A stretch of 64,000 bases of DNA, from the IMG/VR virus record IMGVR_UViG_3300046513_000221, positions 186,001 to 250,000 of that record, one strand, 5' to 3'. Both the position numbers and the translations under genes were made by a program. This document shows positions 1 through 64,000 of the stretch, piece after piece (positions within the stretch are counted from its first letter, which is position 1; each line of letters begins with the position of its first letter). The notes under the pieces are model-generated. The model was not told where the DNA came from, made no database searches, and was given only the letters and a program-made list of their open reading frames with translations.

Positions 1-2
1 CT

Positions 3-329
3 GTGGTTCCCGGCAATCCGTATTACAACCCGACGATTCCGGGTACCTCGAACTACAATCCGACGATTCCGGGTACTGCGAACTACAACCCTGTGGTTCC
101 CGGCACCTCGAACTACAACCCTGTGGTTCCCGGCACCTCGAACTACAACCCTGTGTCTCCGGGCACTCCAGTCGGCAGCAACTCGGCCCTTGGTGTGTCG
201 TTCCCCGGTGGCGCTGGCGACTCGCTGGCTCCGGTGGTCGGTGATACGATCGTACGTGTAGCATACGCGGCGGTTGGTGTTCCCGTCAGTGTTCCATCCG
301 GTGGCTTCGTGACGGTGAAAGAGAAGTAA
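3..329 (+). CDS. Pro/Gly/Asn/Thr-repeat fibre-like protein, 3' part (5' end outside window); paralog of 419-1654
   Basis: 10-aa repeats YNP(T/V)(I/V)PGT(S/A)N; C-terminus LGVSFPGG...VSVPSGGFVTVKEK nearly identical to that of the next gene. Confidence 0.7.
   Translation: MVPGNPYYNPTIPGTSNYNPTIPGTANYNPVVPGTSNYNPVVPGTSNYNPVSPGTPVGSNSALGVSFPGGAGDSLAPVVGDTIVRVAYAAVGVPVSVPSGGFVTVKEK
81..155 (+). repeat. Exact 30-nt coding tandem repeat (2.5 copies) within a longer degenerate 30-nt array (about 20-160)
   Basis: aactacaaccctgtggttcccggcacctcg at 81-110 and 111-140, partial copy 141-155. Confidence 0.95.
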
Positions 330-349
330 CCGTAGAGAAGTAAAAAGTC

Positions 350-380
350 TCCCGAAGAGGTCTACACGATCTCTTCGGGA
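350..380. terminator. Hairpin, probable terminator
   Basis: TCCCGAAGAG (350-359) / CTCTTCGGGA (371-380), preceded by an A-rich tract. Confidence 0.6.
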
Positions 381-393
381 AACACATAAATAA
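381..393 (+). promoter_or_regulatory. Putative late promoter AACA-N6-TAA
   Basis: AACA CATAAA TAA, 26 nt upstream of ATG 419. Confidence 0.65.
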
Positions 394-418
394 CGATTAA
401 CCTTCCTCGGAATTTATT

Positions 419-1654
419 ATGGGCATGCTTCATAACAAACTTCGTCGGGAGCGCACCAATGCAGCCGTTAAAGTAGCAACGCAGACATTCAACGCTCCAG
501 GCGTGTACAAACCTCCTTTCGGAAAAGCCGTTCTGACCATTTCTGGTCGCGGTGCTTCTGGAAACCCCACGACCGGTGGCGGTATCGATGGCTATAATCC
601 CGATTCTCCCGGCACTGTCAGCGGCAGTAACCCTTTGGTACCCGGCACTGTCAGCGGCTATGGTACTCCAGTTACTGGTAATGCATCGTACAACCCGACA
701 ATCCCCGGCAATGTTTCTGGTACGAACCCTAGTACCGGTGGCAACTACGCCAACACGAACCCGACAATCCCCGGCAATGTCGCTGGCACGAACCCGACAA
801 CTGGCCACACGGTGAGCGGGTACAACCCGACAACTGGCGGTAACACCTCATACAACCCTGTAACTTCTGTTCCGGGTAATACCAACCCTACCACCTACAA
901 TCCTGCGTACACGAACCCGCCAACAACGGTTCCCGGCACCACGAACCCCGGCACGTACGTTGCAGCTTATACGAACCCCGGCTGGTGGGATGAGAGTCTA
1001 TTCTACAACAGCCAGCTCCAGTGTCCGTACGGCTGGACATTTGAAGGATATGAGGACACCGTGCCTACTTCGGTTCGCTGTTCTACTGTGCATCCGGGTA
1101 ACACGGTTCCGGCATCATTTACTCCGGGCAACACGAATTCTAGCACCACCACTCCGGGTAACGCAGTGCCATCGACGGCTGTCCCCGGCACCACGAACCC
1201 TACCACCTATACTCCGGGCAACGCGTACACTAACCCGACATCGGGTGGCAATCCGATCTACAATCCGACGATCCCCGGCAATCCGTACTACAACCCAACA
1301 ACCGGTGGCAATTCGAACTACAACGCTGTAATTCCGGGCAATTCGATCTACAACCCAACCACCGGTGGCAATGTCTTCTACAACCCACCTACTCCGGGTC
1401 CAGCACAGTACAACCCGACGATCCCATCGACGTCTAACTACAACCCGACGATCCCCGGTAATGCTAACTACGGTCCTATGACTCCGGGCAATGCGGCGGC
1501 TCCAACTGTTGTACTTGGCATCACCTTTCCCGGTGGAGCGGCCGACACGGTTGCTGGTGCTGTTGCAGACACGCAGGTTCGCCTCTCGTATTCGGAGATC
1601 GGCACACCGATCTCGGTGCCATCAGGTGGCTTCGTGACCATCAAGGAGAAATAG
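419..1654 (+). CDS. Pro/Gly/Asn/Thr-repeat fibre/adhesin-like virion protein with glycine-rich-domain-like termini
   Basis: N-terminal TQTFNAPGVY..PFG..LTISGRGASG; many 10-aa YNPTxPGN repeats; central unique Cys-containing loop; C-terminus shared with the upstream paralog. Confidence 0.65.
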   Translation: MGMLHNKLRRERTNAAVKVATQTFNAPGVYKPPFGKAVLTISGRGASGNPTTGGGIDGYNPDSPGTVSGSNPLVPGTVSGYGTPVTGNASYNPTIPGNVSGTNPSTGGNYANTNPTIPGNVAGTNPTTGHTVSGYNPTTGGNTSYNPVTSVPGNTNPTTYNPAYTNPPTTVPGTTNPGTYVAAYTNPGWWDESLFYNSQLQCPYGWTFEGYEDTVPTSVRCSTVHPGNTVPASFTPGNTNSSTTTPGNAVPSTAVPGTTNPTTYTPGNAYTNPTSGGNPIYNPTIPGNPYYNPTTGGNSNYNAVIPGNSIYNPTTGGNVFYNPPTPGPAQYNPTIPSTSNYNPTIPGNANYGPMTPGNAAAPTVVLGITFPGGAADTVAGAVADTQVRLSYSEIGTPISVPSGGFVTIKEK

Positions 1655-1684
1655 ACTGAGTGCGTTCCTCTAGGAATAGCATGG

Positions 1685-1716
1685 GCCTTCCCCGGTATCG
1701 GACGCTCGGGGAAGGC
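1685..1716. terminator. GC-rich hairpin
   Basis: GCCTTCCCCG / CGGGGAAGGC inverted repeat. Confidence 0.55.
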
Positions 1717-1790
1717 AACAGTGTATTTAGATAAAACTAGAATCGCGGTAATCCCGCCGCGATTCGTCGAACTTGAAAAGAGAAATCATC

Positions 1791-2381
1791 ATGCATTACC
1801 CAATTCCGCAGTTCATTCCTCCTACCGAGAACTTCCGTTTCTGGGAAGGTGGCTTCAGTCCCGAAGAGCTGGACCGCATCATCGAGATCGCGGAGCGATT
1901 CGACTTCACGCCGGGTTCGGTTGGCAACGGCATGATCAACGAAGAAGTTCGTGATTCCAAAATCACGTGGATCCATCTGGAGGAAGAGACTCGCTGGATC
2001 CACGATCGCCTTGCCGCGATCTCCTCGAAGATCAACTTCTACCACTTCGGTTTCGATCTGGACGTGGTTGACGGTCTGCAGTACACCAAATACAATTCGG
2101 ACAAGAAGCAGCACTACCGCTGGCACACCGACAACTATATCGGTCGCGAGGGCTACCAGCGCAAGCTGTCCTGCACGCTGATGCTGACCGAACCTGACCA
2201 GTACGAAGGCGGCGAGCTGCTGCTGAACACCAACGGCAATCAGGACCAGCCGGATTCCTTCAAGCCGAAGCGCGGCGACATCATCTTCTTCCGCTCGCAT
2301 CTGCCGCATCAGGTATCTCCTGTCACCGCTGGCGAGCGCGTAAGCCTCGTGACGTGGTTCCTCGGTCCACGTACTCGCTAA
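1791..2381 (+). CDS. 2OG-Fe(II) oxygenase (prolyl-hydroxylase/PKHD-like)
   Basis: HxD (WHTD), distal His (LPHQV), RxS (ERVS), RKLS and YEGGEL motifs; ATG 1791 preferred over TTG 1773. Confidence 0.9.
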   Translation: MHYPIPQFIPPTENFRFWEGGFSPEELDRIIEIAERFDFTPGSVGNGMINEEVRDSKITWIHLEEETRWIHDRLAAISSKINFYHFGFDLDVVDGLQYTKYNSDKKQHYRWHTDNYIGREGYQRKLSCTLMLTEPDQYEGGELLLNTNGNQDQPDSFKPKRGDIIFFRSHLPHQVSPVTAGERVSLVTWFLGPRTR

Positions 2382-2394
2382 GAAGGAGAGCAGT

Positions 2395-3162
2395 ATGATT
2401 CGCGAAATTATGGATCGTCTGGCCTTCATTGCGAAGCGCAACAAAGACGAAGACGCACCGATTATCGAGTTCCTGTGCGACCCGAACGACTGGGGCGTCC
2501 TCCCCGAACCCGTACCGGCGATCAAAATGATTCCGGACTGGTTCAAGAAGATCAAGCCGAATGCGCCCGACAGCGCCGGTCGCGACCAGTTCAACGGCAA
2601 GGTGATGACCGCCAAGAAGTGCATGCCACTGCTGGACGGCATGGCCGCTGGCTACATCATGCCACTATTCGGCGATCTGCATGTCACGACCAACGAGAAC
2701 AACCGCATCATCAAGCTGCATAACAACATGTACGGTCATGCTGGCGACCTGCACTCGTTGGACCAGCTGGGCGGCAAGACCAGCCCGACCTATCCGGGTC
2801 CGGCAGTGAAGTTCATCAACCGCTGGGTCATCAAGACCAAGCCGGGTTACTCGACATTGTTCATCCCACCGATGAACCACATCGAGAAGCGCTTCACCTG
2901 TCTGGCCGCGATCGTGGACACCGACACGTATCCGAAGAAGGTCAACTTCCCGGCTGTGTGGCACGCTGCCGACTACGACGGCTTCGTCGAGGCCGGTACG
3001 CCGCTGGTGACCGCCATCCCCGTCCGTCGCGCCGATCTGGCTAAGGCAGGTATCATCCGCAAGATGACTCCAGCCGAGATGGCCGAGGAACATCGCATCG
3101 AGAAGTGCCAGCATGCGCAGTTGCACTACTACACCGACCATCTGCGGGAACCTCGCAAATGA
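2395..3162 (+). CDS. Conserved phage protein with degenerate dUTPase-like beta fold; paralog of 3159-3917
   Basis: PDWFKK..KKCMPLLDGMAAGY, TKPGYSTL, IVDTDTY..VNFP, AGTPLVTAIP; RBS AAGGAG. Confidence 0.55.
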   Translation: MIREIMDRLAFIAKRNKDEDAPIIEFLCDPNDWGVLPEPVPAIKMIPDWFKKIKPNAPDSAGRDQFNGKVMTAKKCMPLLDGMAAGYIMPLFGDLHVTTNENNRIIKLHNNMYGHAGDLHSLDQLGGKTSPTYPGPAVKFINRWVIKTKPGYSTLFIPPMNHIEKRFTCLAAIVDTDTYPKKVNFPAVWHAADYDGFVEAGTPLVTAIPVRRADLAKAGIIRKMTPAEMAEEHRIEKCQHAQLHYYTDHLREPRK

Positions 3163-3917
3163 GTATCCTCGACAGCCTGAAGAAGCTGGCGAAGGGGCTG
3201 AAGAAGCCCCACATCCGCTTCAAGTGCCACACAGGTGGCTACTACACGTCGCAGCCGGTGGTACTGGCACGATCGATTCTTCCCTACTGGCTGAAGAAGC
3301 AGATTCAGGCCAAGGAAGTGAAGTTCGTCCGGTGTCCGGGGATGCATGACCTTGCACAGCAGGGTTACCTCATCGTCGCACATGCAGACATTCACATCAA
3401 GGCCAACCGTCAGGTGACGCTGGTCGATGTACACGGCATTCCGGACAGCCTGAAGCCGCAGCCTATGGGCTACGATGTCGTGGACGGGCTTGCCCCGATC
3501 CGTGGCAACGTCGCAAAGAAAGTCACGAAGATCCCACTTCCGTGGTGCATCTTCACCGCTCCGGGTTATTCGGCTCACGTTCTCCCGGCGGTAAAGCACT
3601 CCCCATTCCTCGACAAGCTGTTCGTGTACGGAGGCGAGGTTGACTACGAGGGCTTCCACGTAGTCAACTTCATCTTCACCGCGATGGAGGAATGCGAGTT
3701 CACGATCCCTGCAGGAACCCCGCTGCTTCAGGTAATCCCCTTCAAGCGCGAGGACTTCCATGCCGAGGTCGGGAAGGCAACCGAGCTGGAACACGACCAG
3801 CATCGCTTCGCCTTCACATCCCGTGTGGTAGGTGCGTACCGTCGCATGTACCATGTCAAGAAACTTTTCACTATCAGGAACCAAAATGAGCGTGCTTTTC
3901 CACGTAAACAAAGCTGA
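3159..3917 (+). CDS. Paralog of 2395-3162 (degenerate dUTPase-like fold)
   Basis: ATGA overlap with previous stop; PYWLKK..RCPGMHD..GY, TAPGYSA, EVDYEGF..VNF, AGTPLLQVIPFKR. Confidence 0.55.
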   Translation: MSILDSLKKLAKGLKKPHIRFKCHTGGYYTSQPVVLARSILPYWLKKQIQAKEVKFVRCPGMHDLAQQGYLIVAHADIHIKANRQVTLVDVHGIPDSLKPQPMGYDVVDGLAPIRGNVAKKVTKIPLPWCIFTAPGYSAHVLPAVKHSPFLDKLFVYGGEVDYEGFHVVNFIFTAMEECEFTIPAGTPLLQVIPFKREDFHAEVGKATELEHDQHRFAFTSRVVGAYRRMYHVKKLFTIRNQNERAFPRKQS

Positions 3918-4335
3918 CAAGACCGTCTTCTTCGCAGGTCGTCAGCCAGAGACTGTCGGTACCACTATCACCGGCTTCAAGGACATGCCTTACGCGGAGA
4001 TCATGGATCTCGGCTATCTGGGTCTGCCCAACGAGGGCTTCCTGACCGAACAGGACGCACTGACCGCTGGCATCCCGGCGTCGGAAGTCCAGCGCATGAA
4101 GGATCTGGCCTACGAACTGGAGTGGACTCGCTTCAGCGAGCAGCGCGAGACGCTGATCACCGCCGTCCGCTGGCGCACCGACCGCCACAACGACGAAATC
4201 GCTCTGGACCGCGAGCCGAGCGAGGACATCACCCCTGTCCTGAACTACATTCAGGCACTGCGTGACCTGACCACGGCCTTCACCGATCCGTTCGAGATCG
4301 TGTGGCCGCAGGTACCGGCACTGCCGACCGCGTAA
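3886..4335 (+). CDS. Tail fibre assembly chaperone
   Basis: C-terminal YIQALRDL...IVWPQVP signature of phage tail-fibre chaperones; ATG 3886 with AGGA RBS. Confidence 0.75.
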   Translation: MSVLFHVNKADKTVFFAGRQPETVGTTITGFKDMPYAEIMDLGYLGLPNEGFLTEQDALTAGIPASEVQRMKDLAYELEWTRFSEQRETLITAVRWRTDRHNDEIALDREPSEDITPVLNYIQALRDLTTAFTDPFEIVWPQVPALPTA

Positions 4336-4341
4336 TATGAT

Positions 4342-4380
4342 ACCCATTGGACGTTCATTCGTCCAATGGGTCTTCTTATT
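4342..4380 (+). terminator. Rho-independent terminator
   Basis: 12-bp stem ACCCATTGGACG / CGTCCAATGGGT followed by a T-rich tract. Confidence 0.8.
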
Positions 4381-4384
4381 TGCC

Positions 4385-4397
4385 AACAGGGAAATAG
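4385..4397 (+). promoter_or_regulatory. Putative late promoter AACA-N6-TAG
   Basis: AACA GGGAAA TAG upstream of ATG 4413. Confidence 0.65.
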
Positions 4398-4412
4398 AAT
4401 CCGCCCCAAACA

Positions 4413-4934
4413 ATGGAGGAAAAATTGGCTGATAAACAAGTGAAAATATTCGTAGTCTTTAACCATGACTACATTCTCGGTAAGCTCACAAAATTCTTCA
4501 CCGGCTGCTATGCATATCACGCCGGATTTGTGGTGTTGGAAAGCGATGCTATCTATGACATGGGATGGCTGTGGCGAAAGATCAAGTACAGCGGCAAGTA
4601 CACCGACAAGCAGATCGTACTGTTCGATTTACCGGAAGGTGTTATCTTGACCGAGCAGGATTTGCTGGATGAAGTGATCAAGGGTGTTGCTGAGTTCAGT
4701 AACAACCAATTCAGTAACAGCCTCTACGGCTTCATGGACTACGTCGGCTTCCTGCTGCGTCCGTTCTACCACCTCGTAGGCAAGCCAACCCGCAACTTCG
4801 GCGGTAAGATCTGCACCGAGAAGATGAATGATATCCTTGTGGCCCACGGCTGGAAGGATTCGCCGTTCAATGAGGAAGTGCCTAGCCCGTGTGACTACGT
4901 GCGAGCCTTCAACATAGCGGATCCAAGCAACTAA
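4413..4934 (+). CDS. Permuted papain-like (YiiX/YaeF-type NlpC/P60) hydrolase-like protein
   Basis: His before Cys: YHAGFV ... YGF ... ICTEK ... PSPCD. Confidence 0.5.
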   Translation: MEEKLADKQVKIFVVFNHDYILGKLTKFFTGCYAYHAGFVVLESDAIYDMGWLWRKIKYSGKYTDKQIVLFDLPEGVILTEQDLLDEVIKGVAEFSNNQFSNSLYGFMDYVGFLLRPFYHLVGKPTRNFGGKICTEKMNDILVAHGWKDSPFNEEVPSPCDYVRAFNIADPSN

Positions 4935-4943
4935 GGAATCAAA

Positions 4944-5183
4944 ATGTACTCAAACGTAAAAATGAAGATGAGCGATGTACCGGGAAAGGTTCCAACTCTG
5001 GAAGACCTTGACTTCGGTGAGATCGCTATCAACACTAGCGATGGATTGATGTTCTTCCGTCGTCGCGACGTCAATGGCGTCGATACAATCGTGATCGTCG
5101 GAGGTGCCAATCGTGGTGCTTCCGGCGACCTCAACACGACGAGCGACTCGATGGTCGCTCTGATCTACACCGGTTTGCAATAA
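4944..5183 (+). CDS. Stand-alone tail-fibre N-terminal attachment-like module
   Basis: SDVPGKVPTLEDLDFGEIAINTSDGLMF resembles the conserved N-terminus of many phage fibres (P....L..GE.A.NT.DG..F). Confidence 0.55.
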   Translation: MYSNVKMKMSDVPGKVPTLEDLDFGEIAINTSDGLMFFRRRDVNGVDTIVIVGGANRGASGDLNTTSDSMVALIYTGLQ

Positions 5184-5196
5184 GAAAGGAATCAAT

Positions 5197-6825
5197 ATGG
5201 CACTCCCAACCACTATCGGTCAGGCCCGTAACGGCAACTTGACCGCGATGAAGGCTCAGATCTTGCAGATCGATCCTACCACTGCCGGTCCTACCGAGCT
5301 GGTCAATCAGGCATCCCTGATGGCTCTGTACGGTCGTATTCAAGACTCCCTCTTCATCGATCTCGGTGACCCGACTTCGCTTGGCGATATCTCCAGTGGC
5401 GACTTGTCGTCCTTCCTGTCGAATATTAATAGCCTCGCAGACTTCAACGCACGCCTGAGCGACCAGACATGGTGCAACCTGCTGACCGGCAACGTCGGAG
5501 CTATGGCTACCGTATCCGGTTCCGTTACCGCTGTGACTGCATTGATCGCTGCACCAAAGGCTCTTACCGCCGCTTTAGCATCTAACGTCGCAATGACTGC
5601 GCTTATGGCTTCCAACGTATCCGTTTCGGTATTCGTTGGATCGTCGTCAGCTATGTCTTCGCTTGCAGCTTCGGTCACCGCATCGAACGCGATGGTAGCA
5701 TCGGTTACCATGATGAATGCTGTTGCAACTTCTGCGGTCTCCCGTACCGCGATCGGCAACGGTAGCGTCCAAAATGCTGGTTTCACGGCTATTGCCGCCT
5801 CTTCAATGGCTCTAGCTAAGTACGCCATTGGTCAAGCCGCTAATGCGTCCGGCGTTACCGATCCTTCGGCGTATGCCGATCTGACGGCTGTAACTGCATT
5901 GAGTTCGAGCCAGCATACGACATTCGCAACTAGCTATAGCGCTATCTACACCGTTCTCTCTAACTCGGCAGTTGGTATGGCCGCGTTGGTTGCATCGGTG
6001 GGCTTCATCACTTACGCCGGATCTCTGAGTGTTGCAAACAGCGTTAACAACGCTATGACTGCCTCGCAGTACAAAGTGGGTGCGTATCTGGACAAGATTC
6101 GCACTCAGATCGGCGGAGTGGGTAGCAACGCGAACCTCGCGGCTGCGAACACTGTAGCTCAGATCTCGGCGCTTGCGGCGGCTGATCTTACTGCCCTCTT
6201 CAGTGTAACTCAGGCTCGCCTGAACGTTCTGATCTCAGTCAGTGCGATGACAACTTTAGCAGCATCCGCTAACGCGATGGCAGTTCTGACCGCCAATTCT
6301 TCCTACATGACCACTGTGTGGAGTGTGGTTTCTGCAGCAACCATCATGTTCCAGAATACTGCTTCTCGCCAAGCAATGTGGACCAACGATCTGGCTTCGC
6401 TTGCTACTCTGCAAGCAAATCCAGCCACGGTCCAAGCTCTAATCAGTGCTAACGTATTCTCCAAGTTCATCTCGACCACTATCCCTCAGAAGATGACTGC
6501 CACGGGAGTCAAGACGATCCTGATCCGTCGATTCTACGGTACGAACGCAGGTGCGAGCGGTGATGAGTACGAATACATCAGCTACAAAAAGACTGGTGAT
6601 GGCGTAACCACAGGTGTGGGTAACGGGGTCTTCTCTCCGGATGGAACCCGTGGTCTCGCCCCCGGCAATTTAAGCACCGGTACTGTCGCCGGTGTTTATA
6701 CCAGTAATGGTGTTCGCCCCATTACTGACGATACCAGTGCAAATTTCGTCGCAGCGGCAAACGGTCTGGAACGTACTTCGTGGGCATACGGCCAGAACAT
6801 GACTGTCTACTACATCGCAGCATAA
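5197..6825 (+). CDS. Ala/Ser-rich helical-repeat tail fibre / receptor-binding protein candidate
   Basis: About 11-aa pseudo-repeats (ASxxAMxAL), beta-rich C-terminal tip, flanked by fibre chaperones; third-position GC visibly lower than core genes. Confidence 0.55.
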   Translation: MALPTTIGQARNGNLTAMKAQILQIDPTTAGPTELVNQASLMALYGRIQDSLFIDLGDPTSLGDISSGDLSSFLSNINSLADFNARLSDQTWCNLLTGNVGAMATVSGSVTAVTALIAAPKALTAALASNVAMTALMASNVSVSVFVGSSSAMSSLAASVTASNAMVASVTMMNAVATSAVSRTAIGNGSVQNAGFTAIAASSMALAKYAIGQAANASGVTDPSAYADLTAVTALSSSQHTTFATSYSAIYTVLSNSAVGMAALVASVGFITYAGSLSVANSVNNAMTASQYKVGAYLDKIRTQIGGVGSNANLAAANTVAQISALAAADLTALFSVTQARLNVLISVSAMTTLAASANAMAVLTANSSYMTTVWSVVSAATIMFQNTASRQAMWTNDLASLATLQANPATVQALISANVFSKFISTTIPQKMTATGVKTILIRRFYGTNAGASGDEYEYISYKKTGDGVTTGVGNGVFSPDGTRGLAPGNLSTGTVAGVYTSNGVRPITDDTSANFVAAANGLERTSWAYGQNMTVYYIAA

Positions 6826-6837
6826 CGAAAGAGAAAT

Positions 6838-7491
6838 ATGAAAATTGTAATCGACAAACTGACTAACAAAATCGTCGGTCTGACCTCCGCAGAGTTCGTT
6901 ACCGATGATCACAAGCTGATGGAATACCCTGCCAATTTCATCGAGTCCGAGCTGGATCTCTGGTACTTCGATGGTGAGAACTTGCTGCGTGACGCCAGTA
7001 AGGTACTGGTAATCGCCAAGGCGGAACGCAAGATCATCGTCAAGAAGGAAGCGGCGCAGCTGATTGCCGCCACTGACTGGAAGCTGTCGCGTGCCAAGGA
7101 ACGCCAGACTGCCGGGTGGGGATCCCTCGCCGAGATCGATGCGGTTCTGACCGAACGCGAGGCCATTCGTCGCTCCAGCGATATCGCAGAGCATGCCATC
7201 GATGCTCTGGAAACGGCATATCAGGCCGAGATGTTCCAGTGGAGTGTCACCGTCGCCGTCGCCGCCCCGAAGCGTCTGACCCACGTTGACTTCATGAAGC
7301 GCTTCTCCGACGACGAGATCGAGTCCGTTCTGGAAGCCGCCAAGACCAACGCGGCGTTGAACGCCTTCTGGGAGAAGTTCCGTCTGGCCGGTGACGTCAA
7401 CCTGCTGGATCCGATGACCATCGCCGGTGTTCAGGCTCTGGAGATCGCCACCATCCTGAATCCGGGACGTGCGGAAGAGATCCTCGCCTAA
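6838..7491 (+). CDS. Tail fibre assembly protein-like
   Basis: IAATDWK...R.AIR.S and C-terminal F..RFSDDE...VNLLDP.T.AGVQAL......GRAEEIL, typical of fibre-associated chaperones. Confidence 0.6.
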   Translation: MKIVIDKLTNKIVGLTSAEFVTDDHKLMEYPANFIESELDLWYFDGENLLRDASKVLVIAKAERKIIVKKEAAQLIAATDWKLSRAKERQTAGWGSLAEIDAVLTEREAIRRSSDIAEHAIDALETAYQAEMFQWSVTVAVAAPKRLTHVDFMKRFSDDEIESVLEAAKTNAALNAFWEKFRLAGDVNLLDPMTIAGVQALEIATILNPGRAEEILA

Positions 7492-7538
7492 AAAAAAAAG
7501 AACCCCTAGTGACCGTGAAGGCCACTAGGGGATTTCTT
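7491..7538. terminator. Bidirectional terminator
   Basis: A-run, CCCCTAGTG / CACTAGGGG stem, then ATTTCTTT, between convergent genes. Confidence 0.85.
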
Positions 7539-7843
7539 TAGACTGCTGCATGGTTCGCTGAGCTTGTCAGTTCGAGCTGACCAGTACGGCAGTCGAGGTT
7601 GAGGTGGCTCTTCGCCATCTTTCTCATGACTCCGGGTTCCGTGTAACCGGTCTCCCAGATGGAAAGCGAATCGTAGAATACAAACGAGTTCGTCACATGA
7701 ACCACACGAATCGAGAACCCGACAGGCTTTGCCACTCGGGTTCCCCTATCTGTGCGGATAGGATAAGGATTTATGTACTCTTCGGGGAGTGGAGCACTGT
7801 AGGTGTCTCCGATCCTCGGCTCCCTACATCCGCATGGTTGCAT
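7538..7843 (-). CDS. Hypothetical protein
   Basis: GGAGG RBS before ATG; ends at the terminator; no motif recognised. Confidence 0.45.
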   Translation of the reverse strand: MQPCGCREPRIGDTYSAPLPEEYINPYPIRTDRGTRVAKPVGFSIRVVHVTNSFVFYDSLSIWETGYTEPGVMRKMAKSHLNLDCRTGQLELTSSANHAAV

Positions 7844-7948
7844 GGCCCCTCCGTTCAGGGTTTCCGAGCAGCCAGCGACGAGTTAGCGACGTGGTTCACG
7901 CCAAAAATCATATACTTCCTGCTGGTTGTAGTTGAGAAATGGTCCAGA

Positions 7949-9136
7949 CTAGTCTGGCCTCGCTAGGATCAGTTTTCTCTCGGCACGCGTGACGGCTGTG
8001 TAAAGCCATTTACGGTGTACCTTTCGATCTCTAGTCAGATGTTCCTCGATGATGATAGGCTTGTCGTATGAGCTACCTTGACTCTTGTGGCAGGAGATCG
8101 CCTCGGAGAAGTCCACCTTCAGCAGTCCGTGACTCTTCAGGTAATGGCGCTCCTCGTTGGCGTTGTTGAACGCCATGGAACCATCGAAGTAGAGCTTAAG
8201 ATCGATCGCGTTCGGGTTGTCAGTGCTACTGCCAGTGATCGTCGAGATCGGGATGCCGTCCGGACGGATGCAGCGATGCATCAGGCCGACCGAGTCCTTC
8301 AGCGCGAAGGTGTTCTGGTCCTCAGCGCTGGTCATCACCATGCCGTTGAACAGACCACGCTCGTGATCGTTCGCCAGAACCATGACGCGCTCACCCTCGC
8401 CGGGGTAGTTCTTGAACTTGAAGCCCTTCAACTTGCGCATCAGCTTGTTGAAGTAGTGACGCGTCTCGTTCTTACCTGTGATGATCTGGTCTGTCATCAT
8501 CAACAGGTCATCCGTCAGCTCCTCCTCGCGCACCACCAGAACACCGGCACCATACCTGCCGTAGCTGATATTCTTACCTAGCCTGATGTCGTGAGCGAGT
8601 CGGATGATCGGACTGTCCTCCGCCTGACGGTGGATCTTGATCAGAGCGGACTCCGCGTTCTCCATGAACTCCGCATCGCCATCGTCGCCGATAGGAGGCA
8701 GCTGACCGGAGTCGCCGACGTACAGTACCGGGACGCCAAAGCTCTCGATGTCCTGACGCATCGCCTTGGAGACCATCGAGGCCTCATCGACGATGATCAG
8801 GCTGTACAGATCGGCCACTTGGCTCTTGGAGCGACGGTTGAAGACGTAGTCTCCGTTCGGCAATTCCTCGGCCTCGTAGCAGAGGCTGTGGATGGTACCA
8901 GCCTGTGGAACACCCTTCTTGCGTAGTTCGCCAGCGGCCTTGTGGGTGTATGCCACGACCGCGATCTGTTTGTTGGTTCGGAAGTCGTCACACGCGATGA
9001 GAAACTTCATCAGCGCCGTCTTCCCGGTACCGGCGTAGCCCTTCAGCCTCCATGTAGGCTTGAGCTTGTCCGTGTACCACGTTCGTATCTCGAACAGAGC
9101 AATCTCTTGCTCCTGAGTTAAAACGATATCTGCCAT
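7949..9136 (-). CDS. SF1B ATP-dependent DNA helicase (Dda/RecD2-like)
   Basis: Walker A GYAGTGKT, TIHS, IIVDEASMV, GDSGQLPP, IHRQ, CHKSQGSSY, LYTAVTRA. Confidence 0.95.
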   Translation of the reverse strand: MADIVLTQEQEIALFEIRTWYTDKLKPTWRLKGYAGTGKTALMKFLIACDDFRTNKQIAVVAYTHKAAGELRKKGVPQAGTIHSLCYEAEELPNGDYVFNRRSKSQVADLYSLIIVDEASMVSKAMRQDIESFGVPVLYVGDSGQLPPIGDDGDAEFMENAESALIKIHRQAEDSPIIRLAHDIRLGKNISYGRYGAGVLVVREEELTDDLLMMTDQIITGKNETRHYFNKLMRKLKGFKFKNYPGEGERVMVLANDHERGLFNGMVMTSAEDQNTFALKDSVGLMHRCIRPDGIPISTITGSSTDNPNAIDLKLYFDGSMAFNNANEERHYLKSHGLLKVDFSEAISCHKSQGSSYDKPIIIEEHLTRDRKVHRKWLYTAVTRAERKLILARPD

Positions 9137-9226
9137 TTAAGTTCTTTCACCAGTTGCTGGGTGTTGAATCCTCAATTCCTTCGACGCGCTGCGACCAGCG
9201 CCGGATGATTTTGTCGTCAACGTTTA

Positions 9227-9237
9227 TATAATATATG
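9227..9237 (-). promoter_or_regulatory. Putative early promoter CATATATTATA
   Basis: + strand TATAATATATG, oriented toward the helicase; same motif at 11363, 33280, 53659, 63865. Confidence 0.65.
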
Positions 9238-9256
9238 TCCAAAACACGGTTACAAA

Positions 9257-10171
9257 ATGAGCCTAAAATCCATATCAGAAATCTCACGCGACGGTGTGAT
9301 GCGCGGCGTGGTCGTGAGTGTCAACGACCTCCAGCTTGAGGGCCGCGTGGCCCTCCACGTTCCGAAGATGGTCACCAAGTACGATCCGAAGAACGTACAG
9401 GTGCAGTCGCGTAAGAACTCCATCAACACCGACATCATCGCCAACGATGACTTCAAGGATCTTCTATCAGACTCCGTGGAGACGGTCAACTACATCTGGT
9501 TCCGCCCCCTCTTCCGGAGCAGCTTCATGGTGCCGTACGTCGGCATGACGGTACAGTGCTTCTTCGAGGACGGTGATCCAAACAAACCGTACTACTACCC
9601 GCACAACACGACGCTGAACGGCGAGGTCATCCCAATGACCAAGCTCAAAGCGACCGCCGACAAGTACGACGCGGCGACGAAGCCGCTCGTGCATGTGATG
9701 AACGAGTTCCAAGACGGTACCATTGTATACCACAACGAGAACAAGGCGAACAAGCGGTTCGCCGTCACGTTCCAGAACAACCACTCGTTCAGCATCAACG
9801 AGAACGAGAAGGAAAACAGCATTCAACTGATAACGGAGTCCGGCCACGAGCTGGTGCTGGATCAGAAGAATAAGCACATCACGGCCACGTCTGCCGGTCT
9901 GCACATGATCAAGATGGACGACGTGACTAGCACCATCACCGTCAAGACCACCGAGGGCCACACGGTCATCATGGACGATAAGGCAAGCTCGATCGTGGTG
10001 AAGACGATCAAGGGTCACACCATCAGCATGGATGATAAGGGAAAGAATATCCTCATCCAGACCACTGGCGGTCACAAGATCAACATGGACGACGGGGGCG
10101 CGACGATCACCGCCGAGGCAAGCTCCGGAGGCAAGGTGGTCATCGGCAACGGCAAAGTGATGATCAACTAG
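9257..10171 (+). CDS. Baseplate central spike (gp5/VgrG-like OB fold plus beta-helix, no lysozyme domain)
   Basis: RGVVVSVND...GRVALHVP...W..P...PYVG..V.CFFEDGDPNKPYY; 19-aa repeats IxxKTxxGHxIxMDD; ends VMIN. Confidence 0.85.
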   Translation: MSLKSISEISRDGVMRGVVVSVNDLQLEGRVALHVPKMVTKYDPKNVQVQSRKNSINTDIIANDDFKDLLSDSVETVNYIWFRPLFRSSFMVPYVGMTVQCFFEDGDPNKPYYYPHNTTLNGEVIPMTKLKATADKYDAATKPLVHVMNEFQDGTIVYHNENKANKRFAVTFQNNHSFSINENEKENSIQLITESGHELVLDQKNKHITATSAGLHMIKMDDVTSTITVKTTEGHTVIMDDKASSIVVKTIKGHTISMDDKGKNILIQTTGGHKINMDDGGATITAEASSGGKVVIGNGKVMIN

Positions 10172-10223
10172 AAAAAAAAAAGATATCCCATAAGACCTCA
10201 TGAGGTCTTATGGGATGGTTCTT
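10172..10223. terminator. Bidirectional terminator with a perfect 32-bp palindrome
   Basis: ATCCCATAAGACCTCATGAGGTCTTATGGGAT at 10185-10216, flanked by an A-run and TTCTTT. Confidence 0.85.
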
Positions 10224-10268
10224 TCACGACTGGGATCTATCGGTAATTCCTGTACCTTGCGGCAGGAG

Positions 10269-11288
10269 TTACGCTTTACTGAACGCGGAGGTCAGCTCCT
10301 GCAGCTTCTCAGCGGAAGCAGGTGCCGTGCTCTTGCGTTTGTGTTCTGTAGACTTCGGAGTTTTGGTTTGGTCTTTCTTCTGCGACGCGGCTGCGTCTTT
10401 CTGATTGCCAATACCGTCGGTTACCGCAGCTGGGAGGCGGTTCGAAGGAGCCTTGGTCGGCTCCTTTTTCTCTTTTGTCTCGGGGGCTTCAATTTTACTT
10501 GCGACCACCGCTTCCTGGACTTCTTTCGCTTCCGGGAAGTTGAAACGTTTCTGCTTCGGGAAGATCTTGCTGAAGATCTTGGTCAAATCGTCGCCGAACA
10601 GGTCGGCGTGTTGTACGACTACCAGCTCGCCACCGATTTCTTCACACACTTTGATCATGTTGATGAAATGGTACAGAGCGAGGATCTGACGCTTGCGCAT
10701 CCAATCCTTCGGTTGGTCGTTCTCGTCGAGGATAACCTCTTCGATGTACGCTGGGATAACGAAGTGCTGGTTCGGCACGAAGCATTTCACTTCAGGTACG
10801 AACTTGTCTTCGATCAGGTCGGGAGTGGCAGCGCTATGGAAAACGTGAATCGTCACGGCTGACTTCGTGACTACGTGATCCTTGAGGACTGGCCATTCGG
10901 CCTCGTCAAATTCGTGGTAACGAACGTTGACGCCCAACTTGTTGAACTGCTGCAGCAGGAAGGTGCCGATCAACGAACCATGTTGGACATAGATTTCAGT
11001 CGCTTTGGTCAATTGTATCAGTGCATCCATACGGCTGTACGCCTCGTAGAAACGAGCCGCACGGCGACGTTGAGTTTCGCTGAGCGCAGGACGGTTGAAC
11101 TGTTTTTCACCATTGTCCTTCTGGTGACCGCGCTGTTCAGACGCTTTGTTAGCTGGCTTGCCAGCGATGACAGCTTTCATGAAAACAGGAATTGCAGCAC
11201 GTTCGCCGCGCCGGAAAGGGGTGAGGACAACATCCGCTTTCGCGTGCTGACTATCAGGTGCTTGTTTCCAGAAAGTGTTGATTTTCAT
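10269..11288 (-). CDS. Hypothetical protein (likely early), Lys-rich C-terminal tail
   Basis: Long ORF; ATG 11288 with AAGGGA RBS (ORF extends to GTG 11339); early motif upstream. Confidence 0.7.
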   Translation of the reverse strand: MKINTFWKQAPDSQHAKADVVLTPFRRGERAAIPVFMKAVIAGKPANKASEQRGHQKDNGEKQFNRPALSETQRRRAARFYEAYSRMDALIQLTKATEIYVQHGSLIGTFLLQQFNKLGVNVRYHEFDEAEWPVLKDHVVTKSAVTIHVFHSAATPDLIEDKFVPEVKCFVPNQHFVIPAYIEEVILDENDQPKDWMRKRQILALYHFINMIKVCEEIGGELVVVQHADLFGDDLTKIFSKIFPKQKRFNFPEAKEVQEAVVASKIEAPETKEKKEPTKAPSNRLPAAVTDGIGNQKDAAASQKKDQTKTPKSTEHKRKSTAPASAEKLQELTSAFSKA

Positions 11289-11361
11289 GAGGTAGATCCC
11301 TTCTTTGTATTGTTCCCAGTTTTGGTGTAGCGATATCACTATCTCTGCATGATACCGTCAA

Positions 11362-11371
11362 TATAATATAT
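11362..11371 (-). promoter_or_regulatory. Putative early promoter
   Basis: + strand TATAATATAT. Confidence 0.6.
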
Positions 11372-11441
11372 CAGCGATTCGACCGTAGATTCGAAATGTG
11401 AACTTCTCTATAGTCGATCACTAAAATTGCTGTTGGAAAAC

Positions 11442-12197
11442 ATGAAAAAACTCAAACAGAAAAAGATAACAGTCGTCAACGACGACGCCGAAGAGCCGGT
11501 CGAGGTAGTGACCCCTAAGGCGAAACCCACCAAAGCGAAGTCAGTAAAGATGGACATCGAGAACATCGATGCACCGGATGACAACGTGGAGATCCTTGGC
11601 AAGAGCCAAGCGTACTCGCTCGCGATGTACGTGGACAAGCAGATGGACCCGAAGCTGTTCATCAAGTTCATCAAGCGTGTCGAGCGCCTCGTCCGTGGCA
11701 ACGTGGACTACAAGCTCTACCTCGACTACCTCCGCGAGGAGCGCGGTCTGAACAAGTGCGCTATCTTCCACAACGTCACATCGCAGCGCGCCGAGATCCA
11801 GCTGCACCATGTCCTGAGTAACCTGTACACCATCTGCATCACGGTGTGCAACCGCCTACTCAGCACCGAAAAGAAGGTCTCGTCCTTCATTCTCGCCGAT
11901 GAGGTCATCCGTCTGCACCTTGAGGACAAGATCGCACTGGTTCCTCTGAGCACCACCGTCCACGAACTCGTACACGCCGAGAAGATCCAGATCCCCAAGT
12001 CCCAGATCTACGGCAACTACGCCGCGTACTACGAACAGCACGAAGCCTTCATGGATGACTATGAGAAGGCCATCTATTCGAACAACGAGAAGCTACTGAT
12101 CATCGACCGCGAGGTCGTTTCCGAGCTTGAATATAAACCATCCGGCTCATCCGCAGCCGCCAACGAAGTAGAGGAAGCCGAAGATGAATCTGAATGA
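11442..12197 (+). CDS. Conserved jumbo-phage protein with His-rich HNH-like motif; paralog of 13305-14039
   Basis: YL.YL..E..L..C.....IQLHH...LY.I......EV..LH....VPL.TTVHELVH. Confidence 0.55.
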   Translation: MKKLKQKKITVVNDDAEEPVEVVTPKAKPTKAKSVKMDIENIDAPDDNVEILGKSQAYSLAMYVDKQMDPKLFIKFIKRVERLVRGNVDYKLYLDYLREERGLNKCAIFHNVTSQRAEIQLHHVLSNLYTICITVCNRLLSTEKKVSSFILADEVIRLHLEDKIALVPLSTTVHELVHAEKIQIPKSQIYGNYAAYYEQHEAFMDDYEKAIYSNNEKLLIIDREVVSELEYKPSGSSAAANEVEEAEDESE

Positions 12198-12504
12198 AAT
12201 GATCCAGTACCTGCTGCTCGACGAGCAGTACGATCTGCTGAATGAGAAGGCTAAGAGCGACTTCGAGAAGCTCAAGGACAACAAGGTTGCTCTGACTGAC
12301 GATGAACGCGCACAGTGCATGAGCTCCAAGGCTGTCTGGCACTTCCACCCTTCCAAGAAAGCTACCCCGGCTGTGTGGAAGTCGGTTCATCCGGAGACGA
12401 AGAAGGTGACTTTCGTTACCAACACTCATCGCGCTTACAACACGGCACCGACTCTGAAGGGAGCGATCAGTCGCTTCCACAGCTTCATCAAGAGCACTGC
12501 CTAA
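12184..12504 (+). CDS. Conserved small phage protein of unknown function
   Basis: Strong codon bias; PAVWKS...FVTNTHRAYN.APTLKGAI.RFH.FIKSTA. Confidence 0.75.
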   Translation: MNLNEMIQYLLLDEQYDLLNEKAKSDFEKLKDNKVALTDDERAQCMSSKAVWHFHPSKKATPAVWKSVHPETKKVTFVTNTHRAYNTAPTLKGAISRFHSFIKSTA

Positions 12505-12515
12505 AAGGAACTGCT

Positions 12516-12656
12516 ATGAAATCCGTCCAAGAGTTCATGAAGGAGCTGGAGTACGAAGAGGTCAACAACAACCTCAACGAGCGCTACATCGGTATGGACG
12601 TCGGCACTATGCTGTCCCATCTGGTCAGCGACGATTCCGCGAAGCAAGAGAAATAA
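12516..12656 (+). CDS. Small hypothetical protein (46 aa)
   Basis: AAGGA RBS, ATG 12516, phage-like codon usage, ends at terminator. Confidence 0.6.
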   Translation: MKSVQEFMKELEYEEVNNNLNERYIGMDVGTMLSHLVSDDSAKQEK

Positions 12657-12696
12657 AAAAAGATTGGAACTACCCCACGCAGGGGTAGTTCCGCTT
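12657..12696. terminator. Bidirectional terminator
   Basis: GGAACTACCCC / GGGGTAGTTCC with A- and T-tracts. Confidence 0.8.
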
Positions 12697-13220
12697 TATA
12701 CCCAATCACGCAGCAGCGCCACGGCGTGCTTCAGTGGGACGAAGCTGAAGAGCTTCATGATCGAGACATTGATGCCGTTGGTGTTCCGGCGCGACTTGAG
12801 TTCTTCCAGATACGTCCTGTGTCCTCCGGGGAAGTGTCCGTTGTAGCCGGTGAAGCCGCGCCCCATACCTCCCGGAACGTTGGAGTTGTAAGAGGAATGG
12901 TTGGACGGAGCCGGGTTGTTGTACATACTGTAGCTTTGGCTCTGTCCCATTCCGCGCTGGACGATCTTCTCGTTCTCCTCCTCGGCCTCGATCTGCCTCT
13001 CCAGCTCCTTGTCCTTCAGGTAGACCGTGGTCAGCAGGTGGCTGTTCCGCACCACGTACTCCGTGTTGGCGATCAGCCAGCGGTACAGCTCGCCACGGCT
13101 GCGGAAGACTACTCCATTCTTCGGATTGACCGGCAAGCGGGTGAAGTCCTTGGTCTGGACGTATTCGTACCCGCAGTCGTACGTCAGGTTCATTCGACTA
13201 CTGAGTTCTTTGGAGTTCAT
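12696..13220 (-). CDS. Hypothetical protein
   Basis: AAGGA RBS, codon bias; low-complexity S/N/G segment. Confidence 0.7.
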   Translation of the reverse strand: MNSKELSSRMNLTYDCGYEYVQTKDFTRLPVNPKNGVVFRSRGELYRWLIANTEYVVRNSHLLTTVYLKDKELERQIEAEEENEKIVQRGMGQSQSYSMYNNPAPSNHSSYNSNVPGGMGRGFTGYNGHFPGGHRTYLEELKSRRNTNGINVSIMKLFSFVPLKHAVALLRDWV

Positions 13221-13265
13221 ATGCACTTCCTTTAGAGTTTACTGTTTAAACGGTACCTTAAGGAT

Positions 13266-13288
13266 AACAATCCTATATTATATATTAA
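13266..13288 (+). promoter_or_regulatory. Overlapping late-type (AACA-N6-TA) and early-type (TATATTAT) motifs
   Basis: AACAATCCTATATTATATATTAA upstream of ATG 13305. Confidence 0.5.
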
Positions 13289-13304
13289 TTTATTCTTCTG
13301 CGCC

Positions 13305-14039
13305 ATGAAAAAAGACGAAGACCAACCCATGAGTGCCGATCATTTCTCTCTATACGGCACATCTGGATTTTACGCGACATACAACTTGGTGGAGAACGAG
13401 AAGGCTCGCACCCGCTTCATCCAAGGCGTCGAGCAGATCGTCCGTGGATCCTTCGAGTACTCGAATTTCATCAAGTACCTGAAGACCGAGGCCAAGCTCA
13501 CGTACTGCGATGTGCTGACGGGCCTGAACGAGGACATCATGAAGGATCTCAGCCTTGAGATGCATCACTACCCGTTCACCCTGTACGACATCACAGAGAC
13601 GGTGCTGATGAAGCACCTGCTGAACAACATGGACTTCACCCGGCTGAGTATCGCCAACGAGGTGATGGACCTACACTTCTCCTTGCAGGTCGGGATCATT
13701 CCCCTGACTCTGACCGTCCACCAGCTGGCGCACAGCGGCGGGATCATCGCGGATCTGGACAACATCTTCGGCAACTACACGAAGTTCGCCGAGGACTACG
13801 AGCTTTTCATCCCCGAACCTGCAATGACGAGGCTGAAGGTCTACGAGTCCAAGAGCAAGAACAAGGCTCTGCTCAAGAACACCAATCGCAACACGCTGGA
13901 ATTCAACCCAGGCCTGTTCGTCATCGACTACGAGCCTACCTCCGGCGATCCGGAAGTTGACCAGTGGGAGAAGGGCAAAAAGCCGCCACCTTGGGATCCA
14001 GTAGCGGCCTTCGGTGAAGACACATCCTATGGAGATTGA
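13305..14039 (+). CDS. Conserved jumbo-phage protein with His-rich HNH-like motif; paralog of 11442-12197
   Basis: FIKYLKTE.KL.YC...LEMHH.PF.LYDI...EVMDLH....IIPLTLTVHQLAH. Confidence 0.55.
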   Translation: MKKDEDQPMSADHFSLYGTSGFYATYNLVENEKARTRFIQGVEQIVRGSFEYSNFIKYLKTEAKLTYCDVLTGLNEDIMKDLSLEMHHYPFTLYDITETVLMKHLLNNMDFTRLSIANEVMDLHFSLQVGIIPLTLTVHQLAHSGGIIADLDNIFGNYTKFAEDYELFIPEPAMTRLKVYESKSKNKALLKNTNRNTLEFNPGLFVIDYEPTSGDPEVDQWEKGKKPPPWDPVAAFGEDTSYGD

Positions 14040-14040
14040 T

Positions 14041-14283
14041 ATGAACGAACAGCAAGTACGAAGGGAATTGGCGGCACAGGTCGCCGCCGGGACCATCAGC
14101 GCGTGCGCCTGTATGGGTGCCGTGTACGGGGAACCGCACTGCCCTTGCAAAATGAAGCAACTCGGTCTCCCCAGCTCACCGGCGCACATCGCCGCCAACG
14201 AGAAGGCGAACGAAGACCTCAAGAAGCTCTTCGGCCCCGGTGGCGTATTTCATCGACCCGCTCCCGCTCCAGAAAGTACTTGA
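14041..14283 (+). CDS. Small Cys-containing hypothetical protein
   Basis: GGAG RBS; CACMG...HCPC; 3' end overlaps the convergent glycosylase gene. Confidence 0.6.
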   Translation: MNEQQVRRELAAQVAAGTISACACMGAVYGEPHCPCKMKQLGLPSSPAHIAANEKANEDLKKLFGPGGVFHRPAPAPEST

Positions 14284-14689
14284 GCATGTGGTCCTCCGGA
14301 GCGATTTCCTGATACCGCATCCCGAGAACGAAGATGCAGTAGGACTCCATAGCGTAGTTGCCGACCTGCGGTAGCTTCATGACGGACTCGAACGAGTGCC
14401 AATCCTCTGCTTCCGAATAGGCTCTCGACAGGGTTCTGATAGCCTGAGTCCTGACCACTCCGAAACCCAGCGGCTTGAGCAGGGTGTAGACCTCCTCGTC
14501 GGAGGCCAGTACAAGAAAGTCCTCCGGACTGGGGAACCTTCTGAATAACTCGACAGCGATAGGCTTCGCCACGCTGCCTCTTGCCCGGCGCACTAGAGTG
14601 GCGCAGACGAGAACCTTCCAAGGATCGTTTGCGTACTCCTCCTGAACCAGCCGGTAACCTTCAGGTACGATATCAGTTCTAGTTGACAT
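14219..14689 (-). CDS. MBD4-like HhH-GPD mismatch DNA glycosylase
   Basis: QE..DPWK.L.....RR.RG, FPSP, LKPLGF..R, HhH LPQVGNYA.ESY.IF, catalytic PEDH, all matching the MBD4 glycosylase domain. Confidence 0.85.
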   Translation of the reverse strand: MSTRTDIVPEGYRLVQEEYANDPWKVLVCATLVRRARGSVAKPIAVELFRRFPSPEDFLVLASDEEVYTLLKPLGFGVVRTQAIRTLSRAYSEAEDWHSFESVMKLPQVGNYAMESYCIFVLGMRYQEIAPEDHMLKYFLERERVDEIRHRGRRAS

Positions 14690-14704
14690 GGCATCGAATC
14701 CTCC

Positions 14705-14717
14705 AACAGTAGCATAG
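14705..14717 (+). promoter_or_regulatory. Putative late promoter AACA-N6-TAG
   Basis: AACA GTAGCA TAG upstream of the 14743-acb2-tRNA-like operon. Confidence 0.6.
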
Positions 14718-14742
14718 CAATTTCATATTTGGATCACACAAA

Positions 14743-15078
14743 ATGTTCGGATTCCTCAAACGTAAGCCGGTAGCTCCACCTCCGCTTCCAACCTTCGACT
14801 TCGAGAAAGATACCCAGTATCTCTTCTCGATGATCGCGACCTACATTGAGAGCGAGAAGTTCAAGCTCCGGATTCACCAGAAGACCCTGATGACGGACAA
14901 CGACATCACGGAGATCTCCGTGGCGCTGCTCACCAGCGTCATCGAGTCCATCGCGGAGCCGTATCGCCGCATGCTCACCAAGTACATTCCCGATGAGAAG
15001 ATCGACGACTTCATCGCCGAGATCATCATCCGCAACATGGTGGAGGCAGGTATCACCATCAACCAATCGACAGTGTAA
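14743..15078 (+). CDS. Hypothetical protein with amphipathic N-terminus MFGFLKRKP
   Basis: Strong codon bias; first gene of the acb2 operon. Confidence 0.75.
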   Translation: MFGFLKRKPVAPPPLPTFDFEKDTQYLFSMIATYIESEKFKLRIHQKTLMTDNDITEISVALLTSVIESIAEPYRRMLTKYIPDEKIDDFIAEIIIRNMVEAGITINQSTV

Positions 15079-15087
15079 GGAGAAAGC

Positions 15088-15396
15088 ATGGACAACCAGC
15101 ATCAAAAGATTTCGGGTTACAGGGACTTCGGTCAGGAGACCATCGATAAGATCAACGAGATCAAGGGTCTGGGCAACGGCCAACTGAAGCCCCTGATCGA
15201 CCGTCTGATAGCCGACCACGGCGCAGAGCTGCACCAGACGATCGGTATGCAGACCTCGATGACCGAGGAAGAGTACCTCGCCAAGATGGCCGAATTGGCC
15301 GACGCAAGCAAAAACATGGGAACGGCACAGGAACATCTGCGTATCGGTTTCATGATGCTGATCCGGGTGGTCGCCCGTCCGAAGACCGAGTACTAA
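15088..15396 (+). CDS. acb2: Anti-CBASS protein Acb2 (cyclic-oligonucleotide sponge)
   Basis: MDNQHQKISGYRDFGQETIDKINEIK...GFMMLIRVVARP closely matches Acb2 (MDNQH.KI.GYRD..Q..ID..N..K ... G.M..IR..A.P); Y11 and K26 present. Confidence 0.9.
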   Translation: MDNQHQKISGYRDFGQETIDKINEIKGLGNGQLKPLIDRLIADHGAELHQTIGMQTSMTEEEYLAKMAELADASKNMGTAQEHLRIGFMMLIRVVARPKTEY

Positions 15397-15403
15397 GATC
15401 AAC

Positions 15404-15479
15404 GGGGCGTAACTGTCACATACGGGAGACAGCGGGTGAAATACTCGGGCGCAGGGTTAAACTCCCTCACGCTCCACCA
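15404..15479 (+). ncRNA. 76-nt tRNA-like RNA with alanine acceptor identity (G3:U70, A73, encoded CCA) and atypical anticodon arm
   Basis: GGGGCGT / ACGCTCC-ACCA acceptor; CTGTC/GACAG D-stem; CGGGT/ACTCG anticodon stem; AGGG-TTAAACT-CCCT T-arm. Confidence 0.65.
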
Positions 15480-15526
15480 AAAAAGAAAGCACCTTGACAC
15501 CGAAATGGCGTCAAGGTGCGTTTCTT
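15480..15526. terminator. Bidirectional terminator
   Basis: GCACCTTGAC / GTCAAGGTGC with flanking A/T tracts. Confidence 0.8.
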
Positions 15527-16292
15527 ACACCAGCAGCTGAATAAGCGGCTGAAGGAAGTTCTCGTAGTTGTAGCTGATGTCCAGCTCCTCAAGCTGATCA
15601 TCCTGAATGTACTCGAAGTACACGTCGTTGCTCGCCAGCCGCAGCTTGAGCTTGTACTGGTAGATGGCGTTCAGTTCCCGGTAGTAGTCGTGAGCCAGCT
15701 CCAGACTGACGTAGCAGTGACGTAATTCTTGGAGATAGTCGAAGATGAACTGCTTGTCCTTGTACTCGTAGAACTTCATGAGAATCTTGATCTCTTCGAT
15801 CAGATTGTCCTTGGCCTCCACGTCGTGATCCAGCCCCTTGAACCAGAACCTGTCGGTCTTGGCGTGCAGGAAGAACTCCTTCTTCCGCAGGAGCATGTAT
15901 GACGATGCCGTCTCCCGGAGCGTGAAGACCACGTTGTCGAACTCCAGCACGGTCGGCTTCTGGTCGTACATCGTGATCGAGTCCTTCTTGACGCTGAGGA
16001 TCCGGTCCTCGTCGATCTCGTTGTGCTCCCTGAAGAGCCTCATGTGCTCGATGAATCCGTCGTTCAGCTGCTTGACGAACTCCTTGTTGTCCCTCGCGTA
16101 CTTACCGATCTCGATGTGACGCTGCTTCTTGGTCATCCCGGATATCTGCTTGACGAACTTCTCGGGCAGCAGTCCGTTGTTCTTCGATATCGACCAGCCC
16201 CCCTCGATGATGTCGTACTCCTGAATGCTCTTGTTCTTCAGAACGAGAATGTCCTCGTTCAGGTAGACGAGTGAGTTCACGCTTCCAGACAT
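15525..16292 (-). CDS. Conserved jumbo-phage protein, possibly a split family-B DNA polymerase-related subunit
   Basis: EYDI...R.IEIG...F...N.I....ILSVKKDSI recalls palm-like fragments of phiKZ-group split polymerases; not verified. Confidence 0.4.
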   Translation of the reverse strand: MSGSVNSLVYLNEDILVLKNKSIQEYDIIEGGWSISKNNGLLPEKFVKQISGMTKKQRHIEIGKYARDNKEFVKQLNDGFIEHMRLFREHNEIDEDRILSVKKDSITMYDQKPTVLEFDNVVFTLRETASSYMLLRKKEFFLHAKTDRFWFKGLDHDVEAKDNLIEEIKILMKFYEYKDKQFIFDYLQELRHCYVSLELAHDYYRELNAIYQYKLKLRLASNDVYFEYIQDDQLEELDISYNYENFLQPLIQLLV

Positions 16293-16453
16293 AGTGTCTC
16301 CTCGTACAGTTGATCTTTAGGTTTGTTTTGCGAATATATAATTCTCATGATTGCACTTGGGATGCGCATTGACATCCTTCAACATATAAATTATATATTT
16401 GTAATCGATTTCTCAATTTCCCGCACGGCGGGAGATGAATATCTGGAGAGTAA

Positions 16454-16966
16454 ATGAGTATTGCTTACTTCACGGTGCCGAACGATCAGCACCAAGTAAC
16501 CAACATTGCGGCCGCGATGGATTCCCGTGATCTCGACGATCACGATATCATCAACATCGAAACGGTCAACGCCAACACTCTCGTGAAGGTATGGTTCCGC
16601 CAAGTTAAGATGGTTCCTTCCGGCGTCAAGGTCGCCGAGATTGATGTCTCGAAGGCTATGGCGTCCAACATGATCACCAATGCCGGTCAGCTGGTTGCCG
16701 CATTCGGCGCACCGCAGACCCGCTATGAGCCGCCTCCTAACCCGGACGCTCATCCGGAGACGAGCTACGACCCGGCAGGATGGACTCCGGGCGTCAAGTA
16801 CGAGAAGGGTGATAAGGTCACCCTCAACGGTGAAGTCAAGGTAATCGGCAATAGCGGTACCTCCGCAGATCTGGATCCGAAGCCAACCGTCCCAGCAACT
16901 GATGTAAATCAAGCCAAAAGCAAGATCGCACTGAAGTCGCTCCCGAACAGTAAGCACCGCCGCTAA
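16454..16966 (+). CDS. Hypothetical protein with a CBM5/12-like motif
   Basis: GWTPGVKYEKGDKVTLNG matches W....Y..GD.V..NG; GGAG RBS. Confidence 0.5.
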   Translation: MSIAYFTVPNDQHQVTNIAAAMDSRDLDDHDIINIETVNANTLVKVWFRQVKMVPSGVKVAEIDVSKAMASNMITNAGQLVAAFGAPQTRYEPPPNPDAHPETSYDPAGWTPGVKYEKGDKVTLNGEVKVIGNSGTSADLDPKPTVPATDVNQAKSKIALKSLPNSKHRR

Positions 16967-17053
16967 ACGAAAAATGCTATATGGGTCAACAGATTCATAT
17001 AGCATTTTTATCGATTTCGCGTTATAATGCAAAGATGTGGCCGAGGGTGCAAA

Positions 17054-17434
17054 ATGAGTAAACGTAAACAGAGTAAGCAAGATAAAGAAGCCTTGGAGTT
17101 GGAGCGCAAGCTCGGCGGTCTCTTGGGCTGGGTTAACATCGAGCAATCATTGGCAGTTGATGGTACCGTCATCTTCACGGGGATTGCACCGAAGAGCAGT
17201 AAGGTCAGCGTCCTCCCGCAATGGGTACGCGACTGGCGCGACTGCGGTCCTCTGCTGACTCAGGTCAGTATGATCGCGATCTACATCGACAAGGACGCCG
17301 ACGAGATCGAGTGTCATGTCAATTCTCCAAACATGTCGAAGTACAATGACTTGGCACTGCGCATGGGGATCGTCGAATCCTTTATTGACGACATCGAAGA
17401 ACAGAAAGAAGAAGAACCTGTATGCTCCAGCTAA
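17054..17434 (+). CDS. Phage ABA-sandwich-like protein
   Basis: LGW...PQWVRDWRDCGPLL motif; ATG 17054 after GAGGG. Confidence 0.45.
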   Translation: MSKRKQSKQDKEALELERKLGGLLGWVNIEQSLAVDGTVIFTGIAPKSSKVSVLPQWVRDWRDCGPLLTQVSMIAIYIDKDADEIECHVNSPNMSKYNDLALRMGIVESFIDDIEEQKEEEPVCSS

Positions 17435-18780
17435 AACCACGTAACATCGACGATGCATTCGTCGAAGCAAATCTGATCACCAATCACGAGCCACTGAGCA
17501 GCGATGCCAAGTTCACCCTCGACGGCGTCTTCTCCGAGAAGATCTTCGGCACGATGGCGAACGGCATCGACTACTCCTGCACCTGCGGGTGCTATCAAGG
17601 CGAGTTCAACAAGGGCTACGAGTGCGAGATCTGCAACGACCCTGTCGTGTTCAAGGGTCTGGCGCTGAAGAAGGAAGGCTGGATCGATCTGGAGTACCCG
17701 ATCATCCACCCGGTCTTCTACCGCTACCTGAAGAAGATCATCGGTGCGACCAATCTGCAGTCGATCATCAACTACAAGGGCAAGATCAAAGTGTCCGGCC
17801 AGCTGGACGAGGCTCCGCTGGAGTACCCGTTCCACGAGATCGGCATGATGCGTTTCATCGAGAACTTCGAGACCATCGTGGACAGCTACATCAGCCAGAA
17901 GTCCGAGAAGGCCGTCAAGCACGCCAAGGATATCGCCTTCATCGTCGAGCATCAGGAGCTTGTGTTCATCACCAAGTACCCGATCATCAACAGCCGCCTC
18001 CGTCCGGCGACCATCCTGAACGGCGAGTTCAGCTTCGACGCGATCAACAACCTGTACAACGGCATCATCCGTGGCTCCGGTCTGCTGCGCGATCTGACCG
18101 AGATCGAGAAGAACGACATGAACATCCTGTCTCTGGTCTACAAGAACCAGATGCTGGTGAACGAGTTGTTCGATACCGTCATCGACACGCTGTCCAACAA
18201 GGACGGCTACATCCGTGGCTCCCTGATGGGATGCCGCCTGAACTGGTCGAGCCGCAACGTCATCACGCCGCTGACCGGCAAGTACGGTATGGACCAGTGC
18301 GTCATGCCTTACCTGACCGCGATCGAGCTGCTGAAGCCGCTGATCATGCGCAAGCTGCAGAAGCTGAAGAAGATCAGCATCGCGGCGGCGCACAAGATCT
18401 GGTTCGAGGCCAATCTGGTCTACAACAAGCTCGTGCACAGCATCATGCGCGAGCTGGTGAAAGAAAACAACATCCGGATCCTGCTGAACCGTAATCCGAC
18501 GATCTCGGTAGGCTCTATCCTGATGCTGGAGGTAGCCGATATCAAGGAGGACATGGAAGACGTCACCTTGAGCATCTCCAACCTGATCCTGCCGTCCATC
18601 TCCGGCGACTACGACGGAGACGTTCTGAACATCGTCATGCTGTTCTCCAAGGCGTTCGTCGATCTGTTCCGTCCATTCATGCCGAGCAACCTCGTCATCG
18701 ACACCGACAGCGGCGAGTTCAACGGCAATTTCGCACCGTTCAAGGACGTGGCTATCGGCCTCCAGTCCATCGTGAACTAG
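17422..18780 (+). CDS. rpoC: Non-virion RNA polymerase beta' subunit, N-terminal part (catalytic)
   Basis: DGVFSEKIFG, Zn-binding CTCG...CEIC, G.L.G.R..WS.R.VITP, RNPT, catalytic GDYDGD. Confidence 0.93.
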   Translation: MLQLKPRNIDDAFVEANLITNHEPLSSDAKFTLDGVFSEKIFGTMANGIDYSCTCGCYQGEFNKGYECEICNDPVVFKGLALKKEGWIDLEYPIIHPVFYRYLKKIIGATNLQSIINYKGKIKVSGQLDEAPLEYPFHEIGMMRFIENFETIVDSYISQKSEKAVKHAKDIAFIVEHQELVFITKYPIINSRLRPATILNGEFSFDAINNLYNGIIRGSGLLRDLTEIEKNDMNILSLVYKNQMLVNELFDTVIDTLSNKDGYIRGSLMGCRLNWSSRNVITPLTGKYGMDQCVMPYLTAIELLKPLIMRKLQKLKKISIAAAHKIWFEANLVYNKLVHSIMRELVKENNIRILLNRNPTISVGSILMLEVADIKEDMEDVTLSISNLILPSISGDYDGDVLNIVMLFSKAFVDLFRPFMPSNLVIDTDSGEFNGNFAPFKDVAIGLQSIVN

Positions 18781-18788
18781 GAGGTAAA

Positions 18789-19064
18789 ATGTGCCCTCTG
18801 CCAACAAAGCGTGAACACGTCTTTCTGGCCGGGGCGCTCCTCTTCGCTATTCTGTACTCGACTGCGATCGAGGCTATGGCGGGGTGGAGCGCCGAAGTGG
18901 ATATCCTGAAAACCGCGTGTAACGATAACGACGGTCTGAAGGAGATCTACCGAGACTGGAAGAACAAAGGTCGTCCGATCGTCGCCGAGTGCTACGACGG
19001 TACGAAGTGGCGAATATTCAATGGGAAGGTAGTACCGTATGCCAAGCAAGAAAAAACTCCGTAG
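18789..19064 (+). CDS. Hypothetical protein with N-terminal hydrophobic segment
   Basis: GGAGG RBS; hydrophobic residues 11-30. Confidence 0.65.
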   Translation: MCPLPTKREHVFLAGALLFAILYSTAIEAMAGWSAEVDILKTACNDNDGLKEIYRDWKNKGRPIVAECYDGTKWRIFNGKVVPYAKQEKTP

Positions 19065-19350
19065 CATCACGGACATCGAGTGGCTGCAGCTCAAGACCGG
19101 GCGCGGTCAGGATGCCACCGGCTATCCATGTCACGACTACGGTGACGGCGGGTTCTTCTACTTCTGGCCGTGGGGAACCCAACCCGAGATCAACATTATC
19201 CACAAGATTGGTGCGAGCTGTCCTGTCAAAGCAGCTAAGGCGTTCCTGGAACACTACGTCAAGAACCCGTCCGGTGACATGACGACGCACTACCCACCAG
19301 TAAAGAAATCCAAGAATGCAAATCAAGGGAAAACCAAAAAAGGTCGTTGA
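19039..19350 (+). CDS. Hypothetical protein
   Basis: Co-oriented, overlapping operon arrangement, codon bias. Confidence 0.65.
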   Translation: MPSKKKLRSITDIEWLQLKTGRGQDATGYPCHDYGDGGFFYFWPWGTQPEINIIHKIGASCPVKAAKAFLEHYVKNPSGDMTTHYPPVKKSKNANQGKTKKGR

Positions 19351-19543
19351 CTGGCTCCTGAAGCACTTCGACCTGAAGGACGTGATCGTTATCGGCGCGA
19401 TCGCGTTTGTCTACATCAATGGCATCTACGTCCAGAAGCAACAGAGACTGGAGATGGAGGAAAGCTACCTGCGCGGCTATGCCGATGGCGTGAAGTTCTC
19501 CCTCAACCCCGGCACGGATAACCAACCGAAAGGAAAGAAATAG
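19316..19543 (+). CDS. Small single-TM membrane protein
   Basis: VIVIGAIAFVYINGIYV hydrophobic helix. Confidence 0.6.
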   Translation: MQIKGKPKKVVDWLLKHFDLKDVIVIGAIAFVYINGIYVQKQQRLEMEESYLRGYADGVKFSLNPGTDNQPKGKK

Positions 19544-19777
19544 ATGTGTCTCCCATATCAGATCGAATTCTCGATGTCTAACGGCATCAACGGCAAAGCC
19601 AATATCTACAATCACGTCGATGCTCGCACCCGTATGAAGGAGATCTGTAGGGATCCCAAGACGGTCAGCGCCGTCCTCTGGACGACCAACGACGATGAGG
19701 GCGAACCATCCAGCCCGACTGTCATCAGCCGCCGTAACAAGACCGATCTCGCTTCCTTTGAGATCATTCCAATGTAA
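19544..19777 (+). CDS. Hypothetical protein
   Basis: Starts immediately after previous stop. Confidence 0.6.
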   Translation: MCLPYQIEFSMSNGINGKANIYNHVDARTRMKEICRDPKTVSAVLWTTNDDEGEPSSPTVISRRNKTDLASFEIIPM

Positions 19778-19795
19778 GTCAACCAAGGAGGTAGC

Positions 19796-20074
19796 ATGAA
19801 GAAGTCCCTCGTAATTCACGTCAAGAGCGATTTTGACGTGACAGCTTTTGTCAGCCGTGCGTGCAAGGACCACGAGCTGGATCCACCGATCCTGATCAAG
19901 CGCGAGAACAAGATCTCCGAGTACAAACTCGTAGGTCCGGAGCAGAAGCTGGCACAGGCCGTGTGCGCCCACTTCCTCGACGACGATGCTCACGACTTCA
20001 CCGAGGCATCGATGATCGCTGCGACCGAGAAGATGATGGCGTCGGCCATCGAACACGCCGAAGCATCGGTCTGA
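19796..20074 (+). CDS. Hypothetical protein
   Basis: AAGGAGGT RBS, codon bias. Confidence 0.75.
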   Translation: MKKSLVIHVKSDFDVTAFVSRACKDHELDPPILIKRENKISEYKLVGPEQKLAQAVCAHFLDDDAHDFTEASMIAATEKMMASAIEHAEASV

Positions 20075-20119
20075 CCCAGCGGCCCTACCCTTACCGGGTA
20101 GGGTCAACAAGGAGTCAAG

Positions 20120-20440
20120 ATGGCTACAAAGAAGAAGCCCCAATCGACTGTTGTCGTGGACACATCCAAGGAAGTGGACGACGATAAACTCTCGAACCAG
20201 CAGCTCGCCGACCTGTACGGTGCGCTCACAACCCGCGTGCAGAGGATGCTAGCGGATCCAGTCTTCAAGCGTCAGCAAGAAATAGAGGACGCGCTGCGAC
20301 TCAGGGTGTACGAAACCAAGAAGCACACTGAGAAGGTCGAACTCAAGGGCAAGGAGTGGATAGTCACCCTTCCGTCAGTGAAGAAAGAGCTAGACATGCG
20401 TGACATCAGACACAGAAAGATCAAGAAAAGGAACACATGA
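20120..20440 (+). CDS. Hypothetical basic protein
   Basis: AAGGAG RBS. Confidence 0.7.
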   Translation: MATKKKPQSTVVVDTSKEVDDDKLSNQQLADLYGALTTRVQRMLADPVFKRQQEIEDALRLRVYETKKHTEKVELKGKEWIVTLPSVKKELDMRDIRHRKIKKRNT

Positions 20441-21132
20441 ACTCGTTACTAATGGTACTCTTCGGTGCCCTCCTGCTGTTCGCAGGTATGGCGGTGGTAC
20501 TGGAACTGAAGCGGAGCCGGACCGATCTCGACTCCGTCATTCTCTACAACATCTCGGCCAACTTCTTTGGGTTGGCGTTCATTCTGTATCCCAGCCTGTC
20601 CACAATCCACATGATCATCTGCGCGATGATCATCACCGTGATCGAGCTGGGTATCATGCAGATCATCATCAGCGGCAGGGCTTTCGGCATCGAATGCTCA
20701 CGCATGAAGATCTACCGTCGTTGGAAGGGCGGTATATGGGTAGTCATGTACGATGACGACAAGTGGCACCATGCCAATGCCAAGGGCTTCGTTAGTGGTG
20801 GCGGTTGCCATTACACCTTCTTGGGCAACAAGAAGGTCGAGATCTACGACCCGATCGTCGATCAGGAGAAGTTCGCCAAGGTGGCGGAAGAGGGCGTACC
20901 TCAGATCGTGACTTGGAACGTCCGCGAGATGCCGGTGGTCGGCGGTATCACTGCGAGCTGGGTTCCTCCGAGCCGGATCTCGTTCTTCGCCGACGGCATT
21001 GACCTCGTGATCAACGGCGACGGTACGATCACATGGAACGAGGAGAAGGCCAGCAGCGACGAGGCCGCTCTGGCATTCCTGGAATCGCTCAAGAAGCTGG
21101 CTCCGGAATTCTTCCGTCAGTCGAAACTGTAA
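20437..21132 (+). CDS. Membrane protein (about 3 N-terminal TM helices) with soluble C-terminal domain
   Basis: ATGA overlap; three hydrophobic segments in the first 80 aa. Confidence 0.65.
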   Translation: MNSLLMVLFGALLLFAGMAVVLELKRSRTDLDSVILYNISANFFGLAFILYPSLSTIHMIICAMIITVIELGIMQIIISGRAFGIECSRMKIYRRWKGGIWVVMYDDDKWHHANAKGFVSGGGCHYTFLGNKKVEIYDPIVDQEKFAKVAEEGVPQIVTWNVREMPVVGGITASWVPPSRISFFADGIDLVINGDGTITWNEEKASSDEAALAFLESLKKLAPEFFRQSKL

Positions 21133-21187
21133 GCGGGATGGGTGCGAGGGCGAGAGCCTTCCACCCTTCTTTTTTTTTTGTAAGCGC

Positions 21188-21200
21188 AACAACAGAATAA
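21188..21200 (+). promoter_or_regulatory. Putative late promoter AACA-N6-TAA
   Basis: AACA ACAGAA TAA, just after a terminator T-run and upstream of ATG 21224. Confidence 0.65.
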
Positions 21201-21223
21201 TCAAATATCGCTTTAGGATCATC

Positions 21224-22519
21224 ATGGCTAAGCTGCAAGCAACCACATTCCCGATGATCGGCTCCGGCACGATGCTGAGTAGCATCACGGGTCTGATCAA
21301 GAACCATATCCTTGCGCGGCTCCCCAAGAACTACATCAAGTACGTCTACATCAAGAACTCGATCGCCAGTGTGACCGAGCGCAACCGCGATGAAGAGATG
21401 AAGCTCATCAAGGAGAAGCCGTCGCTCTCCCTCGGCCTGAACTACGCCTATAACGAGCCTGTCTCGTTCGGCGACCAGATGCCTTGGGGTATGAGCCGCA
21501 TTCCCGTCCGTGCCTATCAACGCACCTCGATCTACCGTCCGGTGCTGCTGAACGACATCGACAACATGTACATCTCCACCATCGACGAGCGCATCAAGTT
21601 GAACTTTGATGTCGGCATCCGTGTCGATTCGGAGACGCAAGCGTACAATCTCCTGATGTACATGAAATCGTACATCGGTGTCAACCGACCCTACTACCTT
21701 AACCGGGCGAACCTTGAGGTTCCGATGCCGATCAATGCTCTGAACCTGATCATCAAGAGCAAGGGCTTCGACATCTCGACTCCGCAGGGTCTGATGGATT
21801 TCCATGATTACCTGACGAAATGGTCCGGTGGTCAGATTACCTACAAGAAGAACCTCGGAAGTGGCAACATGAACTACTTCATGAAGTTCTCCTCCAACGT
21901 CCTCTGCAAGATCACGGACATGCCGACGATCGACAAGACGATGGAGGGCAAATCGGTTCTGGACGCCATCGTCCGGTACAACATCGAGGTCGAGCTGGTC
22001 AACTTCACCAACTTCATCTCGGAGCACGAGGAGCTTCAGCCCCTGCCGGAGCCGCCGCTGCTGATCGGTGAGACCGGTAACACGATGGTCTACAACTTCA
22101 CCGCCAAGATGCCGTTCACCCGGCAGCTGGACGACGGTAAGGTTCTGGCAGTCACGCTGGACTTCATCACCGACCTCAACTCCGCGATCGACATCACATC
22201 GTTCGACGATGCGCTGCGCCCGGACGTGCGATACTTCATCGAGCACCAGCTCGGCCTGATCCCGGATGAAGCTAACGCCATCTTGGATCACACAAAAATC
22301 CGGGTACTGCGAGATCACGAGGATCTGATCGAGGATGATGACTTCACCGTGGACTGGTCGAAGAAGGAGGTATCGATCCTCCATCCTCGAACGAACTACG
22401 TGTACACCCTCGCCCTGTACCTCGACCTGACCCTGTACAACTCGGTCGTCCGCGAACGCGACAGGATCAACCGTGGCGGTGAGGACGGCAGCAATGTCGT
22501 CGAGATCCCCAAGGAGTAA
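21224..22519 (+). CDS. Probable virion structural protein (neck/tail-completion-like)
   Basis: 431-aa beta-rich ORF, strong codon bias, late promoter motif. Confidence 0.5.
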   Translation: MAKLQATTFPMIGSGTMLSSITGLIKNHILARLPKNYIKYVYIKNSIASVTERNRDEEMKLIKEKPSLSLGLNYAYNEPVSFGDQMPWGMSRIPVRAYQRTSIYRPVLLNDIDNMYISTIDERIKLNFDVGIRVDSETQAYNLLMYMKSYIGVNRPYYLNRANLEVPMPINALNLIIKSKGFDISTPQGLMDFHDYLTKWSGGQITYKKNLGSGNMNYFMKFSSNVLCKITDMPTIDKTMEGKSVLDAIVRYNIEVELVNFTNFISEHEELQPLPEPPLLIGETGNTMVYNFTAKMPFTRQLDDGKVLAVTLDFITDLNSAIDITSFDDALRPDVRYFIEHQLGLIPDEANAILDHTKIRVLRDHEDLIEDDDFTVDWSKKEVSILHPRTNYVYTLALYLDLTLYNSVVRERDRINRGGEDGSNVVEIPKE

Positions 22520-22568
22520 AAAAAAAGATGAACGTAAGGATCCCATCGTGGGATCCTTACGTCTCTTT
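22520..22568. terminator. Bidirectional terminator
   Basis: 14-bp stem ACGTAAGGATCCCA / TGGGATCCTTACGT. Confidence 0.85.
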
Positions 22569-22576
22569 ACTTCAAG

Positions 22577-22951
22577 TTACTTCTGCTTCTTCTTGGTAGC
22601 GAAGCGCATGATGTCGTGCATGTCGCACTTCACCAAGCTGAAGATCTGCTTGAAGGTCACTACCATAGGCAGCATGATCTTCATCACACGGATGTACGTG
22701 TTGGTGAACATGAAGAAGATCTCATCGTTGATCTCGATGATGATCTCCTTGTCGTCACGGGTGATGGTCACGTTCTCGTTATCTTTCGTGTGAGCGATGA
22801 TCTGGTCCATACCTTCGATGGTTTCTTCAGCGGTCGGTACGTTCATCTTGCGGAACTTCTCGCTGAAGACCATGGCGATTTCCTGACCCAACTCTGCGTT
22901 AGCGATGGCATTGGTTTGTACGACGGTATCTACGCTGATGATGATTTTCAT
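22577..22951 (-). CDS. Hypothetical protein
   Basis: GGAG RBS, codon bias. Confidence 0.7.
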   Translation of the reverse strand: MKIIISVDTVVQTNAIANAELGQEIAMVFSEKFRKMNVPTAEETIEGMDQIIAHTKDNENVTITRDDKEIIIEINDEIFFMFTNTYIRVMKIMLPMVVTFKQIFSLVKCDMHDIMRFATKKKQK

Positions 22952-23084
22952 ATGGACTCCATTTAGTTAGTTTGATTTAAGGTACTTCGGTACTAGATAT
23001 CCCTTCTAGACCATCCTAATCATATCTCTTTGACTCTACAGTAGATTCGGTTTTTTGAAGGTTTGCCGGAAGGTGTCTATTCCA

Positions 23085-23097
23085 AACACTTTATTAG
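23085..23097 (+). promoter_or_regulatory. Putative late promoter AACA-N6-TAG
   Basis: AACA CTTTAT TAG upstream of ATG 23132. Confidence 0.65.
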
Positions 23098-23131
23098 CGA
23101 AATACGAAGTTCCACCAGAAAGAGGAATACT

Positions 23132-25051
23132 ATGTCTTTACCAATCAACTATCGCCGCGACCTCGCAGGGAAGGTGTACCAGCTCACGCAGTACTCCCCT
23201 CTGCAGCCGATCGCGGACAAGAACTACGACATCGTGAAGCTGAACGAGCGTCTGATCAAGATCAACCACGCCGTCCGTGTCTGCTTCGACGCGATCGCGG
23301 ACTTGGCCACTCGCGACTCCTCGTTCCTTCCGTCGTTCTTCCAAGGCTTCGTGAACCCGGTGTATGTGAAGTCCCGCACCTATGAGGATCTCACGAACCA
23401 CCTGTTCATCAACGGCTTCAACAGCAACGGCACCCCGATGTCGTTCAGCGAGAGCCGCGTGGTGTACTCGTACGCCGATCTGGGTGATATCACGAACGAG
23501 GACTACGACTTCGTGCTGTACAAGAACGGTGAGATGATGCAGCGCGACGACTTCGACGTGAGCAACACCGCTTACGGCGTCAAAGCCTACGTGAAGCAGG
23601 ACAAGCTGATCAACAACGACAACGTGACGATGGCGGTTTACCGCATCTTCAACGCCAAGTACCAGATGTACAAGGACACGATCCAAGCCCCTCAGACGGG
23701 CTACAACGCGATCGTGGACGTCAACATCAGCTTCCCGAGTTTCTACAGCGTCGAGTACCTGCAAGTGGCCGTGCGCCACGTCAACCAGCCTCACTACGAG
23801 GTACTGGATCCGGCTACCTGCTCGATCACCTTCGACAGCGCCAACCGCAAGCTGCGCGTCTTCGTGCGTGGTGTCCAGCTGGCAAAGTTCGACACCGTGA
23901 TCGTGTACGATACCACCAGCTACTTCCGTACCCGCATCTTCGGCTCCAACCATGACGGCGCTCGTTCGTCAATCCATCCGGTCGCGCTGATCCAGAAGAC
24001 CGATTCCGGCGAGAACGTCCCGGTGGCCTTCTCGAACTACCGCGACTTCGACATCTGGTTGAACGGTCGTCACCTGATCCCCGGTAAGCACTTCGTCGTG
24101 ACTCCCGGTCATCAGCTGGGTCTGGACGACAAGATCAACTACATCGAATTCCTGATCCAGCAGCCGTCCGAGTCGTCGTACTGGGTCGAGATCATGAAGA
24201 ACGTCCCTTACAAGGACAACAACACCACGTACCTGTCCAAGGACAAGCTGGATGTGCGCGGCGTTGAGTTCGTCAACACGAACCTGTTCCCGATCATGAA
24301 GAACATGGGCGAGTGCTTCATCAACGGTCGCTTCGTCAACCCGGCCAAGCTCTCGACCGTACACCGTCAGGTGCTGGTCGTGGACAACGTGGACGACACC
24401 ACGGACTTCTTCTACAAGTTCAACCCGCCGATCAACGACGCTACCAATGCGATGATCGAAGAGGCCGTTCTGGCTTCGACCGACTTCGACAAGTTCGTCA
24501 ATCTGACGGGCGGTATCAACAACCTGATCTCGGTGACGAAGAACCAGCGCGATCCGTTCCCGGTCAAGGCTTATCCAGACGTGGTCGAGTCCTACAACGG
24601 CTTCGTGATTCCGATCGTGACGAACTACCTGCGCTGGGCGCTGGCTGCGGTTCCGGACATCGGCAACTTCGTCCTCGACCAGAACGACGCCCTCGCCACA
24701 AGCCTGTGGGATCTGTCCTTCTGGGACCAGCAGTACGTCAAGGACGCAATCATCGATTGCAACCGTCTGCTCTCGCTGGACATCAACATCGACTGCAACT
24801 ACGGCGACTTCCGTGGTGCGGACTCGCGTGCGGCCCTCATCAGCAAGCATGCTCCGATCATCTCCAACTTCGGAGCGTACGCTCTGGAGACGGCTGCGGA
24901 TACCCTGTCCGACTTCACCGTTGACAGCAACATCCCGGTCATTCCGGAGCTGTGGAACCTGACCGGCTGGAACGAGCCAAACATCCACGACGTCAACCTC
25001 GACGCTAACCTGCAACTGAACGACCCGGTAGAAATGTCGGGTAGCGTGTGA
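23132..25051 (+). CDS. Probable virion structural protein (baseplate/tail-associated)
   Basis: 640-aa beta-rich ORF, GAGG RBS at ATG 23132, late promoter. Confidence 0.55.
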   Translation: MSLPINYRRDLAGKVYQLTQYSPLQPIADKNYDIVKLNERLIKINHAVRVCFDAIADLATRDSSFLPSFFQGFVNPVYVKSRTYEDLTNHLFINGFNSNGTPMSFSESRVVYSYADLGDITNEDYDFVLYKNGEMMQRDDFDVSNTAYGVKAYVKQDKLINNDNVTMAVYRIFNAKYQMYKDTIQAPQTGYNAIVDVNISFPSFYSVEYLQVAVRHVNQPHYEVLDPATCSITFDSANRKLRVFVRGVQLAKFDTVIVYDTTSYFRTRIFGSNHDGARSSIHPVALIQKTDSGENVPVAFSNYRDFDIWLNGRHLIPGKHFVVTPGHQLGLDDKINYIEFLIQQPSESSYWVEIMKNVPYKDNNTTYLSKDKLDVRGVEFVNTNLFPIMKNMGECFINGRFVNPAKLSTVHRQVLVVDNVDDTTDFFYKFNPPINDATNAMIEEAVLASTDFDKFVNLTGGINNLISVTKNQRDPFPVKAYPDVVESYNGFVIPIVTNYLRWALAAVPDIGNFVLDQNDALATSLWDLSFWDQQYVKDAIIDCNRLLSLDINIDCNYGDFRGADSRAALISKHAPIISNFGAYALETAADTLSDFTVDSNIPVIPELWNLTGWNEPNIHDVNLDANLQLNDPVEMSGSV

Positions 25052-25052
25052 T

Positions 25053-26030
25053 ATGAAGAAAACACTTAAAGACACCTACGTCTACAAGGTGCTGGGCCTC
25101 GACAACACCGTCGCGGCTTGCGCCAAGATCAACGCCGAGTTGGACTCCCGCCGCGTCACCGGCGACCGACTCGATGCGATCCTGAACGACATCAAGTTCA
25201 AGATCAACTACCCGACCAAGATCCGCATCATGGACGAACTGAAGAACGGCACCATCGTCTTCGTCGATGAGCCGGAAGCCAATGCCCTCCCGGCATGGCT
25301 CTACGGCAGTGCGGGTGGTCAGGTGCGCGCCGTGGTCAACCTGTTCGGCAAGGTCCGCACCGGACGCGACGGCCAGATGCAGTTCAACGTGCGCGAGGTC
25401 TTCGCTCTGGCGCAGATCGGCTTCACCATCAAGGAGTTCTACCTGAAGGAGAAGGCGGTCACCCAAAACATGATGATGTCGAAGCTGGCAGTGGTCATCT
25501 ACGAGCGCATGATCTACCGCGTTCTGGACACTCTGTACTCGCTGGACATCGGCCCCGCGTGGCTGCGCACTCAGGTCAAGCTGGAGATCCGCTTCTTCGC
25601 AACGCAGTACCTGCTGGAGAAGCCGGACGACGACGCGATCTACAAGTTCGTGGCGATGGACCTCGCCAAGGCGCTGGGTACCTCCCCTGAGCAGCTGATC
25701 GCACAGGTCGCGTCCAGCAAGACCGAAGGCGATCCGGTCGATCCGGCAACCGGCATGTTCGTGAAGTACTCCAGCATCCCGAACCTGATCAAGCACCTGC
25801 AGAACGCCAATCCGATCCTGAAGGATCTGGATACGACGACCTTCCTGCGCAAGTACATCATGATGTATGGCGAGAAGGCTCTGCTGATGCTGGAGAGCTA
25901 CTCGTACTTCTTGGCACTCATCATGAGCGTCACGCTGTCGGGTAACATCGTCAAGGACTTCGGTCTGGAGGCGGTGGTCGGTAAGGAGGGCGTGTCGATG
26001 TACAACACGTTCTTCGATCTGACTCGATAA
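25053..26030 (+). CDS. Conserved jumbo-phage protein, probably virion-associated
   Basis: Co-transcribed with 23132; strong codon bias. Confidence 0.55.
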   Translation: MKKTLKDTYVYKVLGLDNTVAACAKINAELDSRRVTGDRLDAILNDIKFKINYPTKIRIMDELKNGTIVFVDEPEANALPAWLYGSAGGQVRAVVNLFGKVRTGRDGQMQFNVREVFALAQIGFTIKEFYLKEKAVTQNMMMSKLAVVIYERMIYRVLDTLYSLDIGPAWLRTQVKLEIRFFATQYLLEKPDDDAIYKFVAMDLAKALGTSPEQLIAQVASSKTEGDPVDPATGMFVKYSSIPNLIKHLQNANPILKDLDTTTFLRKYIMMYGEKALLMLESYSYFLALIMSVTLSGNIVKDFGLEAVVGKEGVSMYNTFFDLTR

Positions 26031-26070
26031 AAGAAACCCCATACCCTTTGCGGGGTATGGGGATCTTCTT
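26030..26070. terminator. Bidirectional terminator
   Basis: CCCCATACCC / GGGTATGGGG; loop region CCCTTTGCGGGG shared with 27829 (reverse) and 50113. Confidence 0.8.
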
Positions 26071-26257
26071 ACTTCTTCTCGGTGACGGCAGCGCCTTCGC
26101 CCTTTTTCACCTTCTCGGCGTCGGTGGCGTTTTTGCTCGCATCGGTCTCGCCCTTCTTGAACTTGTCGTCCTTCAAGGCATCTGGCAGCTTCCCTTCGGA
26201 CAGCAGCTCTTCCATCAACAGTTTAACAGACATCATTTCCTCGCGGGGTGGTTTCAA
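26069..26257 (-). CDS. Small charged hypothetical protein
   Basis: Likely starts at MSVKLLMEE after GAGGA; contains LSE. Confidence 0.5.
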   Translation of the reverse strand: MKPPREEMMSVKLLMEELLSEGKLPDALKDDKFKKGETDASKNATDAEKVKKGEGAAVTEKK

Positions 26258-26334
26258 CTAACGTCGTGTTCTCACGAAAAAAAAAAGAAGGTGCCCGTAC
26301 CCCTCGTGAGGGTACGGAGCCTTATTCAGTGGTG

Positions 26335-26664
26335 CTACACCGAGTGCATGCGATGTTCGTCTTCTTGGGCGCGTTTCTCAAGGTGTCTGGTGAACTTGTG
26401 CGCGGTGCGGATCTCGATCTTCTGGAAGAACGGAGTCTTACGCAGCTTGCGGTTCAGTAGTACGGAGAGGATCAAGGCGATCAGCATCAGAGGGATGCCG
26501 ATGCACGCGGATATCGTTGCCCACATGATAACCGCGAAGAGGCTGTTGGCGATGTTGAACGAGTTGATCGACGTAATCAGCCTCGGGAAAACCGACACCA
26601 TTATGGATGGTACACCGAAAGCGCCAATGATGGCGATCACCACAGAAATGATAATACCTTGCAT
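26335..26664 (-). CDS. Small membrane protein
   Basis: AGGAG RBS; 2-3 hydrophobic helices, basic C-terminus. Confidence 0.7.
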   Translation of the reverse strand: MQGIIISVVIAIIGAFGVPSIMVSVFPRLITSINSFNIANSLFAVIMWATISACIGIPLMLIALILSVLLNRKLRKTPFFQKIEIRTAHKFTRHLEKRAQEDEHRMHSV

Positions 26665-26771
26665 TTGAAGCTCCTATCGATAGTTTGAATGAAGACTAAA
26701 TGAGGGACGATTCCCTCTTCAGTTCACAAGAATCATATATCCTTGAGCAGGATTCAGATTCGATTTTCGCC

Positions 26772-26784
26772 AACACTCACATAG
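26772..26784 (+). promoter_or_regulatory. Putative late promoter AACA-N6-TAG
   Basis: AACA CTCACA TAG upstream of the 26805-PAAR operon. Confidence 0.65.
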
Positions 26785-26804
26785 TCAAACACACAGGAGT
26801 GCGC

Positions 26805-27335
26805 ATGAAGCAACTCGTAACCAAAGCGGCCCTCTGGCTGCAGCGGATGATCATCAAATCCAAGATGCGGATCAACCAGAGCCTCTCTATCTCGGACTTC
26901 CTCGTGGCGATCTCGGACCACCGGCTCGCCAAGGCCATGACCGAGCGGAACGAGCTTATCATTGTCGAGGTACCCCGTAACGTGGTATTTCGTGGGGTAA
27001 ACAACATAGTTTTCGAGGATAACGTCCGGATCCATTCGGAGGCCAACATGGTCGTCACCGCCTTCGAAAAGATCAGCATTAATCCACCAGAGCTGAGGGG
27101 TGACACCTTCTTCACTCAGGAGCAGCTGGGCGATTACTTCAAGGAACTGACTGCCAAGGTGAAGGCTCTTGAGCACGCTCTGGCCAACCAGCCTAAGCAC
27201 CAGTGCTGCGCTCCTCCCAAGGCTCCGGCCCTTCCGATCCCGGCAGTGAAACCTTTCAAGCCGAAGCACAAGCAGAAGGTGAAATCGCGGTATTCCCACT
27301 CAGCAGAGTACCCAAAACAACGTCAAGGAGCTTAA
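26805..27335 (+). CDS. Hypothetical protein upstream of PAAR (spike-associated?)
   Basis: AGGAG RBS at ATG 26805; short beta-strand repeats. Confidence 0.6.
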   Translation: MKQLVTKAALWLQRMIIKSKMRINQSLSISDFLVAISDHRLAKAMTERNELIIVEVPRNVVFRGVNNIVFEDNVRIHSEANMVVTAFEKISINPPELRGDTFFTQEQLGDYFKELTAKVKALEHALANQPKHQCCAPPKAPALPIPAVKPFKPKHKQKVKSRYSHSAEYPKQRQGA

Positions 27336-27608
27336 ATGTCAGCAGCAGCAGTAAGACTTGGCGACAAGTGCAGCGGCCACGGCCCGTTCTCCCCTCGCCC
27401 ATCGACCGAGGGAAGTCCCAAGACGATAGTCAACAACAAGCCGGTGGTCCGCGTTGGTGATGCTTGGGCCAACCACCCACACCCCGGAAAGCAAGCCTCC
27501 GGATCCCCGACTGTCTTCGCTGAAGGAAAGGCGATAGCCCGTGTTGGCGATAACATCGACTGCGGCTCCAAGTCCTCCAACGGAAGCCCGGACGTATTCA
27601 TAGGATAG
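27336..27608 (+). CDS. PAAR spike-tip protein (T4 gp5.4-like)
   Basis: AAVRLGD.CSGHG..PRP..EGSP...N.KPV.RVGD...H...GSPTVF.EGK.IARVGD.IDCG...GSPDVFIG. Confidence 0.95.
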   Translation: MSAAAVRLGDKCSGHGPFSPRPSTEGSPKTIVNNKPVVRVGDAWANHPHPGKQASGSPTVFAEGKAIARVGDNIDCGSKSSNGSPDVFIG

Positions 27609-27611
27609 ACC

Positions 27612-27812
27612 ATGTACAAAAACGAAGAGGGACACGTAGTCCAGTGGACAAAGTTCAGCGAATCCAAGCCCGAAGAGGGACAACACATCCTCTTCCGGGA
27701 GGAGCGCGAACGCTGCGAGATGTACCCCGATGGCTGGGCCAAAGGGACTGGTCACTACTACGCTGAAGACGCCTCCGATTGGAATGGCGAGTGGATGGAG
27801 TGGCCTCGGTAA
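27612..27812 (+). CDS. Small Trp-rich hypothetical protein
   Basis: AGGA RBS; W...SE..P motif. Confidence 0.6.
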   Translation: MYKNEEGHVVQWTKFSESKPEEGQHILFREERERCEMYPDGWAKGTGHYYAEDASDWNGEWMEWPR

Positions 27813-27856
27813 AAAAAAAGATCCATAGCCCCGCAAAGGGCTATGGATTCTTCATT
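27812..27856. terminator. Bidirectional terminator
   Basis: ATCCATAGCCC / GGGCTATGGAT. Confidence 0.8.
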
Positions 27857-28203
27857 TACTTCGCGTTGCGACGAGCGGAAATGCACATGATGCTGCGGAC
27901 ATCGAACTCAGCGCCGTGCTTCCAGTGACGGAACTCGGCTGGAACGTCCTCCATGATCTCGTAGACACGCTTGATGTCGTTGTTCACCATGTAGTAGCGC
28001 ACCAGAGCAATCACCTTTGGCGTGCCGGACAGACGACTGTACATGATCTCCATGTCATTGTGACGCGCCTCGGTCTGGTAGGTGTGGTAATCGCTGGTGA
28101 AGTCTGCCCACTCCTCGCTGCTCACCACCTTGAAGCCGCCGTGCATCAGCGTCTTCTTCGATTGCTCTTCAAAATTTACCGGGCTGGTTGGATCGATGTT
28201 CAT
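27856..28203 (-). CDS. Hypothetical protein
   Basis: AAGGAG RBS. Confidence 0.7.
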   Translation of the reverse strand: MNIDPTSPVNFEEQSKKTLMHGGFKVVSSEEWADFTSDYHTYQTEARHNDMEIMYSRLSGTPKVIALVRYYMVNNDIKRVYEIMEDVPAEFRHWKHGAEFDVRSIMCISARRNAK

Positions 28204-28212
28204 TGTAACTCC

Positions 28213-29463
28213 TTATGCAAGCATGAGACGCAGCTTCTTACGCTGGTCGATATCGAGGAACTTGTTTGCTTCAGTCAGATTGGCTATCATCTTGGCACGA
28301 TAGTCATCTGCGTTCTTCCCCGCTCGAACTTTATTCTTTGGAACCAGACCATACAACTCGTACAGCTCGTCCTCATCGTCCGAGTAGACGAAACTGAACG
28401 CAACGGTAAGGTGCTGCAGGAAGTTCAGGTGATCCAGATTGGCACCGGACTCGGTCAGGAGTTGAACGACGATGTCGAGATTCTTGCGAGCGTCCGACTT
28501 CAGTTCAGTCTTCATTCCCGAGAAGAATGCTCTGAAGTGGTCTGGACCCGGATCATTCATCGAATTAGATCCGAAGGAGAAGTATGCTGGCAGCACCCCA
28601 GCCTCCGCGATCGCATAGACGCCGTAGGTCTTTACGACCGACGTCATCATGTATTTGCGAGTATGGCGGCTCTTGACACTCGAAACGTTCTTCAGAGTGA
28701 AAGACTCCAATGGGATCTCGCGGACGTACATACTGAGGTAAGTCTCCAGCATCTGGACAGCTACCGCGTGCGAATGCTTGCCGTCCTTATTGAAGTCATT
28801 GCAATCCTTGAAGAAAGTCTCGGCGTCCATGTCAAGACGCTTTGGACCCTCGATGATTGGATCCATCAAAAGCTGCGGTGCAACTATGTCGATCACATCG
28901 TCCTGAAAGCCGCTCTCCCGGAGGAACGCATTCTCCTCGACCATCATCTTCTTGGTGAAGCTGTTGGGGAAAGAATCTCCGTATCCGGGTCTCGTGGCAC
29001 TGCCGACGATGACCATGTCCTTCCAATCTACAATGAGTTTGTCCAGCCGGATGTATCCTTCGGCATCCTCAAATACCACATGTTTGAGAAACTTGAAGGA
29101 GCTCATGACGCTGCTCGTGTCGCACAGCCTGTTACCCTTCATGTCCGGGATCAAGATCTCCTCGAAGATGTGCTCGATCACCATGCTGTTTGTCAGCGCC
29201 TTCTCGTAGACTTTCGATGAAAGCTTCGCGAACAGAGCCTGCACCGGATCGATAGGGGTGTAGTACCGCTTGTGATCGGAGGTCGGAGGGAACTTGGCCT
29301 CCATGACGAGACGAATGATGTCGTGTTCCACCAGCGTCTCCACCGAAAAGGAGCGCACCGCGCTCTCCAGCACAGCCAGTCGCTTCCAACCGCTGTCGCC
29401 AAACAGCTCGACACACGCAGCGACTTCTTCAGGCTTGCATGGAAGTTTTTTGCGAGGCTTCAA
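28213..29463 (-). CDS. Hypothetical protein
   Basis: 416-aa ORF (TTG start), no motif recognised. Confidence 0.7.
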   Translation of the reverse strand: MKPRKKLPCKPEEVAACVELFGDSGWKRLAVLESAVRSFSVETLVEHDIIRLVMEAKFPPTSDHKRYYTPIDPVQALFAKLSSKVYEKALTNSMVIEHIFEEILIPDMKGNRLCDTSSVMSSFKFLKHVVFEDAEGYIRLDKLIVDWKDMVIVGSATRPGYGDSFPNSFTKKMMVEENAFLRESGFQDDVIDIVAPQLLMDPIIEGPKRLDMDAETFFKDCNDFNKDGKHSHAVAVQMLETYLSMYVREIPLESFTLKNVSSVKSRHTRKYMMTSVVKTYGVYAIAEAGVLPAYFSFGSNSMNDPGPDHFRAFFSGMKTELKSDARKNLDIVVQLLTESGANLDHLNFLQHLTVAFSFVYSDDEDELYELYGLVPKNKVRAGKNADDYRAKMIANLTEANKFLDIDQRKKLRLMLA

Positions 29464-29579
29464 GGCGAGGACAGTCAGGTTCTTACTGATTTCTTTTCAT
29501 CTTCAATGAATTTTGCGGTATTCATAGTCCGTTCAATCAAAAATAACCCATAGACCTTTTGGCCTATGGGTTGGTTACA

Positions 29580-31646
29580 TTACTCTTCGTCGCCGCGTTC
29601 ATCCTGCAGCGTTTCGAGGGCTTCTTCCTCCATCCCCTCGTTCTCCATCGTGATACCGATACCAGAGAAGTACGAGCGAATCACCTGTGCGGCATTCGTG
29701 ATCGTGTTCTCGGTGTCGGTGCCGATGTTGACGCGGTTGATGTTCTGGATGTCGTTGCGCAGCAGCTTGACGATCTGGTTCCGGCGCTCCACGTTGTGCG
29801 AGGAGTAGTGACGCAGGAAGTTCACGATCGGCTTGGAACCTTCTGGGCCGTTGGACAGCATCAGCATGTTGAACGTCTCCTGCTCGCCGAAGCGGATCGG
29901 AGACGAGTTGTTCATCGCGGTACCCTTCTTGTACTGCTCGTTGCTCTTGAACGGAACGTTGAGCAGACTGATCTGACCAGCCGAGCGAACGGAGAACTTC
30001 GACGCGGCCTCGTGCTTCAGCTGAATGAAGTACATGTCGCCGAGGATCTGCGCCTGAAGCAAGCCCTCGAATTTGAGCTTGTTGATGCCGAAGTGGTTAT
30101 ACAGGTTCGACATGATCTGCGGCGTGGCGTTCTCGAAGAAGGGAGGCTGATGGATGTACAGACCCTTCTCGAAGACGGCCTCGCAGTAAGCGTCGATGAA
30201 CTCGTCGGAGTCCGGCTGCGTATCGGCGAACTCCAGCAGCTCGGTACGCTGCAGCGGGTTCAGGATCTCGAAGAACTCCAGAATCGCGTTGAAGAGCCAG
30301 TAATTGCGCTCCAATACCACGCTCTTCGCCTTGAGGATGATCTCGTTGGCGATGAAGTTCAGCTCCTGCTCGAACAGCTGTGCGATGTTCATACGCCCGG
30401 TGACGCCGAGCGGATTCAGCACCACATCCGGGATGCGACCGTCTGCCGTGCGCGGCATCTGGTCATCCGGGATGATGGCGGAGATAACGCCCTTGTTGCC
30501 GTAGCGACCGGTGATCTTCGAACCGATGTAGATGCCGTGGTCCTTGCGGATTTTGAAGCGCAGCACAGCACCCTCGAACTCGGAGCGATCCTGACTGAAC
30601 TTGATGCCCGAGTTGTAGTCCTTGGCCTTCTGGAACAGGAAGCCGACATCGTCGCGCAGGGTCCAGCCGTTCTCTTTGAACTGAGTGATCATGTCCTCCA
30701 GTTCCTGATACTTGGCCTTGTTGTGCTCGATCAGGACGCGGATCGGCTCGTTGAAGGTGTAAGCCAGATCCTTCTCAGCGAAGTTGCTGAAGACCTCGAT
30801 GTCCTCGATGACGCCGTCGAAGAAGAAGCAGGTGTCGGTGCGCTCGATGGTCGCGCCGTTCTCCTTGAAGTCGTTCAGGATCGAACTGTAGTTGATCCGG
30901 CGACGGGCCGCGAGGATGCCGCCCTTGATCTTCTGACCGACCGTCGGGAACGGCTGGTGACGACCCTTGTCGCCGTACAGGTTCAGCAGAACGTCGTTGT
31001 TGTTGACGACGATGTCGGCTTCGGTCACGGAGGTGTGACTGAACTTTTTAGCACCCGACGCACTGAGTGGGATGCCGTCTTCGAAGGTCAGACCGTCTTT
31101 CGCGAGAAACAGCACGTTCAGGTTGACGCCGTACTTCAGATTCAGGCCGTCGTCGTACATGTTGGTGCGCTCCAGCAGCGTTCCGGCCTCCAGAGTATCC
31201 CCGAACTCCATCTCGGGCATTTTCCGTACGTTTTTGTGCCCATAGTTCTCGGTCAGGCGCGACACGGAGGTGTGGTGGAAGACGCCCACGGACTCGTCGC
31301 CGTACAGGAAGAAGTGGTACGCGTTGTTCTCGTTGAACTCCACGGTGCCAATGAAGGTGGCGTCCTCGGTCAACTGGGTGTAGCCCATGCCGTGCGAGTA
31401 CTTACCGACCTGATTCTCGAAGCGGCTGAAGACCTTCGGGATCTCTCCCTCGTTCAGCGTCAGTGCCTGACCGATCTGGCCGGTGAACATGTTCAGGCGC
31501 GAGCCATCACATTTGTTGACGTTTGGAGTGAGGACGTCCTCACCCAAGAAGTAATGGGGTGGTCTTTCCGTCACCACCTCGACGGCCTTAGCGGTTGCGG
31601 TCTTCTTGATGACCTTGGCTGCTTCGGTTGGTTTCTTCTTTGCCAT
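29580..31646 (-). CDS. rpoB: Non-virion RNA polymerase beta subunit, C-terminal part
   Basis: SR..MF, FEDGI, GILAARR, IGSKITGRYGNKGVIS, LNPLGV.GRMN, YF.QLKH, PIRFGEQE. Confidence 0.93.
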   Translation of the reverse strand: MAKKKPTEAAKVIKKTATAKAVEVVTERPPHYFLGEDVLTPNVNKCDGSRLNMFTGQIGQALTLNEGEIPKVFSRFENQVGKYSHGMGYTQLTEDATFIGTVEFNENNAYHFFLYGDESVGVFHHTSVSRLTENYGHKNVRKMPEMEFGDTLEAGTLLERTNMYDDGLNLKYGVNLNVLFLAKDGLTFEDGIPLSASGAKKFSHTSVTEADIVVNNNDVLLNLYGDKGRHQPFPTVGQKIKGGILAARRRINYSSILNDFKENGATIERTDTCFFFDGVIEDIEVFSNFAEKDLAYTFNEPIRVLIEHNKAKYQELEDMITQFKENGWTLRDDVGFLFQKAKDYNSGIKFSQDRSEFEGAVLRFKIRKDHGIYIGSKITGRYGNKGVISAIIPDDQMPRTADGRIPDVVLNPLGVTGRMNIAQLFEQELNFIANEIILKAKSVVLERNYWLFNAILEFFEILNPLQRTELLEFADTQPDSDEFIDAYCEAVFEKGLYIHQPPFFENATPQIMSNLYNHFGINKLKFEGLLQAQILGDMYFIQLKHEAASKFSVRSAGQISLLNVPFKSNEQYKKGTAMNNSSPIRFGEQETFNMLMLSNGPEGSKPIVNFLRHYSSHNVERRNQIVKLLRNDIQNINRVNIGTDTENTITNAAQVIRSYFSGIGITMENEGMEEEALETLQDERGDEE

Positions 31647-31655
31647 GTGTGTTTC

Positions 31656-31952
31656 CTAGATGCGAAGCGATTTTGGTGGCAGCACCATGAGTGCCTCTGC
31701 CTTGAACGTGGTAGCGAACTCGGCGTACGGCTCTCCGCGCCGGTGCTTGCTGTCCTTCTTCCAGTAGATGATGCGATCCCTGTGCTCTGTCGGCGAGAAC
31801 CCCTTGATGCGGAAAGTGACGTTCTCGCGAGTGACGTAGTACTTCTCGGTCTCGCGGATGATGTCCGCTATGAAGACCTTAGGGGTACCGTCTACCGGCG
31901 AGTTGTACTCAGTGATCTTGAGGAACCGAGCTTTTTGTTGTTGTTGGACCAT
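31656..31952 (-). CDS. Hypothetical protein
   Basis: Co-oriented between recA and rpoB. Confidence 0.65.
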   Translation of the reverse strand: MVQQQQKARFLKITEYNSPVDGTPKVFIADIIRETEKYYVTRENVTFRIKGFSPTEHRDRIIYWKKDSKHRRGEPYAEFATTFKAEALMVLPPKSLRI

Positions 31953-32008
31953 ACAAAATTTCCCAAATGAAATGGGGTACGACCGTTGTGATCGTACCCC
32001 AGTTTACG

Positions 32009-33229
32009 TTACTCTTCGAACTCTTCGGTCAAGCTGTTGCGGTCAACCGCTTCGGCGGTCGAGGCACCATTCTTGGCTTCGAGGATCGTGCCCATTTTCT
32101 CGGCGATGTAGGTGTTCCAGCTTTCTTGGAAGTCACCGTCGCCGTTGTACAGGGTCAGGAAGTCCTTCTGAGCGAAGGTGTGTTCCGGTGCCGGAGCGAT
32201 GTAGAACTTCTGACCCTGCTTCTTCAGCACACCCAGCGTGTCCTTGATGTGGTAGTAGTTCGTCAGCGCGTTGTGGAAGCCCAGCTTGCCGTGGTAGAAC
32301 AGCGGGGCCGACAGCTTGTTGTAGCCCGAGCGGGTCTTCAGGAAGTTGCAATAGACCAGACGGCCTTGGATGCCCAGATCCTTGTCGTCCTTATACTCCT
32401 TACCGGCCTTCAGCTTGAAGACGAACGACGCCATGTAGACGAACTTGTTACCGCCCGAGATGTTCTCGTCCTCGCCCAGACCCGGCAGCTGGATCTTCTT
32501 CTCGGCGTACGGGTTGATGGTGATCTTGGTCGTGATGTGACCGATCGCCATGATGGTGATGTTGTAAGCTTCCAGCAGGTGCTCGACGCCCATCAGGAAC
32601 GCGGAGTTGCCCTTGGCGATCGTTGCTGCGACCATGTTGGAGTCCATGTCGGCCTTCTCCAGCAGCTCTTTGTTGCGCATCGCGGCGACGGAGTCGATGA
32701 TCAGGATGGTCGGCGGATAGATCTTGCAAGGCTTGCCTTCCAGCGTGTACCAGTCCAGCAGCTCGCTCGGCGGGAGGTTGCGCTTGTGCTCGGCGATCTC
32801 GAACAGCTGCTTCTTCAGGAACTCGACGGTCATGTCTTCTTGGTTGAAGACGGTGAAGGTGTTGTCGTATTCTTCGTCCGTGCAGCCGGTCAGGTTCTTG
32901 ACGCGGGAGCGTGGATCGGTCGATGAACGCTCGAAGTCGGCGAGGATCACGTCGCCGTTCATCGGGTGCGCCATGTTCCATGCTGCTTGGATCAGAATGG
33001 TGGTCTTACCGGACTGCGAGTGGCCGACTGCCATGTGGATCTTGCCCATCGGCAGACCGATGTTGTAGAACTCTTCGTTGTCAGCGAGGTTGGTCGCGAC
33101 GGTACCGCAGTTGTAGTCGATCAGGTCGATGCCGGTGGCGACGAACATGGTTTCGGACACGGAACCCGGAGCCTGTTTCTTGATGATGTCGGCCTTGGTA
33201 CCTTTGATTTGCTTGTTCAGAATGCCCAT
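32009..33229 (-). CDS. recA: RecA/UvsX-like recombinase
   Basis: TGIDLIDY, Walker A GHSQSGKTT, DFE, IIDSVAAM, GG..FVYMAS, KTRSG. Confidence 0.9.
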   Translation of the reverse strand: MGILNKQIKGTKADIIKKQAPGSVSETMFVATGIDLIDYNCGTVATNLADNEEFYNIGLPMGKIHMAVGHSQSGKTTILIQAAWNMAHPMNGDVILADFERSSTDPRSRVKNLTGCTDEEYDNTFTVFNQEDMTVEFLKKQLFEIAEHKRNLPPSELLDWYTLEGKPCKIYPPTILIIDSVAAMRNKELLEKADMDSNMVAATIAKGNSAFLMGVEHLLEAYNITIMAIGHITTKITINPYAEKKIQLPGLGEDENISGGNKFVYMASFVFKLKAGKEYKDDKDLGIQGRLVYCNFLKTRSGYNKLSAPLFYHGKLGFHNALTNYYHIKDTLGVLKKQGQKFYIAPAPEHTFAQKDFLTLYNGDGDFQESWNTYIAEKMGTILEAKNGASTAEAVDRNSLTEEFEE

Positions 33230-33278
33230 TGATTACTTTCAAACTTGAGGTTGCTGGGAGTCGGATGATTCCCGTAAA

Positions 33279-33289
33279 GATAATATATT
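33279..33289 (-). promoter_or_regulatory. Putative early promoter for the recA-rpoB operon
   Basis: + strand GATAATATATT. Confidence 0.6.
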
Positions 33290-33308
33290 CACTACCGACC
33301 GGCTGAAG

Positions 33309-33818
33309 TTAGCCGATGATGCGGGTAGCGGACCAGCGGGTGGCGCTGCGCAGCGAGATCTCGAAGATCGGTTGCTGCAGGAAGCGATCCTGCGTCTCGT
33401 TGAAGATCTGGATGCCCATCAGGAATGAAAGGTTCGGCTGCTTGCCGATCTTCTCCAGATTACCCTTCAGGAAGGTCAGAACCGGATTCATCAGGTAATC
33501 CGCCTCGGCGTCACGGATGTCACCGTTGGCGGCAGCGGTGGTGCGGTTCACGCAGCGTTGCGGCTGGTTGTTGGAACCGTCCCACGCCGCCACGAAGGAG
33601 ACGTGAGCAGCGATCAGGTCGCCGCGCTCGGTGATGAAGCGTTTGAAGACTTCCGGGTCACCGAAGGCCGTCATCACGACATCCGAGTTGATGTCGTGGA
33701 CGTAGCGACCGAGCGCGCTGTGGTCACCGAACAGGGCGTTCTGCGCCTTGCAGTAGCCGTCCAGCACTTTACTTGCTGCCACGGAAGCGTTCGATGCGTT
33801 TGCCTTTGATTGGTCCAT
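33309..33818 (-). CDS. Hypothetical protein
   Basis: Codon bias; ATG 33818 chosen. Confidence 0.65.
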   Translation of the reverse strand: MDQSKANASNASVAASKVLDGYCKAQNALFGDHSALGRYVHDINSDVVMTAFGDPEVFKRFITERGDLIAAHVSFVAAWDGSNNQPQRCVNRTTAAANGDIRDAEADYLMNPVLTFLKGNLEKIGKQPNLSFLMGIQIFNETQDRFLQQPIFEISLRSATRWSATRIIG

Positions 33819-34743
33819 TGTCGTCTTTCCAGAAGAGGTGTTTATTGGTGTTTCCACCGGCTGCAGCCTTGTGACCACCGCCGTTGAAGTGCTTTTCTGC
33901 AATCTTTGCTACATCCACCGGACCATCTTTGAGGGTACGCAGACTCAGGTAGTAGCGCTCCTTGTCAGTGTCGTAAACCCAGATGATCGCGAGGTCGTAC
34001 TTTGCGCAGAGTCGATTGCCCAGCTCAGACGCAAACATGTTGTCGGCACCTACCGTCGCAACGGTGAAGCCGTCGATCTCGCCGACGACCAGTGTCTTGT
34101 TGTTCAGCAGCTCTTCGATCTGGTTGTTGAAGAGACGCAGTTGAGCCTCACCCTCGCGAATGAACTCTTTGTAGAAGTCATCGATGTTGAAAGACTCGAC
34201 GAGTCTGTCCCAGCAGTCGAAGTCCATTGGCTGCGAGGCGATGTTGATCATGAATTTCTTAGTATCTTCCAGATGGAAGTTCCAAAGGTCACGATCCTGA
34301 ACGTGGTCCACCAGACGCTTCAGACCCACCAGTGTCGCCGCGACTGCGGGACTGTGAGCAATGAAGCGATCCCAAGACAGACCGGCACCGGACTTCTTGC
34401 CGTCCAGACGCAGGTACAGCTTGCCGACGATGTCGTTCTCTTCAGCCAGTAGCCTCTGCACACCAGCCATGCGCTTGAACGCTGGCTCGTGGTGGTCGAT
34501 GACATGCACTTCGGCACCGAGTGCCGCCGTCATCCAGAGCAGTTGTTCGTCGTTGTACGAGAAGTCGAGGACATAGACCGTGGTGTCCTTGTCGATCTTG
34601 TCGTACGGCGGAGGATGCCCGTAGAAGACTGGCAGGATCGTGACGTTGTCGATTTGGCCGCAATTCTTCAGGCCTTGTCTGGCAACATACGCTGAACAGA
34701 AACCGTCGAAGCAGTTTCCATGGTACAGTATGAGGTATTTCAT
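33769..34743 (-). CDS. DHH/DHHA1 family phosphoesterase (NrnA-like)
   Basis: YH.NC.DG, LDFS, IDHH, SGAGLSW, DRDLW, GGGHKAAAG. Confidence 0.9.
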   Translation of the reverse strand: MKYLILYHGNCFDGFCSAYVARQGLKNCGQIDNVTILPVFYGHPPPYDKIDKDTTVYVLDFSYNDEQLLWMTAALGAEVHVIDHHEPAFKRMAGVQRLLAEENDIVGKLYLRLDGKKSGAGLSWDRFIAHSPAVAATLVGLKRLVDHVQDRDLWNFHLEDTKKFMINIASQPMDFDCWDRLVESFNIDDFYKEFIREGEAQLRLFNNQIEELLNNKTLVVGEIDGFTVATVGADNMFASELGNRLCAKYDLAIIWVYDTDKERYYLSLRTLKDGPVDVAKIAEKHFNGGGHKAAAGGNTNKHLFWKDDNGPIKGKRIERFRGSK

Positions 34744-34806
34744 GATGTCAGTAATGAAAAGTTACGATTTTCAGGAGGATCGCATTTTCGTGATCCTTGG
34801 ATTTTC

Positions 34807-35343
34807 TTACTCGGGGATCAGCTCGGCGATGCGTGCTGCAACTGCATCGCGAACCAGCTTGTCCACGGCGTTGTTGTACTCGCTGTCCTTGTGCGACTTG
34901 ACATGGATGTACTTGATCTTGATGCTCTCGGTCTTTTCCAGGATCTCTTTGTAGATGTCCTGATGGGCCACCGGCTTGCCGTTGGTCGAGCGCCACTCGC
35001 CCTTGGTGCGGATCGATGCCTTGATCCACTTCGAGATGTAGTCGTTGAAGGCGTCGGTCGCGGTCTTGCTGTCGGAGTACACCTCGATCGTCAGCTCGTG
35101 CTTGGCACCGAACTTCTTGGTCGCGAAGATCGCTGCGCTGAGGATGCCACGCAGTTCCATTTCGGTGATGGTCGAGTTCTCGACGACGGTCACGGCACGG
35201 CCCAGCTCGTCATCGATGCCGGTCGATTGGTCGCGGGTCATGGCGATGAAGCCGTAGGCGGCGACGTTGTCGATGCCGTCCACGTTCTTCACGGTGTTGA
35301 TACTGCCATCGGTGTAAACCTTGATCTTCAGCTTGGTCTTCAT
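34807..35343 (-). CDS. rnhA: Ribonuclease HI
   Basis: VYTDGS, TITEMELRG, YSDS, W....G.PV.HQD, HVKSH..SEYNNAVDKL. Confidence 0.92.
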   Translation of the reverse strand: MKTKLKIKVYTDGSINTVKNVDGIDNVAAYGFIAMTRDQSTGIDDELGRAVTVVENSTITEMELRGILSAAIFATKKFGAKHELTIEVYSDSKTATDAFNDYISKWIKASIRTKGEWRSTNGKPVAHQDIYKEILEKTESIKIKYIHVKSHKDSEYNNAVDKLVRDAVAARIAELIPE

Positions 35344-35402
35344 GTGTCTCTTTTCTTGAATCTAGATGAAAGGCCGCTACCCTGAGGTAGCGGCTACTTT
35401 GA

Positions 35403-36125
35403 TTACTGCGCGGCGTCCAGATTGATCACGCTGCCGCTGACGGCGACGATGCCATCGGGCAGAACCAACGAGACGCCCTGACCTTCAGCCTTCGCCAGTG
35501 CGTCGTACTGGTCCATGATCTGCTTGCTCACCGGCTGCGGATTCGCTTCCACCATGTCGGTGCAGGTGGCGTCGGCCACGACGTAGTAGGTCGGTTGCAG
35601 GGTAGCGGAACCTGCAATCAGCTCTTCGGCGTTGACGTGCAGCAGCGGCTGCGGATCGGCTGCGGTGTACGAGTCGTCCGGATGCTTGACGAAGAAGGCC
35701 GGGATCGGCACGCCGCTGTCTTCAGGCAGCATGAACGAGGTGTCCGGCGCACCATCGGTCGAGTCGTCCGGGAGCGCGAAGCCGCGCTCTTCGTCGGTCA
35801 CGTAGCGGTCCAGTGCGGTAGGGATCTGATCGATCTCGGCCCACTGCTCCTCGGCCTGTACGCGGCAGAACTCCAGCCACTCTTCCTTGGTCGAGACAGG
35901 GATCTCGGTGACGACCTGAATGCCCTGCTCCGCCAGAATCGACGGGTGGGCGAACACGGCCAGCTGCGAGGTCGGAACCCACTCGGGGATATTGCTCTCG
36001 GCGTTGACGCGGGATTCGCGTTGCACCAGCTTGATCAGCTCTTCTTCCGAGGTTGCACGGAAGATGTTGACTGGCTGTTGCGGTTTAGCCAGCAGGCACG
36101 AGGTCAGGAAGAACAGTTTGCTCAT
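35403..36125 (-). CDS. Acidic hypothetical protein
   Basis: Strong codon bias; start 36125 or 36143. Confidence 0.7.
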   Translation of the reverse strand: MSKLFFLTSCLLAKPQQPVNIFRATSEEELIKLVQRESRVNAESNIPEWVPTSQLAVFAHPSILAEQGIQVVTEIPVSTKEEWLEFCRVQAEEQWAEIDQIPTALDRYVTDEERGFALPDDSTDGAPDTSFMLPEDSGVPIPAFFVKHPDDSYTAADPQPLLHVNAEELIAGSATLQPTYYVVADATCTDMVEANPQPVSKQIMDQYDALAKAEGQGVSLVLPDGIVAVSGSVINLDAAQ

Positions 36126-36146
36126 TTTGGTATTCTCTTTCATGGG

Positions 36147-37169
36147 TTATTTAAGTCTGAATGTCTTTGGCAGGATCAGTTCCGGCCGGACTCCGAAATC
36201 CTTTTGAGACTCGAATTTATTGTACACGATCTTGACCGATTTGTATCGAGGCAGCATGAGGATGCGCTCGAAGTCCTTCAGCGAGATGTCGTTGTCGGCG
36301 TAGATGGTCAGGTTCTGCGTCAGGAAGCCCATGCGCATCAGCGTCGCTGGCAGCAGGTTGAAGCCCTTGCCGTTGATCGCTGTGAACACGCGGTTCAGGT
36401 TGTCCTTGTCGCTGTAATAGTTGTTGTAGACCGATGCGAGGTCGAAGAAGCCCTCCGACATCACCACATCGATCTCAGGTGCCATCTTCTCCACTCGGGA
36501 GGTCATGGTGTAGATCTTGCTGCCCTCGCCGTACTTGTCGAAGCCGATCGTCTTGAACCGCTTCGAGAAGCTGCCGTCGTAGAAGCGGAAGCTCGCGTAG
36601 GTGTTGTCCTGAGACAGCCAGCCAACGGCGTGCTTATCAACCAGCCAACACTCCTTGGCGAACTGCTCGTCGTCCAGCAGGTGCTCCAGCCCGTTCAGGA
36701 TCACGAAATCCTCAAGGGAGTTGATGATCTTGTACTGACGCAGGAGGGTGCGGTCGCAGTCGATGCCGAGGCGGCTGTCGATGTACTCCTTCTTGGGCTT
36801 GAACTTGCCCTTGAAGTCGTACTTCGGGAACTTCGCATTCGCCATCCGCAGGACGCCACGGCTACCCTCCCGTACCACCGTATTCCTACGGAAAGCACGG
36901 TATTCCCTGTGGATATTCGTCGACAGCTCGTCGTCGAATACACTGAGGTCATCGAGAGTGCCGCCGCTGAGAATCCCAGAGCTTTCGCAACGTTGGCAGA
37001 AGAACCAGTACGGCACCTGATTCGTGATGTACAGGTGAGCGTGTGTCCTGTCCTTGGAGCTATCTCCGCAGTACGGACACCGCACCTGAAGCTCGGTCCT
37101 CCGAGCGTTGAAGTAAGCGACCTGCTTACTCTGCGTCATCACGCGGTACAGATCATCCAGAATCGTCAC
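36147..37169 (-). CDS. DNA primase (Zn finger plus TOPRIM)
   Basis: RCPYCGDS...H...CQRC zinc finger; SEGFFD, AING, YADND TOPRIM. Confidence 0.85.
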   Translation of the reverse strand: MTILDDLYRVMTQSKQVAYFNARRTELQVRCPYCGDSSKDRTHAHLYITNQVPYWFFCQRCESSGILSGGTLDDLSVFDDELSTNIHREYRAFRRNTVVREGSRGVLRMANAKFPKYDFKGKFKPKKEYIDSRLGIDCDRTLLRQYKIINSLEDFVILNGLEHLLDDEQFAKECWLVDKHAVGWLSQDNTYASFRFYDGSFSKRFKTIGFDKYGEGSKIYTMTSRVEKMAPEIDVVMSEGFFDLASVYNNYYSDKDNLNRVFTAINGKGFNLLPATLMRMGFLTQNLTIYADNDISLKDFERILMLPRYKSVKIVYNKFESQKDFGVRPELILPKTFRLK

Positions 37170-37172
37170 GGG

Positions 37173-37538
37173 TTACTTCCCCGTAGTGATCCAGTCCGGG
37201 CCGGGAGGCGTGTCCCAGCCGGTATCTGCAACGGTATAGCCCATCGTGGACGAGTAGAAGGTCAGCTTGCCACCGCGATCGCTGATCGAGCGGATGCCCC
37301 ACGTATCCTTTCCGTTCTCCGCAGAGTCCGGGTCGTCGTAGACGTTCACGTCACGGTGCGTGCCCTTCTCAGTCACGTACTGCGTGATGATCTCGCCGTG
37401 ACCGGCTGCGTTGTAGAAGACCTCGACCTTCTTGACGCTGAGCATCGCGACGTACAGCGGATCATCGGCGGTGTTCATGCCAGCGACGACGAAGATGCGG
37501 TCGCCGATGTCGTGGATTTGTTGGTCCAGAGTTTTCAT
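37173..37538 (-). CDS. Hypothetical protein
   Basis: Operon position, codon bias. Confidence 0.65.
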   Translation of the reverse strand: MKTLDQQIHDIGDRIFVVAGMNTADDPLYVAMLSVKKVEVFYNAAGHGEIITQYVTEKGTHRDVNVYDDPDSAENGKDTWGIRSISDRGGKLTFYSSTMGYTVADTGWDTPPGPDWITTGK

Positions 37539-37804
37539 TACTTCTTCTCGCTTTCCTTCTTGACGTACTCCACGCCGTCGATGACAACGGCGGTCGCCAG
37601 CGATTTACCTTCCGGGACCGTCGCGGAAGTGATACTGTTCGGGCAACGCATGACGGTCAGGCGCTGTCCGTCAGTATTCGTGAGGTAGAAGGTTTTGCAG
37701 TCCTTCAGTTCGGACGGCATCGAAGCGAAGTAGAGGGTCTTGGCGCTGTCTACGCAGCCGGTCAGAGCCAGCATCGATGCCAGCAGAATTGCGATACGCT
37801 TCAT
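37538..37804 (-). CDS. Small lipoprotein (88 aa)
   Basis: Signal peptide II with lipobox LTGC; LKDCK...RCPNS disulfide motif; TAATG coupling to the upstream gene. Confidence 0.8.
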   Translation of the reverse strand: MKRIAILLASMLALTGCVDSAKTLYFASMPSELKDCKTFYLTNTDGQRLTVMRCPNSITSATVPEGKSLATAVVIDGVEYVKKESEKK

Positions 37805-39288
37805 TACATACGCTCCAGGAAAGAAAGAACCTCGCTGATGAGAGGCTTCGGGTTCTCCTCGATTGCTTCGAGGTAGGACGACAGGTCGTTCGACTCGTCG
37901 TGGCTTGGCAGGTACTCGAACTCGGTACTCATGATGTCGCCGATGAACACGATGATCGACTTGTTCTCTTCGATCTTCTCGCGGATGAGCGAGTACTTCG
38001 AGAGGATGTTGTGGTAGGACTTGGACTGCACGATCTCGGTGACCAGCTTGCCCTTGTGCAGGTTGCGACGGCCACCCTTCGGACGGATCTGCGCCGTGAG
38101 GATCGCCGCCAGCGTGTAGTACTTTTGATCGAGCAGCCACTGGCGGAAGATCATCAGCATGTACAGGTATTCCTCGCGGTTGCACAACTGGACGTTGATC
38201 TTGTCCTGTGCGCCGAGATAGTGCGTCATCAGGCGCACCTGCATCTGGTTGGGCTGCACCTTGCGGGTGTTGTACGCCAGCTCCTCCGGCGAGAACCGCA
38301 TCTTGCGGCGATCGATGAAGTTCTTGATGTTCTCCTTGTCGATCGTGTACTGCATCTCGTTGGAGTTCACCAGACGCATCTCGACGCGTTGGAACGGGCT
38401 GACGTTGCTCTCGTTGCTGTCGGTGCGGATCTGGCTGATCGGCTTGAAGTTGATCTTGATGTTCTGCGTGAACTGGTACATGATCTGCTGCTTGATCACG
38501 ACGTGCAGGAAAGAGACGATCGACTTGTTGATGTCGAGCTTCGGTATCGTGTCCCGTACGATCTTGCGGAACAGGTCAAGCGACATGACGTGTTCGTCCA
38601 CCGAGATGTTCTTCAGGTACTCCCACATGACGCGGTCGGAGTACAGGGTGTTGTTGACGGAGGACTTAATGAACTTCGTGATCTTCTGCGGCAGGTCCAG
38701 CTCCACGCCGTGCTCGTCGATGTTGAACACACCGAAGATGCGATTGAACACGTTGATCGTGATGTCCTGCTCCTTCTTGATCTGCATCACGTCCATATAG
38801 GAGCAGATCAGAGGGATGACGATTCTCGACATGATCGAGATGCAGATCACCATCTTGGCGTAGGAGTCCTTGAACTGTAGTTCCTCCTCGCCGGTGCGGG
38901 TCTCGATCGAGATCGTGTACTCCGCATTCACCTTCTCGCGGATGGCCGTTTGCAGGATCTCGTCGCTGATCAGCTGCTCGAACAGGAAGTCGATGAACAG
39001 ATTCACGTCGCCGAATGGCACACCTTCCTCGGTATGACCCTCGATGAAGGTACCGTCCTGGATGTTCATCATCACAGTCAGGTAGCTCTCCGGCAGGTCG
39101 TCGTAGAGGTCGAAGAAGTACTTCAGATCCTCGACGATCTTACCGATGATCGAGTTGTACACTCGCTTTCGGTTGATGGGAAAGAGGCAGTACTTGGCCT
39201 CCTCCCCGATGTTAAACAGCTGGGTGAAATCGAAGGTGAAGTCCTTCTCGTTCACACCAAACAGACTATCAATATTCGTGATCGTCAT
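37804..39288 (-). CDS. Sigma-like promoter-specificity subunit of the non-virion RNAP (AR9 gp226 / phiKZ gp68 type)
   Basis: RI.IP..C, YSDRVMWEYLKN, PKL..N.S..SFL.VVIKQ, F..N..I.FKP resemble AR9 gp226 as recalled; two genes from a chaperonin as in AR9 (g226/g228). Confidence 0.8.
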   Translation of the reverse strand: MTITNIDSLFGVNEKDFTFDFTQLFNIGEEAKYCLFPINRKRVYNSIIGKIVEDLKYFFDLYDDLPESYLTVMMNIQDGTFIEGHTEEGVPFGDVNLFIDFLFEQLISDEILQTAIREKVNAEYTISIETRTGEEELQFKDSYAKMVICISIMSRIVIPLICSYMDVMQIKKEQDITINVFNRIFGVFNIDEHGVELDLPQKITKFIKSSVNNTLYSDRVMWEYLKNISVDEHVMSLDLFRKIVRDTIPKLDINKSIVSFLHVVIKQQIMYQFTQNIKINFKPISQIRTDSNESNVSPFQRVEMRLVNSNEMQYTIDKENIKNFIDRRKMRFSPEELAYNTRKVQPNQMQVRLMTHYLGAQDKINVQLCNREEYLYMLMIFRQWLLDQKYYTLAAILTAQIRPKGGRRNLHKGKLVTEIVQSKSYHNILSKYSLIREKIEENKSIIVFIGDIMSTEFEYLPSHDESNDLSSYLEAIEENPKPLISEVLSFLERM

Positions 39289-39362
39289 GCGGTACCCTTT
39301 TCATTTTTTGGTGTTTCTTGACTACGCGCTAATTATATATGCACAATTGGCGATTTATGGTT

Positions 39363-40250
39363 TCAACGACGCACCTTGCTGTCCACTTTGTTGTCGACTT
39401 TCGTGTTCAATTTGCTCAGAACACGGGCCTTGCGATCGACCGTTTCCTTCTCACTCTTGTCGATCCGGGCCTTACCGCGTGCGGCGTTCACCGACTTCAC
39501 GACCTTCTTCTCCACCTTCGGAGCGGCCTGTTTAGGCGCTTTCATCTGCATCTTCTTGTGCATCTTGTAGTCTTGATCCACCTCGGCGAAGCTGCGGACG
39601 GCGTTCTTGATGCTGAACTTCGTCGCGTTGATGATGGCCGGGGCGTAGTTGGAGTACTCGTTCAGGCCCAACTGCCGGATGAACATCATGGCGAACATGA
39701 TGGACTTCTCGTAGTTGACGATCTCGTCCGGGTTGCGACTCGTCGGCGCATGGGTCAGACTCATCTCAGGCAGTTTGCTCTTGAAGTACGGGATCAGGAG
39801 CTCTTGCTTGTTGAACACGTACGCGTACGTGAAGGCAAATGCCGAGTTGTTACTGAATATTCGGATGTTTTTGCCGAGCAGATTAGTGCTTTTCGCATTA
39901 ACCTCAAGGAATTCTACCGCTACGTCGTACGTAACGCCAGACACCGTCTCAGATGGGACGCGCACGATGATGAACACGCTGTCCTGAACCTTGTAGACAT
40001 TGTACTTGAAGGATCCGTTCTCCTTCAGCACATGCTGGTACTTGCCGGTGATCTGCGCGAGCAGCTTCTTGCGCTTCTCGGTCGCGGCTGCGCCCTTCGT
40101 ACCGAACGGGTCGTTGATGAAGGACTGGATCGTGTACTTGATCCCGCTGAAGAGAGACCCGATGACGGATTGGTCAGCGGGTTTCGGAGCATGGGTGGGA
40201 TCCTTGATGTATGAAGGGAGAGTGTGGGTACTCTTCGTGGTTTCGGCCAT
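39363..40250 (-). CDS. Conserved jumbo-phage hypothetical protein
   Basis: VPSET...YDV.VEF...IFSNN.AF.FTYAYVFNK...NP..IVNYEKS. Confidence 0.7.
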   Translation of the reverse strand: MAETTKSTHTLPSYIKDPTHAPKPADQSVIGSLFSGIKYTIQSFINDPFGTKGAAATEKRKKLLAQITGKYQHVLKENGSFKYNVYKVQDSVFIIVRVPSETVSGVTYDVAVEFLEVNAKSTNLLGKNIRIFSNNSAFAFTYAYVFNKQELLIPYFKSKLPEMSLTHAPTSRNPDEIVNYEKSIMFAMMFIRQLGLNEYSNYAPAIINATKFSIKNAVRSFAEVDQDYKMHKKMQMKAPKQAAPKVEKKVVKSVNAARGKARIDKSEKETVDRKARVLSKLNTKVDNKVDSKVRR

Positions 40251-40304
40251 GTGGCACCTCAAAATTTTGAATTATAACACGAAATTTCTATTACGGGCAT
40301 AAAA

Positions 40305-40340
40305 TTTTCGGGATGGACTTGTTAGGATCCATCCCGAAAA
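40305..40340. terminator. Terminator of the chaperonin operon
   Basis: TTTTCGGGATGGA / TCCATCCCGAAAA. Confidence 0.75.
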
Positions 40341-40349
40341 CGGGTCAGC

Positions 40350-42050
40350 TTAGATCAGCTGGTTGATACTCAGGAGCATGCCCACGATCGAGACGGACGC
40401 CTTGAGGATCTGGACGTCGGTGTCGATAGGCGCGAGGACTTGTGTTTCCTCGATGCTCTGGAACTGGCGCTCCAGTACGTCGTACATGCGCGAGTCATTC
40501 ATGTGCAGCGCCTCGCGGATCATCTCCAACGCCTCCGGTTGGGAGCGCAGGACAGGATCCTTGCTGATGATGCAGTAGAACGTGTTGTAGTACACGTCGC
40601 GCAGACGGTCGATGACCTGACGCGTGAACTCCAAGTCGAACTGCTTCAGCACCGCGTCGTCCGCATGGATCTCGTCCCAGCGGTTGGCGATAGAATTGGC
40701 CGCAAAGAACAGCGAGATGTTGCCGCCGAATCCGAAGCCCTTCAGCAGGGCCGATTTACAGGCCAATACGGCATCCTCCACGAGGAATCGACGCGTCTGC
40801 TTCTCTTCGGCGGTGATGCCGCCCACCAGAATGCGAACGGACACGCCGTTCAGCTTGGACAGACGGATGCGCAGGTTACCGCGTACCGAAGGCTGGCTGA
40901 TGGGAGTCTCATCGAACTCCTTCTGCAGAACCTGCAGACGCTCGCCGTAGAACGGGGTGTTCAGGGTCATGCCCTGACCTGCGAGGAAGACCGATTTGGT
41001 TCCGGTCAGTTCGAGGCTGCTCGCCGCACCGAGTTGCTTCAGGTCGAAGGTCGCCGGGTCGCGGATGATGTCGGAGTCCAGATAGATTGCCAGATCGAGG
41101 AACTCGTCGTGCTGCAGCTGGCTCGACAGATCGTACGTCTTGACGATGTAGATCTTGTTCTGCTTGCGCAGGAAGTCTGCCATGCAGGTGTTCAGAACGT
41201 CCTGATGGGTCTGGTCGGTGATGACGACGATGTTGCGCGCCGGGTTCGCCTGTTGGACCTTCTTCAGCAGCTCATAGTGCTCGCCGAAGAACTCGTAGCT
41301 CATGAACACGATCGGCTTGTCTACCGTGATGGTGGACTTGTCGCCGAAGTACATGTTGTGCGCCGGACCACGATCGAACGTGAAGCCGTAACGCATGGTG
41401 TGTGACACAGGTGTCAGCGAATCGCGTGGATCCTCTTCGATGCGCACATCCGACAGATAGGACAGACCGGAGAAGACGTTGGCGATGTACTCACCGATGC
41501 GTACATCGTTGTTGTTCGAGATCTGGCTGATGGCCGTCAGCACGCGCTTGCGGTTGTCGCCATTCACCTGATGGGTGTACTTATTCTCGATCTCGCGTTC
41601 GAGATAGAACACCACGCGGTCCAGCAGATCCAGCAGCTGCTTGCGGGTGTACTTCCGGTCGCGCAGGTCCATCAGGGCTTCATACATGAAGCTCGCCGAC
41701 AGAACGGCACTGGTGGAGCCGTCGCCGACGGTCTTGACCAGATTGTAGGACACCTTCTTCAGCAGCTGGTGGACGGCGACGTCCTGCGCAGCAGCATACT
41801 TCAGGTTCTCCAGAATGGTGTAACCATCCTTGGTGATGATCGGAACACCACCATCATTCTCGATCATGGTGTTCGAGCCCAGCGGACCATAGCTCTTCGC
41901 CAGAACGCTGACCAGCGAGGTCAGGAACTTCAGCGTATCACTGTGGAACTGAGCGTCATCCTTGATGACACCTTGGAAAGGCGACGGCGAACCCATTTGC
42001 TGGGCCACAGTCGTCTCGGCAGGTTTCTTTCTTTTCAAAAATTCGAACAT
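40350..42050 (-). CDS. groEL: Phage GroEL-like chaperonin
   Basis: SYGPLGSNTMI, ITKDGYTI, VGDGSTSA, ISNND..IG, VGG.T..E....R..VEDAV.ACKSA..GF..GG. Confidence 0.93.
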   Translation of the reverse strand: MFEFLKRKKPAETTVAQQMGSPSPFQGVIKDDAQFHSDTLKFLTSLVSVLAKSYGPLGSNTMIENDGGVPIITKDGYTILENLKYAAAQDVAVHQLLKKVSYNLVKTVGDGSTSAVLSASFMYEALMDLRDRKYTRKQLLDLLDRVVFYLEREIENKYTHQVNGDNRKRVLTAISQISNNNDVRIGEYIANVFSGLSYLSDVRIEEDPRDSLTPVSHTMRYGFTFDRGPAHNMYFGDKSTITVDKPIVFMSYEFFGEHYELLKKVQQANPARNIVVITDQTHQDVLNTCMADFLRKQNKIYIVKTYDLSSQLQHDEFLDLAIYLDSDIIRDPATFDLKQLGAASSLELTGTKSVFLAGQGMTLNTPFYGERLQVLQKEFDETPISQPSVRGNLRIRLSKLNGVSVRILVGGITAEEKQTRRFLVEDAVLACKSALLKGFGFGGNISLFFAANSIANRWDEIHADDAVLKQFDLEFTRQVIDRLRDVYYNTFYCIISKDPVLRSQPEALEMIREALHMNDSRMYDVLERQFQSIEETQVLAPIDTDVQILKASVSIVGMLLSINQLI

Positions 42051-42062
42051 TGCGGTTCCTAA

Positions 42063-42266
42063 TTATTTCTTGGCCTTAGGCCGGGGTTTGCTTGCAGCTT
42101 CGGCCTTGGCCTTTTCCATCTCTCGTGCTTCGATCTTGCGCTTGTCCTCGACGAATCTAGCCCTTGCGTCGTAGAGGCTGGATAGCATGGGAAGCTCACA
42201 TTCCATGACGTCCTCCAGAGTCAGCTGCCCCTTGAAGATATCCAAGGTGGCAGCTATCTGGTACAT
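42063..42266 (-). CDS. Small tail/baseplate assembly chaperone-like ORF (T4 gp51 / lambda T-like); frame open upstream to about 42385
   Basis: LTLEDVME.ELP.L..LYD.R pattern; weak RBS; reading frame overlaps the end of the upstream gene in the -1 frame. Confidence 0.55.
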   Translation of the reverse strand: MYQIAATLDIFKGQLTLEDVMECELPMLSSLYDARARFVEDKRKIEAREMEKAKAEAASKPRPKAKK

Positions 42267-42319
42267 GATGTTGTCCAGAGACTTCTGTACTTCGTCATGC
42301 GGGCGTACATCTATGAGCT

Positions 42320-43492
42320 TTACTGAACCCTTGCTATACTTTGAAAAAGCGTGTTGGTCAGATCGACGGTGATGTCGGTGATCATCTCACCGCAGTGGCC
42401 GCACTTCAGGTTAGGCAGCTTGTACGAAACCTTGAACGCGTCCATCTTGGCGCTGATCTCCTTGTCGAGGAACGCCTTGTCTTCCGGATCGATGTCGATG
42501 ATCACGCGGATCTTGTCCTGAATCGTCTCCAGTTCGATGAACTCCAGACGGCCCTCGGACAGAGCCTGAATGTGAGGAATCGCCATGGTGCCGATGTGCT
42601 TCAGGTAGCCGAAGATCTCCGGCTCGACGGCGGGGTGCTGCTCGGCGCGGTTCAGCGTGCGGATGTAGTCGTGCAGGGTCGGCGTGGTCAGGTCCAGAAC
42701 GGTTTTGCTGACCGGCAGGATGATGCGACGGGTGTTGTTTACGACCGACGACTTCACCAGCTCGTTTGCTGGCAGGTTCTTGGACAGCAGGTCGCGAATG
42801 TAGCTGCCAACCTCGTTCTCGTCCTTGGCCTGAATCAGCAGTTCCTTGCTGATCTTCGCCTTGTTGGTCTTCTCGCACGAGCCGCAGATGACGTTGTAGT
42901 CGCCTTCTTCCGGGAAGGTGGCGCAGTAGATGCCGTAGATCAGGGTCTCGAAGTCGGCCTCGGACGTGATCTTCAGCCACAGGTCGAAGTCGATCTTACC
43001 GAAGTTGGCGTTAACCATCTTCGAGTAGGTGAAGTTGAACAGCTTCAGGTTCTGTTCCTTCTCGGTGCCGGTGAACTTGCGCACCTTGATCATGTCGTCG
43101 TTGTTCAGTGCGCGGAAGGCGGCACGGTAGCCCGACTGCAGGGCGACGATCTCGAAGGAAGGCTTCAGGAACAGCGTGTCCATTTCCTGATGGGTGCCCA
43201 GCGGGTTATCCGACTTACGGATGTTGATCGCGGACAGGTCGATGTTCAGCGCGGCCAGAACCTTGCGAGCAGCGCTCTGCGCGGTTTCCTTGGCCGGGGC
43301 CGGTGCTGCCGGTGCCTCGGGAGCCACTGGAGCAGGGGATTGCTCGACAGCGGTCTGTACCGGGGCTTCGCCAGCGATTGCGGTCGAAACTTCCGCTTCC
43401 GCTACGGGAGCAGCCTGTTGACCCAGATCTTCTTGCGAAACGCCCTGCTCCGCCAGCATGCTATGCAGATCGTCGATGTTGTTGATTTCCAT
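42320..43492 (-). CDS. Baseplate hub / tail assembly chaperone (T4 gp26-like) with acidic N-terminal extension
   Basis: Two CxxC motifs (ICGSC, KCGHC), C-terminal I.VD...LF; AGGA RBS at ATG 43492. Confidence 0.6.
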   Translation of the reverse strand: MEINNIDDLHSMLAEQGVSQEDLGQQAAPVAEAEVSTAIAGEAPVQTAVEQSPAPVAPEAPAAPAPAKETAQSAARKVLAALNIDLSAINIRKSDNPLGTHQEMDTLFLKPSFEIVALQSGYRAAFRALNNDDMIKVRKFTGTEKEQNLKLFNFTYSKMVNANFGKIDFDLWLKITSEADFETLIYGIYCATFPEEGDYNVICGSCEKTNKAKISKELLIQAKDENEVGSYIRDLLSKNLPANELVKSSVVNNTRRIILPVSKTVLDLTTPTLHDYIRTLNRAEQHPAVEPEIFGYLKHIGTMAIPHIQALSEGRLEFIELETIQDKIRVIIDIDPEDKAFLDKEISAKMDAFKVSYKLPNLKCGHCGEMITDITVDLTNTLFQSIARVQ

Positions 43493-43542
43493 GTCTGTTT
43501 TCCTATTCAGGTTTAGTGTCGGAGTGAAATACTCCTGATGGT

Positions 43543-43555
43543 CTAACCCCATGTT
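43543..43555 (-). promoter_or_regulatory. Putative late promoter AACA-N6-TAG
   Basis: Minus strand AACA TGGGGT TAG upstream of 43492. Confidence 0.65.
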
Positions 43556-43651
43556 GACCCTTAGGCCATTTTACGATGGCATTTCGTCATAAAAAATATA
43601 TGCGAAACAGAAATTCCCCTAAGCACGAATTATCGGCTTAGGGGATTGCTG

Positions 43652-44086
43652 TCAGAAGTAGAAGTCAGAGACCACATTGTCCTTGACCGGGAGATTCGGA
43701 TCGCGCTTGAACGTCAGTGCGAAGACATCCTTGGCGTCCACCAAGATCGTCAGCCTGAATATGCAAGCCAGAATCGTTTGACCCGACTGCTTATCGGTGG
43801 TGAACTGGATGGTCGCGTCCGAGACCTGATCGCTCGGCAGGTACTTGGATATCTGCGAGTTGATCCTATCTGTGAGGTCGATCAGCGTGGAGTTGTCTGC
43901 GAACTCTTGCAGGTACGTTCCGATACCGATCCCGGCTCCCACGCAGTTCGGGATGGTTCCCGGTTCCATGATAAGGAGGGTCTGGATACGCTTCGCCAAC
44001 GCCTTCAGGTCTGTCTCGACGTGCGATGACCTGAAGGGACTCGGCAGAAGGGTCGCCTCTCCCTTGAGGGTAGCATCGACGGCCAT
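43652..44086 (-). CDS. Baseplate wedge protein, gp25/GPW-like
   Basis: I.TLL.MEPG.IP...G.GIGI..YL.E. Confidence 0.75.
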   Translation of the reverse strand: MAVDATLKGEATLLPSPFRSSHVETDLKALAKRIQTLLIMEPGTIPNCVGAGIGIGTYLQEFADNSTLIDLTDRINSQISKYLPSDQVSDATIQFTTDKQSGQTILACIFRLTILVDAKDVFALTFKRDPNLPVKDNVVSDFYF

Positions 44087-44096
44087 GAGCTACCCC

Positions 44097-44552
44097 TTAG
44101 GTGTTGTTGTTGATGTTGAAGACCTTCTTCTTGTCTTCCGGGGTCGGAGCGGGGTTCGCCTTCTCGTGGTCCAGATGGGCGAGGATGTTGAAGCCCTGAG
44201 CGCGGGACAGCAGCTGGTTCAGAACCTCCAGATGCTCCTTCATGTAAACCAGCTTCTGGTTGTCCTCTTCCTTCTTCTTGTCCATCTTGGACTCGAATTG
44301 GGACATCTTCTCGCGTGCCTCGCGCAGAGCCTGCTGGATGCGAGCGATGCAGTCGGTCTTCTCCTCGTGGGTCTTGATGTTGACCACGCGGCGAGCCAGA
44401 TGGTCGATCTCGGCCACGGAGTAGCCCTTCAGCTTGCGGGTAGCCCACGTCATGAAGCTCTCGACGCTGAACTCTTCGTTCATCATCTTCTGTTCCTCCA
44501 GTGCCAGAACGGCAGTTTCGGTCAGGAAGATCGGTTGCAGATTGAGTGCCAT
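44097..44552 (-). CDS. Hypothetical, probable virion protein
   Basis: Late operon; N-terminal ALE/SVE motifs resembling prohead-protease sites. Confidence 0.6.
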   Translation of the reverse strand: MALNLQPIFLTETAVLALEEQKMMNEEFSVESFMTWATRKLKGYSVAEIDHLARRVVNIKTHEEKTDCIARIQQALREAREKMSQFESKMDKKKEEDNQKLVYMKEHLEVLNQLLSRAQGFNILAHLDHEKANPAPTPEDKKKVFNINNNT

Positions 44553-44562
44553 TTCGGTTTCC

Positions 44563-45063
44563 TTATATCATTGCCACGAAGTACAACTTAGCTACGTGGT
44601 GATCATTCGGTACCTTGGATACGGAATGATCGGTGTTGGTGATGAGGATCTCCTTCAGGGGGCGATCCTTGATGTTGATCAGGTTTTGCCCGACCAGATG
44701 GAACCCTGCGGCGATCATCTCGTCGGAGAGCTCCACCAGAGCCCAGATATTCTTATCGGTACTGCCGATGCTTTCGAGGAGCCTGATCTTCTCGATCTCT
44801 CCCCGGCGGCAGACGTACTGCCCACGAATGGTGTGGTACAGGCTCGGATTGATGACGCTGTGCAGACTGACGTCCCGAGTGGTTGCGAAATCGGGGCGCG
44901 CTTCTATGTAATTGTCCCGGAAGCTCCTGTCCTTCAGAGCGTGATCGGTCTCGACAATCCCTTTCTGCGTGTCCTTTCCAACGAAGACTCTCTCATCGAG
45001 ATCCACCCGAATGACCTCATCTTCAAGAAGTTTGAATACATCTGGGTAAGTCAAAATTTTCAT
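44563..45063 (-). CDS. Hypothetical protein, possible degenerate dUTPase/dCTP-deaminase fold
   Basis: GGGAG RBS at 45063; C-terminal spacing G....G..LI.....KEILITN......P.D..VAKLYF parallels dUTPase motifs 2-4 without catalytic residues. Confidence 0.45.
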   Translation of the reverse strand: MKILTYPDVFKLLEDEVIRVDLDERVFVGKDTQKGIVETDHALKDRSFRDNYIEARPDFATTRDVSLHSVINPSLYHTIRGQYVCRRGEIEKIRLLESIGSTDKNIWALVELSDEMIAAGFHLVGQNLINIKDRPLKEILITNTDHSVSKVPNDHHVAKLYFVAMI

Positions 45064-45140
45064 GAACAACTCCCTCGCGTATGCGCGCATTACGCGATTT
45101 TAAATAATTATAAATAATAAATAAAAAAGAAACCAGTTTT

Positions 45141-45881
45141 TTACTGGTTTTCTATCACCTTTCTGTGAAAGTACACATTGAAAGGTGTGTAGAACTTATC
45201 TTCTACTTGAATGTATTGGAAACCCTCGGCGATGGTTGCGTCACGCTTGAGGATCTCTTTTGCAGCGTCGCGCTGCTGGTAGTGCGGGTTACTACCCTTG
45301 ATCTCGACGATCAGGTTGAGCGATGGAATGTAGAAGTCCGGTAGGTAGAACCGAACCTGACCCTCCGCATCCTTGTAGTAGATCGTAGGAGGCTTGGTGA
45401 GCATCGACGAGGTGAAGTGATAAACACTTTCGAGGAAGTGCAGGAAGTGCTCCTCGTAGGTGCCAGTGACTTCGGTCTTCGTCCCGTCCATCCATGTGTA
45501 CTCGGAACCAATCTGGCGGTTCCCGAGCATCAGGCGCTGGTGCTCCGGATCATCGGTCAGATGGGTCTTACCGTACTTCGCCATCATTTTCCTTTTGAAG
45601 TCCTCGCGGTACTCCTGCTTCTCGACCTCATCGGCGAAGCGCTCATAGCGTTCCGTCACCGGATTCCAGGCAGTCGGCTTCCCGCTGATCACCGAGCGTC
45701 CCTCGGTCTTCTTGTACTTGAGGTTGAAGTAGAGTCGTGCTGCTGGCATCTCGTCACTCAGCATTTGAGGATACTTCGTCTCGATATGCTGGTACAGAGC
45801 AGGTTTACTGGAGAAAGTCGCCCCATCCAAGGGAAACTTAAACGAGTTATTGGTAGGCATGTAATCCTCAGCAAGTTTCAA
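45141..45881 (-). CDS. PD-(D/E)XK nuclease-domain protein
   Basis: YLPDFYIPSLNLIVEIKG; degenerate zinc-finger-like N-terminus. Confidence 0.7.
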   Translation of the reverse strand: MKLAEDYMPTNNSFKFPLDGATFSSKPALYQHIETKYPQMLSDEMPAARLYFNLKYKKTEGRSVISGKPTAWNPVTERYERFADEVEKQEYREDFKRKMMAKYGKTHLTDDPEHQRLMLGNRQIGSEYTWMDGTKTEVTGTYEEHFLHFLESVYHFTSSMLTKPPTIYYKDAEGQVRFYLPDFYIPSLNLIVEIKGSNPHYQQRDAAKEILKRDATIAEGFQYIQVEDKFYTPFNVYFHRKVIENQ

Positions 45882-45883
45882 TA

Positions 45884-45896
45884 TTAGCTATTTGTT
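45884..45896 (-). promoter_or_regulatory. Putative late promoter AACA-N6-TAA
   Basis: Minus strand AACA AATAGC TAA; back-to-back with the plus-strand copy at 45914. Confidence 0.65.
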
Positions 45897-45913
45897 GAAC
45901 AAAATCCTGATGA

Positions 45914-45926
45914 AACATAAGGTTAA
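45914..45926 (+). promoter_or_regulatory. Putative late promoter AACA-N6-TAA
   Basis: AACA TAAGGT TAA upstream of the spanin genes. Confidence 0.65.
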
Positions 45927-45957
45927 CTATAGTAACTTCTTCAACCGGAGAGCAATC

Positions 45958-46440
45958 ATGTTTAAAGCATTAACTGCAGGTGCAAAACCGTACATCGCCC
46001 TCGCCGTGGTGATCGCTATCGCGGTGCTGTTCGCACTGTGGCAGCACTCCAAGGCAGACCTCGCCACCGTCAAAGCTGACGCCAAGGTAATGGAGGTCCA
46101 AAAGAATGCCGTTATCGAACACAATGGCGAACAGATCACCAAGGCCGTAGAGGTCAACAAAGCCAATGACGAGACCCTCAAAACGGTTGTCAAGGCGCAG
46201 GAAACAATCAAGAAGAGCTCGGAGAAGATCACCAAGATCATCGACGACAACAATCAGGTCAAGAACGATCTCCTCATCGAGATCCAGAAGAATGTTGACG
46301 AGGAACGCTATGTGAGTCCAGAGACCGCATCCTCGATCCAGAAGGTACTGGATGAGATCGAACCCCTCGTTTACCCTCCTCAAGGAGAGCCGATTACCAC
46401 TGTGTACTCCGGCGAACAACTCGATGTCACACTTACGTAA
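45958..46440 (+). CDS. Inner-membrane spanin (Rz-like)
   Basis: Single N-terminal TM helix then coiled coil; GGAG RBS; followed by a lipoprotein. Confidence 0.75.
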   Translation: MFKALTAGAKPYIALAVVIAIAVLFALWQHSKADLATVKADAKVMEVQKNAVIEHNGEQITKAVEVNKANDETLKTVVKAQETIKKSSEKITKIIDDNNQVKNDLLIEIQKNVDEERYVSPETASSIQKVLDEIEPLVYPPQGEPITTVYSGEQLDVTLT

Positions 46441-46450
46441 GGAGCACGAA

Positions 46451-46813
46451 ATGAGCACCAACATCAAGAAAATAATGATCGTCTGCCTCACTCTCTTCAT
46501 GACCTGCATCCTTGCTGGATGTGGTACGATGAACCCGGAGGCCGGTAAGATCGACGTGACCGTCGCGAAACAAGAGGCAGTTTTCATCGAGATCCCACAG
46601 GAAACCCTCGACAAGTGCAAGAAGCCTCGCAAGCAAGATACCGTCTTCTTCCAGCACCTCAAGGAGGGGAAGATCAAAGAGAAGGAACTCGCTGCCGCCT
46701 ACGTGGAGAGCTACACCGGCCACGTCAACTGCTATCTGTCCAAGGAAGAGGCAGTTTTCCTCCAGCAGAAGCTGAAGGAACAAACTAAAACGGTGAAGAA
46801 AGATGGCAATTAA
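46451..46813 (+). CDS. Outer-membrane spanin (Rz1-like lipoprotein)
   Basis: Lipobox LAGC; IP..TL..C.KP motif; AAGGAG RBS. Confidence 0.75.
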   Translation: MSTNIKKIMIVCLTLFMTCILAGCGTMNPEAGKIDVTVAKQEAVFIEIPQETLDKCKKPRKQDTVFFQHLKEGKIKEKELAAAYVESYTGHVNCYLSKEEAVFLQQKLKEQTKTVKKDGN

Positions 46814-49304
46814 CCCATTAGACCAGTTAAAGATCATCGCTAGCAGGGAGATTGATGTACTCACATCTCACTGCGTGAAGGTGGTGATCAAGGATCAGGA
46901 TGAGGCCGATGTATTCGAGACCCAAGAGAGTCTCCGTCAGGCCTCCCTGTACCTCGACGTGTACTACCAGCTGGACAAGTACCCGACGCATGACATCCTG
47001 CGGACGCTCATTCGAGCAGCCGCTACACAAGACAGTCCTGATGCCGCTACGGTCGAGGCCGTGCAGACGCAGATCGATCTGAACTACAGTAACGCCCCGG
47101 TGACCCGGACAGCGCTGATCGCGCTCAAGGACAAGATTGCCCGGAACGGCTTCATCTCGATCACTCTGGTGGACAACAACATCACCGAGGAACGCACGCA
47201 CTTCCTTGAGAGCTTCATCGATCTGAACAAGTACTACCAGAATCTCAAGGAGACCTACGGCATCCCGATCTGGAAGAGCCGCAAGGCATATGACTTCGAT
47301 CTGCTGTTGGAGCCTAAGAAGGAGGATGACCTCATTCTGGCTAACTTCAGTGAGAACTACGCCGAGTGCCAGCGCTACTTCGTTTCCGTGATGTTCACCA
47401 AGTCGATGGCCAAGGATATGGTCGGCACGACCTCCACCGGCAGCTACATCAACTACTACAAGGCCTTCGGTCGCTTCTTCATCTGCTTCATGGTGATGAT
47501 CAAGACGATCAACGAGAAGCTCAAGAACCCGCTGGACGCTAACTCGATGGATGAGTACATCCTCGACAACATGCTCTTCTCCTTCGGGTTCACGGACTTC
47601 AAGAACTTCCCTGTAGACTACAAGCGGAAGATCGTCCAGAACATCAACGAGTTGATTCGACACAAGGGTACTGACCGTATCTTTACCGACATCCTCCAGA
47701 TCTTCGGTTTCAAGGACATCAACATCTTTAAGTACTACCTCGTCAAGCACCAGTCGTTCAACGATGACAAGAGCATGGCCGGGGTTGACGACAAGATCCG
47801 CTTCGTCTCACACAACGTGACCATCCCGTCCCTTCAGGAGGCGGTGAAGCGCAAGGAGTACCTGACCCACTCGTTCGAGAGCGTGACCGACAGCGATCCG
47901 TACTGGCAAGCGTCCAAGCTGGAGATCGGGAAGAAGGACTTCAACTACGTCAACAGTAAGTACTTCTCCATCGAGAGTAGCTTCGACCTCTTCAAGGAGA
48001 CCTCGAACATCGCATACTTCATCAATCTGGTGAAGACCCTGCGTGACGAGTACCCGGAAGCCGACAACGCCCTGACCCTCACGGCGACCAAGATCTCCGA
48101 TCGTCCGATCGAGCTGGTCGATCTGCTGGTCGCAGCGCAGATCATCGTCTCGAACTACTACGGTATCGACGACACGATTGATTTCTCGCAAGAGAGCATC
48201 TACAATGTGTTGAGCTTCGACCCGGAGGATGAGACCCCGCTGAACAAGCTGGTCACCTCCGACGAACACGACATCAACAACCCCGACACGCAGCGGTACG
48301 TGCTGGATCATATCTCGGACTACGACGATGTGAGCAAGAGCGAGCTGGAGACCATCTTCAAGTCCGACAAGGGCAAGATGGCCAACATGATCGCGCTCAT
48401 CAAGAGCCAACAGCACACGATCGGTGATGTGCGCGACTTCAAGAAACTCCAGGCACTCTACGAGTCGAAGTTCCTCGCGAAGTTCAACCTCCGCGAATAC
48501 GAAGGTTTCATTGGCTACAACCAGTACCTTCGCACTCGGAACCTCGATCTGCACACCTACATCGACACGATCGTGACCTCGTCCACGCAGGACGAGAAGA
48601 AGGTGGAAGTCCTGTACATCCTTAGCGCTCTGACCGAGTATGCGAAGAACCTCGATGTGCAGTTCGACAACCGCTTCTCGGACGTTATCACGTCATACAT
48701 CAACCGGATGGTATCGATCTTCAAGGCGTACACTGTGACGCTGAAGGACTTCACCATCTTCTACTCGTACGACGACAGTCTCTTCTTCACGTACTTCGAT
48801 GAGGCATTCGTCTCCACGAAGAACACCTTCGACGATGATCTGATCCAGATCAACGACCACGTTGGTGCAAGCCGGGGGAGCGAAGTCCTGCATGATGTCA
48901 AGATGCATCTGCTGGACCGGGCTGAGGGAATGACGACCATCATCCGCAATCATGCGAATGAGGACCACCTGTATCTCGTGGACCGACACAGTGAGCGGAC
49001 GCTTCTCACGATCGAAGACAGGTTCAGCATGGAGGATTCGATCCATTCCATGCGTACCAAGAAAGAGGATAGAGAGACCACCCTCCGGTACAGGGACTTC
49101 ATCGAGTATGACAAGGAGGAACCTTCCGAATTTAACCTCGCGATCGAAAAGGCGTGGTTCGCCGACAGGACGCGCCCTACGTCCGTCCTCTCTCCGGAGG
49201 ATCACATGCCGATACATGACCGAACGGGCATGCGCAGCATCGGTGCTAACATTTCAGACCGCGTCAGGTTCTCGGACAGCTTCGAGATACGAGTAATCGA
49301 ATAA
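46803..49304 (+). CDS. Large baseplate wedge-like structural protein
   Basis: 833 aa; LIRHKGT....DIL..FG resembles the gp7/P2-gpI wedge KGT motif. Confidence 0.55.
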   Translation: MAINPLDQLKIIASREIDVLTSHCVKVVIKDQDEADVFETQESLRQASLYLDVYYQLDKYPTHDILRTLIRAAATQDSPDAATVEAVQTQIDLNYSNAPVTRTALIALKDKIARNGFISITLVDNNITEERTHFLESFIDLNKYYQNLKETYGIPIWKSRKAYDFDLLLEPKKEDDLILANFSENYAECQRYFVSVMFTKSMAKDMVGTTSTGSYINYYKAFGRFFICFMVMIKTINEKLKNPLDANSMDEYILDNMLFSFGFTDFKNFPVDYKRKIVQNINELIRHKGTDRIFTDILQIFGFKDINIFKYYLVKHQSFNDDKSMAGVDDKIRFVSHNVTIPSLQEAVKRKEYLTHSFESVTDSDPYWQASKLEIGKKDFNYVNSKYFSIESSFDLFKETSNIAYFINLVKTLRDEYPEADNALTLTATKISDRPIELVDLLVAAQIIVSNYYGIDDTIDFSQESIYNVLSFDPEDETPLNKLVTSDEHDINNPDTQRYVLDHISDYDDVSKSELETIFKSDKGKMANMIALIKSQQHTIGDVRDFKKLQALYESKFLAKFNLREYEGFIGYNQYLRTRNLDLHTYIDTIVTSSTQDEKKVEVLYILSALTEYAKNLDVQFDNRFSDVITSYINRMVSIFKAYTVTLKDFTIFYSYDDSLFFTYFDEAFVSTKNTFDDDLIQINDHVGASRGSEVLHDVKMHLLDRAEGMTTIIRNHANEDHLYLVDRHSERTLLTIEDRFSMEDSIHSMRTKKEDRETTLRYRDFIEYDKEEPSEFNLAIEKAWFADRTRPTSVLSPEDHMPIHDRTGMRSIGANISDRVRFSDSFEIRVIE

Positions 49305-49315
49305 CAGTTATCTAG
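49303..49315 (+). promoter_or_regulatory. Putative late promoter AACA-N6-TAG
   Basis: AACA GTTATC TAG upstream of ATG 49344. Confidence 0.65.
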
Positions 49316-49343
49316 TCAACTTTTCTACCTAGAAAGAGAAATC

Positions 49344-50063
49344 ATGCACCAATCCAATGTGAAACAACTGAGTTTCGAAGAGCAGATGATGTTCCGTGAC
49401 ATCCGTCCGGATCGTCTGAAGTCGAAGCTGCAAGGCATCGTCGTGGTCAAGGACGCCGAAGACGGCAAGATCCTGCAGGTCAAGCCAAATCTGGTCGTGC
49501 GCGACGGTCGCGAGATGACCCTGCGCAAGGTCTTCAACCTGCCGGGCGCTGTTCCGGGCGAGAGCGAGTCCGCTCTGGGTTCCAAGTCGGTCCTGCTGTT
49601 CGGCATCGGCACCGGTGGCACCCCGAACAACGATCCGTTCAACCCGTTCCAGCCGACCCCTTCGGATCACGATCTGTCTTCGGCGATCTCGTTCCGCACC
49701 TCCAGCAACGCCGACCCGCTGCCGGACGCCGATGCACTGAAGTACTCGGACGGTCGCTCCGTCTCGGGCGGCAACATCGAGTGGTACAAAAAGCTCTTCA
49801 GCAACGGTCACGGCGAGATCACCGTCGATCCGGTCGCCGACATGGTGTACAACAAGCTGTCGCTGCAGATCAGCCCACAGGATGCTCGTGACAAGTTCGT
49901 CAACGAGCTGGCACTGTACTGGGCGCAATACAACGCGTCGGCGCTGGACATGAACTCGAAGTTCAGCAACTACTTCATGTTCAGCCGCATCACCTTCCTG
50001 ACCGAACCACTGCCGTCCACGACCAATAAGGCCTTGGATATTGATTACTACGTCTACCTGTAA
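49344..50063 (+). CDS. Baseplate/tail-collar structural protein
   Basis: NLVV.DGR...FGIGTGG...NELAL motif; very strong codon bias. Confidence 0.5.
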   Translation: MHQSNVKQLSFEEQMMFRDIRPDRLKSKLQGIVVVKDAEDGKILQVKPNLVVRDGREMTLRKVFNLPGAVPGESESALGSKSVLLFGIGTGGTPNNDPFNPFQPTPSDHDLSSAISFRTSSNADPLPDADALKYSDGRSVSGGNIEWYKKLFSNGHGEITVDPVADMVYNKLSLQISPQDARDKFVNELALYWAQYNASALDMNSKFSNYFMFSRITFLTEPLPSTTNKALDIDYYVYL

Positions 50064-50089
50064 GGGTAGCTGAAGAAATCTGGATCACA

Positions 50090-50140
50090 GGAAAAAAAAA
50101 GAACCGGAGCTACCCTTTGCGGGGTAGCTCCGATTTTTAC
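50090..50140. terminator. Bidirectional terminator
   Basis: CGGAGCTACCC / GGGTAGCTCCG. Confidence 0.85.
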
Positions 50141-50143
50141 GCT

Positions 50144-51076
50144 TTAGCCTTTGACAGCTTCAGCTTCGACTGGTGCGTCGTGGTTCAGCTTGTAGCCGTC
50201 GGTCGCTGGTGCATCGACGCAACCGCTGACGGTGGCTGCGAATGCTTCTTCAGCCGGGGCATCAGCAGCGGCTTCGCTCTTGCAGTGCTCGCAGTCGGAG
50301 TGGTCCATGCTCTGACCGGTCACCATACCGTGCTTCTGCATGAAGCCGACGATGTAGTCGATGCCAGCAGCTTCGACGGTCTTCTCTTCTTCACCCACGA
50401 CATGCGCCTTACCATTGAAGGTCTTGGCATTCAGATCCGCGTCGTCGATGGTCAGCGTAGCGCCGTCGTTGAAGGTCACCACGTTACCGGCGACCATGTT
50501 GATGCGGATCAGCGAGACCTTCGGCATCTGGATCGGTTCAGGCTTCTCGATGTGGAAGCGACCCTCGATGATCAGGTCGCGGATTTCCTGCTCCGACATG
50601 TCGAAGTCATCGTTCTTCGAGCCGTCTTCCCACTTGACGGCGACGGTGAAGTGGCCCGGTTCGTATTCCTTCTCGATCGTGGCGGTGCCGACGCTCATGC
50701 TGCTGATGTACAGAACCAGACCGGCTTCGATCTTCAGGTCTTTGGCCGACTTGATCAGCTTGAAGTTCTGGACGGCGTACTCGATCACTTCCGGCAGGAT
50801 CTTCGTGACTTCGGCGGAGACGTTCGCCAGCAAGCCCTTCAGACGCGGCAGGACGCAGTCGTCCAGACTGGTGTCGAAGGTGGCCGGGTCGTCGCCGGAC
50901 TGGTTGTCCACAGCGTTCTTCAGGATGTCGGCGGCGACGAGTTGCGCCAGTGCCTTGACGACGCCTTCTTCGTTACCGTTGATCAGGTTGTCGTCGATCA
51001 TTCCCGTGAACAGCGTCTGGTCTTCAGCTGGCAGGTTGGCGGTCAGGGCGGCGAATGCGTTGGTCTTGGTGTTCAT
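50144..51076 (-). CDS. Acidic hypothetical protein
   Basis: Strong codon bias, AAGG RBS. Confidence 0.75.
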   Translation of the reverse strand: MNTKTNAFAALTANLPAEDQTLFTGMIDDNLINGNEEGVVKALAQLVAADILKNAVDNQSGDDPATFDTSLDDCVLPRLKGLLANVSAEVTKILPEVIEYAVQNFKLIKSAKDLKIEAGLVLYISSMSVGTATIEKEYEPGHFTVAVKWEDGSKNDDFDMSEQEIRDLIIEGRFHIEKPEPIQMPKVSLIRINMVAGNVVTFNDGATLTIDDADLNAKTFNGKAHVVGEEEKTVEAAGIDYIVGFMQKHGMVTGQSMDHSDCEHCKSEAAADAPAEEAFAATVSGCVDAPATDGYKLNHDAPVEAEAVKG

Positions 51077-51091
51077 ACTGTAGTGCCTTTC

Positions 51092-51304
51092 TTAGTTACC
51101 GGTATCGGTGTAGGTGCTGAGAATGATGGAGAAAGCGGAGTTGTCTACAGTCCACTTCCGAAGTACGGGGTCATGCGTTTGCGGGAAGAAGGCGTCGAGA
51201 AATGCCTCGCCGAGGTTCTTCGTTCCCTGAATGGTCGTCATGAAGGTTTCATGATACCATTTGATGAATTGTTGTTTTGGGATTCTGACTATCCCGGTAC
51301 TCAT
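51092..51304 (-). CDS. Small hypothetical protein
   Basis: ATGA overlap with upstream gene. Confidence 0.6.
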   Translation of the reverse strand: MSTGIVRIPKQQFIKWYHETFMTTIQGTKNLGEAFLDAFFPQTHDPVLRKWTVDNSAFSIILSTYTDTGN

Positions 51305-51666
51305 TTCATCTCGTCCATCTGGAGGATGAAGCGCACCTGCTTCTTCAGTTCCTCGACTTCCGGCTTGAAGCGCATCTCGGATGGCTCAGCGCAGTAGTTG
51401 AAGTTCTTCAGACCGGTGATGTCCGGGTGCTTGATGCTAGCCACGGTGTTCCACTTGAGACCCTGTTGGTCCCAGACCTCTACCTTCGCAACGCTCTGGA
51501 AGTCGTAGGTGTCGAGGTAGATGTACACACGAACGCGGTATGCGCTCGGATCACCTGCAAAGACCGAGATGCCGAAGATCTCCTCGTAGGTATGACCCTG
51601 ACGCATCCGCGTTATCTTCTTCGAGAACGGAACCTCGGGATTCACGTACTTTTTCTTAGCTGCCAT
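51301..51666 (-). CDS. Hypothetical protein
   Basis: GGGAG RBS at 51666. Confidence 0.7.
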   Translation of the reverse strand: MAAKKKYVNPEVPFSKKITRMRQGHTYEEIFGISVFAGDPSAYRVRVYIYLDTYDFQSVAKVEVWDQQGLKWNTVASIKHPDITGLKNFNYCAEPSEMRFKPEVEELKKQVRFILQMDEMK

Positions 51667-51718
51667 AAGTGCTCCCAAATTGAAACTGATGGGGAGGATC
51701 GGAACCCTCCCCGTATTA

Positions 51719-52777
51719 TTACGCCATCTCGACTGCCTCGTGGGCCATCGCGTTCAGTACGCCGAACAGCGAGCTATTCGAGCCGCTTACAACCTTGAAA
51801 TCAATGTTGGCCTTGATCAACACGTCACGATGAGCGTGGTCGACCCAGTCCTTCATCAGGATTACTTCACCGACCTTCTCTGCACGACTGCGGAGCATGG
51901 TCATCGCCTCGTTGGCTTCGTGGAAACGAAGGTCAAAGAAGCGGTCATACTTGTGCTTGACTTCCGCGATCTGTTTGGGGATGAGTCCGATGATCAGGAT
52001 ACTCGGTTTCCGTACAGCTGCTTCTGCGCTTTTCGGCATACGGGGGTCGTGACGACGGTCCACAGGAGGCTCCTCGACCGAACGGGCGAAGGTCTCCATC
52101 GGCTCACCACCCATCGTGTGGGCAACTTCCTGGAACACACCAGTGAGGATCATTTTCCGTACCACGGCTGTCATGAAGTGAGCAGCTTCGGTGCAGCTGA
52201 CACCATTGAGGAAAACCTCTGGTGCCTCAACAAACACCTTCGCGATGACCGGAGCGATGGCCTTCACCGGTTCCGGCAGAGACCGCACCAGCTCATCCAG
52301 CCACATCAGGTCTTCACGGCGCTGCAGACCCTTGCGCTGCTTCGGATCGAGGATCTCCTCGGCCTTCACAACCGCGTCGGTGAGCGGTATGTGAGGACAT
52401 TCGGAGCGCAGACGCTTGACCTCGACGGCCACCTGCATACGGATCTTACCACCCCAGCGGATGACGCGTGGTCCGGAACCCTCGACAACACTAGGGATGC
52501 TCTTGGTCGTCTTGGAATGCTTCTTCAGGTACTCTTGCGTTACCTGATACTCGAACATCGCTGCCGGATTCTCCGGCTGGATGCGCTCTACATCGCCGCG
52601 ATTCATCAGGAAGGAGATGATCGCGTACATGCGCTTCTCGGGTGTGACCTCGTCACCGCCGATCGCCTCGTGGATCTGCTTCAGGGTCATGCGATGACCG
52701 CCCATGGTTGCGTTGGCAATTACTTCAACGGTCACGGCACGTACTTCTGCTACGGAAACTTTGCTGGACGAATTCAT
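51719..52777 (-). CDS. Hypothetical protein, possible N-terminal winged-helix
   Basis: GGGAG RBS at 52777; MTLKQIHEAI...L.NRG.VE.I pattern. Confidence 0.65.
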   Translation of the reverse strand: MNSSSKVSVAEVRAVTVEVIANATMGGHRMTLKQIHEAIGGDEVTPEKRMYAIISFLMNRGDVERIQPENPAAMFEYQVTQEYLKKHSKTTKSIPSVVEGSGPRVIRWGGKIRMQVAVEVKRLRSECPHIPLTDAVVKAEEILDPKQRKGLQRREDLMWLDELVRSLPEPVKAIAPVIAKVFVEAPEVFLNGVSCTEAAHFMTAVVRKMILTGVFQEVAHTMGGEPMETFARSVEEPPVDRRHDPRMPKSAEAAVRKPSILIIGLIPKQIAEVKHKYDRFFDLRFHEANEAMTMLRSRAEKVGEVILMKDWVDHAHRDVLIKANIDFKVVSGSNSSLFGVLNAMAHEAVEMA

Positions 52778-52843
52778 TTTTATATTTCTCCCAAAGTATA
52801 TATGTAAATTGGAGGGGAATCCCATCCCCTCCGGTGATGCAGG

Positions 52844-53386
52844 TTAAACCTTGTCGATCTTGACTTTCTCGATCAGGTCGAGGTAGTCTGCGTCGGTCAG
52901 TACGCCTTCAAGGCGCTCGCCGAGCCAGTCCATGCCGTGCTCGATGTGCTCACGGATGGTAGGGTACTTGTCCATCAGGTCTTTCGTGATGATGAACAGT
53001 GCGCCGCCACCGTTATTGGTAGCCACGCCCACCCCGGCCAGAGTCTTCTCGCGGTTCAGGTTCTGCGCGAAGTCGAAGCCGGTATTCTTGTCGCCAGCAC
53101 GATCGCCTTCGGGGAAGACGTGGTCGAGCGGCAGACGGATGTCTGGATTCATGTGGCTGATCATGAATTGGAAGTCAGCCTCGTTGTCGGTGACGAGATA
53201 GATATTGCCGCCCGTGGTCTCCATGAAGTCCCACGTCAGGCGCTCGTCGTCGGCAGCAACTTCACCTTCCATATCGGAAGCGAGGAAGACGTTGCGGAGG
53301 ATAGCCAGCTTGTCAACTTCGCTCAGTGCAGCGTTTGCACGCAGGTTCTCGCGAAGGTTGTTGATAGATGTTCCCAGTGCTTGCAT
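52844..53386 (-). CDS. Hypothetical protein
   Basis: GGAG RBS at 53386. Confidence 0.7.
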   Translation of the reverse strand: MQALGTSINNLRENLRANAALSEVDKLAILRNVFLASDMEGEVAADDERLTWDFMETTGGNIYLVTDNEADFQFMISHMNPDIRLPLDHVFPEGDRAGDKNTGFDFAQNLNREKTLAGVGVATNNGGGALFIITKDLMDKYPTIREHIEHGMDWLGERLEGVLTDADYLDLIEKVKIDKV

Positions 53387-53519
53387 TTGCTTCTCCAAAG
53401 GGTATGCTTAATTGATTTCTGTGCGCTTTTGTACAGGGACGCGCTTCCCTAAGATGTATTGAGACATGGAGAGGTGAATCCTTTGAGGCTTCTCCATGAA
53501 TTTCAGCTAACTACCGCAA

Positions 53520-53615
53520 TCACTTACCACGACGCCATTTCGCCCAGTCGCCTGGGAAAACGCCGTCACGTTCGGATTGATTTGCAGTGTTGTAGTTGAA
53601 ATTGTACATCGACAT
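53520..53615 (-). CDS. 31-aa peptide MSMYNFNYNTANQSERDGVFPGDWAKWRRGK (not in ORF track)
   Basis: First ORF after the early motif at 53656-53668; followed by a hairpin at 53466-53498. Confidence 0.4.
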   Translation of the reverse strand: MSMYNFNYNTANQSERDGVFPGDWAKWRRGK

Positions 53616-53655
53616 AAAACAGGATCTCTACTAAGGTTATGGCACGAATACCATA

Positions 53656-53668
53656 GCTATAATATATG
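53656..53668 (-). promoter_or_regulatory. Putative early promoter
   Basis: + strand GCTATAATATATG, identical 13-mer at 63862-63874. Confidence 0.65.
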
Positions 53669-53696
53669 CCGAATGGCCTAGACGATTCGGTTTATC

Positions 53697-53709
53697 AACA
53701 AACCTATAA
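53697..53709 (+). promoter_or_regulatory. Putative late promoter AACA-N6-TAA
   Basis: AACA AACCTA TAA upstream of the virion RNAP beta' gene. Confidence 0.65.
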
Positions 53710-53733
53710 TAGACACCAAGCAAAGGTTTCATA

Positions 53734-55044
53734 ATGGATATCGAATCGAAGCTCTTCTCCTTGAAGGGTAGCGCTATCGACCTCAAGCTGCTGCATGAGC
53801 TCCTCGCCATAAACGAGAACGGCAAGCAGGTGGTCCACCAAAACACCAAGTTCGTACTAGACAAGGCCAAGCTCGAAGCGGCCGGATCGGAGATCCTCCT
53901 CCACAAGGACTTTGATAAGGAACTGGGCAAGGAGACGACCGTTGGCCGCTTCCTGTTCAATCTGCGCCTCTATGCCCTCTACGACCTCATGTACGAGGAT
54001 GTGGAACGGAGGAACAACCCGAAGCAGGTCGATGTGCGCAACAAATTCACTTACAAGAACATCACGCTTACCGCTAGCGCGATGGATGTACTGTATAAGG
54101 AGCTGACCGGGATGATGATCACCTCGGAGATCACTCCCCAAGTGTCGGCCCAGTTCATCGACAACCTGAACTGGATCGGCTTCGTGCTGGTACCCTACCT
54201 CAATCCTTCCCTCGACATCAAGTCGGTCAACGCCGGTCCCGAGATCCGCAAGATCAAGGCACAGGTGCTGGAGGAGCACAAGGACATCATCATCAACAAC
54301 GATGTGAAGAACTTCAACAGCGTGATCGAGGCCAAGGTGCTGAAGTCCGCTGCGGAGATCCTCGACAGGCAGCAGTCCACCGGTAAGATGATCTACGACT
54401 CCGGCGTCAATGGTACTTTCTCGAACAACTACAAGCTGACGGCCCTGTTCCGTGGCGTGGTTCCAAAGAGCGATGACCCGACGCAGTACAAGATCGGACT
54501 GTCGTCCCTGACAGACGGTGTGAGCAAGGACGAGATCGCCCTCGCGGGTGACATCGCGGTGCAAGGCTCCATCGGTCGTGCCATCTCGACGCGTCAAGGC
54601 GGTTACCTCGTCAAGCAGTTCAACTCGGCGTTCCAGTCCCTCGTGGTCGATGATCCCGGCACTAACTGCGGCTCCGTCCGCACGATCACCGTCGAGCTGG
54701 ACGACAAGAACTTCGGCCAGTACCTCTACCGCTACATCATCGACGGCGGTGTGGTCGTCCAACTGTCGCAGGACAACAAGTCGAAGTATGTCGGCAAGAA
54801 GGTCAAGCTGCGTACCCCGTTCTACTGCCGCACCGTCAAGATCTGCAACACCTGCGCCGGTGACATGCTCTACCGCCTCGGCATCAAGAACATCGGTCTG
54901 ACGACCTCCAACATCGGTTCCGCCCTGATGAATGCAGCGCTCAAGGCGTTCCACTCACTGGCCGTGAAGACCGCAAGCTACAACATCGAGGACTTCATGA
55001 GTGAAGTCAAACCATTCAACGGCAACAACAACGGAAAACAATAA
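53734..55044 (+). CDS. rpoC: Virion RNA polymerase beta' subunit, middle/C-terminal part
   Basis: TTVGRFLFN, SG..G, T..GGYL.KQ (bridge helix), NCG, LRTPFYC...ICNTCAG, NIG, LK.FH. Confidence 0.85.
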   Translation: MDIESKLFSLKGSAIDLKLLHELLAINENGKQVVHQNTKFVLDKAKLEAAGSEILLHKDFDKELGKETTVGRFLFNLRLYALYDLMYEDVERRNNPKQVDVRNKFTYKNITLTASAMDVLYKELTGMMITSEITPQVSAQFIDNLNWIGFVLVPYLNPSLDIKSVNAGPEIRKIKAQVLEEHKDIIINNDVKNFNSVIEAKVLKSAAEILDRQQSTGKMIYDSGVNGTFSNNYKLTALFRGVVPKSDDPTQYKIGLSSLTDGVSKDEIALAGDIAVQGSIGRAISTRQGGYLVKQFNSAFQSLVVDDPGTNCGSVRTITVELDDKNFGQYLYRYIIDGGVVVQLSQDNKSKYVGKKVKLRTPFYCRTVKICNTCAGDMLYRLGIKNIGLTTSNIGSALMNAALKAFHSLAVKTASYNIEDFMSEVKPFNGNNNGKQ

Positions 55045-55745
55045 TGGCACTATTCCTTCAAGTCCCGGCTGTGCCGGAAGAGATTCCCGTGGAGATCAAG
55101 AGCTTCGGCGAGGCCATGCTCTCCCTGTACAACACTACGTCCGAGTTCCACACCGACCTCCTGAGTGAGGGCGTCGTGGGCGATATCTTCGAATCGGTGA
55201 AGAAGCTGATCATGTCGATCATCAACACTGTCATGAAGGTTCTGCGCTTCCTGCGCGAGAAGCTGACCGCCGCGTTGAGCTGGATCGTAGGAAAATCCGT
55301 GTCGGTGCCTGTGGCCGTGATCGCTTACTGGCAGAACACCCTGTCAGCGTGCGATGCGGCGCTGTTGGACCTCACCAGTAACATCCACGGTGACTGGGCC
55401 GACTTCAACACACTCCGTAACATCCACGATCAGAAGATCCGGGAACCGTTTAATGCCATCCCGAAGAGCGGTGGTGCGACCAAGATCTTCAGCAAGGACG
55501 ATATGTCCAAGCTGATCAATCTGGCATCGGAGACGGTGGACCTGTCCAAACAAGCCGCTGAGATCTACAAGAACGAGCTGCAGGAACTGGAAGCCGCCAA
55601 GGGCAAAATCCCCGACGACGAGTATCAGACCGAATTCAAGGTACTGCACGCCAAGTGCATCTTCATGCAGTTCATCGTCACGAATTGCGTAGGCGTGATC
55701 CAGTCGATCGCGCACCACGGCAAACAGACCGTGGAAGCGTTCTAA
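55044..55745 (+). CDS. Probable internal head (ejected) protein, phiKZ inner-head type
   Basis: LLSEG..DIFESVKKLI..I..V.K.L amphipathic pattern after an S-x-E cleavage-like site; translationally coupled to the vRNAP gene. Confidence 0.5.
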   Translation: MALFLQVPAVPEEIPVEIKSFGEAMLSLYNTTSEFHTDLLSEGVVGDIFESVKKLIMSIINTVMKVLRFLREKLTAALSWIVGKSVSVPVAVIAYWQNTLSACDAALLDLTSNIHGDWADFNTLRNIHDQKIREPFNAIPKSGGATKIFSKDDMSKLINLASETVDLSKQAAEIYKNELQELEAAKGKIPDDEYQTEFKVLHAKCIFMQFIVTNCVGVIQSIAHHGKQTVEAF

Positions 55746-55790
55746 AGAAATAACCCCATAGGCCCGTAAAGGGTCTATGGGGGTTTCTTA
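55746..55790. terminator. Bidirectional terminator
   Basis: CCCCATAG / CTATGGGG family hairpin. Confidence 0.8.
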
Positions 55791-56609
55791 CTGCTGTATG
55801 TTACCTCTGTTCATCAAGCCCTGCTTGGTGACAAGCGAGCCGGTGATCAGGTTCGATTTTAGACCAGCGCCGATGAAGAACACATCGAGCGTGTTCAGTG
55901 CCTGACCGGAGTGCAGGACGCTGTTCTTGTAGGTCGAGATCGATGCGGTGCCGAGTGCGGAGATCTCCGCTTGCATCTGCATCTTGTGGTTGATGTTGTC
56001 GGCGCGAGCACCCAGCAGCTCCTTGATGATGTAGTTGTCACCGGTCTTGCCTTCCAGCTTGTTGGCGACGTCGGTCATCCAGTTGAACTGGTCGCTGACG
56101 TTGTTGGTCACCGCCAGCAGAGCCGTGGTGTCACCGTCCGTCAGGCGTCCGGTACGCTCGGTCGTGGACAGGGAGCCGGTCAGCTTGGAACGAGCACCCG
56201 CCTTCATGATGTCGGTGTTCATCATGTTCTTCTTGGACAGGATCTGCTGCATCCGCTTGAGGTGGATGTACATCACCGGAACCTTGAATGGCGTGCGGAC
56301 GACCTGACCGTCAGGCGTGGTGTGCCGGACGTACACGAACTCCTCCAGAGGCAGCTTCAGATACTTCGCAGCGGCCTCCACGGTGTCCATGTTGATCTTC
56401 TTCTTCTCGTAGAGGTCCATCTCGACGTAGAAGTTGTTGTTGTCGCTCGAAGCCATCTTGCGGAAGTACGCCATGAACTGGGCGTCCGACATCTTGTCGA
56501 ACTGGGCTTTGTACTTGGCGGCATTCTTGCCGGAAGGATCGAGAATCTTCAGGGTAGTGAGGATTTTATCCTCAACCTGTTTTCTTTTCTGAGGTGTGAT
56601 CGATGCCAT
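55788..56609 (-). CDS. rpoB: Virion RNA polymerase beta subunit, C-terminal fragment
   Basis: VPVMYIHLKRMQQILSKKN, R..LTG, L.D.D..ALLA, KELLGAR.D, LDVFF.G.GL. Confidence 0.75.
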   Translation of the reverse strand: MASITPQKRKQVEDKILTTLKILDPSGKNAAKYKAQFDKMSDAQFMAYFRKMASSDNNNFYVEMDLYEKKKINMDTVEAAAKYLKLPLEEFVYVRHTTPDGQVVRTPFKVPVMYIHLKRMQQILSKKNMMNTDIMKAGARSKLTGSLSTTERTGRLTDGDTTALLAVTNNVSDQFNWMTDVANKLEGKTGDNYIIKELLGARADNINHKMQMQAEISALGTASISTYKNSVLHSGQALNTLDVFFIGAGLKSNLITGSLVTKQGLMNRGNIQQ

Positions 56610-56617
56610 TGAATTTC

Positions 56618-57109
56618 CTATTTCAGTTCAAGCGTATACTGTCCGAGAAACGCCTTAGCGTCTATGGTTTCTACCCGGATGATCTCACGCTTAGGGATAT
56701 GCTGGTCCGTCTTGTACTCATCGACGGCATTGTTGAACTTGTTATTCACCGGGATGAATCTATCCGGAGCGATACAGTACACGTAGAACTGCTTGACTCG
56801 CTCAATATCGGTCGTCGATATCGGTGAATAGCCCTCGATGGTCATGATGCCCTTCTCAGTCTTAAATCGCCTGACTTCCAGACCGATTTGTGTCAGAGAC
56901 GAGGCAAAGCCCATCTCAGCGGCTAGCTGGCGTCCCGCAGATGCATACAAGAACTTGTTGCTCTCAGTCTCGTCCCACTGTATCTCTGCCTTGGTATGAT
57001 CGATTCCCGGTTTGAGGGTGTCGGTCAAATAGTACGATCCATGGTAGAGAACGAGTGGATTGACTTTCTCGCTAAGCAAAAACCTGATCATATGGTCGGT
57101 ATTCATCAT
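56618..57109 (-). CDS. ADP-ribosyltransferase-fold protein (H-Y-E type) candidate
   Basis: LYHGS...LKPG...LYAS...A...G...YVY.I....F...DEY; N-terminal LSE. Confidence 0.5.
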   Translation of the reverse strand: MMNTDHMIRFLLSEKVNPLVLYHGSYYLTDTLKPGIDHTKAEIQWDETESNKFLYASAGRQLAAEMGFASSLTQIGLEVRRFKTEKGIMTIEGYSPISTTDIERVKQFYVYCIAPDRFIPVNNKFNNAVDEYKTDQHIPKREIIRVETIDAKAFLGQYTLELK

Positions 57110-57112
57110 AGA

Positions 57113-58303
57113 TCACCGGCATTTGTGGAGCACTATGAGATAAACAAAGTAGGAATACACCGCGTTGCGGTAGGCCATCTTCGTCGGGATGCGGTTCGTG
57201 GCAGCGTACTTACTGCAGTGCAGCATCAGGAACTTATCGAGGATCACCTTGATCTGGATCAGATCCTGATTCGTGGTGTTCGAGATCGAGATCTGGCGCA
57301 GGGCCATGGTGATGAAGTCCGAGCTACAGACCTTCTCGAACGCCTGTGGATCGGCATCGGAGATGATGTTGAAGAGCATACGGAGCATGCTGTCCAGTGT
57401 CTCAGGGTTCTCCTTGATGCGGATCTCGTTGAGCGCCTGATAGACCGTCATGAACGGCAGATTGTTCTTGTTGCTGACCAGCTTCGTCAGACCCATGTTG
57501 ATCTTCATCGACACGTAGTCGTGGACGACGGACTGCGCCAGCTGGTGGATGGTGTCGGACAGGTTGGTCTTATCGACCATCTCGTCCTTGTCATCGAACG
57601 ACTTCTCGGTGTTCAGGTAGTTCTTCTTGTCGCGGTTGTCGTAGTACTCCTCCGCGATGCCGTTGATGATCTTACCGATCCGGTTCTCCATCTGAGGGAT
57701 GTACGTCAGGTACGCCTCGTCGGTGCCGTCGGTCAGGATGCGCTTGTACGTCTCGTGGGACGTCATCACCGTGTCCTTGATCACGTTGTAGTTGTTCTGC
57801 AGCTGCTTGTACTTGAACTTGTTGCTCAAGTTGTTCATGGTATACGCCATGATCTGCGGGTTCGGCGGGAACTGCCAGCTGCGGCGCTGGCGTGAGGAGA
57901 AGAACTTCATCGACAGGTACATGATGAAGAGCTGGGCTTCAGTATCCTTCTTTTGGATCGTCAGTTCGCGGATCACGAGCCACGACAGCATGGTGAACGG
58001 GTCGTTCAGCAGCACGAATGCCTCGCCACGCTTGTTCACATAGCCGAATTCCTTGACGTTATCCTTGAGTGTGGACACGATGTAGCCCGACACCTCCTCC
58101 GGCGCGATGTCCGTGAGATCGAACACCACGTTCTGGTCTTTCACCGCGAAGATGAGACGCTGGGCCGGGGAGCTGTCGAAGATGATTGCGTGGTTGGCAT
58201 CGAAGTACTTCTGGATGCTGAGAACGGCGGCGCGCAGCTTGGCCTTGTCGTTCACTGCTTCCTTGATGCGTTCTTCAAAACCTTTGATGATGTAGGAAGA
58301 CAT
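57113..58303 (-). CDS. Conserved jumbo-phage hypothetical protein (late)
   Basis: About 396 aa, strong codon bias, late promoter. Confidence 0.7.
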   Translation of the reverse strand: MSSYIIKGFEERIKEAVNDKAKLRAAVLSIQKYFDANHAIIFDSSPAQRLIFAVKDQNVVFDLTDIAPEEVSGYIVSTLKDNVKEFGYVNKRGEAFVLLNDPFTMLSWLVIRELTIQKKDTEAQLFIMYLSMKFFSSRQRRSWQFPPNPQIMAYTMNNLSNKFKYKQLQNNYNVIKDTVMTSHETYKRILTDGTDEAYLTYIPQMENRIGKIINGIAEEYYDNRDKKNYLNTEKSFDDKDEMVDKTNLSDTIHQLAQSVVHDYVSMKINMGLTKLVSNKNNLPFMTVYQALNEIRIKENPETLDSMLRMLFNIISDADPQAFEKVCSSDFITMALRQISISNTTNQDLIQIKVILDKFLMLHCSKYAATNRIPTKMAYRNAVYSYFVYLIVLHKCR

Positions 58304-58344
58304 ATTTCTTCTTTCGGAAAAGTGTTGCCGCACAATGGTGCTTA

Positions 58345-58357
58345 CTAGTCTATTGTT
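58345..58357 (-). promoter_or_regulatory. Putative late promoter AACA-N6-TAG
   Basis: Minus strand AACA ATAGAC TAG upstream of the 58303-ART-vRNAP operon. Confidence 0.65.
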
Positions 58358-58434
58358 AACCAGAAAGCTGTTTTCCTTTAGAAGTAAAGAAAAAAAGAAG
58401 CGCCAACGCCCGGATGTGGACGTTGGCGGTTTTC

Positions 58435-59043
58435 TTAGATCGACAGCATGTTGATCAGGCGGGTCAGGGTCTCGTTGTCACGGGACGCTGCGATCAGCTC
58501 GGCGTCGATGTTCTGGTGCAGCGAGGAACGGTTCTCGTTCGCCGGGATCGAGTCCTGCAGGGTGCGTTCGTGAGCGGCCAGAACCGGCGTCAGGCGCTTC
58601 TCCAGTTCCACCAGCAGTTCAGCACGGCGCTGGGTCTGCTCGCCCAGAGCTTGAACTGCGATGGAGATGCCGGAGCTGGCGTGCGATGCACGGACGATGC
58701 TGGTGGTGTTGACTGCGGATGCCTTGATACCGAAGGTCTTCGGGGTTGCAGCATCTGCGAGCAGCTGCATCTGCTTACCCAGATCCATTGGATCCCGGAC
58801 GGTATCGCGGTCGCTCGTCGGCGATGCTTCCGTCACACCGTCGCTCAGATCCTGAATCGAGCGTGCGGCGCGGCGCGGCTTGATAGCTACGGATACAGCG
58901 ATGCCGCCGATGTGGCGGGTACGTGGCTTCTTCGGTGTAGTTTCCACTTGGGCAGCTGCCTTGGCGGCGCGGCGGGTGGCGACAGTTTCCGGAGTCTTCG
59001 CCTTCGGGATACGACGGGTGGTAGTTGCTTGTTGCTTAGGCAT
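58435..59043 (-). CDS. Hypothetical protein with basic low-complexity N-terminus
   Basis: GGAGG RBS; K/R/T/A-rich N-terminus, coiled-coil C-terminus. Confidence 0.7.
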   Translation of the reverse strand: MPKQQATTTRRIPKAKTPETVATRRAAKAAAQVETTPKKPRTRHIGGIAVSVAIKPRRAARSIQDLSDGVTEASPTSDRDTVRDPMDLGKQMQLLADAATPKTFGIKASAVNTTSIVRASHASSGISIAVQALGEQTQRRAELLVELEKRLTPVLAAHERTLQDSIPANENRSSLHQNIDAELIAASRDNETLTRLINMLSI

Positions 59044-59098
59044 GGTATTCCTCCTGTTTCAGATTGGGGTGTGCCACCAATAAGACGGTGGCAGTTCT

Positions 59099-59500
59099 TT
59101 ACACTGGTGCTGCGACGACGTGGGTCGGCTTCTTCGGGTCGATGTAGACCTCGCGGCACAGGTCGGCGAAGTCGGACTCGGTGAAGCCGCGATCCAGCAT
59201 CACTTTCTTGACGCGGTTGAGGAATTTACCTTCCTCTTCCACTTTCTTGCGGTTAGCTTCCTCGCGACGATCGGCTTCATCGCGAGCGCTCATTTCCTTG
59301 AACATCTGGTCGGGACTACGGCGGTAGGTCTCCAGATCGTTACGGTCCAGCATATCGCCTTCGGTCAGACGAACCTCACCGACAGTACTCTTCGGATCCG
59401 CCAGATCGTAGCGACGAATCTCGGTGGTCCCGCCAGAGGCGGTGATGGTCAACAGGTGGGCCTTCTTTGGACCGCTGTCGCTACGCAGACTGCTATTCAT
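59099..59500 (-). CDS. Hypothetical protein
   Basis: AAGGA RBS at 59500. Confidence 0.7.
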   Translation of the reverse strand: MNSSLRSDSGPKKAHLLTITASGGTTEIRRYDLADPKSTVGEVRLTEGDMLDRNDLETYRRSPDQMFKEMSARDEADRREEANRKKVEEEGKFLNRVKKVMLDRGFTESDFADLCREVYIDPKKPTHVVAAPV

Positions 59501-59564
59501 GTTTGATTCCTTCAGGTTAAGAGGGAGGAGTGCCCAGACAACAGGCACTCCTCTCACTCAGGTT

Positions 59565-62408
59565 TTACTGACAGGCTTCGCATTCCTCGAAGCCGGGGTC
59601 GCCCGGACGCATGTAGCATGCGGCACCGGCGTCAGCCTCACCTGCACCCGGAACAGCGACAGGAGCCGCTGCGACAGGTACATTGGACTGTACCGCGTTC
59701 AGTTCACCGCCCCGGCCAGTCGATTTCTCGGCGGAGGTAGCGGAGGTGGTACGCAGGTAGTAGGTGGTCTTCAGACCGCGCTGCCATGCCAGCTTGTAGG
59801 TGGCATCCAGCTTCTTGCCGGAAGCACCGGCCATGTAGATGTTGAGGCTCTGCGCCTGATCGATCCACTTCTGACGGCGAGCTGCCGCCTCGATCAACCA
59901 TTCCGGAGCGATCTCGAACGCCGTTGCATAGACGTCCTTGATGCTCTGTGGGATGCGGCTGATCTTCTGGATCGAACCGTCGTAGAACTTGATGTCCGAG
60001 ATCATGACCTCGTCCCACAGGCCCAATTCTTTCAGGTCGGCAACCAGATAGCGGTTGATGATCGTGAACTCGCCGGACAGGTTCGACTTGACGAACAGGT
60101 TCTGGAAGGTCGGCTCGATGCACGCCGATACGTCGATGATGTTACTGATCGTCGCGGTCGGAGCGATAGCGAGGCAGTTCGAGTTGCGCATGCCGTGGTA
60201 CTTGATGCGCTGACGCAGCTCGTCCCACACCGATTCGCCGTAGAAGCTGTCGGTGTTGATGGTCAGGTACTCGGCACCGCGCTCTTCGGCCAGCAGACGC
60301 TGGGAGTCCTGCGGCAGAATGCCCTTGGACCACAGCGAGCCTTCGAACGTGAAGTAGCGACCGCGCTCGATAGCCATGTCGCACGACGACGAGTAGGCGT
60401 GGTACGCGATCATTTCAGTCGATTTGTCCGCGAACAGGACGGCATCTTCCGAAGCGTACGGGACGTGCATCATCTGCAAGCAGTCCTGGAAACCCATCAT
60501 GCCCAGACCGACAGGGCGGTGGCGCATGTTGGAGTTCTTTGCCTTCTCGACCGAGTAGAAGTTCAGGTCGATGACGTTGTCCAGAATGCGCATTGCAGTC
60601 TTGACGGTCTTCGCCAGTTTCGACTCGTCGATGTCGTACACCGGTGCGCCGGTGATGGCATCGTTGCCGATCTTGATCATGTGAGCGACCAGATTGACGG
60701 AGCCAATGTTGCATACGGCGATCTCGTCGGCGCTGGTGTTCAGGGTGATCTCGGTACACAGGTTCGAGCTGTGAACGACGCCCATGTGCTGCTGCGGCGA
60801 ACGGATGTTGCACGGATCCTTGAAGGTGATCCATGGGTGGCCGGTCTCGAACAGCATCGACAGCATCTTGCGCCACAGATCGACGGCCTTGACGGTCTTG
60901 AACAGCTTGATCTCGCCGGTCTGCGTCTTGCGCTCGGCGTTGGTGTAGGCGGTCTCGAATGCGCGACCGAACAGATCGTGCAGGTCGGTGACGTCGGAAG
61001 GCGAGAACAGGGTCCATTCACCCTTCTCCATGACACGCTTCATGAACAGATCGGGGATCCAGTTCGCGGTGTTCATGTCGTGAGTACGACGGCGCTCATC
61101 GCCGGTGTTCTTACGCAGGTCGAGGAATTCCTCGATGTCGAGGTGCCACGTTTCCAGATAGGCGCAGACAGCGCCCTTGCGCTTGCCGCCTTGGTTCACG
61201 GCGACGGCGGTGTCGTTCACCACCTTCAGGAACGGTACGACGCCTTGCGACTTGCCGTTCGTTCCCTTGATGCGAGCGCCCAGCGAACGAACTGGAGTCC
61301 AGTCGTTGCCCAGACCGCCAGCCCACTTCTGCAAGCGAGCGTTGTCGTGGATACCGTCGTAGATGCCGTCCAGATCATCGCTGATCGTGGTCAGGAAGCA
61401 CGATGCCAGCTGCGGACGCGTAGTACCGGAGTTGAACAGCGTTGGGGTGGAATTCATGTACTCGAACTGCGACAGCAGGTCGTAGAACTCGATGGCGCGA
61501 GCTTCGCGGTCGGACTCGTTCAGGGCCAGACCCATAGCCACGCGCATCCAGAAGATCTGCGAGGACTCGTAACGAACTTCTTCCTGATGCAGGAAGTAGC
61601 GGTCGTACAGGGTTTGCAGACCGATGAAGCTGAACTGCGCATCGCGTTCCCACTTCAGGGCCGCTTGCAGACGGTCCAGATCGTAGGTTGCCATTGCCGG
61701 TTGCAGCATTTCCAGCTTGACGCCCAGCTCGATCGATGCGCGCAGCACCTGATCGCGTTCCGGTTTGTTCAGGTGGAAGAAGACTTCCTTGTGGATGTCA
61801 TCGGCCAGCAGACGTGCAGTCACTTGATTGTACTGCGGCTCGGTCTCGATGAAGCCACGAGCGGCCATCAGGACAGCCTTGTCGATCTCGGCTTCGGTGA
61901 CGCCGTTGTACAGCTGCTGGTACATCACATCGAAGATGGCGTCCGGGTTAACGTTGTCCAGACCCTTGCAAGCGTCCTTGATGCGGATGCGCAGGTAAGC
62001 GGTCGATACGATACCCTCGGTACCGTCGGTGTTGATCATGCGCATCTTGATTGCGCCGCCGTTGTCGTGGCCCACTTCGCGCTCGGCGCGGTGGCGGTTG
62101 CGGTAGATGACGTAGTCACGTGCCACATCGTGCAATGCGGAGCGCATCATGTACAGTTCGACGGTGTCCTGCACGGTCTCGATGTTGACGGCGGTCAGGC
62201 CGGAGCGTTCGCAGGAGGCTTCCAGATGTTTGACGATGTCGATGGTCAGGGTAGCTGCCAGTTCGCGCTCGCCTTGCGACAGGACGCCAGCGCTGTTGCG
62301 CAGTTGACCATCGGCATCCTTCAGCATTGCTTGCAGGATTGCGTTGGTGATCTTTTCCGCTGCGAAAGGCACTACGTTACCATCGCGTTTGATAATCTTA
62401 TCCAGCAT
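59565..62408 (-). CDS. nrdA: Ribonucleotide reductase class Ia alpha subunit with two ATP cones
   Basis: IKRDG ATP cone, STPTLFNSG, QLASC, GGLG, NLCTEI, CNIGS, APTATIS, TTYYLR. Confidence 0.98.
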   Translation of the reverse strand: MLDKIIKRDGNVVPFAAEKITNAILQAMLKDADGQLRNSAGVLSQGERELAATLTIDIVKHLEASCERSGLTAVNIETVQDTVELYMMRSALHDVARDYVIYRNRHRAEREVGHDNGGAIKMRMINTDGTEGIVSTAYLRIRIKDACKGLDNVNPDAIFDVMYQQLYNGVTEAEIDKAVLMAARGFIETEPQYNQVTARLLADDIHKEVFFHLNKPERDQVLRASIELGVKLEMLQPAMATYDLDRLQAALKWERDAQFSFIGLQTLYDRYFLHQEEVRYESSQIFWMRVAMGLALNESDREARAIEFYDLLSQFEYMNSTPTLFNSGTTRPQLASCFLTTISDDLDGIYDGIHDNARLQKWAGGLGNDWTPVRSLGARIKGTNGKSQGVVPFLKVVNDTAVAVNQGGKRKGAVCAYLETWHLDIEEFLDLRKNTGDERRRTHDMNTANWIPDLFMKRVMEKGEWTLFSPSDVTDLHDLFGRAFETAYTNAERKTQTGEIKLFKTVKAVDLWRKMLSMLFETGHPWITFKDPCNIRSPQQHMGVVHSSNLCTEITLNTSADEIAVCNIGSVNLVAHMIKIGNDAITGAPVYDIDESKLAKTVKTAMRILDNVIDLNFYSVEKAKNSNMRHRPVGLGMMGFQDCLQMMHVPYASEDAVLFADKSTEMIAYHAYSSSCDMAIERGRYFTFEGSLWSKGILPQDSQRLLAEERGAEYLTINTDSFYGESVWDELRQRIKYHGMRNSNCLAIAPTATISNIIDVSACIEPTFQNLFVKSNLSGEFTIINRYLVADLKELGLWDEVMISDIKFYDGSIQKISRIPQSIKDVYATAFEIAPEWLIEAAARRQKWIDQAQSLNIYMAGASGKKLDATYKLAWQRGLKTTYYLRTTSATSAEKSTGRGGELNAVQSNVPVAAAPVAVPGAGEADAGAACYMRPGDPGFEECEACQ

Positions 62409-62495
62409 GTCTTATTCCTTCAGAATTGGAAGAGGAGAGCCGACAACCGGCCCTCCATTACTACGGGTACTATCTTGTTACGGTGATACGGGATA

Positions 62496-63536
62496 TCAGT
62501 CGTCCCAGTCGTCCAGCTTACCGCCGACCTGATAGTCAACGACGCGGGTCTCGAAGAAGTTCTTCTCCTTCTTCAGGTCGATCATCTCCGACATCCACGG
62601 GAACGGGTTCTCCTCGCCGGGGAACATCGGGTCCAGACCGATCTGCAGCAGACGGCGATTGGCGATGAAGCGCAGATAGCCTTTGAACATGCTAGCGTTC
62701 AGGCCCAGCACGCCGTTCGGCATGGTGTCCTCGGCGTACGCGTACTCCAGATCGACCGCCTTGGTAAACAGGGTGCGGATCTCGGCGACGAACTCGGCGG
62801 TCCACAGGTGCGGATTCTCCATCTTGATCGTGTTGATCAGGTCGATGCCGAAGTTGCAGTGCATGGACTCGTCGCGGAGGATGTACTGGTACTGCTCGGC
62901 AGCGCCAGTCATCTTGTTCTGGCGACCCATCGACAGGATCTGCGCGAAGCCGACGTAGAAGAACAGGCCTTCCATGATGCATGCGAAGACGATCAGCGAC
63001 TTCAGCAGCTTCTGGTCGTTCTCCATTGTACCGGTCTTGAAGGCCGGGTCAGTCAGGGTGTCGATGAACGGGATCAGGAACTGGTCCTTGTCGCGGATCG
63101 ACTTGACTTCGTTGTAGGCGTTGAACAGCTCGCCTTCGTCCATGCCGAGCGACTCGACGATGTACTGGTAGGCGTGGGTGTGAATTGCTTCCTCGAACGC
63201 TTGGCGCAGGAGGTATTGGCGACATTCAGGGGCCGTGATGTGACGGTAGGTACCGAGCACGATGTTGTTTGCTGCCAGCGAGTCGGCGGTGACGAAGAAG
63301 CCGAGGTTGCGCTTGATGATACGGCGCTCGTCGTCGGACAGGCCGTCCTTGCTCTTCCACAGCTCGATGTCGCGCTGCATGCTGATCTCTTGCGGCATCC
63401 AGTGGTTCGCGCAGCCGTTCAGGTACTTATCCCATGCCCACTTGTACTTGAAAGGTACCAGTTGGTTGACATCGGTCTGACCATTGATGATGCGCTTGTC
63501 AGCGGCGTTCACTCGCCCCAAGTTGCTAGTTTCCAT
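62496..63536 (-). CDS. nrdB: Ribonucleotide reductase class I beta subunit
   Basis: [38 protein letters not shown]. Confidence 0.97.
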
Positions 63537-63861
63537 ATTGCTTCCTACGGATGGAGGGACAACAAACTCCCTCCTGTTGATAAAAGAAATAGACCCATAC
63601 GGCCTAGGGTATTGCTAGGCGGCATGGGTCTGTGTGGGTTCCCGGATGAAGATCCAGGAGATTTATCTTGTGTCTAAATAGTAGTTTGGATCGTCCATCC
63701 CACTGCCAGACACCGAATGCTTGAAATTCATCATCGCTGGTAAAGGACTTTCTCCTTCCAGCGTATTCTTTGTATGTCTGGAACTGTCTCTCCGTTAGTA
63801 ATTTTACTATATATTATATAATAAAATTTAATTACAACCTTAGTGTAATTTATTGTACACT

Positions 63862-63874
63862 GCTATAATATATG
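63862..63874 (-). promoter_or_regulatory. Putative early promoter for nrdB-nrdA
   Basis: + strand GCTATAATATATG. Confidence 0.6.
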
Positions 63875-63892
63875 AATGATGAATTTGTTAAA

Positions 63893-63940
63893 TAAAAAAC
63901 CTCGGTAGTGGATTATTCTCCACTACCGAGTTTATTTTTC
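63893..63940. terminator. Bidirectional terminator
   Basis: CTCGGTAGTGGA / TCCACTACCGAG with A/T tracts. Confidence 0.85.
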
Positions 63941-64000
63941 TTACGCTACTGCCTTCAACTGGTCGAAGCAGCTCATGTGATACAGCTTTGCGACCACCTG
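63941..64000 (-). CDS. 3' end of a gene starting beyond the window (...QVVAKLYHMSCFDQLKAVA*)
   Basis: Open frame ending in TAA just before the terminator. Confidence 0.55.
   Translation of the reverse strand, partial: QVVAKLYHMSCFDQLKAVA

What the first reader, a model, noticed from the sequence alone, without database searches (positions are those of the whole stretch)
419..4335. Possible fibre post-translational modification cassette (proline hydroxylase beside Pro-rich fibres)
Seen: a 2OG-Fe(II) oxygenase with intact HxD...H/RxS residues follows the Pro-rich repeat genes and precedes two paralogs and a fibre chaperone, with the block closed by the terminator at 4342. Established: chlorovirus PBCV-1 encodes a prolyl 4-hydroxylase that acts on Pro-rich repeats. 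Inference: this phage hydroxylates its own fibre prolines for stability or later glycosylation, a poorly documented phage PTM system.
Basis: partly seen in the sequence, partly recalled or inferred. Interest (0 to 1): 0.62.

Follow-up and report, generated by a model that had tools for sequence, protein, structure and literature searches.

The report
Phage tail-fibre hydroxylation cassette
A soil jumbo phage, and hundreds of uncultured phages, keep a prolyl-hydroxylase-like enzyme and two unknown partner proteins fixed beside their proline/asparagine/tyrosine-rich tail-fibre tip proteins, which points to a chemical maturation system for phage fibres that has not been described.

Summary
Window 419-4335 (+ strand) holds a 411-aa Pro/Asn/Tyr/Gly-rich repeat protein (last of four tandem paralogs), a 196-aa 2OG-Fe(II) oxygenase with intact HxD...H...RxS, two paralogous DUF6065 proteins, a tail-fibre assembly chaperone and a terminator.

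The neighbourhood is not chance. In 78 of 78 related loci with enough upstream DNA, a member of the same repeat-protein family lies upstream of the same oxygenase-DUF6065 block. It usually sits directly behind a tail fibre with a module-specific C-terminal domain. 561 IMG/VR contigs encode DUF6065 relatives; no cultured phage in the collection does at comparable similarity.

A profile of the oxygenase finds only PiuC-type and prolyl hydroxylases among solved structures at E<1e-4 (PBCV-1 P4H 8e-11). In about half of the loci a PF11397 glycosyltransferase follows. By my recollection this is the family of the Skp1 hydroxyproline GlcNAc-transferase. Some loci add a sulfotransferase.

A fibre-protein modification cassette is therefore well supported. 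The modified residue (proline most likely) and the chemistry are unproven, and this phage has no glycosyltransferase of that family.

The two "paralogs" have a dUTPase-like fold without its phosphate-binding motifs. Their role is unknown, and they are the newest part.

The parts
3..329 (+). C-terminal 108 aa of repeat-protein paralog 3. The gene starts upstream of the window, at genome 185136.
   Evidence: same C-terminal domain (..VSVPSGGFVTVKEK) and NYNPxxPG repeats. A 30-nt tandem period is seen.
419..1654 (+). Repeat-protein paralog 4 (411 aa). It has a conserved N-terminal ~50 aa, two arms of Pro/Asn/Tyr/Gly/Thr-rich ~10-aa repeats around a non-repeat middle piece with two Cys, and a conserved C-terminal ~55 aa. 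Putative fibre-tip adhesin and putative substrate.
   Evidence: In the AF2 model of a short homologue the N- and C-terminal parts are both confident and span one jelly-roll-like match; the repeats are unmodelled.
1684..1765 (.). Two intergenic hairpins without T-tails, between the repeat gene and the oxygenase gene. Possibly transcript attenuation or stabilisation (inference).
1791..2381 (+). 2OG-Fe(II) oxygenase of the prolyl-hydroxylase-like (2OG-FeII_Oxy_3 / PKHD) type, 196 aa, with a complete metal and 2OG-binding set.
2395..3162 (+). DUF6065-type protein A (255 aa), with a dUTPase-like beta-barrel fold.
   Evidence: phrog_7084 at 1.8e-51. 317 homologues in the word search, most carrying PF19541. 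AF2 mean pLDDT 93.6. VIA Z 10.9 and Foldseek 6.5e-4 to dUTPases.
3159..3917 (+). DUF6065-type protein B (252 aa), a paralog of A. Its start overlaps the stop of A.
   Evidence: phrog_7084 at 9e-24. Present after A in 65 of 68 non-redundant loci. Natural A-B type tandem fusions exist.
3886..4335 (+). Tail-fibre assembly chaperone (149 aa from the ATG at 3886).
   Evidence: Phage_tail_APC 30.3 bits against a cut-off of 26.6. Matches PHROGs tail-fibre assembly families. Start chosen by homology to L003.
4342..4371 (+). Intrinsic-terminator-like hairpin (12-bp stem, T-rich tail) that closes the block.

Best explanation
The block is the enzyme half of a conserved tail-fibre tip module.

Its full order is: a tail fibre with a module-specific C-terminal domain; one to four hypervariable repeat proteins; a prolyl-hydroxylase-like 2OG oxygenase; DUF6065-A; DUF6065-B; then either a fibre assembly chaperone (as here) or a PF11397 glycosyltransferase.

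The repeat protein appears to be a jelly-roll knob built from its own N- and C-terminal ends. From the knob a long excursion of Pro/Asn/Tyr-rich repeats runs out to a variable, often two-cysteine, tip piece and back (inferred from the model and the sequences).

Inferred mechanism: in the infected cell the oxygenase uses Fe(II), O2 and 2-oxoglutarate to hydroxylate residues of the repeat arms, most probably prolines in NP and x-P-G contexts. This would stiffen polyproline-type segments and create hydroxyl handles. In sister phages these handles would be glycosylated and sulfated. The chaperone then helps the fibre piece to assemble. The two dUTPase-fold proteins act with the oxygenase, either as its substrate-holding subunits or as a further transferase.

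Shown: gene content, catalytic residues, folds and synteny. Inferred: the substrate, the residue, the order of steps and the DUF6065 role.
For: Synteny:
- The oxygenase is next to DUF6065 in 68 of 68 non-redundant loci.
- A repeat-protein family member lies upstream in 78 of 83 loci, and the other five are cut at a contig end.
- A fibre with the conserved C-terminal domain lies directly upstream of the first repeat gene in 59 loci and in this genome. Its N-terminus matches annotated tail fibres of cultured phages.
- The module occurs in a related jumbo phage, in 15-270-kb viral contigs and in a podovirus-like prophage of Undibacterium.

Enzyme class:
- Pfam 2OG-FeII_Oxy_3 at 2e-20.
- Invariant H112, D114, H173 and R183.
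- Profile against solved structures: PiuC 5e-15, PBCV-1 P4H 8e-11, PPHD 1.5e-9, Chlamydomonas P4H 2e-9, Bacillus anthracis P4H 2e-7, and P3H1.

Companion enzymes in sister loci:
- PF11397 'Glycosyltransferase (GlcNAc)' at 2e-30 to 3e-34, present in 45 of 83 loci. Gnt1, which I recall as the founding member of this family, takes hydroxylated Skp1 as substrate (PMC3515798).
- Sulfotransfer_2 in nine loci.
- The closest oxygenase in a cultured phage (S-SCSM1) is followed by a protein O-fucosyltransferase.
- A more distant module pairs DUF6065 and two 2OG-FeII_Oxy_3 genes with a G-N-P collagen-like repeat protein.

Substrate features:
- Every full-length family member keeps prolines in its core.
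- Gly is the commonest residue after Pro, at 27%.
- The enzymes are 40-68% identical across loci while the repeat proteins are hypervariable.
Against: - No chemical evidence exists: no mass spectrometry and no RNA data.
- The nearest solved relatives, PiuC/YbiX, have no known substrate (and my own knowledge).
- Proline content falls to 3.9% in some family members, where Asn (26%) and Tyr (12%) dominate. In those the x-P-G context is absent.
- The window genome has no glycosyltransferase of the PF11397 family and no sulfotransferase.
- The repeat arms could not be modelled (pLDDT below 50), so the structural rationale is conjecture.
- The complex prediction for the oxygenase with the two DUF6065 proteins gave no verdict.
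Confidence: 0.55

Rival explanations
1. Same cassette and same substrate protein, but the oxygenase hydroxylates another residue of the repeats (asparagine, tyrosine, threonine or a side-chain carbon elsewhere). Alternatively it makes a cross-link rather than 4-hydroxyproline.
For: - YN is the commonest dipeptide of the repeat cores (1412 occurrences, in 65 of 67 proteins). Asn is the commonest residue, at 16.4%.
- Some members have only 16-21 prolines in about 500 aa.
- The nearest solved relatives (PiuC) have no assigned substrate.
- There is a weak NCBIfam match to a cyclophane-forming peptide oxygenase, YhhC, at E 0.085.
Against: - Every characterised enzyme the profile finds at E<1e-4 is a prolyl hydroxylase.
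- YN is almost absent in L048/L051, which have 31% Pro, while Pro is never absent.
- The PF11397 partner family is known for hydroxyproline and Ser/Thr acceptors (my own knowledge).
Confidence: 0.2
2. The oxygenase and the dUTPase-fold proteins act on nucleotides, DNA or a host molecule, for example base hypermodification in a phage that may carry unusual DNA, or host takeover. On this view they merely travel with the fibre genes.
For: - DUF6065 has a dUTPase / dCTP-deaminase-like fold.
- It keeps a VDTDxY motif that aligns with dUTPase motif III.
- The genome is related to phiR1-37 and AR9/PBS1 and lacks a canonical dUTPase.
- PHROGs files such oxygenases as auxiliary metabolic genes.
Against: - The block sits between the repeat gene and a fibre chaperone or glycosyltransferase in all 78 informative loci, which come from unrelated phage types. 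Pure hitch-hiking would not give this.
- In the only alignment obtained, the Arg/Ser of dUTPase motifs II and IV are replaced, and the region after motif IV is helical rather than a Gly-rich arm.
- TET/JBP-type matches are marginal, at E 0.29-0.39.
- Most module-bearing contigs are ordinary 15-90-kb phages.
Confidence: 0.1
3. The DUF6065 pair, and perhaps the oxygenase, are non-catalytic assembly or structural parts of the fibre. They would be scaffolds or chaperones for a trimeric tip, and nothing is covalently modified.
For: - The dUTPase fold is classically trimeric, like fibres (my own knowledge).
- The dUTPase catalytic phosphate-binding motifs are missing.
- A chaperone gene follows in this subfamily.
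- Natural tandem DUF6065 fusions suggest a fixed hetero-oligomer.
Against: - The oxygenase keeps every metal and 2OG ligand invariant in 32 diverse sequences. That is not expected for a purely structural protein.
- DUF6065 keeps conserved polar residues, including Cys, His and Asp.
- Glycosyl- and sulfotransferases join the block in sister loci.
Confidence: 0.1

Closest known systems
PBCV-1 (chlorovirus) prolyl 4-hydroxylase acting on viral Pro-rich repeats (PDB 5c5t; Eriksson et al. 1999, as cited in PMC9301287)
   Same: A small virus-encoded 2OG-FeII_Oxy_3 enzyme, found by the profile at 8e-11. The virus also encodes Pro-rich repeat proteins.
   Different: - Its host is a eukaryotic alga.
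- Its substrates are (PAPK)n-type, Lys-containing repeats (my own knowledge), whereas the cores here have almost no charged residues.
- It has no DUF6065 partners and no fixed synteny with a fibre gene.
- The window enzyme is closer to PiuC (5e-15).
Skp1 modification pathway of Dictyostelium and Toxoplasma (PhyA prolyl 4-hydroxylase, then Gnt1 GlcNAc-transferase; PMC3515798)
   Same: A cytoplasmic P4H-type oxygenase is coupled to a PF11397-family glycosyltransferase. In 45 of 83 sister loci such a gene follows the block.
   Different: - The pathway modifies one proline of one regulatory protein, not long repeat arrays of a structural protein.
- It is eukaryotic.
- The window phage itself lacks the transferase.
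- The acceptor of the phage transferases is untested.
PiuC / YbiX PKHD-type hydroxylases of Proteobacteria (PDB 9qn0, 9ghl, 3dkq)
   Same: The best sequence relatives among solved structures. They have the same length class and the same HxD...H...RxS set.
   Different: - The NCBIfam equivalog scores are far below cut-off (76 bits against 143).
- Those genes sit beside TonB-dependent iron receptors, not beside fibre genes.
- Their substrate is unknown.
gp38-type adhesins at the tip of T2/S16 long tail fibres (glycine-rich polyglycine-II sandwich with hypervariable loops; my own knowledge)
   Same: A separate small gene after the fibre gene. A low-complexity Gly/Pro-rich repeat scaffold carries a hypervariable receptor-binding piece, and a chaperone gene is nearby.
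   Different: - No sequence similarity was found.
- The fold of the repeats here is unknown.
- gp38 has no modifying enzymes.
Trimeric dUTPases and dCTP deaminases
   Same: The core beta-barrel fold of DUF6065-A matches: VIA Z 10.2-10.9 over 116-130 residues, with 22 family members at Z>6 and then a drop. An Asp-containing motif aligns with dUTPase motif III.
   Different: - The Arg/Ser of motifs II and IV are not seen in the alignment, and there is no glycine-rich C-terminal arm.
- DUF6065-A is 100 residues longer, with extra helices.
- No sequence-level match to any solved chain.
- It always accompanies a protein oxygenase.
Collagen-like fibre proteins with C1q/TNF-like knobs (Bacillus BclA, C1q) and mimivirus collagen hydroxylase/glycosyltransferase L230 (my own knowledge)
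   Same: A repetitive stalk plus a jelly-roll knob. Weak fold matches to C1q/TNF domains and the BclA C-terminal domain, at Z 4.5-5.6. Hydroxylation and glycosylation of the stalk is the known logic.
   Different: - There is no Gly-X-Y periodicity in the window proteins.
- The knob is made from both ends of the chain, with the repeats inserted.
- Z values are below 6, so the fold assignment is only suggestive.

Membership tests
2OG-Fe(II) oxygenase, prolyl-hydroxylase-like (Pfam 2OG-FeII_Oxy_3) | Family profile match above the curated cut-off | tested here: met
   74 bits against a cut-off of 27, E 2e-20.
2OG-Fe(II) oxygenase, prolyl-hydroxylase-like (Pfam 2OG-FeII_Oxy_3) | HxD...H iron triad and a basic residue (RxS) for the 2OG C5 carboxylate | tested here: met
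   H112, D114, H173 and R183 are invariant in 32 homologues. S185 is present in the window protein.
Protein prolyl 4-hydroxylase (collagen/viral/PHD type) | Sequence relationship to enzymes with proven prolyl hydroxylase activity | tested here: met
   Profile against the PDB: 5c5t 7.6e-11, 4iw3 1.5e-9, 2jig 1.9e-9, 5hv0 1.9e-7, 8k0e 4.7e-5. PiuC-type proteins of unknown substrate score better, at 5e-15.
Protein prolyl 4-hydroxylase (collagen/viral/PHD type) | Hydroxylation of peptidyl proline demonstrated | not testable with these tools
   This needs mass spectrometry or an enzyme assay.
PiuC/YbiX PKHD-type hydroxylase (NCBIfam PRK05467 equivalogs) | Score above the equivalog cut-off | tested here: not met
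   Best score 76.2 bits against a cut-off of 143 (NF003974). The other models are lower still.
DUF6065 (Pfam PF19541) / phrog_7084 | Family profile match | tested here: inconclusive
   The window's protein A scores 22.4 bits, below the Pfam cut-off of 26.6. However, phrog_7084 matches at 1.8e-51 (A) and 9e-24 (B), and homologues 50-68% identical carry PF19541.
Trimeric dUTPase | dUTPase beta-barrel fold | tested here: met
   VIA Z 10.9, with 130 of 134 residues aligned (7pwx). Foldseek 6.5e-4 (8y1q). Model pLDDT 93.6.
Trimeric dUTPase | Five catalytic motifs, including phosphate-binding Arg/Ser (II, IV) and the Gly-rich C-terminal arm (V) | tested here: not met
   hhalign against E. coli Dut aligns VDTDxY with IDSDY (motif III). 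PRSG corresponds to PPMNH and GERIAQ to GTPLVT. The C-terminus is helical. The alignment has low probability (6.8%), so this row is provisional. Pfam dUTPase finds nothing in the whole genome.
Phage tail-fibre assembly chaperone (Pfam Phage_tail_APC) | Family profile match above cut-off, and position after fibre genes | tested here: met
   30.3 bits against a cut-off of 26.6. Matches PHROGs tail-fibre assembly families. It is the last gene of the fibre block.
Collagen-like protein | Uninterrupted Gly-X-Y triplets | tested here: not met
   The repeats have a 10-aa period (NYNPxxPGNx), not a triplet period. There is no Pfam Collagen match. A distant sister module (L099) does have G-N-P triplets.
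Extensin / plant hydroxyproline-rich glycoprotein | Family profile match | tested here: not met
   Extensin_1 scores 14.5 bits against a cut-off of 105. Pro-rich scores 13.6 against 30.
Conserved phage module 'fibre C-domain - repeat protein - oxygenase - DUF6065 x2' (defined here) | All parts present, in order, on one strand | tested here: met
   In this genome: fibre at genome 181326-182615, four repeat genes at genome 182740-187654, then window 1791-4335. The same order holds in L003, L005 and the IMG/VR loci.

The most novel reading that the evidence does not exclude
Many uncultured phages of soil, fresh water and sea run a dedicated, oxygen-dependent maturation pathway for their receptor-binding fibre tips.

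In this reading, a prolyl-hydroxylase-like oxygenase works together with a new enzyme family of dUTPase fold (DUF6065). That family would have been recruited from nucleotide chemistry to protein modification, for example by using a uridine nucleotide or UDP-sugar on the new hydroxyl groups. The pathway is optionally extended by GT60-type glycosylation and by sulfation. The products would be hydroxylated, glycosylated adhesin arms comparable to plant or animal hydroxyproline-rich glycoproteins. Infectivity would depend on O2, iron and 2-oxoglutarate in the host.
Probability: 0.3. Interest if true: 0.9.

Novelty: new variant of a known kind. Interest (0 to 1): 0.74.

Why it matters
Covalent modification of bacteriophage structural proteins is barely documented. 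Prolyl hydroxylation with later glycosylation is regarded as a eukaryotic and giant-virus trait.

Here a fixed gene module, seen in hundreds of viral contigs but in no cultured phage, couples such an enzyme to hypervariable fibre-tip proteins. If confirmed, it would have several consequences:
- It would add a new layer to host recognition, because modified adhesins would be invisible to sequence-based host-range prediction.
- It would tie adsorption competence to oxygen, iron and 2-oxoglutarate supply in the host.
- It would give DUF6065 (more than 3000 cluster representatives) its first functional context.
- It would reveal a non-nucleotide use of the dUTPase fold.
- It would offer compact bacterial tools for making hydroxylated or glycosylated repeat proteins.

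A cultured handle exists: the Undibacterium sp. Rencai35W prophage.

Tried and rejected
- DNA megablast of window 1-8000 against cultured phages: no match.
- tblastn of the repeat protein against cultured phages: no match.
- DUF6065 single sequence and profile against solved-structure sequences: nothing meaningful.
- Repeat-protein profile against solved structures: nothing.
- The PF11397-type transferase against solved structures: nothing.
- Literature searches found no paper describing this module. 'DUF6065': 0 papers. PiuC with 2-oxoglutarate and hydroxylase: 0. Gnt1/Skp1/hydroxyproline/phage: 0. GT60 with bacteriophage: 3 irrelevant papers.
- Complex prediction (DUF6065-A, DUF6065-B, oxygenase as partner): no verdict, score 0.00. 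This is not evidence either way.
- ESM Atlas searches by features and by shape returned only other DUF6065 clusters.
- Pfam scans of flanking genes in fused-DUF6065 contexts and in haloviruses: nothing informative.
- The genome-contig scan gave only 8 loci, mostly proviruses. Distant DUF6065 copies in haloarchaea, Loktanella and Phycisphaerales lack the oxygenase.
- I first suspected DUF6065 to be a cupin-type or a second 2OG-type oxygenase. This was rejected by the fold search, where cupins reach only Z of about 3.
- I considered a collagen or extensin identity for the repeats. This was rejected.
- I considered a chance neighbourhood. This was rejected by synteny.
- No RNA runs hold the region, so expression could not be checked.

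Full report
**1. What is there**

The window is bases 186001-250000 of a single 263,413-bp viral contig with direct terminal repeats and 55% G+C. The DNA occurs in three rhizosphere metagenome runs.

On the + strand, window 419-4335 holds these features:
- 419-1654: a 411-aa repeat protein.
- 1791-2381: a 2OG-Fe(II) oxygenase.
- 2395-3162 and 3159-3917: two paralogous proteins.
- 3886-4335: a tail-fibre assembly chaperone.
- 4342-4371: a terminator-like hairpin with a 12-bp stem and a T-rich tail.

Window 3-329 is the end of an earlier copy of the repeat gene. The genome carries four tandem copies, at genome 182740-187654. They share the first ~50 and last ~55 residues. They differ in the repeats and, most of all, in a short non-repeat middle piece that has two cysteines in three of the four copies.

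The repeats have a 30-nt period, NYNPxxPGNx.

- Oxygenase: 2OG-FeII_Oxy_3 at 2e-20.
- The two paralogs: phrog_7084 at 1.8e-51 and 9e-24.
- Chaperone: Phage_tail_APC above the Pfam cut-off.
- H112-x-D114, H173 and R183-x-S185 are intact, and the His, Asp, His and Arg are invariant in 32 homologues.

**2. The neighbourhood is a conserved module**

The word-index search with paralog A found 317 relatives. A profile read against 1.84 billion representatives found 3347 at E<=0.001.

The contexts of two relatives showed the same gene order. One is a 155-kb viral contig. The other is a podovirus-like prophage of Undibacterium, with SU10-type adaptors. In both, the order is repeat protein, oxygenase, DUF6065-A, DUF6065-B and a small chaperone-like protein.

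A scan of IMG/VR found 561 contigs encoding relatives. I analysed the best 80, together with three loci fetched earlier:
- The oxygenase lies directly upstream of DUF6065-A in 80 of 83 loci. The three exceptions start at a contig end. That is 68 of 68 non-redundant loci with upstream sequence.
- DUF6065-B follows in 65 of those 68.
- HMMs built from the conserved N- and C-terminal parts of the repeat proteins find a family member upstream of the oxygenase in 78 of 83 loci. The other five are cut by the contig end. Seventeen non-redundant loci have two copies by a composition filter.
- In 59 loci the gene directly before the first repeat gene (gap -36 to +23 nt) ends in a conserved ~65-aa C-terminal domain. 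That gene ranges from 124 to 1558 aa. The same is true in this genome, at genome 181326-182615.
- The N-terminus of such a protein matches annotated tail fibres of many cultured phages. Its C-terminal domain does not.

The module is therefore part of the tail-fibre apparatus. No cultured phage in the 50,697-record collection carries a close DUF6065 homologue. Only haloarchaeal viruses and a few cyanophages match, at 23-35% identity.

**3. The oxygenase**

The single sequence matches only PKHD-type hydroxylases among solved structures.

The 32-sequence profile gives this ranking:
- PiuC at 5e-15.
- The PBCV-1 prolyl 4-hydroxylase at 8e-11.
- Pseudomonas PPHD at 1.5e-9.
- Chlamydomonas P4H at 2e-9.
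- Bacillus anthracis P4H at 2e-7.
- Human P4H-alpha and P3H1.
- Nucleic-acid oxygenases of the TET type appear only at E 0.29-0.39.

NCBIfam equivalog models for PiuC/YbiX are missed by a wide margin. The enzyme is thus a separate clade of the prolyl-hydroxylase-like branch. The substrate of its nearest solved relatives is not known.

**4. The repeat proteins**

Across 67 non-redundant members, the cores have the following composition:
- Asn 16%, Pro 14%, Thr 12%, Tyr 11%, Ala 11% and Gly 11%.
- Almost no charged residues.
- The commonest dipeptides are YN, NP, PG and GN.
- The commonest residue after Pro is Gly, at 27%.

Pro is present in every full-length member, at 3.9-31.5% with a median of 13.6%. 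The YN dipeptide nearly vanishes in the most Pro-rich members. The PG dipeptide vanishes in the most Asn-rich ones.

An AlphaFold model of a 213-aa member is confident for residues about 18-50 and 150-213 (block means 82-96). The repeats score below 50. Structural matches span both confident parts as one jelly-roll-like unit. The best match is the cyanophage Pam3 fibre at Z 5.9, followed by C1q/TNF-type knobs at Z about 5. These are weak scores and only suggestive.

My reading, which is an inference, is a knob formed by both chain ends. The repeats would run out to the variable middle piece and back. This suits a receptor-binding tip that diversifies by paralogy.

**5. The two paralogs**

The model of DUF6065-A has a mean pLDDT of 93.6. 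Its core is a dUTPase / dCTP-deaminase-like barrel:
- VIA Z is 10.2-10.9 over 116-130 residues. All 22 top entries are from that superfamily, followed by a drop to Z 5 and 3.6.
- Foldseek gives 6.5e-4.

A profile-to-sequence alignment with E. coli Dut places VDTDxY on motif III (IDSDY). It shows no counterpart of the phosphate-binding Arg/Ser of motifs II and IV. The C-terminus is helical rather than a glycine-rich arm. That alignment has low probability, so the motif statement is provisional.

Both paralogs keep a C-P-x-x-D element, a histidine and the first Asp of the motif.

Natural 450-500-aa proteins are tandem DUF6065-DUF6065 fusions. This suggests that A and B work as one unit. A complex prediction gave no verdict.

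What these proteins do is open. My ideas are:
- substrate-holding subunits of the small oxygenase;
- a transferase that uses a uridine nucleotide or UDP-sugar;
- a Cys-His-Asp enzyme acting on Asn.

**6. Companion enzymes in sister loci**

- In 45 of 83 loci (37 of 72 non-redundant) a PF11397 'Glycosyltransferase (GlcNAc)' gene lies directly after DUF6065-B, or just before the repeat genes. The matches are at 2e-30 to 3e-34.
- By my own knowledge this Pfam family was founded on Gnt1. Gnt1 takes prolyl-hydroxylated Skp1 as its substrate (PMC3515798).
- The transferase and the chaperone are nearly mutually exclusive at that position: 37, 24, 1 with both and 12 with neither.
- Nine loci add one or two Sulfotransfer_2 genes.
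- The closest oxygenase in a cultured phage, S-SCSM1 gp112 at 34.5% identity, is followed by a protein O-fucosyltransferase.
- A more distant module (L099) pairs DUF6065 and two 2OG-FeII_Oxy_3 genes with a protein of the same N/C architecture whose repeats are G-N-P triplets, and with a collagen-like protein.

These companions all point to protein hydroxylation followed by decoration. The window genome itself has neither the transferase nor a sulfotransferase.

**7. Verdict**

- The target residue and the chemistry remain inferences.
- Glycosylation does not follow for this particular phage.
- The module as a whole appears undescribed in the searched literature. It consists of the fibre C-domain, the hypervariable repeat adhesins, the P4H-like oxygenase and a pair of dUTPase-fold proteins.
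- I rate it a new variant of a known kind of system, namely hydroxylation and glycosylation of Pro-rich structural proteins. It has one component whose role is new.

**8. Limits**

- All functional statements rest on sequence, predicted folds and gene order.
- The 80 loci are the best-scoring of 561, not a random sample.
- Several loci are near-duplicates, so I give non-redundant counts where it matters.
- The Gnt1 origin of PF11397, the dU-DNA of phiR1-37/PBS1, the identity of 5c5t as the PBCV-1 enzyme, and gp38 adhesin structure come from my own knowledge, not from a tool.

Noticed in passing
window 17422-18780 (+), 29580-31646 (-), 37804-39288 (-), 53734-55044 (+), 46803-49304 (+): There are split multisubunit RNA polymerase genes and a virion protein most like those of Yersinia phiR1-37 and Bacillus AR9/PBS1 jumbo phages. 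The whole genome has no canonical dUTPase. Those relatives carry deoxyuridine DNA (my own knowledge), so this phage may too.
   Followed up: partly
window 40350-42050 (-): A phage-encoded GroEL-like chaperonin (phrog_5725, 1.9e-77).
   Followed up: no
window 348-380, 1684-1715, 1740-1765: Stable hairpins without T-tails lie between successive repeat genes and between the last repeat gene and the oxygenase gene. They may set different expression levels for the structural and the enzyme genes.
   Followed up: no
window 4944-5183 and 5197-6825: A 79-aa ORF matches tail-fibre N-termini (phrog_17885, 2.9e-9). It is followed 14 nt later, in another frame, by a 542-aa Ala/Ser/Thr-rich ORF with no family. 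This could be a split fibre gene, a frameshift or two genes.
   Followed up: no
genome 181326-182615 (just upstream of the window); L003 6500-7669 and 11994-12974; L005 5706-6788: Tail fibres of very different lengths share a ~65-aa C-terminal domain (..PPR..D.W.F.T.DGG.TW.GSL..). It is found only with this module, directly before the repeat genes in 59 loci. It may be the docking site for the repeat protein's knob.
   Followed up: partly
L024 5658-6365; L047 1860-2552; L079 5708-6358 and 9349-10221; L044 3088-4044; L079 8436-9437: Sister modules carry Sulfotransfer_2 genes between the repeat gene and the oxygenase, and PF11397 glycosyltransferases after DUF6065-B. Further conserved unknown genes lie beside them, for example L054 4900-5655 and L044 4060-4470.
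   Followed up: partly
L097 5333-7440; L098 5701-7203; proteins P0138, P0142, P0168, P0224, P0248: DUF6065 occurs as tandem fusions of 450-500 aa. In L097 a third, weakly matching (E 0.076) copy lies in front, which would give three domains, like a dUTPase trimer. In L098 it lies next to an HTTM-domain protein. No oxygenase is nearby in these contexts.
   Followed up: partly
L002 (Synechococcus phage Syn9) 5926-6714; L001 (Halorubrum tailed phage 5) 6926-7768: Syn9 gp43 is a distant DUF6065 relative. It sits beside two putative tryptophan halogenases, in the region that also holds an annotated 2OG-Fe(II) oxygenase gene. In haloarchaeal HF1/HRTV-type viruses a lone copy sits next to the baseplate and fibre genes.
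   Followed up: no
L099 3544-10584: A SU10-like phage contig has a Gly/Asn-rich G-N-P triplet protein, DUF6065, a Coq4-like gene, two 2OG-FeII_Oxy_3 genes and a collagen-like protein in one block. This is a collagen-flavoured variant of the module.
   Followed up: partly
window 4413-4934: A 173-aa ORF right after the terminator has no match in Pfam, PHROGs or NCBIfam.
   Followed up: no

What the first reader, a model, noticed from the sequence alone, without database searches (positions are those of the whole stretch)
15088..15396. Acb2 anti-CBASS sponge in a jumbo phage, with a divergent trinucleotide-site region
Seen: the N-terminal cyclic-dinucleotide-binding residues (Y11, K26) and the C-terminal IR..A.P are conserved. 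The segment matching the recalled PaMx33 Acb2 RWLAIGKTDIQTG reads KNMGTAQEHLRIG, and there is an insertion. Established: Acb2 hexamers bind cyclic di- and trinucleotides at separate sites. Inference: altered ligand range, and an indication that this phage's DNA is exposed to cytoplasmic immunity.
Basis: partly seen in the sequence, partly recalled or inferred. Interest (0 to 1): 0.65.

Follow-up and report, generated by a model that had tools for sequence, protein, structure and literature searches.

The report
Acb2 anti-CBASS sponge, jumbo phage
This small gene in a 263-kb soil phage is a real but divergent member of the known Acb2 family of phage "sponge" proteins that soak up bacterial alarm nucleotides; its dinucleotide pocket is intact and its second (trinucleotide) pocket has changed, a kind of variation already described in this family.

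Summary
The ORF exists as described: window 15088-15396, + strand, 102 aa, with an AAGGAG ribosome-binding site and a hairpin terminator downstream. It is an Acb2 homologue. It matches PaMx33 Acb2 in the PDB at E 3.9e-10 over the full length, matches a family profile at 99.5% hhalign probability, and its AF2 model's best PDB matches are Acb2 (TM 0.68-0.84).

The dinucleotide-site residues Y11, K26 and P98 (PaMx33 P90) are kept. The trinucleotide-site residues have changed: R67->K75, T74->E82, W68->N76, A70->G78, I71->T79, P65->A73. This is not exceptional. Among 76 unique IMG/VR homologues, 24 lack the R plus T/S pair and 13 lack both. T4 and CHI14 Acb2, which each lack one of the pair, bind dinucleotides but not cA3.

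The most likely function is a cyclic-dinucleotide sponge with cA3 binding lost or weakened.

The genome is a complete 263,413-bp phage, syntenic with Yersinia phage phiR1-37. It has multisubunit RNA polymerases and no detectable chimallin. Acb2 sits as an accessory gene in a conserved block.

The lack of chimallin does independently suggest a phage without a nucleus.

A sister strain carries an allele with a dense patch of changes in codons 2-12. Verdict: a new member of a known kind, of moderate to low interest.

The parts
15088..15396 (+). acb2 coding sequence (102 aa, protein P0001), stop codon included
   Evidence: ORF list and translation. PDB phmmer hit to PaMx33 Acb2 8h2j, E 3.9e-10, residues 1-99. 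phrog_717, E 1.3e-13. hhalign 99.45% against a family profile. The AF2 model matches Acb2 structures best.
15077..15082 (+). Shine-Dalgarno-like AAGGAG, 5 nt before the ATG, overlapping the TAA stop of the upstream gene (suggests translational coupling)
   Evidence: Read directly from the sequence.
15118..15165 (+). Codons 11-26, carrying the cyclic-dinucleotide pocket residues Y11 (15118-15120) and K26 (15163-15165). F14 replaces an otherwise invariant Leu.
   Evidence: Y11 and K26 are 76/76 conserved; L14 is 76/76 in homologues but F here. The roles of Y11, K26, L14 and P90 come from PMC10312549 and PMC12393519.
15310..15348 (+). Codons 75-87 (KNMGTAQEHLRIG), the equivalent of PaMx33 R67-G79 that lines the cyclic-trinucleotide pocket. 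R67->K75 and T74->E82.
   Evidence: Alignments. Residue roles from PMC10312549. Residue frequencies in 76 homologues.
15091..15123 (+). Patch at the 5' end of the gene (codons 2-12) that differs densely from the sister-strain allele
   Evidence: 17 of the 20 acb2 nucleotide differences fall here. The locus-wide difference is 2.25%, and the upstream gene has 0 differences in 336 nt.
14743..15078 (+). Upstream gene (111 aa), homologue of phiR1-37 g277, probably co-transcribed with acb2 (9-nt gap)
   Evidence: BLASTP to phiR1-37 g277: 28% identity, E 3e-12. phrog_26727.
15489..15519 (.). GC-rich hairpin between the convergent acb2 and g276-like genes. It has a T-run on the minus strand and a weaker one on the plus strand, so it is a likely terminator.
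   Evidence: Terminator scan. RNA fold -26.2 kcal/mol, z -6.3. phiR1-37 has an annotated bidirectional terminator at the syntenic position.

Best explanation
The gene encodes a divergent member of the Acb2 (T4 Vs.4) family of phage sponge proteins.

Likely mechanism, inferred from solved homologues: the helical-hairpin protomers assemble into a hexamer. Pairs of N-terminal segments form three pockets. Each pocket holds a CBASS cyclic dinucleotide (3'3'-cGAMP, cUA and similar) between Tyr11 rings and Lys26 salt bridges. The CD-NTase signal therefore never reaches the CBASS effector and the infected cell is not killed early.

The second pocket, on the three-fold axis, binds cA3/cAAG in PaMx33 Acb2 through R67 and T74. 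Here it is remodelled (K75, E82, N76, G78, T79, and no Pro at the kink position). Trinucleotide binding is therefore probably lost or much weakened, as in T4 and CHI14 Acb2.

The gene is an accessory gene sitting at the 3' end of a conserved operon in a phiR1-37-like jumbo phage from rhizosphere. That phage has no detectable chimallin.

Shown here: family membership, residue identities, fold and genomic setting. Inferred: hexamer formation, ligand binding, CBASS inhibition and loss of cA3 binding.
For: Homology:
- PDB phmmer to PaMx33 Acb2, E 3.9e-10 over residues 1-99.
- A family profile that included the query found PaMx33 Acb2 and T4 Vs.4 in the PDB.
- hhalign 99.45%, E 4.5e-22, against a profile without the query.
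- phrog_717, E 1.3e-13.

Fold:
- AF2 pLDDT 85.4, with two long helices at 16-53 and 60-96.
- Best Foldseek PDB matches are Acb2 8h2j/8h2x (TM 0.68-0.84), followed by T4 Vs.4 7uq2.

Dinucleotide pocket:
- Y11, K26 and P98 are identical to residues conserved in 76/76 homologues.
- Their roles are known from PMC10312549 and PMC12393519.

Trinucleotide pocket:
- R67A abolishes cA3 binding and T74A weakens it.
- T4 Acb2 (no Arg) and CHI14 Acb2 (E76 at the position the authors later mutated to Thr, E76T) bind cGAMP but not cA3.
- This protein has Lys and Glu at those positions.
- The modelled helix 60-96 is continuous, and there is no Pro at the PaMx33 E64-P65 kink position.

Gene reality:
- SD site and terminator are present.
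- The gene is kept intact in a sister strain seen in other samples.
- Gene GC is 55.3% against 55.2% for the genome.
Against: - No binding, oligomer or CBASS data exist for this protein.
- The Pfam PF24729 score (20 bits) is below the gathering cut-off of 27.
- The dimer-plus-cGAMP co-fold gave no verdict.
- Lys75 keeps a positive charge and could still contact a phosphate, so loss of trinucleotide binding is not certain.
- Phe14 replaces a Leu that is invariant in 76 homologues and could change dinucleotide preference.
- The host is unknown, so it is not known whether it carries CBASS.
Confidence: 0.72

Rival explanations
1. It is a full-spectrum Acb2: the remodelled second pocket still binds cyclic trinucleotides (cA3/cAAG), with Lys75 substituting for Arg67.
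For: Lys75 is a conservative replacement that keeps the positive charge. Overall fold similarity is closer to PaMx33 Acb2 (TM up to 0.84) than to T4 Vs.4 (TM about 0.5).
Against: - Glu82 puts a negative charge where Thr74 hydrogen-bonds a phosphate.
- CHI14 Acb2 has the Arg but carries E76 at that position, and does not bind cA3.
- The hydrophobic liners A70/I71 are G78/T79 here.
- There is no Pro at the kink position that enlarges the pocket.
Confidence: 0.12
2. It is an Acb2 retuned to another signal. One option is a Thoeris 3'cADPR sponge like Acb2_43. Another is a second pocket that now takes a different nucleotide. The strain-variable N-terminus would act as a specificity determinant.
For: - 10 of 46 tested Acb2 homologues inhibit type I Thoeris.
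- In Acb2_43, N-terminal residues 4-7 form the ligand pocket (PMC12393519).
- In this phage, codons 2-12 are the one segment that differs sharply between two otherwise near-identical strains.
- F14 is unique among 76 homologues.
Against: - Acb2_43 uses extra N- and C-terminal beta-strands and did not inhibit CBASS.
- This protein keeps the canonical Y11/K26/P98 dinucleotide pocket.
- The model shows no strands.
Confidence: 0.1
3. It is a decayed or non-functional remnant, or a helical-hairpin protein with an unrelated role.
For: It is below the Pfam gathering score. No close relatives exist outside its own phage lineage: the best is 40% identity.
Against: - The ORF is intact with an SD site.
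- All family-invariant residues except L14 are kept.
- It is retained in a sister strain.
- Its composition matches the genome.
Confidence: 0.05

Closest known systems
Acb2 of Pseudomonas phage PaMx33 (p26; PDB 8h2j, 8h2x, 8ixz and others)
   Same: - Similar size (102 aa here against 93) and the same helical-hairpin fold.
- The N-terminal 29 residues are closely similar, including Y11 and K26.
- The C-terminal G-x-M...IRxxAxP is kept, including P90/P98.
- Both are the last gene before a hairpin terminator that faces a convergent gene.
   Different: - About 33% identity overall.
- R67->K, W68->N, A70->G, I71->T, T74->E, P65->A in the trinucleotide pocket.
- L14->F.
- One-residue insertion after G29 and a middle segment about 8 residues longer.
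- The host phage is a 263-kb jumbo phage rather than a 43-kb siphophage.
T4 Vs.4 (T4 Acb2, PDB 7uq2) and Serratia phage CHI14 Acb2
   Same: Acb2 family members that lack one of the R67/T74 pair. They bind cyclic dinucleotides but not cA3 (PMC10312549). This is the behaviour predicted here.
   Different: Far more distant in sequence. T4 Vs.4 was reached only with the family profile (E 5e-8). Fold match TM is about 0.5. This protein lacks both canonical residues rather than one.
Acb2_43 (3'cADPR-binding Acb2 homologue, Hadary et al. 2025)
   Same: Same family and hexameric hairpin architecture. It shows that the N-terminal residues of Acb2 can define ligand specificity.
   Different: Acb2_43 has extra beta-strands at both termini and does not inhibit CBASS. 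This protein keeps the canonical Tyr/Lys pocket, and no strands are predicted.
Yersinia phage phiR1-37 (genome backbone)
   Same: About 70 syntenic genes at 25-60% amino-acid identity. Both have multisubunit RNA polymerase subunits, a GroEL-like chaperonin, a Dcd-like deaminase, no ThyA and no chimallin.
   Different: phiR1-37 has no Acb2. At the syntenic place it has only g277 followed by the terminator. Genome GC here is 55%.

Membership tests
Acb2 / Vs.4 sponge family | Significant full-length sequence similarity to experimentally characterised Acb2 | tested here: met
   PaMx33 Acb2 8h2j, E 3.9e-10, residues 1-99. hhalign 99.45%, E 4.5e-22, against a profile of 22 homologues.
Acb2 / Vs.4 sponge family | Pfam PF24729 (Acb2_Tad1_hairpin) at or above the gathering score | tested here: not met
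   20 bits against a cut-off of 27, E 8e-4, though it covers the whole 58-position model. The long middle insert splits the short model. The other sequence and fold tests are met.
Acb2 / Vs.4 sponge family | Helical-hairpin protomer fold like the solved Acb2 structures | tested here: met
   AF2 pLDDT 85.4. The top nine Foldseek PDB hits are all Acb2 or Vs.4 chains, with TM 0.68-0.84 to 8h2j/8h2x.
Acb2 / Vs.4 sponge family | Cyclic-dinucleotide pocket residues (PaMx33 Y11, K26; also L14, P90) | tested here: met
   Y11, K26 and P98 are identical. L14 is replaced by F14.
Acb2 / Vs.4 sponge family | Homo-hexamer assembly | tested here: inconclusive
   Only a dimer plus cGAMP could be submitted. 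Score 0.39 against a mark of 0.42: no verdict. A hexamer job was not accepted.
Acb2 / Vs.4 sponge family | Binds CBASS cyclic dinucleotides and inhibits CBASS | not testable with these tools
   Needs ITC or native-gel binding and plaque assays.
Dual-pocket (dinucleotide plus trinucleotide) Acb2 subclass, PaMx33/JBD67 type | Arg67 and Thr74 equivalents lining the three-fold pocket, plus the helix kink at E64-P65 | tested here: not met
   K75 and E82 at the two positions, and A73 at the Pro position. The modelled helix 60-96 is unbroken.
Chimalliviridae (nucleus-forming jumbo phages) | Encodes chimallin (nuclear shell protein, phrog_4795) | tested here: not met
   No hit in the complete genome at E<=1. 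The phiKZ control scored E 1.8e-232.

The most novel reading that the evidence does not exclude
The remodelled three-fold pocket (K75/N76/G78/T79/E82), the unique F14 and the strain-variable N-terminus (MDNQHQKI against MKDQHTLI) together retune this Acb2 to a signal outside the known cGAMP/cA3 set. The 5' patch would then record ongoing allele exchange driven by host signal diversity in a soil phage lineage that lacks a nucleus.
Probability: 0.1. Interest if true: 0.6.

Novelty: new member of a known kind. Interest (0 to 1): 0.3.

Why it matters
It adds a divergent Acb2 to a little-studied lineage: phiR1-37-like jumbo phages from rhizosphere, with multisubunit RNA polymerases and no chimallin. 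No cultured relative checked here (phiR1-37) has one.

It supports the published picture that the dinucleotide pocket of Acb2 is fixed while the trinucleotide pocket drifts.

The two natural alleles differ almost only in codons 2-12. They offer a ready-made pair for testing whether the extreme N-terminus affects ligand choice.

It does not open a new class of mechanism.

Tried and rejected
- Megablast of the locus against cultured phages: no match.
- Word-based search of 5.8 billion proteins: only the query's own cluster and one weak 77-aa hit. I did not run the costly exhaustive representative search, because the family was already clear and close relatives would have shared 5-residue words.
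The dimer with 3'3'-cGAMP gave 'no verdict' (0.39 against a mark of 0.42, controls 0.00). This is evidence neither for nor against binding.
- Donor for the 5' patch: none of 97 fetched acb2 genes matches either allele closely over the first 39 nt (best 31/39).
- RNA evidence: none of the runs found to hold the locus is recorded as RNA, so expression and timing are untested.
- Sigma-70-type promoter scan: none found. This is expected for a phage with its own RNA polymerases.
- Other sponges in the genome: no Tad2-like hit and no second Acb2/Tad1 hairpin hit. Acb1 was not searched.
- ThyX: one 13-bit hit below the cut-off, treated as noise.
- tRNA and Rfam scans of the window: nothing.
- An AF2 control model of a canonical kinked homologue was considered and dropped, because no fetched locus is close enough to PaMx33 (best 61% identity). 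The 'no kink' point therefore stays an inference.
- The 89-aa ORF at 14014-14283 overlaps the glycosylase gene and was not called as a gene in the sister contigs. I treat it as doubtful.

Full report
**1. The observation**

The window has an ORF at 15088-15396 on the + strand. It has an ATG start, encodes 102 aa, and has only three open codons upstream. An AAGGAG motif lies 5 nt before the ATG and overlaps the TAA stop of the preceding gene.

Downstream, between this gene and a convergent gene, is a strong hairpin at 15489-15519. It folds at -26.2 kcal/mol with z = -6.3. It has a T-run on the minus strand and a weaker one on the plus strand.

- The PDB sequence of PaMx33 Acb2 (8h2j) contains RWLAIGKTDIQTG.
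- It aligns to KNMGTAQEHLRIG here.
- Y11 and K26 are in place.
- The C-terminal IRxxAxP is kept.

Three other alignments give the same register: MAFFT and hhalign. The alignment is ungapped from residue 75 to 98.

**2. What it is**

By sequence it is an Acb2 homologue:
- E 3.9e-10 to PaMx33 Acb2 over residues 1-99.
- phrog_717, E 1.3e-13.
- hhalign probability 99.45% (E 4.5e-22) against a profile of 22 homologues that did not include the query.
- A family profile that included the query also reaches T4 Vs.4 in the PDB (E 5e-8).

The Pfam hairpin model PF24729 matches end to end, but at 20 bits it is below the 27-bit cut-off.

An AF2 model built from 26 sequences has pLDDT 85.4 and two long helices, 16-53 and 60-96. 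Its best PDB matches are Acb2 chains (TM 0.68-0.84), followed by T4 Vs.4.

**3. How unusual the trinucleotide-site region is**

Cao et al. (PMC10312549) report the following:
- cA3 is held by R67 and T74, with A70 and I71 as hydrophobic liners.
- A helix kink at E64 enlarges the pocket.
- These residues are 'less conserved' than Y11 and K26.
- T4 Acb2 (no Arg) and CHI14 Acb2 (which carries E76, the residue the authors later mutated to Thr) bind cGAMP but not cA3.

The equivalents here are K75, E82, G78, T79 and N76 (for W68). A73 stands at the Pro position next to the kink.

I collected 76 unique homologues from IMG/VR and aligned them:

| Position (PaMx33 numbering) | Residue here | Frequency in 76 homologues |
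|---|---|---|
| Y11, K26, L14, P90 | Y11, K26, F14, P98 | each 76/76 |
| R67 | K75 | R in 58, K in 3 |
| T74 | E82 | T in 52, S in 5, E in 2 |
| R67 plus T74 (T or S) together | neither | both kept in 52; both lost in 13 |

This sample is biased towards the MDNQH subclade, because the search patterns were N-terminal.

The divergence is real, but it belongs to a sizeable minority pattern in the family. Total protein length ranges from 74 to 110 aa in the sample, so the 'insertion' is also within the normal range.

The one singular feature is F14. It replaces a Leu that is invariant in all 76 homologues and that contacts the cGAMP adenine in PaMx33 (PMC12393519).

**4. Relatives**

No protein closer than 40% identity was found outside the phage's own lineage.

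Its 90% cluster holds one other member, P0003, from sister contigs in other rhizosphere samples. The two alleles are 96/102 identical.

**5. The genome**

The window is bases 186001-250000 of a 263,413-bp virus record with direct terminal repeats. The window encodes split RNA polymerase beta-type subunits, a GroEL-like chaperonin and a ribonucleotide reductase.

A tblastn of all ORFs against Yersinia phage phiR1-37 shows about 70 largely collinear homologues at 25-60% identity.

The chimallin profile phrog_4795 finds phiKZ gp54 (E 1.8e-232) but nothing in this genome or in phiR1-37.

The literature places phiR1-37, PBS1 and PALS_2 as phages with multisubunit RNA polymerases but no chimallin. 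It describes such phages as developing without a nucleus and carrying uracil DNA.

This genome shows a matching gene set:
- It has a deaminase syntenic with the phiR1-37 dCTP deaminase.
- It has no ThyA.
- It has only a sub-threshold ThyX hit, treated as noise.

dU-DNA is therefore possible but not shown.

**6. The local setting**

The flanks match phiR1-37 gene for gene:
- Helicase
- g282-like and g278-like (a paralogue pair)
- g277-like (window 14743-15078; 28% identity, E 3e-12)
- Terminator
- g276-like
- RNA polymerase beta subunit

acb2 has no counterpart in phiR1-37. It lies between the g277-like gene and the terminator. An MBD4-like glycosylase gene on the opposite strand (14219-14689) also has no counterpart at this place.

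acb2 is thus an accessory gene within a conserved block. Which lineage gained or lost it cannot be told from these two genomes. Its GC content (55.3%) equals that of the genome (55.2%), which argues against a recent arrival.

**7. Mechanism**

By homology, the most likely function is a hexameric sponge that sequesters CBASS cyclic dinucleotides between Y11 and K26 of paired protomers.

The three-fold pocket probably no longer binds cA3/cAAG, for three reasons:
- Glu replaces the phosphate-bonding Thr.
- The hydrophobic liners are changed.
- The Pro at the kink position is absent, and the modelled helix is continuous.

Lys75 leaves some doubt. None of this is measured. A dimer-plus-cGAMP co-fold gave no verdict, and a hexamer job could not be submitted.

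**8.

Carrying Acb2 does not show that the phage's DNA is exposed. PhiKZ, which has a nucleus, still elicits CBASS/NucC activity, and Acb2 supplied in trans rescues a sensitive PhiKZ mutant (PMC12676376).

The absence of chimallin does independently suggest that this phage replicates without a shell. Five other large Acb2-carrying phage genomes (126-354 kb) also lack chimallin. That is a small, unsystematic sample.

**9. Microdiversity**

Against the sister contig, the 6.3-kb locus differs at 2.25% of positions. The upstream gene has 0 differences in 336 nt.

acb2 has 20 differences, and 17 of them lie in codons 2-12 (15091-15123). They change MDNQHQKIS to MKDQHTLIS and include a TCG-to-AGT serine codon switch.

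This density points to a short recombination patch from a different acb2 allele rather than to point mutation. No donor was found.

In Acb2_43 the N-terminal residues 4-7 form the ligand pocket. The patch could therefore matter for specificity, but that is speculation.

**10. Verdict**

The Acb2 assignment is sound. The trinucleotide-site divergence is real, but it is of a kind already published.

This is a new, divergent member of a known family in an under-sampled jumbo-phage lineage.

Noticed in passing
window 15091-15123 (codons 2-12 of acb2); sister allele P0003, loci L136:3001-3309 and L137:683-991: Two near-identical rhizosphere strains carry acb2 alleles that differ almost only in a dense 5' patch: 17 nt changes in 33 nt, MDNQHQKIS against MKDQHTLIS. 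The gene upstream is 100% identical. This looks like a short recombination patch; no donor was found.
   Followed up: partly
window 14219-14689 (-): A 156-aa MBD4-like HhH DNA glycosylase domain (PDB 4ew4, E 4.9e-15; Pfam HhH-GPD just under the cut-off). It is absent from the syntenic place in phiR1-37. Where MBD4 has GKYGNDSYRIF this protein reads GNYAMESYCIF, so Glu stands at the position I recall as the catalytic Asp. This is curious in a phage whose gene set hints at uracil DNA.
   Followed up: partly
genome G000:C1:78247-78816 (outside the window) and the whole genome: A deaminase syntenic with the phiR1-37 dCTP deaminase is present, there is no ThyA, and ThyX gives only a sub-threshold hit. 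Together with no chimallin and multisubunit RNA polymerases, this fits the dU-DNA, nucleus-less jumbo phage group. The DNA chemistry is untested.
   Followed up: partly
window 11427-12197 (+) and 13305-14039 (+): A paralogue pair of phrog_12252 (function unknown). The two genes match phiR1-37 g282 and g278 respectively, so the duplication predates the split of the two phages.
   Followed up: no
window 40350-42050 (-), 17422-18780 (+), 29580-31646 (-), 37804-39288 (-), 59565-62408 (-): A GroEL-like chaperonin, three split RNA polymerase beta-type subunits and a class I ribonucleotide reductase large subunit: the usual core genes of this kind of jumbo phage.
   Followed up: no
loci L031, L076, L086, L096 (IMG/VR) and L033 (Yersinia phage fHe-Yen9-04): Five other large phage genomes (126-354 kb) that carry Acb2 homologues have no chimallin hit either. 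A small sample, not a survey.
   Followed up: partly
window 14014-14283 (+): An 89-aa ORF that overlaps the 3' end of the glycosylase gene by 65 nt. It was not called as a gene in the sister contigs and is probably not a gene.
   Followed up: no

What the first reader, a model, noticed from the sequence alone, without database searches (positions are those of the whole stretch)
37804..42050. AR9-type late transcription system in a GC-rich Gram-negative-host phage: predicted uracil-containing genome
Seen: AACA-N6-TA(A/G) lies just upstream of 12 operon starts (+: 381, 4385, 14705, 21188, 23085, 26772, 45914, 49303, 53697; -: 43555, 45896, 58357), with AACA-N6-TAT at 13266 and 16988. It is always gene-oriented, and the genes are mostly structural, lysis or vRNAP. 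The window also has nvRNAP beta/beta' genes and a sigma-like gene two genes from a chaperonin. Established: Bacillus phage AR9 (U replaces T) uses late promoters AACA-N6-TA; gp226 reads template-strand dU at -11/-10, Val206 excludes thymine, and gp228 is its chaperonin. From memory the AR9 segment YSDVVIWTYLKN aligns with YSDRVMWEYLKN here (38608-38643), retaining the Val; this needs verification. Inference: this phage probably has dU-DNA or descends from such a lineage. Yet it is GC-rich (known U-DNA jumbo phages are AT-rich) and has spanins, and its MBD4-like glycosylase plus only degenerate dUTPase folds fit the model. Caveat: U-DNA amplifies poorly in standard libraries, so recovery of this sequence weighs somewhat against it.
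Basis: partly seen in the sequence, partly recalled or inferred. Interest (0 to 1): 0.88.

Follow-up and report, generated by a model that had tools for sequence, protein, structure and literature searches.

The report
GC-rich relative of uracil-DNA jumbo phages
This stretch of a 263-kb metagenomic phage genome carries the complete AR9/phiR1-37-type two-polymerase transcription system, with the uracil-selective promoter-reading subunit and its AACA-N6-TA late promoters, and the rest of the genome has the enzymes known to make uracil-DNA, so it is very probably the first GC-rich member of the uracil-DNA jumbo-phage group.

Summary
The window is positions 186,001-250,000 of a 263,413-bp JGI contig that is collinear with Yersinia phage phiR1-37, a proven dU-DNA phage.

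- **Specificity subunit:** 37804-39288(-) encodes an AR9 gp226 homologue (PDB 7S01_A, E 1.6e-33). The recalled alignment is exact, with AR9 V206 matching V220.
- **Polymerase core:** all four nvRNAP core subunits exist. BetaN keeps R363 and N382, and has K375R as in phiR1-37.
- **Late promoters:** AACA-N6-TA ranks first of 28,667 gapped motifs. 15 of 22 copies end 8-60 nt before a gene start (p 3e-18). They sit mostly before orthologues of phiR1-37 virion proteins, and the sites are conserved in four diverged relatives.
- **Early promoters:** the AR9 early-promoter core ATATAWWAT occurs 14 times against 0.25 expected, before replication genes and before the gp226-like gene.
- **dU pathway:** elsewhere on the contig, syntenic homologues of the phiR1-37 dCTP deaminase and dTTP pyrophosphatase are present.
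- **Thymidine genes:** no thymidylate synthase or dUTPase family hit was found in the ~89% of the genome I could scan.

dU-DNA is therefore a well-supported prediction (~0.75), but it is not shown. The system is a new, GC-rich (50-56%) member of a known kind. A Gram-negative host is not new, because phiR1-37 has one. The "degenerate dUTPase" claim and "gp228 is gp226's chaperonin" are unsupported.

The parts
37804..39288 (-). nvRNAP promoter-specificity (fifth) subunit, AR9 gp226 / phiR1-37 g245 family, 494 aa. The 2.1bis helix YSDRVMWEYLKN is encoded at 38608-38643. V220 (codon 38629-38631) corresponds to AR9 V206.
   Evidence: PDB 7S01_A E 1.6e-33 with residue alignment. phrog_25005 E 3e-44. 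phiR1-37 g245 at 35% identity is the best cultured-phage hit. AF2 model has pLDDT 81, and Foldseek's top hits are 7S01_A (E 4e-17), then phiKZ gp68.
39332..39340 (-). Early-type (vRNAP) promoter core ATATATAAT, directly upstream of the gp226-like gene.
   Evidence: The same core precedes AR9 gp226 (annotated early promoter) and phiR1-37 g245 (annotated promoter).
39363..40262 (-). Conserved protein between the chaperonin and the gp226-like gene. It is the orthologue of phiR1-37 g244 (a virion protein by proteomics) and holds the same position as the 825-nt ORF in AR9.
   Evidence: phrog_20045 E 1e-41. tblastn to g244 at 34% identity. Synteny.
40350..42050 (-). GroEL-like phage chaperonin (equivalent to AR9 gp228 and phiR1-37 g243).
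   Evidence: Pfam Cpn60_TCP1 E 8e-24 and phrog_5725 E 2e-77. Synteny.
42320..43492 (-). Orthologue of phiR1-37 g241 and first gene of the unit that runs into the chaperonin. A late promoter lies at 43544-43555(-).
   Evidence: The promoter is conserved upstream of the orthologue in L013, L015, L016 and L017.
29580..31646 (-). nvRNAP betaC subunit (AR9 gp089 / phiR1-37 g261).
   Evidence: PDB 7S00_C E 1.6e-109. phrog_3295.
17422..18780 (+). nvRNAP beta'N subunit (AR9 gp270 / phiR1-37 g274).
   Evidence: PDB 7S01_d E 3e-71. 50% identity to g274.
53734..55044 (+). Virion RNAP subunit (phiR1-37 g231, a virion protein). A late promoter lies at 53697-53708(+).
   Evidence: phrog_2962 E 1e-66. No match to the AR9 nvRNAP chains. 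36% identity to g231. Motif.
55788..58303 (-). Late unit. It starts with 57113-58303 (orthologue of virion protein g205) and ends with 55788-56609 (orthologue of vRNAP subunit g203). The late promoter is at 58346-58357(-).
45885..45925 (.). Back-to-back late promoters. AACA-N6-TA at 45885-45896(-) drives 45141-45857, the orthologue of virion endonuclease g237 (60% identity). AACA-N6-TA at 45914-45925(+) drives the spanin and virion-protein operon.
   Evidence: In the alignment of five diverged phages, the only invariant blocks are TA-N6-TGTT and AACA-N6-TA.
45958..46813 (+). Spanin pair. The i-spanin is 45958-46440 (N-terminal TM segment plus coiled coil). The o-spanin is 46451-46813 (lipobox LAGC).
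   Evidence: Translations. A PHROG Rz-like spanin hit occurs in the sweep.
46803..50063 (+). Virion proteins. 46803-49304 is the g234 orthologue. 49344-50063 is the g233 orthologue and has its own late promoter at 49303-49314(+).
21188..26030 (+). Late promoters at 21188-21199 and 23085-23096. They precede orthologues of virion proteins g272 (21224-22519), g271 (23132-25051) and g270 (25053-26030).
381..392 (+). Late-promoter match 27 nt before 419-1654 (Gly-rich, tail-fibre-like, no family hit). Further matches of the same kind, each followed by a start codon within 17-30 nt, are at 4385-4396(+), 14705-14716(+), 26772-26783(+) and 26259-26270(-).
13266..13285 (.). Ambiguous region. AACA-N6-TA(T) at 13266(+) overlaps early-type cores ATATAATAT/ATATATAAT (13275-13285) between divergent genes. 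It may be a gene with both promoter classes. 16988-16999(+) is a second ambiguous TAT variant.
   Evidence: AR9 has a 'continuous' gene class with both promoter types (PMC7598289).
9226..9236 (.). Early-type promoter cores (ATATAWWAT). Other copies are at 11361-11371, 16334-16342(+), 16390-16398(-), 33280-33288(-), 53659-53667(-) and 63809-63873. They lie before Dda helicase, UvsX-like, RNR small subunit and other non-virion genes.
   Evidence: 14 matches against 0.25 expected. Contexts.
14219..14689 (-). MBD4-like mismatch DNA glycosylase (HhH-GPD), 156 aa. The catalytic Asp of MBD4 aligns to Glu.
   Evidence: PDB MBD4 4EW4/1NGN E 5e-15. Pfam HhH-GPD scores 24.6 bits, just under the 26.2 cut-off. 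Phage homologues occur only in the Xp12 group and a few others.

Best explanation
The window belongs to a ~263-kb jumbo phage of a Gram-negative host. The phage is a GC-rich relative of Yersinia phage phiR1-37 and Bacillus phage AR9/PBS1, and it runs the same host-independent, two-polymerase programme. An injected virion RNAP reads AT-rich early promoters (core ATATAWWAT) in front of replication genes, nucleotide-metabolism genes and the nvRNAP genes, including the gp226-like gene. The non-virion RNAP has four split beta/beta' subunits plus the gp226-like specificity subunit encoded at 37804-39288. It then reads late promoters 5'-AACA-N6-TA-3' on the template strand and starts at the A, 13-55 nt before the start codons of virion, spanin and vRNAP genes. 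These parts are shown by sequence: the proteins, the conserved pocket residues, both promoter classes, and their placement and conservation. One further step is inferred. In AR9 the -10 and -11 template bases must be uracil, because a C5 methyl would clash with V206. This phage keeps that residue and the rest of the pocket, and it carries syntenic homologues of the phiR1-37 dCTP deaminase and dTTP pyrophosphatase. Its virion DNA therefore very probably contains deoxyuridine instead of thymidine, which also makes late transcription blind to host DNA.
For: (1) The gp226 homologue matches 7S01_A at E 1.6e-33. V206->V220, I207->M221, Y210->Y224, S245->S259 and Y246->F260. The roles of these residues are taken from PMC9209446. 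Across 19 family members the V206 column is V (17) or I (2), never a small residue. (2) BetaN on the same contig (L020:9995-11440) matches AR9 gp105 at E 4e-83. R363 and N382 are kept, and K375 is R as in phiR1-37. BetaC, beta'N and beta'C are identified. (3) AACA-N6-TA is rank 1 of 28,667 motifs for placement before gene starts, with 15 of 22 copies in the zone (p 2.7e-18). N6 is the only enriched spacing. The same test is positive in phiR1-37 (45/182 against ~5% in controls, p 1e-13) and in GC-rich relatives (16/32, p 1e-5). (4) Orthologues of phiR1-37 virion proteins lie in motif-headed units in 11 of 13 cases, against 3 of 11 for non-virion orthologues (p 0.007). (5) Promoter positions are conserved in four relatives with 51-68% protein identity, and the invariant intergenic blocks are exactly the two motifs. 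(6) ATATAWWAT occurs 14 times against 0.25 expected, and it is identical to the AR9 and phiR1-37 promoter cores before their gp226 genes. (7) Contig 69-91 kb reads vRNAP beta | Ham1p_like(343 aa)-318 aa-81 aa-beta'C-97 aa-dCMP_cyt_deam(189 aa). This is the same order as phiR1-37 g099|g100(Dtt)-g101-g102-g103(Dcd). The deaminase is 34% identical to Dcd with HAE and PCxxC kept, and phiR1-37 g103 has the highest bit score (77) and lowest E-value among the 15 of 2,408 phage hits that were listed. The enzymology of Dcd and Dtt is from PMC12697855. (8) No Thymidylat_synt, Thy1 or dUTPase Pfam hit was found in ~234 of 263 kb. (9) Every cultured phage that matches this gp226-like protein belongs to the AR9/PBS1, phiR1-37, Staphylococcus S6-like, Listeria LPJP1 or BpSp groups. 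Those tested chemically contain dU (PMC7598289).
Against: No chemistry has been done, because sequence reads cannot tell U from T. The genome is 54-55% GC with GC3 ~0.8, whereas proven dU jumbo phages are 27-33% GC. Near-identical contigs were assembled from three datasets, although dU-DNA can fail in some library preparations (PMC8323127). The Ham1-like protein is only 26% identical to Dtt, and phiR1-37 is not among its top database hits, so its dTTPase specificity is inferred from synteny. The deaminase family also includes ordinary dCMP deaminases. About 11% of the contig (46.9-60 kb and 160-176.4 kb) was not scanned. Parts of the scan used near-identical sister contigs or GC3-filtered ORF sets. 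No UDG inhibitor can be recognised, though none is known in phiR1-37 either.
Confidence: 0.72

Rival explanations
1. The transcription machinery is the same, but the DNA is ordinary thymine DNA. In this reading the GC-rich lineage descended from a dU ancestor and reverted to T. Small changes in the pocket (I207->M, K375->R) or in backbone geometry now let the enzyme accept thymine. The deaminase and the Ham1-like enzyme would serve ordinary dTTP supply and house-cleaning.
For: The genome has high GC and very high GC3, unlike all proven dU jumbo phages. It was readily assembled in three datasets. M221 replaces AR9 I207. The Ham1-like protein is weakly similar to Dtt. dCMP_cyt_deam proteins are common in T-DNA phages (2,408 records).
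Against: V or I is invariant at the V206 position in all 19 family members, although V206G is enough to relax specificity in AR9. K375R is shared with phiR1-37, which is proven dU. M and I alternate within the clade. A deaminase feeding dTTP synthesis needs a thymidylate synthase, and none was found in 89% of the genome. Dcd/Dtt synteny with phiR1-37 is retained. A 98%-identical relative of a phiR1-37 protein also sits on a JGI metagenome contig (P0019), so recovery from metagenomes does not argue strongly against dU.
Confidence: 0.17
2. The DNA carries another thymine replacement, such as 5-hydroxymethyluracil or a hypermodified derivative made after dU incorporation, rather than plain uracil.
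For: The Dcd-plus-dTTPase logic would also suit pathways that start from dUMP or dUTP. The genome encodes a 2OG-Fe(II) oxygenase (1773-2381) and many proteins of unknown function.
Against: Any C5 substituent should clash in the conserved pocket just as a methyl group does (PMC9209446). No ThyA-like dUMP hydroxymethylase was found in the scanned 89%. The oxygenase is of the 2OG-FeII_Oxy_3 type common in phages, not a Tet/JBP family hit.
Confidence: 0.07
3. The AACA-N6-TA matches are chance occurrences of a six-base motif and not promoters.
For: The total count is only modestly above expectation, 22 against 13.3 +/- 3.6. Six or seven copies lie inside genes.
Against: It ranks first of 28,667 motifs for placement, p 2.7e-18. 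It shows spacing and permutation specificity. It is conserved at orthologous sites in four diverged relatives. It shows the same behaviour in phiR1-37.
Confidence: 0.01

Closest known systems
Yersinia phage phiR1-37 (dU-DNA jumbo phage, Gram-negative host)
   Same: It is the closest cultured relative. The window is collinear (inverted) with phiR1-37 ~142-206 kb, and the contig at 25-91 kb is collinear with 57-144 kb. They share the g245 (gp226-like), GroEL, primase and nvRNAP/vRNAP subunits and many virion proteins (24-60% identity). They also share the Dtt-g101-beta'C-Dcd block, K375R in betaN, and the same early core and late motif.
   Different: GC is 54-55% against 32-33%, and GC3 is ~0.8. 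There is no DNA-level similarity. An RNR operon and ~48 kb of extra genes lie between the betaN and vRNAP regions. It has an MBD4-like glycosylase that is absent from phiR1-37. Its DNA composition has not been measured.
Bacillus phage AR9 / PBS1 nvRNAP holoenzyme (gp105, gp089, gp270, gp154, gp226; PDB 7S00/7S01/7UM0)
   Same: All five subunits have homologues (E 1e-33 to 1e-109). The 2.1bis helix is kept, including V206 and Y210, as are betaN R363 and N382. The late consensus AACA-N6-TA and the early core ATATATTAT are kept. The local gene order GroEL-X-gp226-primase is the same.
   Different: Identity of the specificity subunit is 27%. I207->M and K375->R. The host is Gram-negative, shown by the spanins. 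GC is 55% against 27%. Dcd is not next to RNR as it is in AR9. It has a Ham1-type enzyme rather than the PBS1 Dtm nucleotidase. No Ugi homologue was recognised.
phiKZ nvRNAP gp68 (thymine-DNA, nucleus-forming jumbo phages)
   Same: It is a structural homologue of the fifth subunit (Foldseek 8QUE_B E 2e-6), with split beta/beta' polymerases.
   Different: There is no sequence-level match. The late promoter is different, and the DNA contains thymine (PMC7598289).
Roseophage DSS3_VP1 ('Naomiviridae', dU-DNA, 70-75 kb)
   Same: It is a Gram-negative-host phage with dU replacing dT, using a Dcd plus a dT-nucleotide-degrading enzyme (PMC8323127, PMC12697855).
   Different: It is an unrelated virus with no multisubunit RNAPs or gp226. 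It uses an HD-family Dtm instead of a Ham1-type enzyme.
Xanthomonas phage Xp12 group (MBD4-like glycosylase homologues)
   Same: These are among the few phages (Xp12-type Xanthomonas, Stenotrophomonas AXL_1, Janthinobacterium, one cyanophage, one archaeal virus) with a homologue of the 14219-14689 glycosylase (30% identity). From my own knowledge, Xp12 replaces C by 5-methylcytosine, so deamination yields a base that is 'normal' for its DNA. That creates the same repair problem as C->U in dU-DNA.
   Different: They are unrelated siphovirus-type genomes of ~63 kb with a different base modification.

Membership tests
AR9-type non-virion RNAP holoenzyme (gp226-dependent, template-strand promoter recognition) | Four split core subunits homologous to AR9 gp105 (betaN), gp089 (betaC), gp270 (beta'N) and gp154 (beta'C) | tested here: met
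   BetaC E 1.6e-109. Beta'N E 3e-71. BetaN E 4e-83 (L020). Beta'C P0039 E 1.3e-59. The last two lie on the same contig, outside the window.
AR9-type non-virion RNAP holoenzyme (gp226-dependent, template-strand promoter recognition) | Fifth subunit homologous in sequence to gp226 | tested here: met
   7S01_A E 1.6e-33 over residues 11-456. Foldseek top hit 7S01_A E 4e-17.
AR9-type non-virion RNAP holoenzyme (gp226-dependent, template-strand promoter recognition) | The -10U pocket: gp226 V206/I207/Y210 and betaN R363/K375 | tested here: met
   V220, M221 and Y224. R, and K->R as in phiR1-37. The column is V/I in 19 of 19 family members. This is tested by alignment only; the pocket geometry was not modelled in a complex.
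AR9-type non-virion RNAP holoenzyme (gp226-dependent, template-strand promoter recognition) | Late promoters 5'-AACA-N6-T(A/G)-3' just upstream of late genes | tested here: met
   Association with virion-protein orthologues.
AR9-type non-virion RNAP holoenzyme (gp226-dependent, template-strand promoter recognition) | Initiation requires uracil at template positions -11/-10 and works on single-stranded template | not testable with these tools
   This needs in vitro transcription with dU and dT templates.
dU-DNA phages (thymidine fully replaced by deoxyuridine) | dU in place of dT in virion DNA | not testable with these tools
   Sequence data do not distinguish U from T.
dU-DNA phages (thymidine fully replaced by deoxyuridine) | Phage dCTP deaminase (Dcd) supplying dUTP | tested here: inconclusive
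   A homologue is present at the syntenic position, 34% identical to phiR1-37 Dcd with catalytic motifs kept. Specificity for dCTP rather than dCMP cannot be read from the sequence.
dU-DNA phages (thymidine fully replaced by deoxyuridine) | Enzyme removing dT nucleotides (Dtt or Dtm) | tested here: inconclusive
   A Ham1p_like protein of similar unusual length (343 against 358 aa) sits at the position of phiR1-37 Dtt. It is 26% identical, pairwise E 2e-11, and it is not a top database match.
dU-DNA phages (thymidine fully replaced by deoxyuridine) | No phage thymidylate synthase or dUTPase | tested here: inconclusive
   No Pfam hit in ~89% of the contig. 46.9-60 kb and 160-176.4 kb were not scanned.
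dU-DNA phages (thymidine fully replaced by deoxyuridine) | Protection from host uracil-DNA glycosylase (Ugi-type inhibitor) | not tested
   No family model was searched specifically. None is known in phiR1-37 either (PMC8150378).

The most novel reading that the evidence does not exclude
A whole clade of GC-rich (50-56% GC, GC3 ~0.8) jumbo phages of Gram-negative bacteria has fully dU-substituted DNA. It escapes the AT-drift seen in all known dU phages because it encodes an MBD4-like glycosylase that removes uracil only opposite guanine. This would be a mismatch-specific repair solution to cytosine deamination in a genome where uracil is a legitimate base, parallel to the same enzyme in 5-methylcytosine phages of the Xp12 group.
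Probability: 0.25. Interest if true: 0.75.

Novelty: new member of a known kind. Interest (0 to 1): 0.52.

Why it matters
All proven uracil-DNA jumbo phages are AT-rich (27-33% GC), and only a handful are known, because sequencing cannot see uracil. This contig and at least six related metagenomic contigs extend the AR9/phiR1-37 lineage to 50-56% GC genomes. They keep the polymerase pocket, both promoter classes and the dU-pathway genes. Three things would follow if the DNA is indeed dU.

- The gp226-type subunit with its conserved Val/Ile, together with Dcd/Dtt synteny, would be a usable sequence marker for finding uracil-DNA phages in metagenomes.
- AT-richness would not be an obligatory consequence of uracil-DNA.
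- The MBD4-like glycosylase would become a candidate for how such genomes repair deaminated cytosine.

It would also supply a GC-rich, Gram-negative version of a uracil-dependent RNA polymerase for mechanistic comparison.

Tried and rejected
- **Gene calling:** calling genes by longest ORF was misleading, because long spurious antisense ORFs appear in GC-rich DNA. I replaced it with GC3/codon-usage calling.
- **Motif count alone:** a simple total count of the motif is not convincing, 22 against 13-20 expected. The placement tests were needed.
- **Finding the glycosylase:** a regex for the HhH motif failed to find it, and one Pfam batch missed it. It was found.
- **Finding betaN:** searching with phiR1-37 g194 did not list a protein from this contig. 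BetaN was recovered with a family alignment against IMG/VR.
- **Genome walk:** one look-up returned no new sequence because the sister strain differs. The metagenome-contig scan did not contain the contig.
- **Long repeated promoter word:** I looked for one that would fetch the whole contig in a single scan, and none exists.
- **dUTPase claim:** 'degenerate dUTPase folds' has no supporting hit.
- **Chaperonin claim:** 'gp228 is the chaperonin of gp226' is not in the literature I read.
- **Structure job:** I reran it without them.

Full report
**Where the window comes from.** The gp226-like protein is encoded on a 263,413-bp JGI metagenome contig (3300046513, Ga0495616_0000004; also IMG/VR UViG_3300046513_000221). 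Near-identical shorter contigs exist in JGI 3300046660 and in run SRR26076596. From the coordinates, the window is contig positions 186,001-250,000 in the same orientation. GC is 52-57%. Real genes have GC3 of 0.7-0.88 and almost no A at third positions, while antisense ORFs are long but spurious. No cultured phage shares DNA similarity.

**The proteins of the finding.**
- 37804-39288(-) encodes a 494-aa protein that matches chain A of the AR9 nvRNAP holoenzyme (gp226; PDB 7S01/7UM0) at E 1.6e-33 over nearly its whole length.
YSDRVMWEYLKN (38608-38643) aligns with AR9 YSDVVIWTYLKN, so AR9 V206 corresponds to V220.
- Fraser et al. (PMC9209446) show that the C-beta of V206 lies 3.9 A from C5 of the -10 uracil, and that V206G lets the enzyme accept thymine. 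I207 and betaN R363 sandwich the base, K375 hydrogen-bonds to it, and Y210 stacks on -9G.
- Here the residues are V220, M221 and Y224. In 19 family members, including phiR1-37 and AR9, the V206 column is V in 17 and I in 2, never a small residue.
- An AF2 model (pLDDT 81) finds 7S01_A first (E 4e-17) and phiKZ gp68 next.
- The gene two positions upstream is a GroEL-like chaperonin. The order chaperonin-X-gp226-primase is the same in AR9 and phiR1-37.
- AR9 gp228 is a characterised phage chaperonin, but its tested substrate is endolysin. I found no evidence that it serves gp226.

**The rest of the polymerase.**
- BetaC (29580-31646-, E 1.6e-109 to AR9 gp089) and beta'N (17422-18780+, E 3e-71 to gp270) are in the window.
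- Beta'C (P0039, E 1.3e-59 to gp154) lies at contig ~79-81 kb, and betaN (L020:9995-11440, E 4e-83 to gp105) at ~35-37 kb.
- BetaN keeps R363 and N382 and has K375->R. That is the same substitution as in phiR1-37, whose DNA is proven dU.
- Virion-RNAP subunits are at 53734-55044(+) and 55788-56609(-).

**Late promoters.**
The bare count is unimpressive, 22 against 13.3 +/- 3.6.
- Placement is decisive. With curated start codons, 15 of 22 copies end 8-60 nt upstream of a co-oriented gene start, a zone that holds 3.06% of positions. In an unbiased enumeration of 28,667 4mer-N3..9-2mer motifs, AACA-N6-TA ranks first (p 2.7e-18). Shifted versions of itself follow, giving a consensus close to C-AACA-N6-TA-G/A.
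- In strictly intergenic DNA there are 10 copies against 2.8 +/- 1.8 in shuffles. Only the N6 spacing and only the AACA permutation are enriched.
- An annotation-free version of the test is positive for this contig (17/37 against ~19% for other spacings, p 8e-4). It is also positive for phiR1-37 as a positive control (45/182 against ~6%, p 1e-13) and for GC-rich relatives (16/32 against ~13%, p 1e-5).
- The genes behind the motif are mostly orthologues of proteins found in phiR1-37 virions: g272, g271(-g270), g237(-g239, g240), the spanin-g234 operon, g233, vRNAP g231, and g205(-g203).
- Replication genes (Dda helicase, UvsX-like, primase, betaC, RNase H) lack the motif. Virion orthologues lie in motif-headed units in 11 of 13 cases, against 3 of 11 for non-virion orthologues (p 0.007).
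- In four relatives whose gp226-like proteins are 51-68% identical, the motif sits at the orthologous places: before the g237-like, g241-like and i-spanin genes. In an alignment of the back-to-back promoter region 45860-45950, the invariant blocks are exactly TA-N6-TGTT and AACA-N6-TA.
- Sokolova et al. give the AR9 consensus as A(-11)ACA-N6-U-A/G(+1), and report that AR9 nvRNAP transcribes phiR1-37 genomic DNA (PMC5449584).

**Early promoters (not in the finding).**
- ATATAWWAT occurs 14 times against 0.25 expected. All copies are intergenic.
- They lie before the Dda helicase, the UvsX-like gene, the RNR small subunit, several unknowns and the gp226-like gene itself (39332-39340-).
- The core is identical to the annotated AR9 early promoter before gp226 (AAATATATATTAT) and to the annotated phiR1-37 promoter before g245.
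- 13266 overlaps such a core, so it may belong to the 'continuous' class that has both promoter types (PMC7598289). 16988 is a TAT variant before a small ORF ahead of beta'N, and I leave it open.

**Is the DNA uracil-DNA?**
- The closest cultured relative of the specificity subunit is phiR1-37 g245 (35% identity). All 21 cultured-phage hits belong to the AR9/PBS1, phiR1-37, Staphylococcus S6-like, Listeria LPJP1 and BpSp groups.
- The window is collinear, inverted, with phiR1-37 ~142-206 kb, and contig 25-91 kb is collinear with 57-144 kb.
- Li et al. 2025 (PMC12697855) showed that phiR1-37 makes dU-DNA with a dCTP-specific deaminase (Dcd, g103) and a dTTP pyrophosphatase (Dtt, g100, 'non-canonical purine NTP pyrophosphatase'). 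These flank the beta'C gene g102.
- The contig has the same block: vRNAP beta | Ham1p_like 343 aa - 318 aa - 81 aa - beta'C - 97 aa - dCMP_cyt_deam 189 aa.
- The deaminase is 34% identical to Dcd with HAE and PCxxC kept. phiR1-37 g103 has the highest bit score and lowest E-value among the phage hits that were listed.
- The Ham1-like protein is 26% identical to Dtt over 293 residues, but it is not a top database match. Its orthology therefore rests on position, family and unusual length.
- I walked the contig to look for thymidylate synthase and dUTPase. I used precomputed Pfam hits on this or near-identical contigs, and my own Pfam sweeps of ORF sets. These covered 1-46.9 kb, ~60-160 kb and 176.4-263.4 kb, about 89% of the contig.
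- No Thymidylat_synt, Thy1 or dUTPase hit appeared. The sweeps did show RNR, guanylate kinase (weak), NUDIX, PRPP synthetase, NAPRTase, ligase, DnaB, PolB-exo and others.
- 46.9-60 kb and 160-176.4 kb remain unread.

**Points against dU.**
- The GC content is unlike every proven dU jumbo phage.
- The phage was assembled from three datasets, although Nextera libraries failed on dU roseophage DNA. This objection is weakened by a metagenome contig that carries a protein 98% identical to phiR1-37 beta'C (P0019).
- Weighing all this, I put dU-DNA at about 0.75, reversion to thymine at about 0.17, and another C5-modified base at about 0.07.

**Other claims.**
- The host is Gram-negative. An i-spanin (TM segment plus coiled coil, 45958-46440) and a lipoprotein o-spanin (LAGC lipobox, 46451-46813) follow the late promoter at 45914.
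- The 'MBD4-like glycosylase' is real. 14219-14689(-) matches the MBD4 glycosylase domain at E 5e-15, with the catalytic Asp aligned to Glu. Pfam HhH-GPD scores just under its cut-off.
- Its only phage homologues are in the Xp12 group, two other betaproteobacterial or Stenotrophomonas phages, a cyanophage and an archaeal virus. None are in phiR1-37 or AR9. From my own knowledge, Xp12 has 5-methylcytosine DNA, so a mismatch-specific glycosylase makes sense in both settings. This is an idea, not a result.
- No dUTPase-like domain was found in the window.

**Comparison and novelty.**
- The system works like the AR9 nvRNAP and meets every membership feature that sequence can test. It is a new, GC-rich member of the AR9/PBS1/phiR1-37 kind.
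- The same GC-rich subclade (50-56% GC) includes at least six other IMG/VR contigs.
- A Gram-negative host is not new, because phiR1-37 has one.
- The new elements are the base composition, the conservation of both promoter classes at 55% GC, and the glycosylase.

Noticed in passing
window 14219-14689 (-): An MBD4-like HhH-GPD glycosylase (PDB MBD4 E 5e-15). The catalytic Asp of MBD4 is replaced by Glu. Its phage homologues are essentially limited to the Xanthomonas Xp12 group and a few others, and it is absent from phiR1-37 and AR9. It may be a G:U-specific repair enzyme for a uracil genome.
   Followed up: partly
window 9226-9236, 11361-11371, 13275-13285, 16334-16342, 16390-16398, 33280-33288, 39332-39340, 53659-53667, 63809-63873: A second promoter class, ATATAWWAT (14 matches against 0.25 expected), lies before non-virion genes. 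It is identical to the AR9 early-promoter core and to the annotated phiR1-37 promoter before g245.
   Followed up: yes
L018:7353-8384 and L018:12089-12658 (contig ~78-84 kb, outside the window): Ham1p-like and dCMP_cyt_deam genes flank the nvRNAP beta'C gene, in the same order as phiR1-37 Dtt and Dcd.
   Followed up: yes
window 419-1654 (+), 5197-6825 (+); L036:4137-9911: A run of Gly-rich, tail-fibre-like ORFs has a flat GC profile (GC3 0.57-0.59, GC2 0.53-0.60), unlike the rest of the genome (GC3 ~0.8). They have no family hits except DUF4376 and a head-fibre domain nearby. This may be a recently exchanged host-range module.
   Followed up: no
window, ORF not pinpointed; L051:21592-22104: Hits to counter-defence protein families: an Acb2/Tad1 hairpin domain (E 8e-4) somewhere among the window ORFs, and Acb1 on the sister contig at ~128 kb.
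   Followed up: no
window 1773-2381 (+): A 2OG-Fe(II) oxygenase (2OG-FeII_Oxy_3, E 2e-20). Its function here is unknown. It is not a Tet/JBP-type hit.
   Followed up: no
window 55.8-64 kb plus contig 250-263 kb and 1-35 kb: About 48 kb, including a class I ribonucleotide reductase operon (59565-63536), lies between the vRNAP and betaN regions. phiR1-37 has only ~7 kb there and no RNR at this place.
   Followed up: partly
window-wide: The word TCTTTTTTTTT / AAAAAAAAAGA occurs 7 times. These are probably U-tracts of intrinsic terminators at operon ends.
   Followed up: no
window 26335-26664 (-): A 109-aa protein with three predicted transmembrane segments (holin-like) sits next to the small late-promoter-headed ORF 26069-26236.
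   Followed up: no
P0019; P0121: A protein 98% identical to phiR1-37 beta'C sits on a 54.9-kb JGI metagenome contig. A betaN homologue is filed under Proteus mirabilis on a 50.5-kb record. AT-rich phiR1-37-like phages are therefore also present in public assemblies.
   Followed up: no
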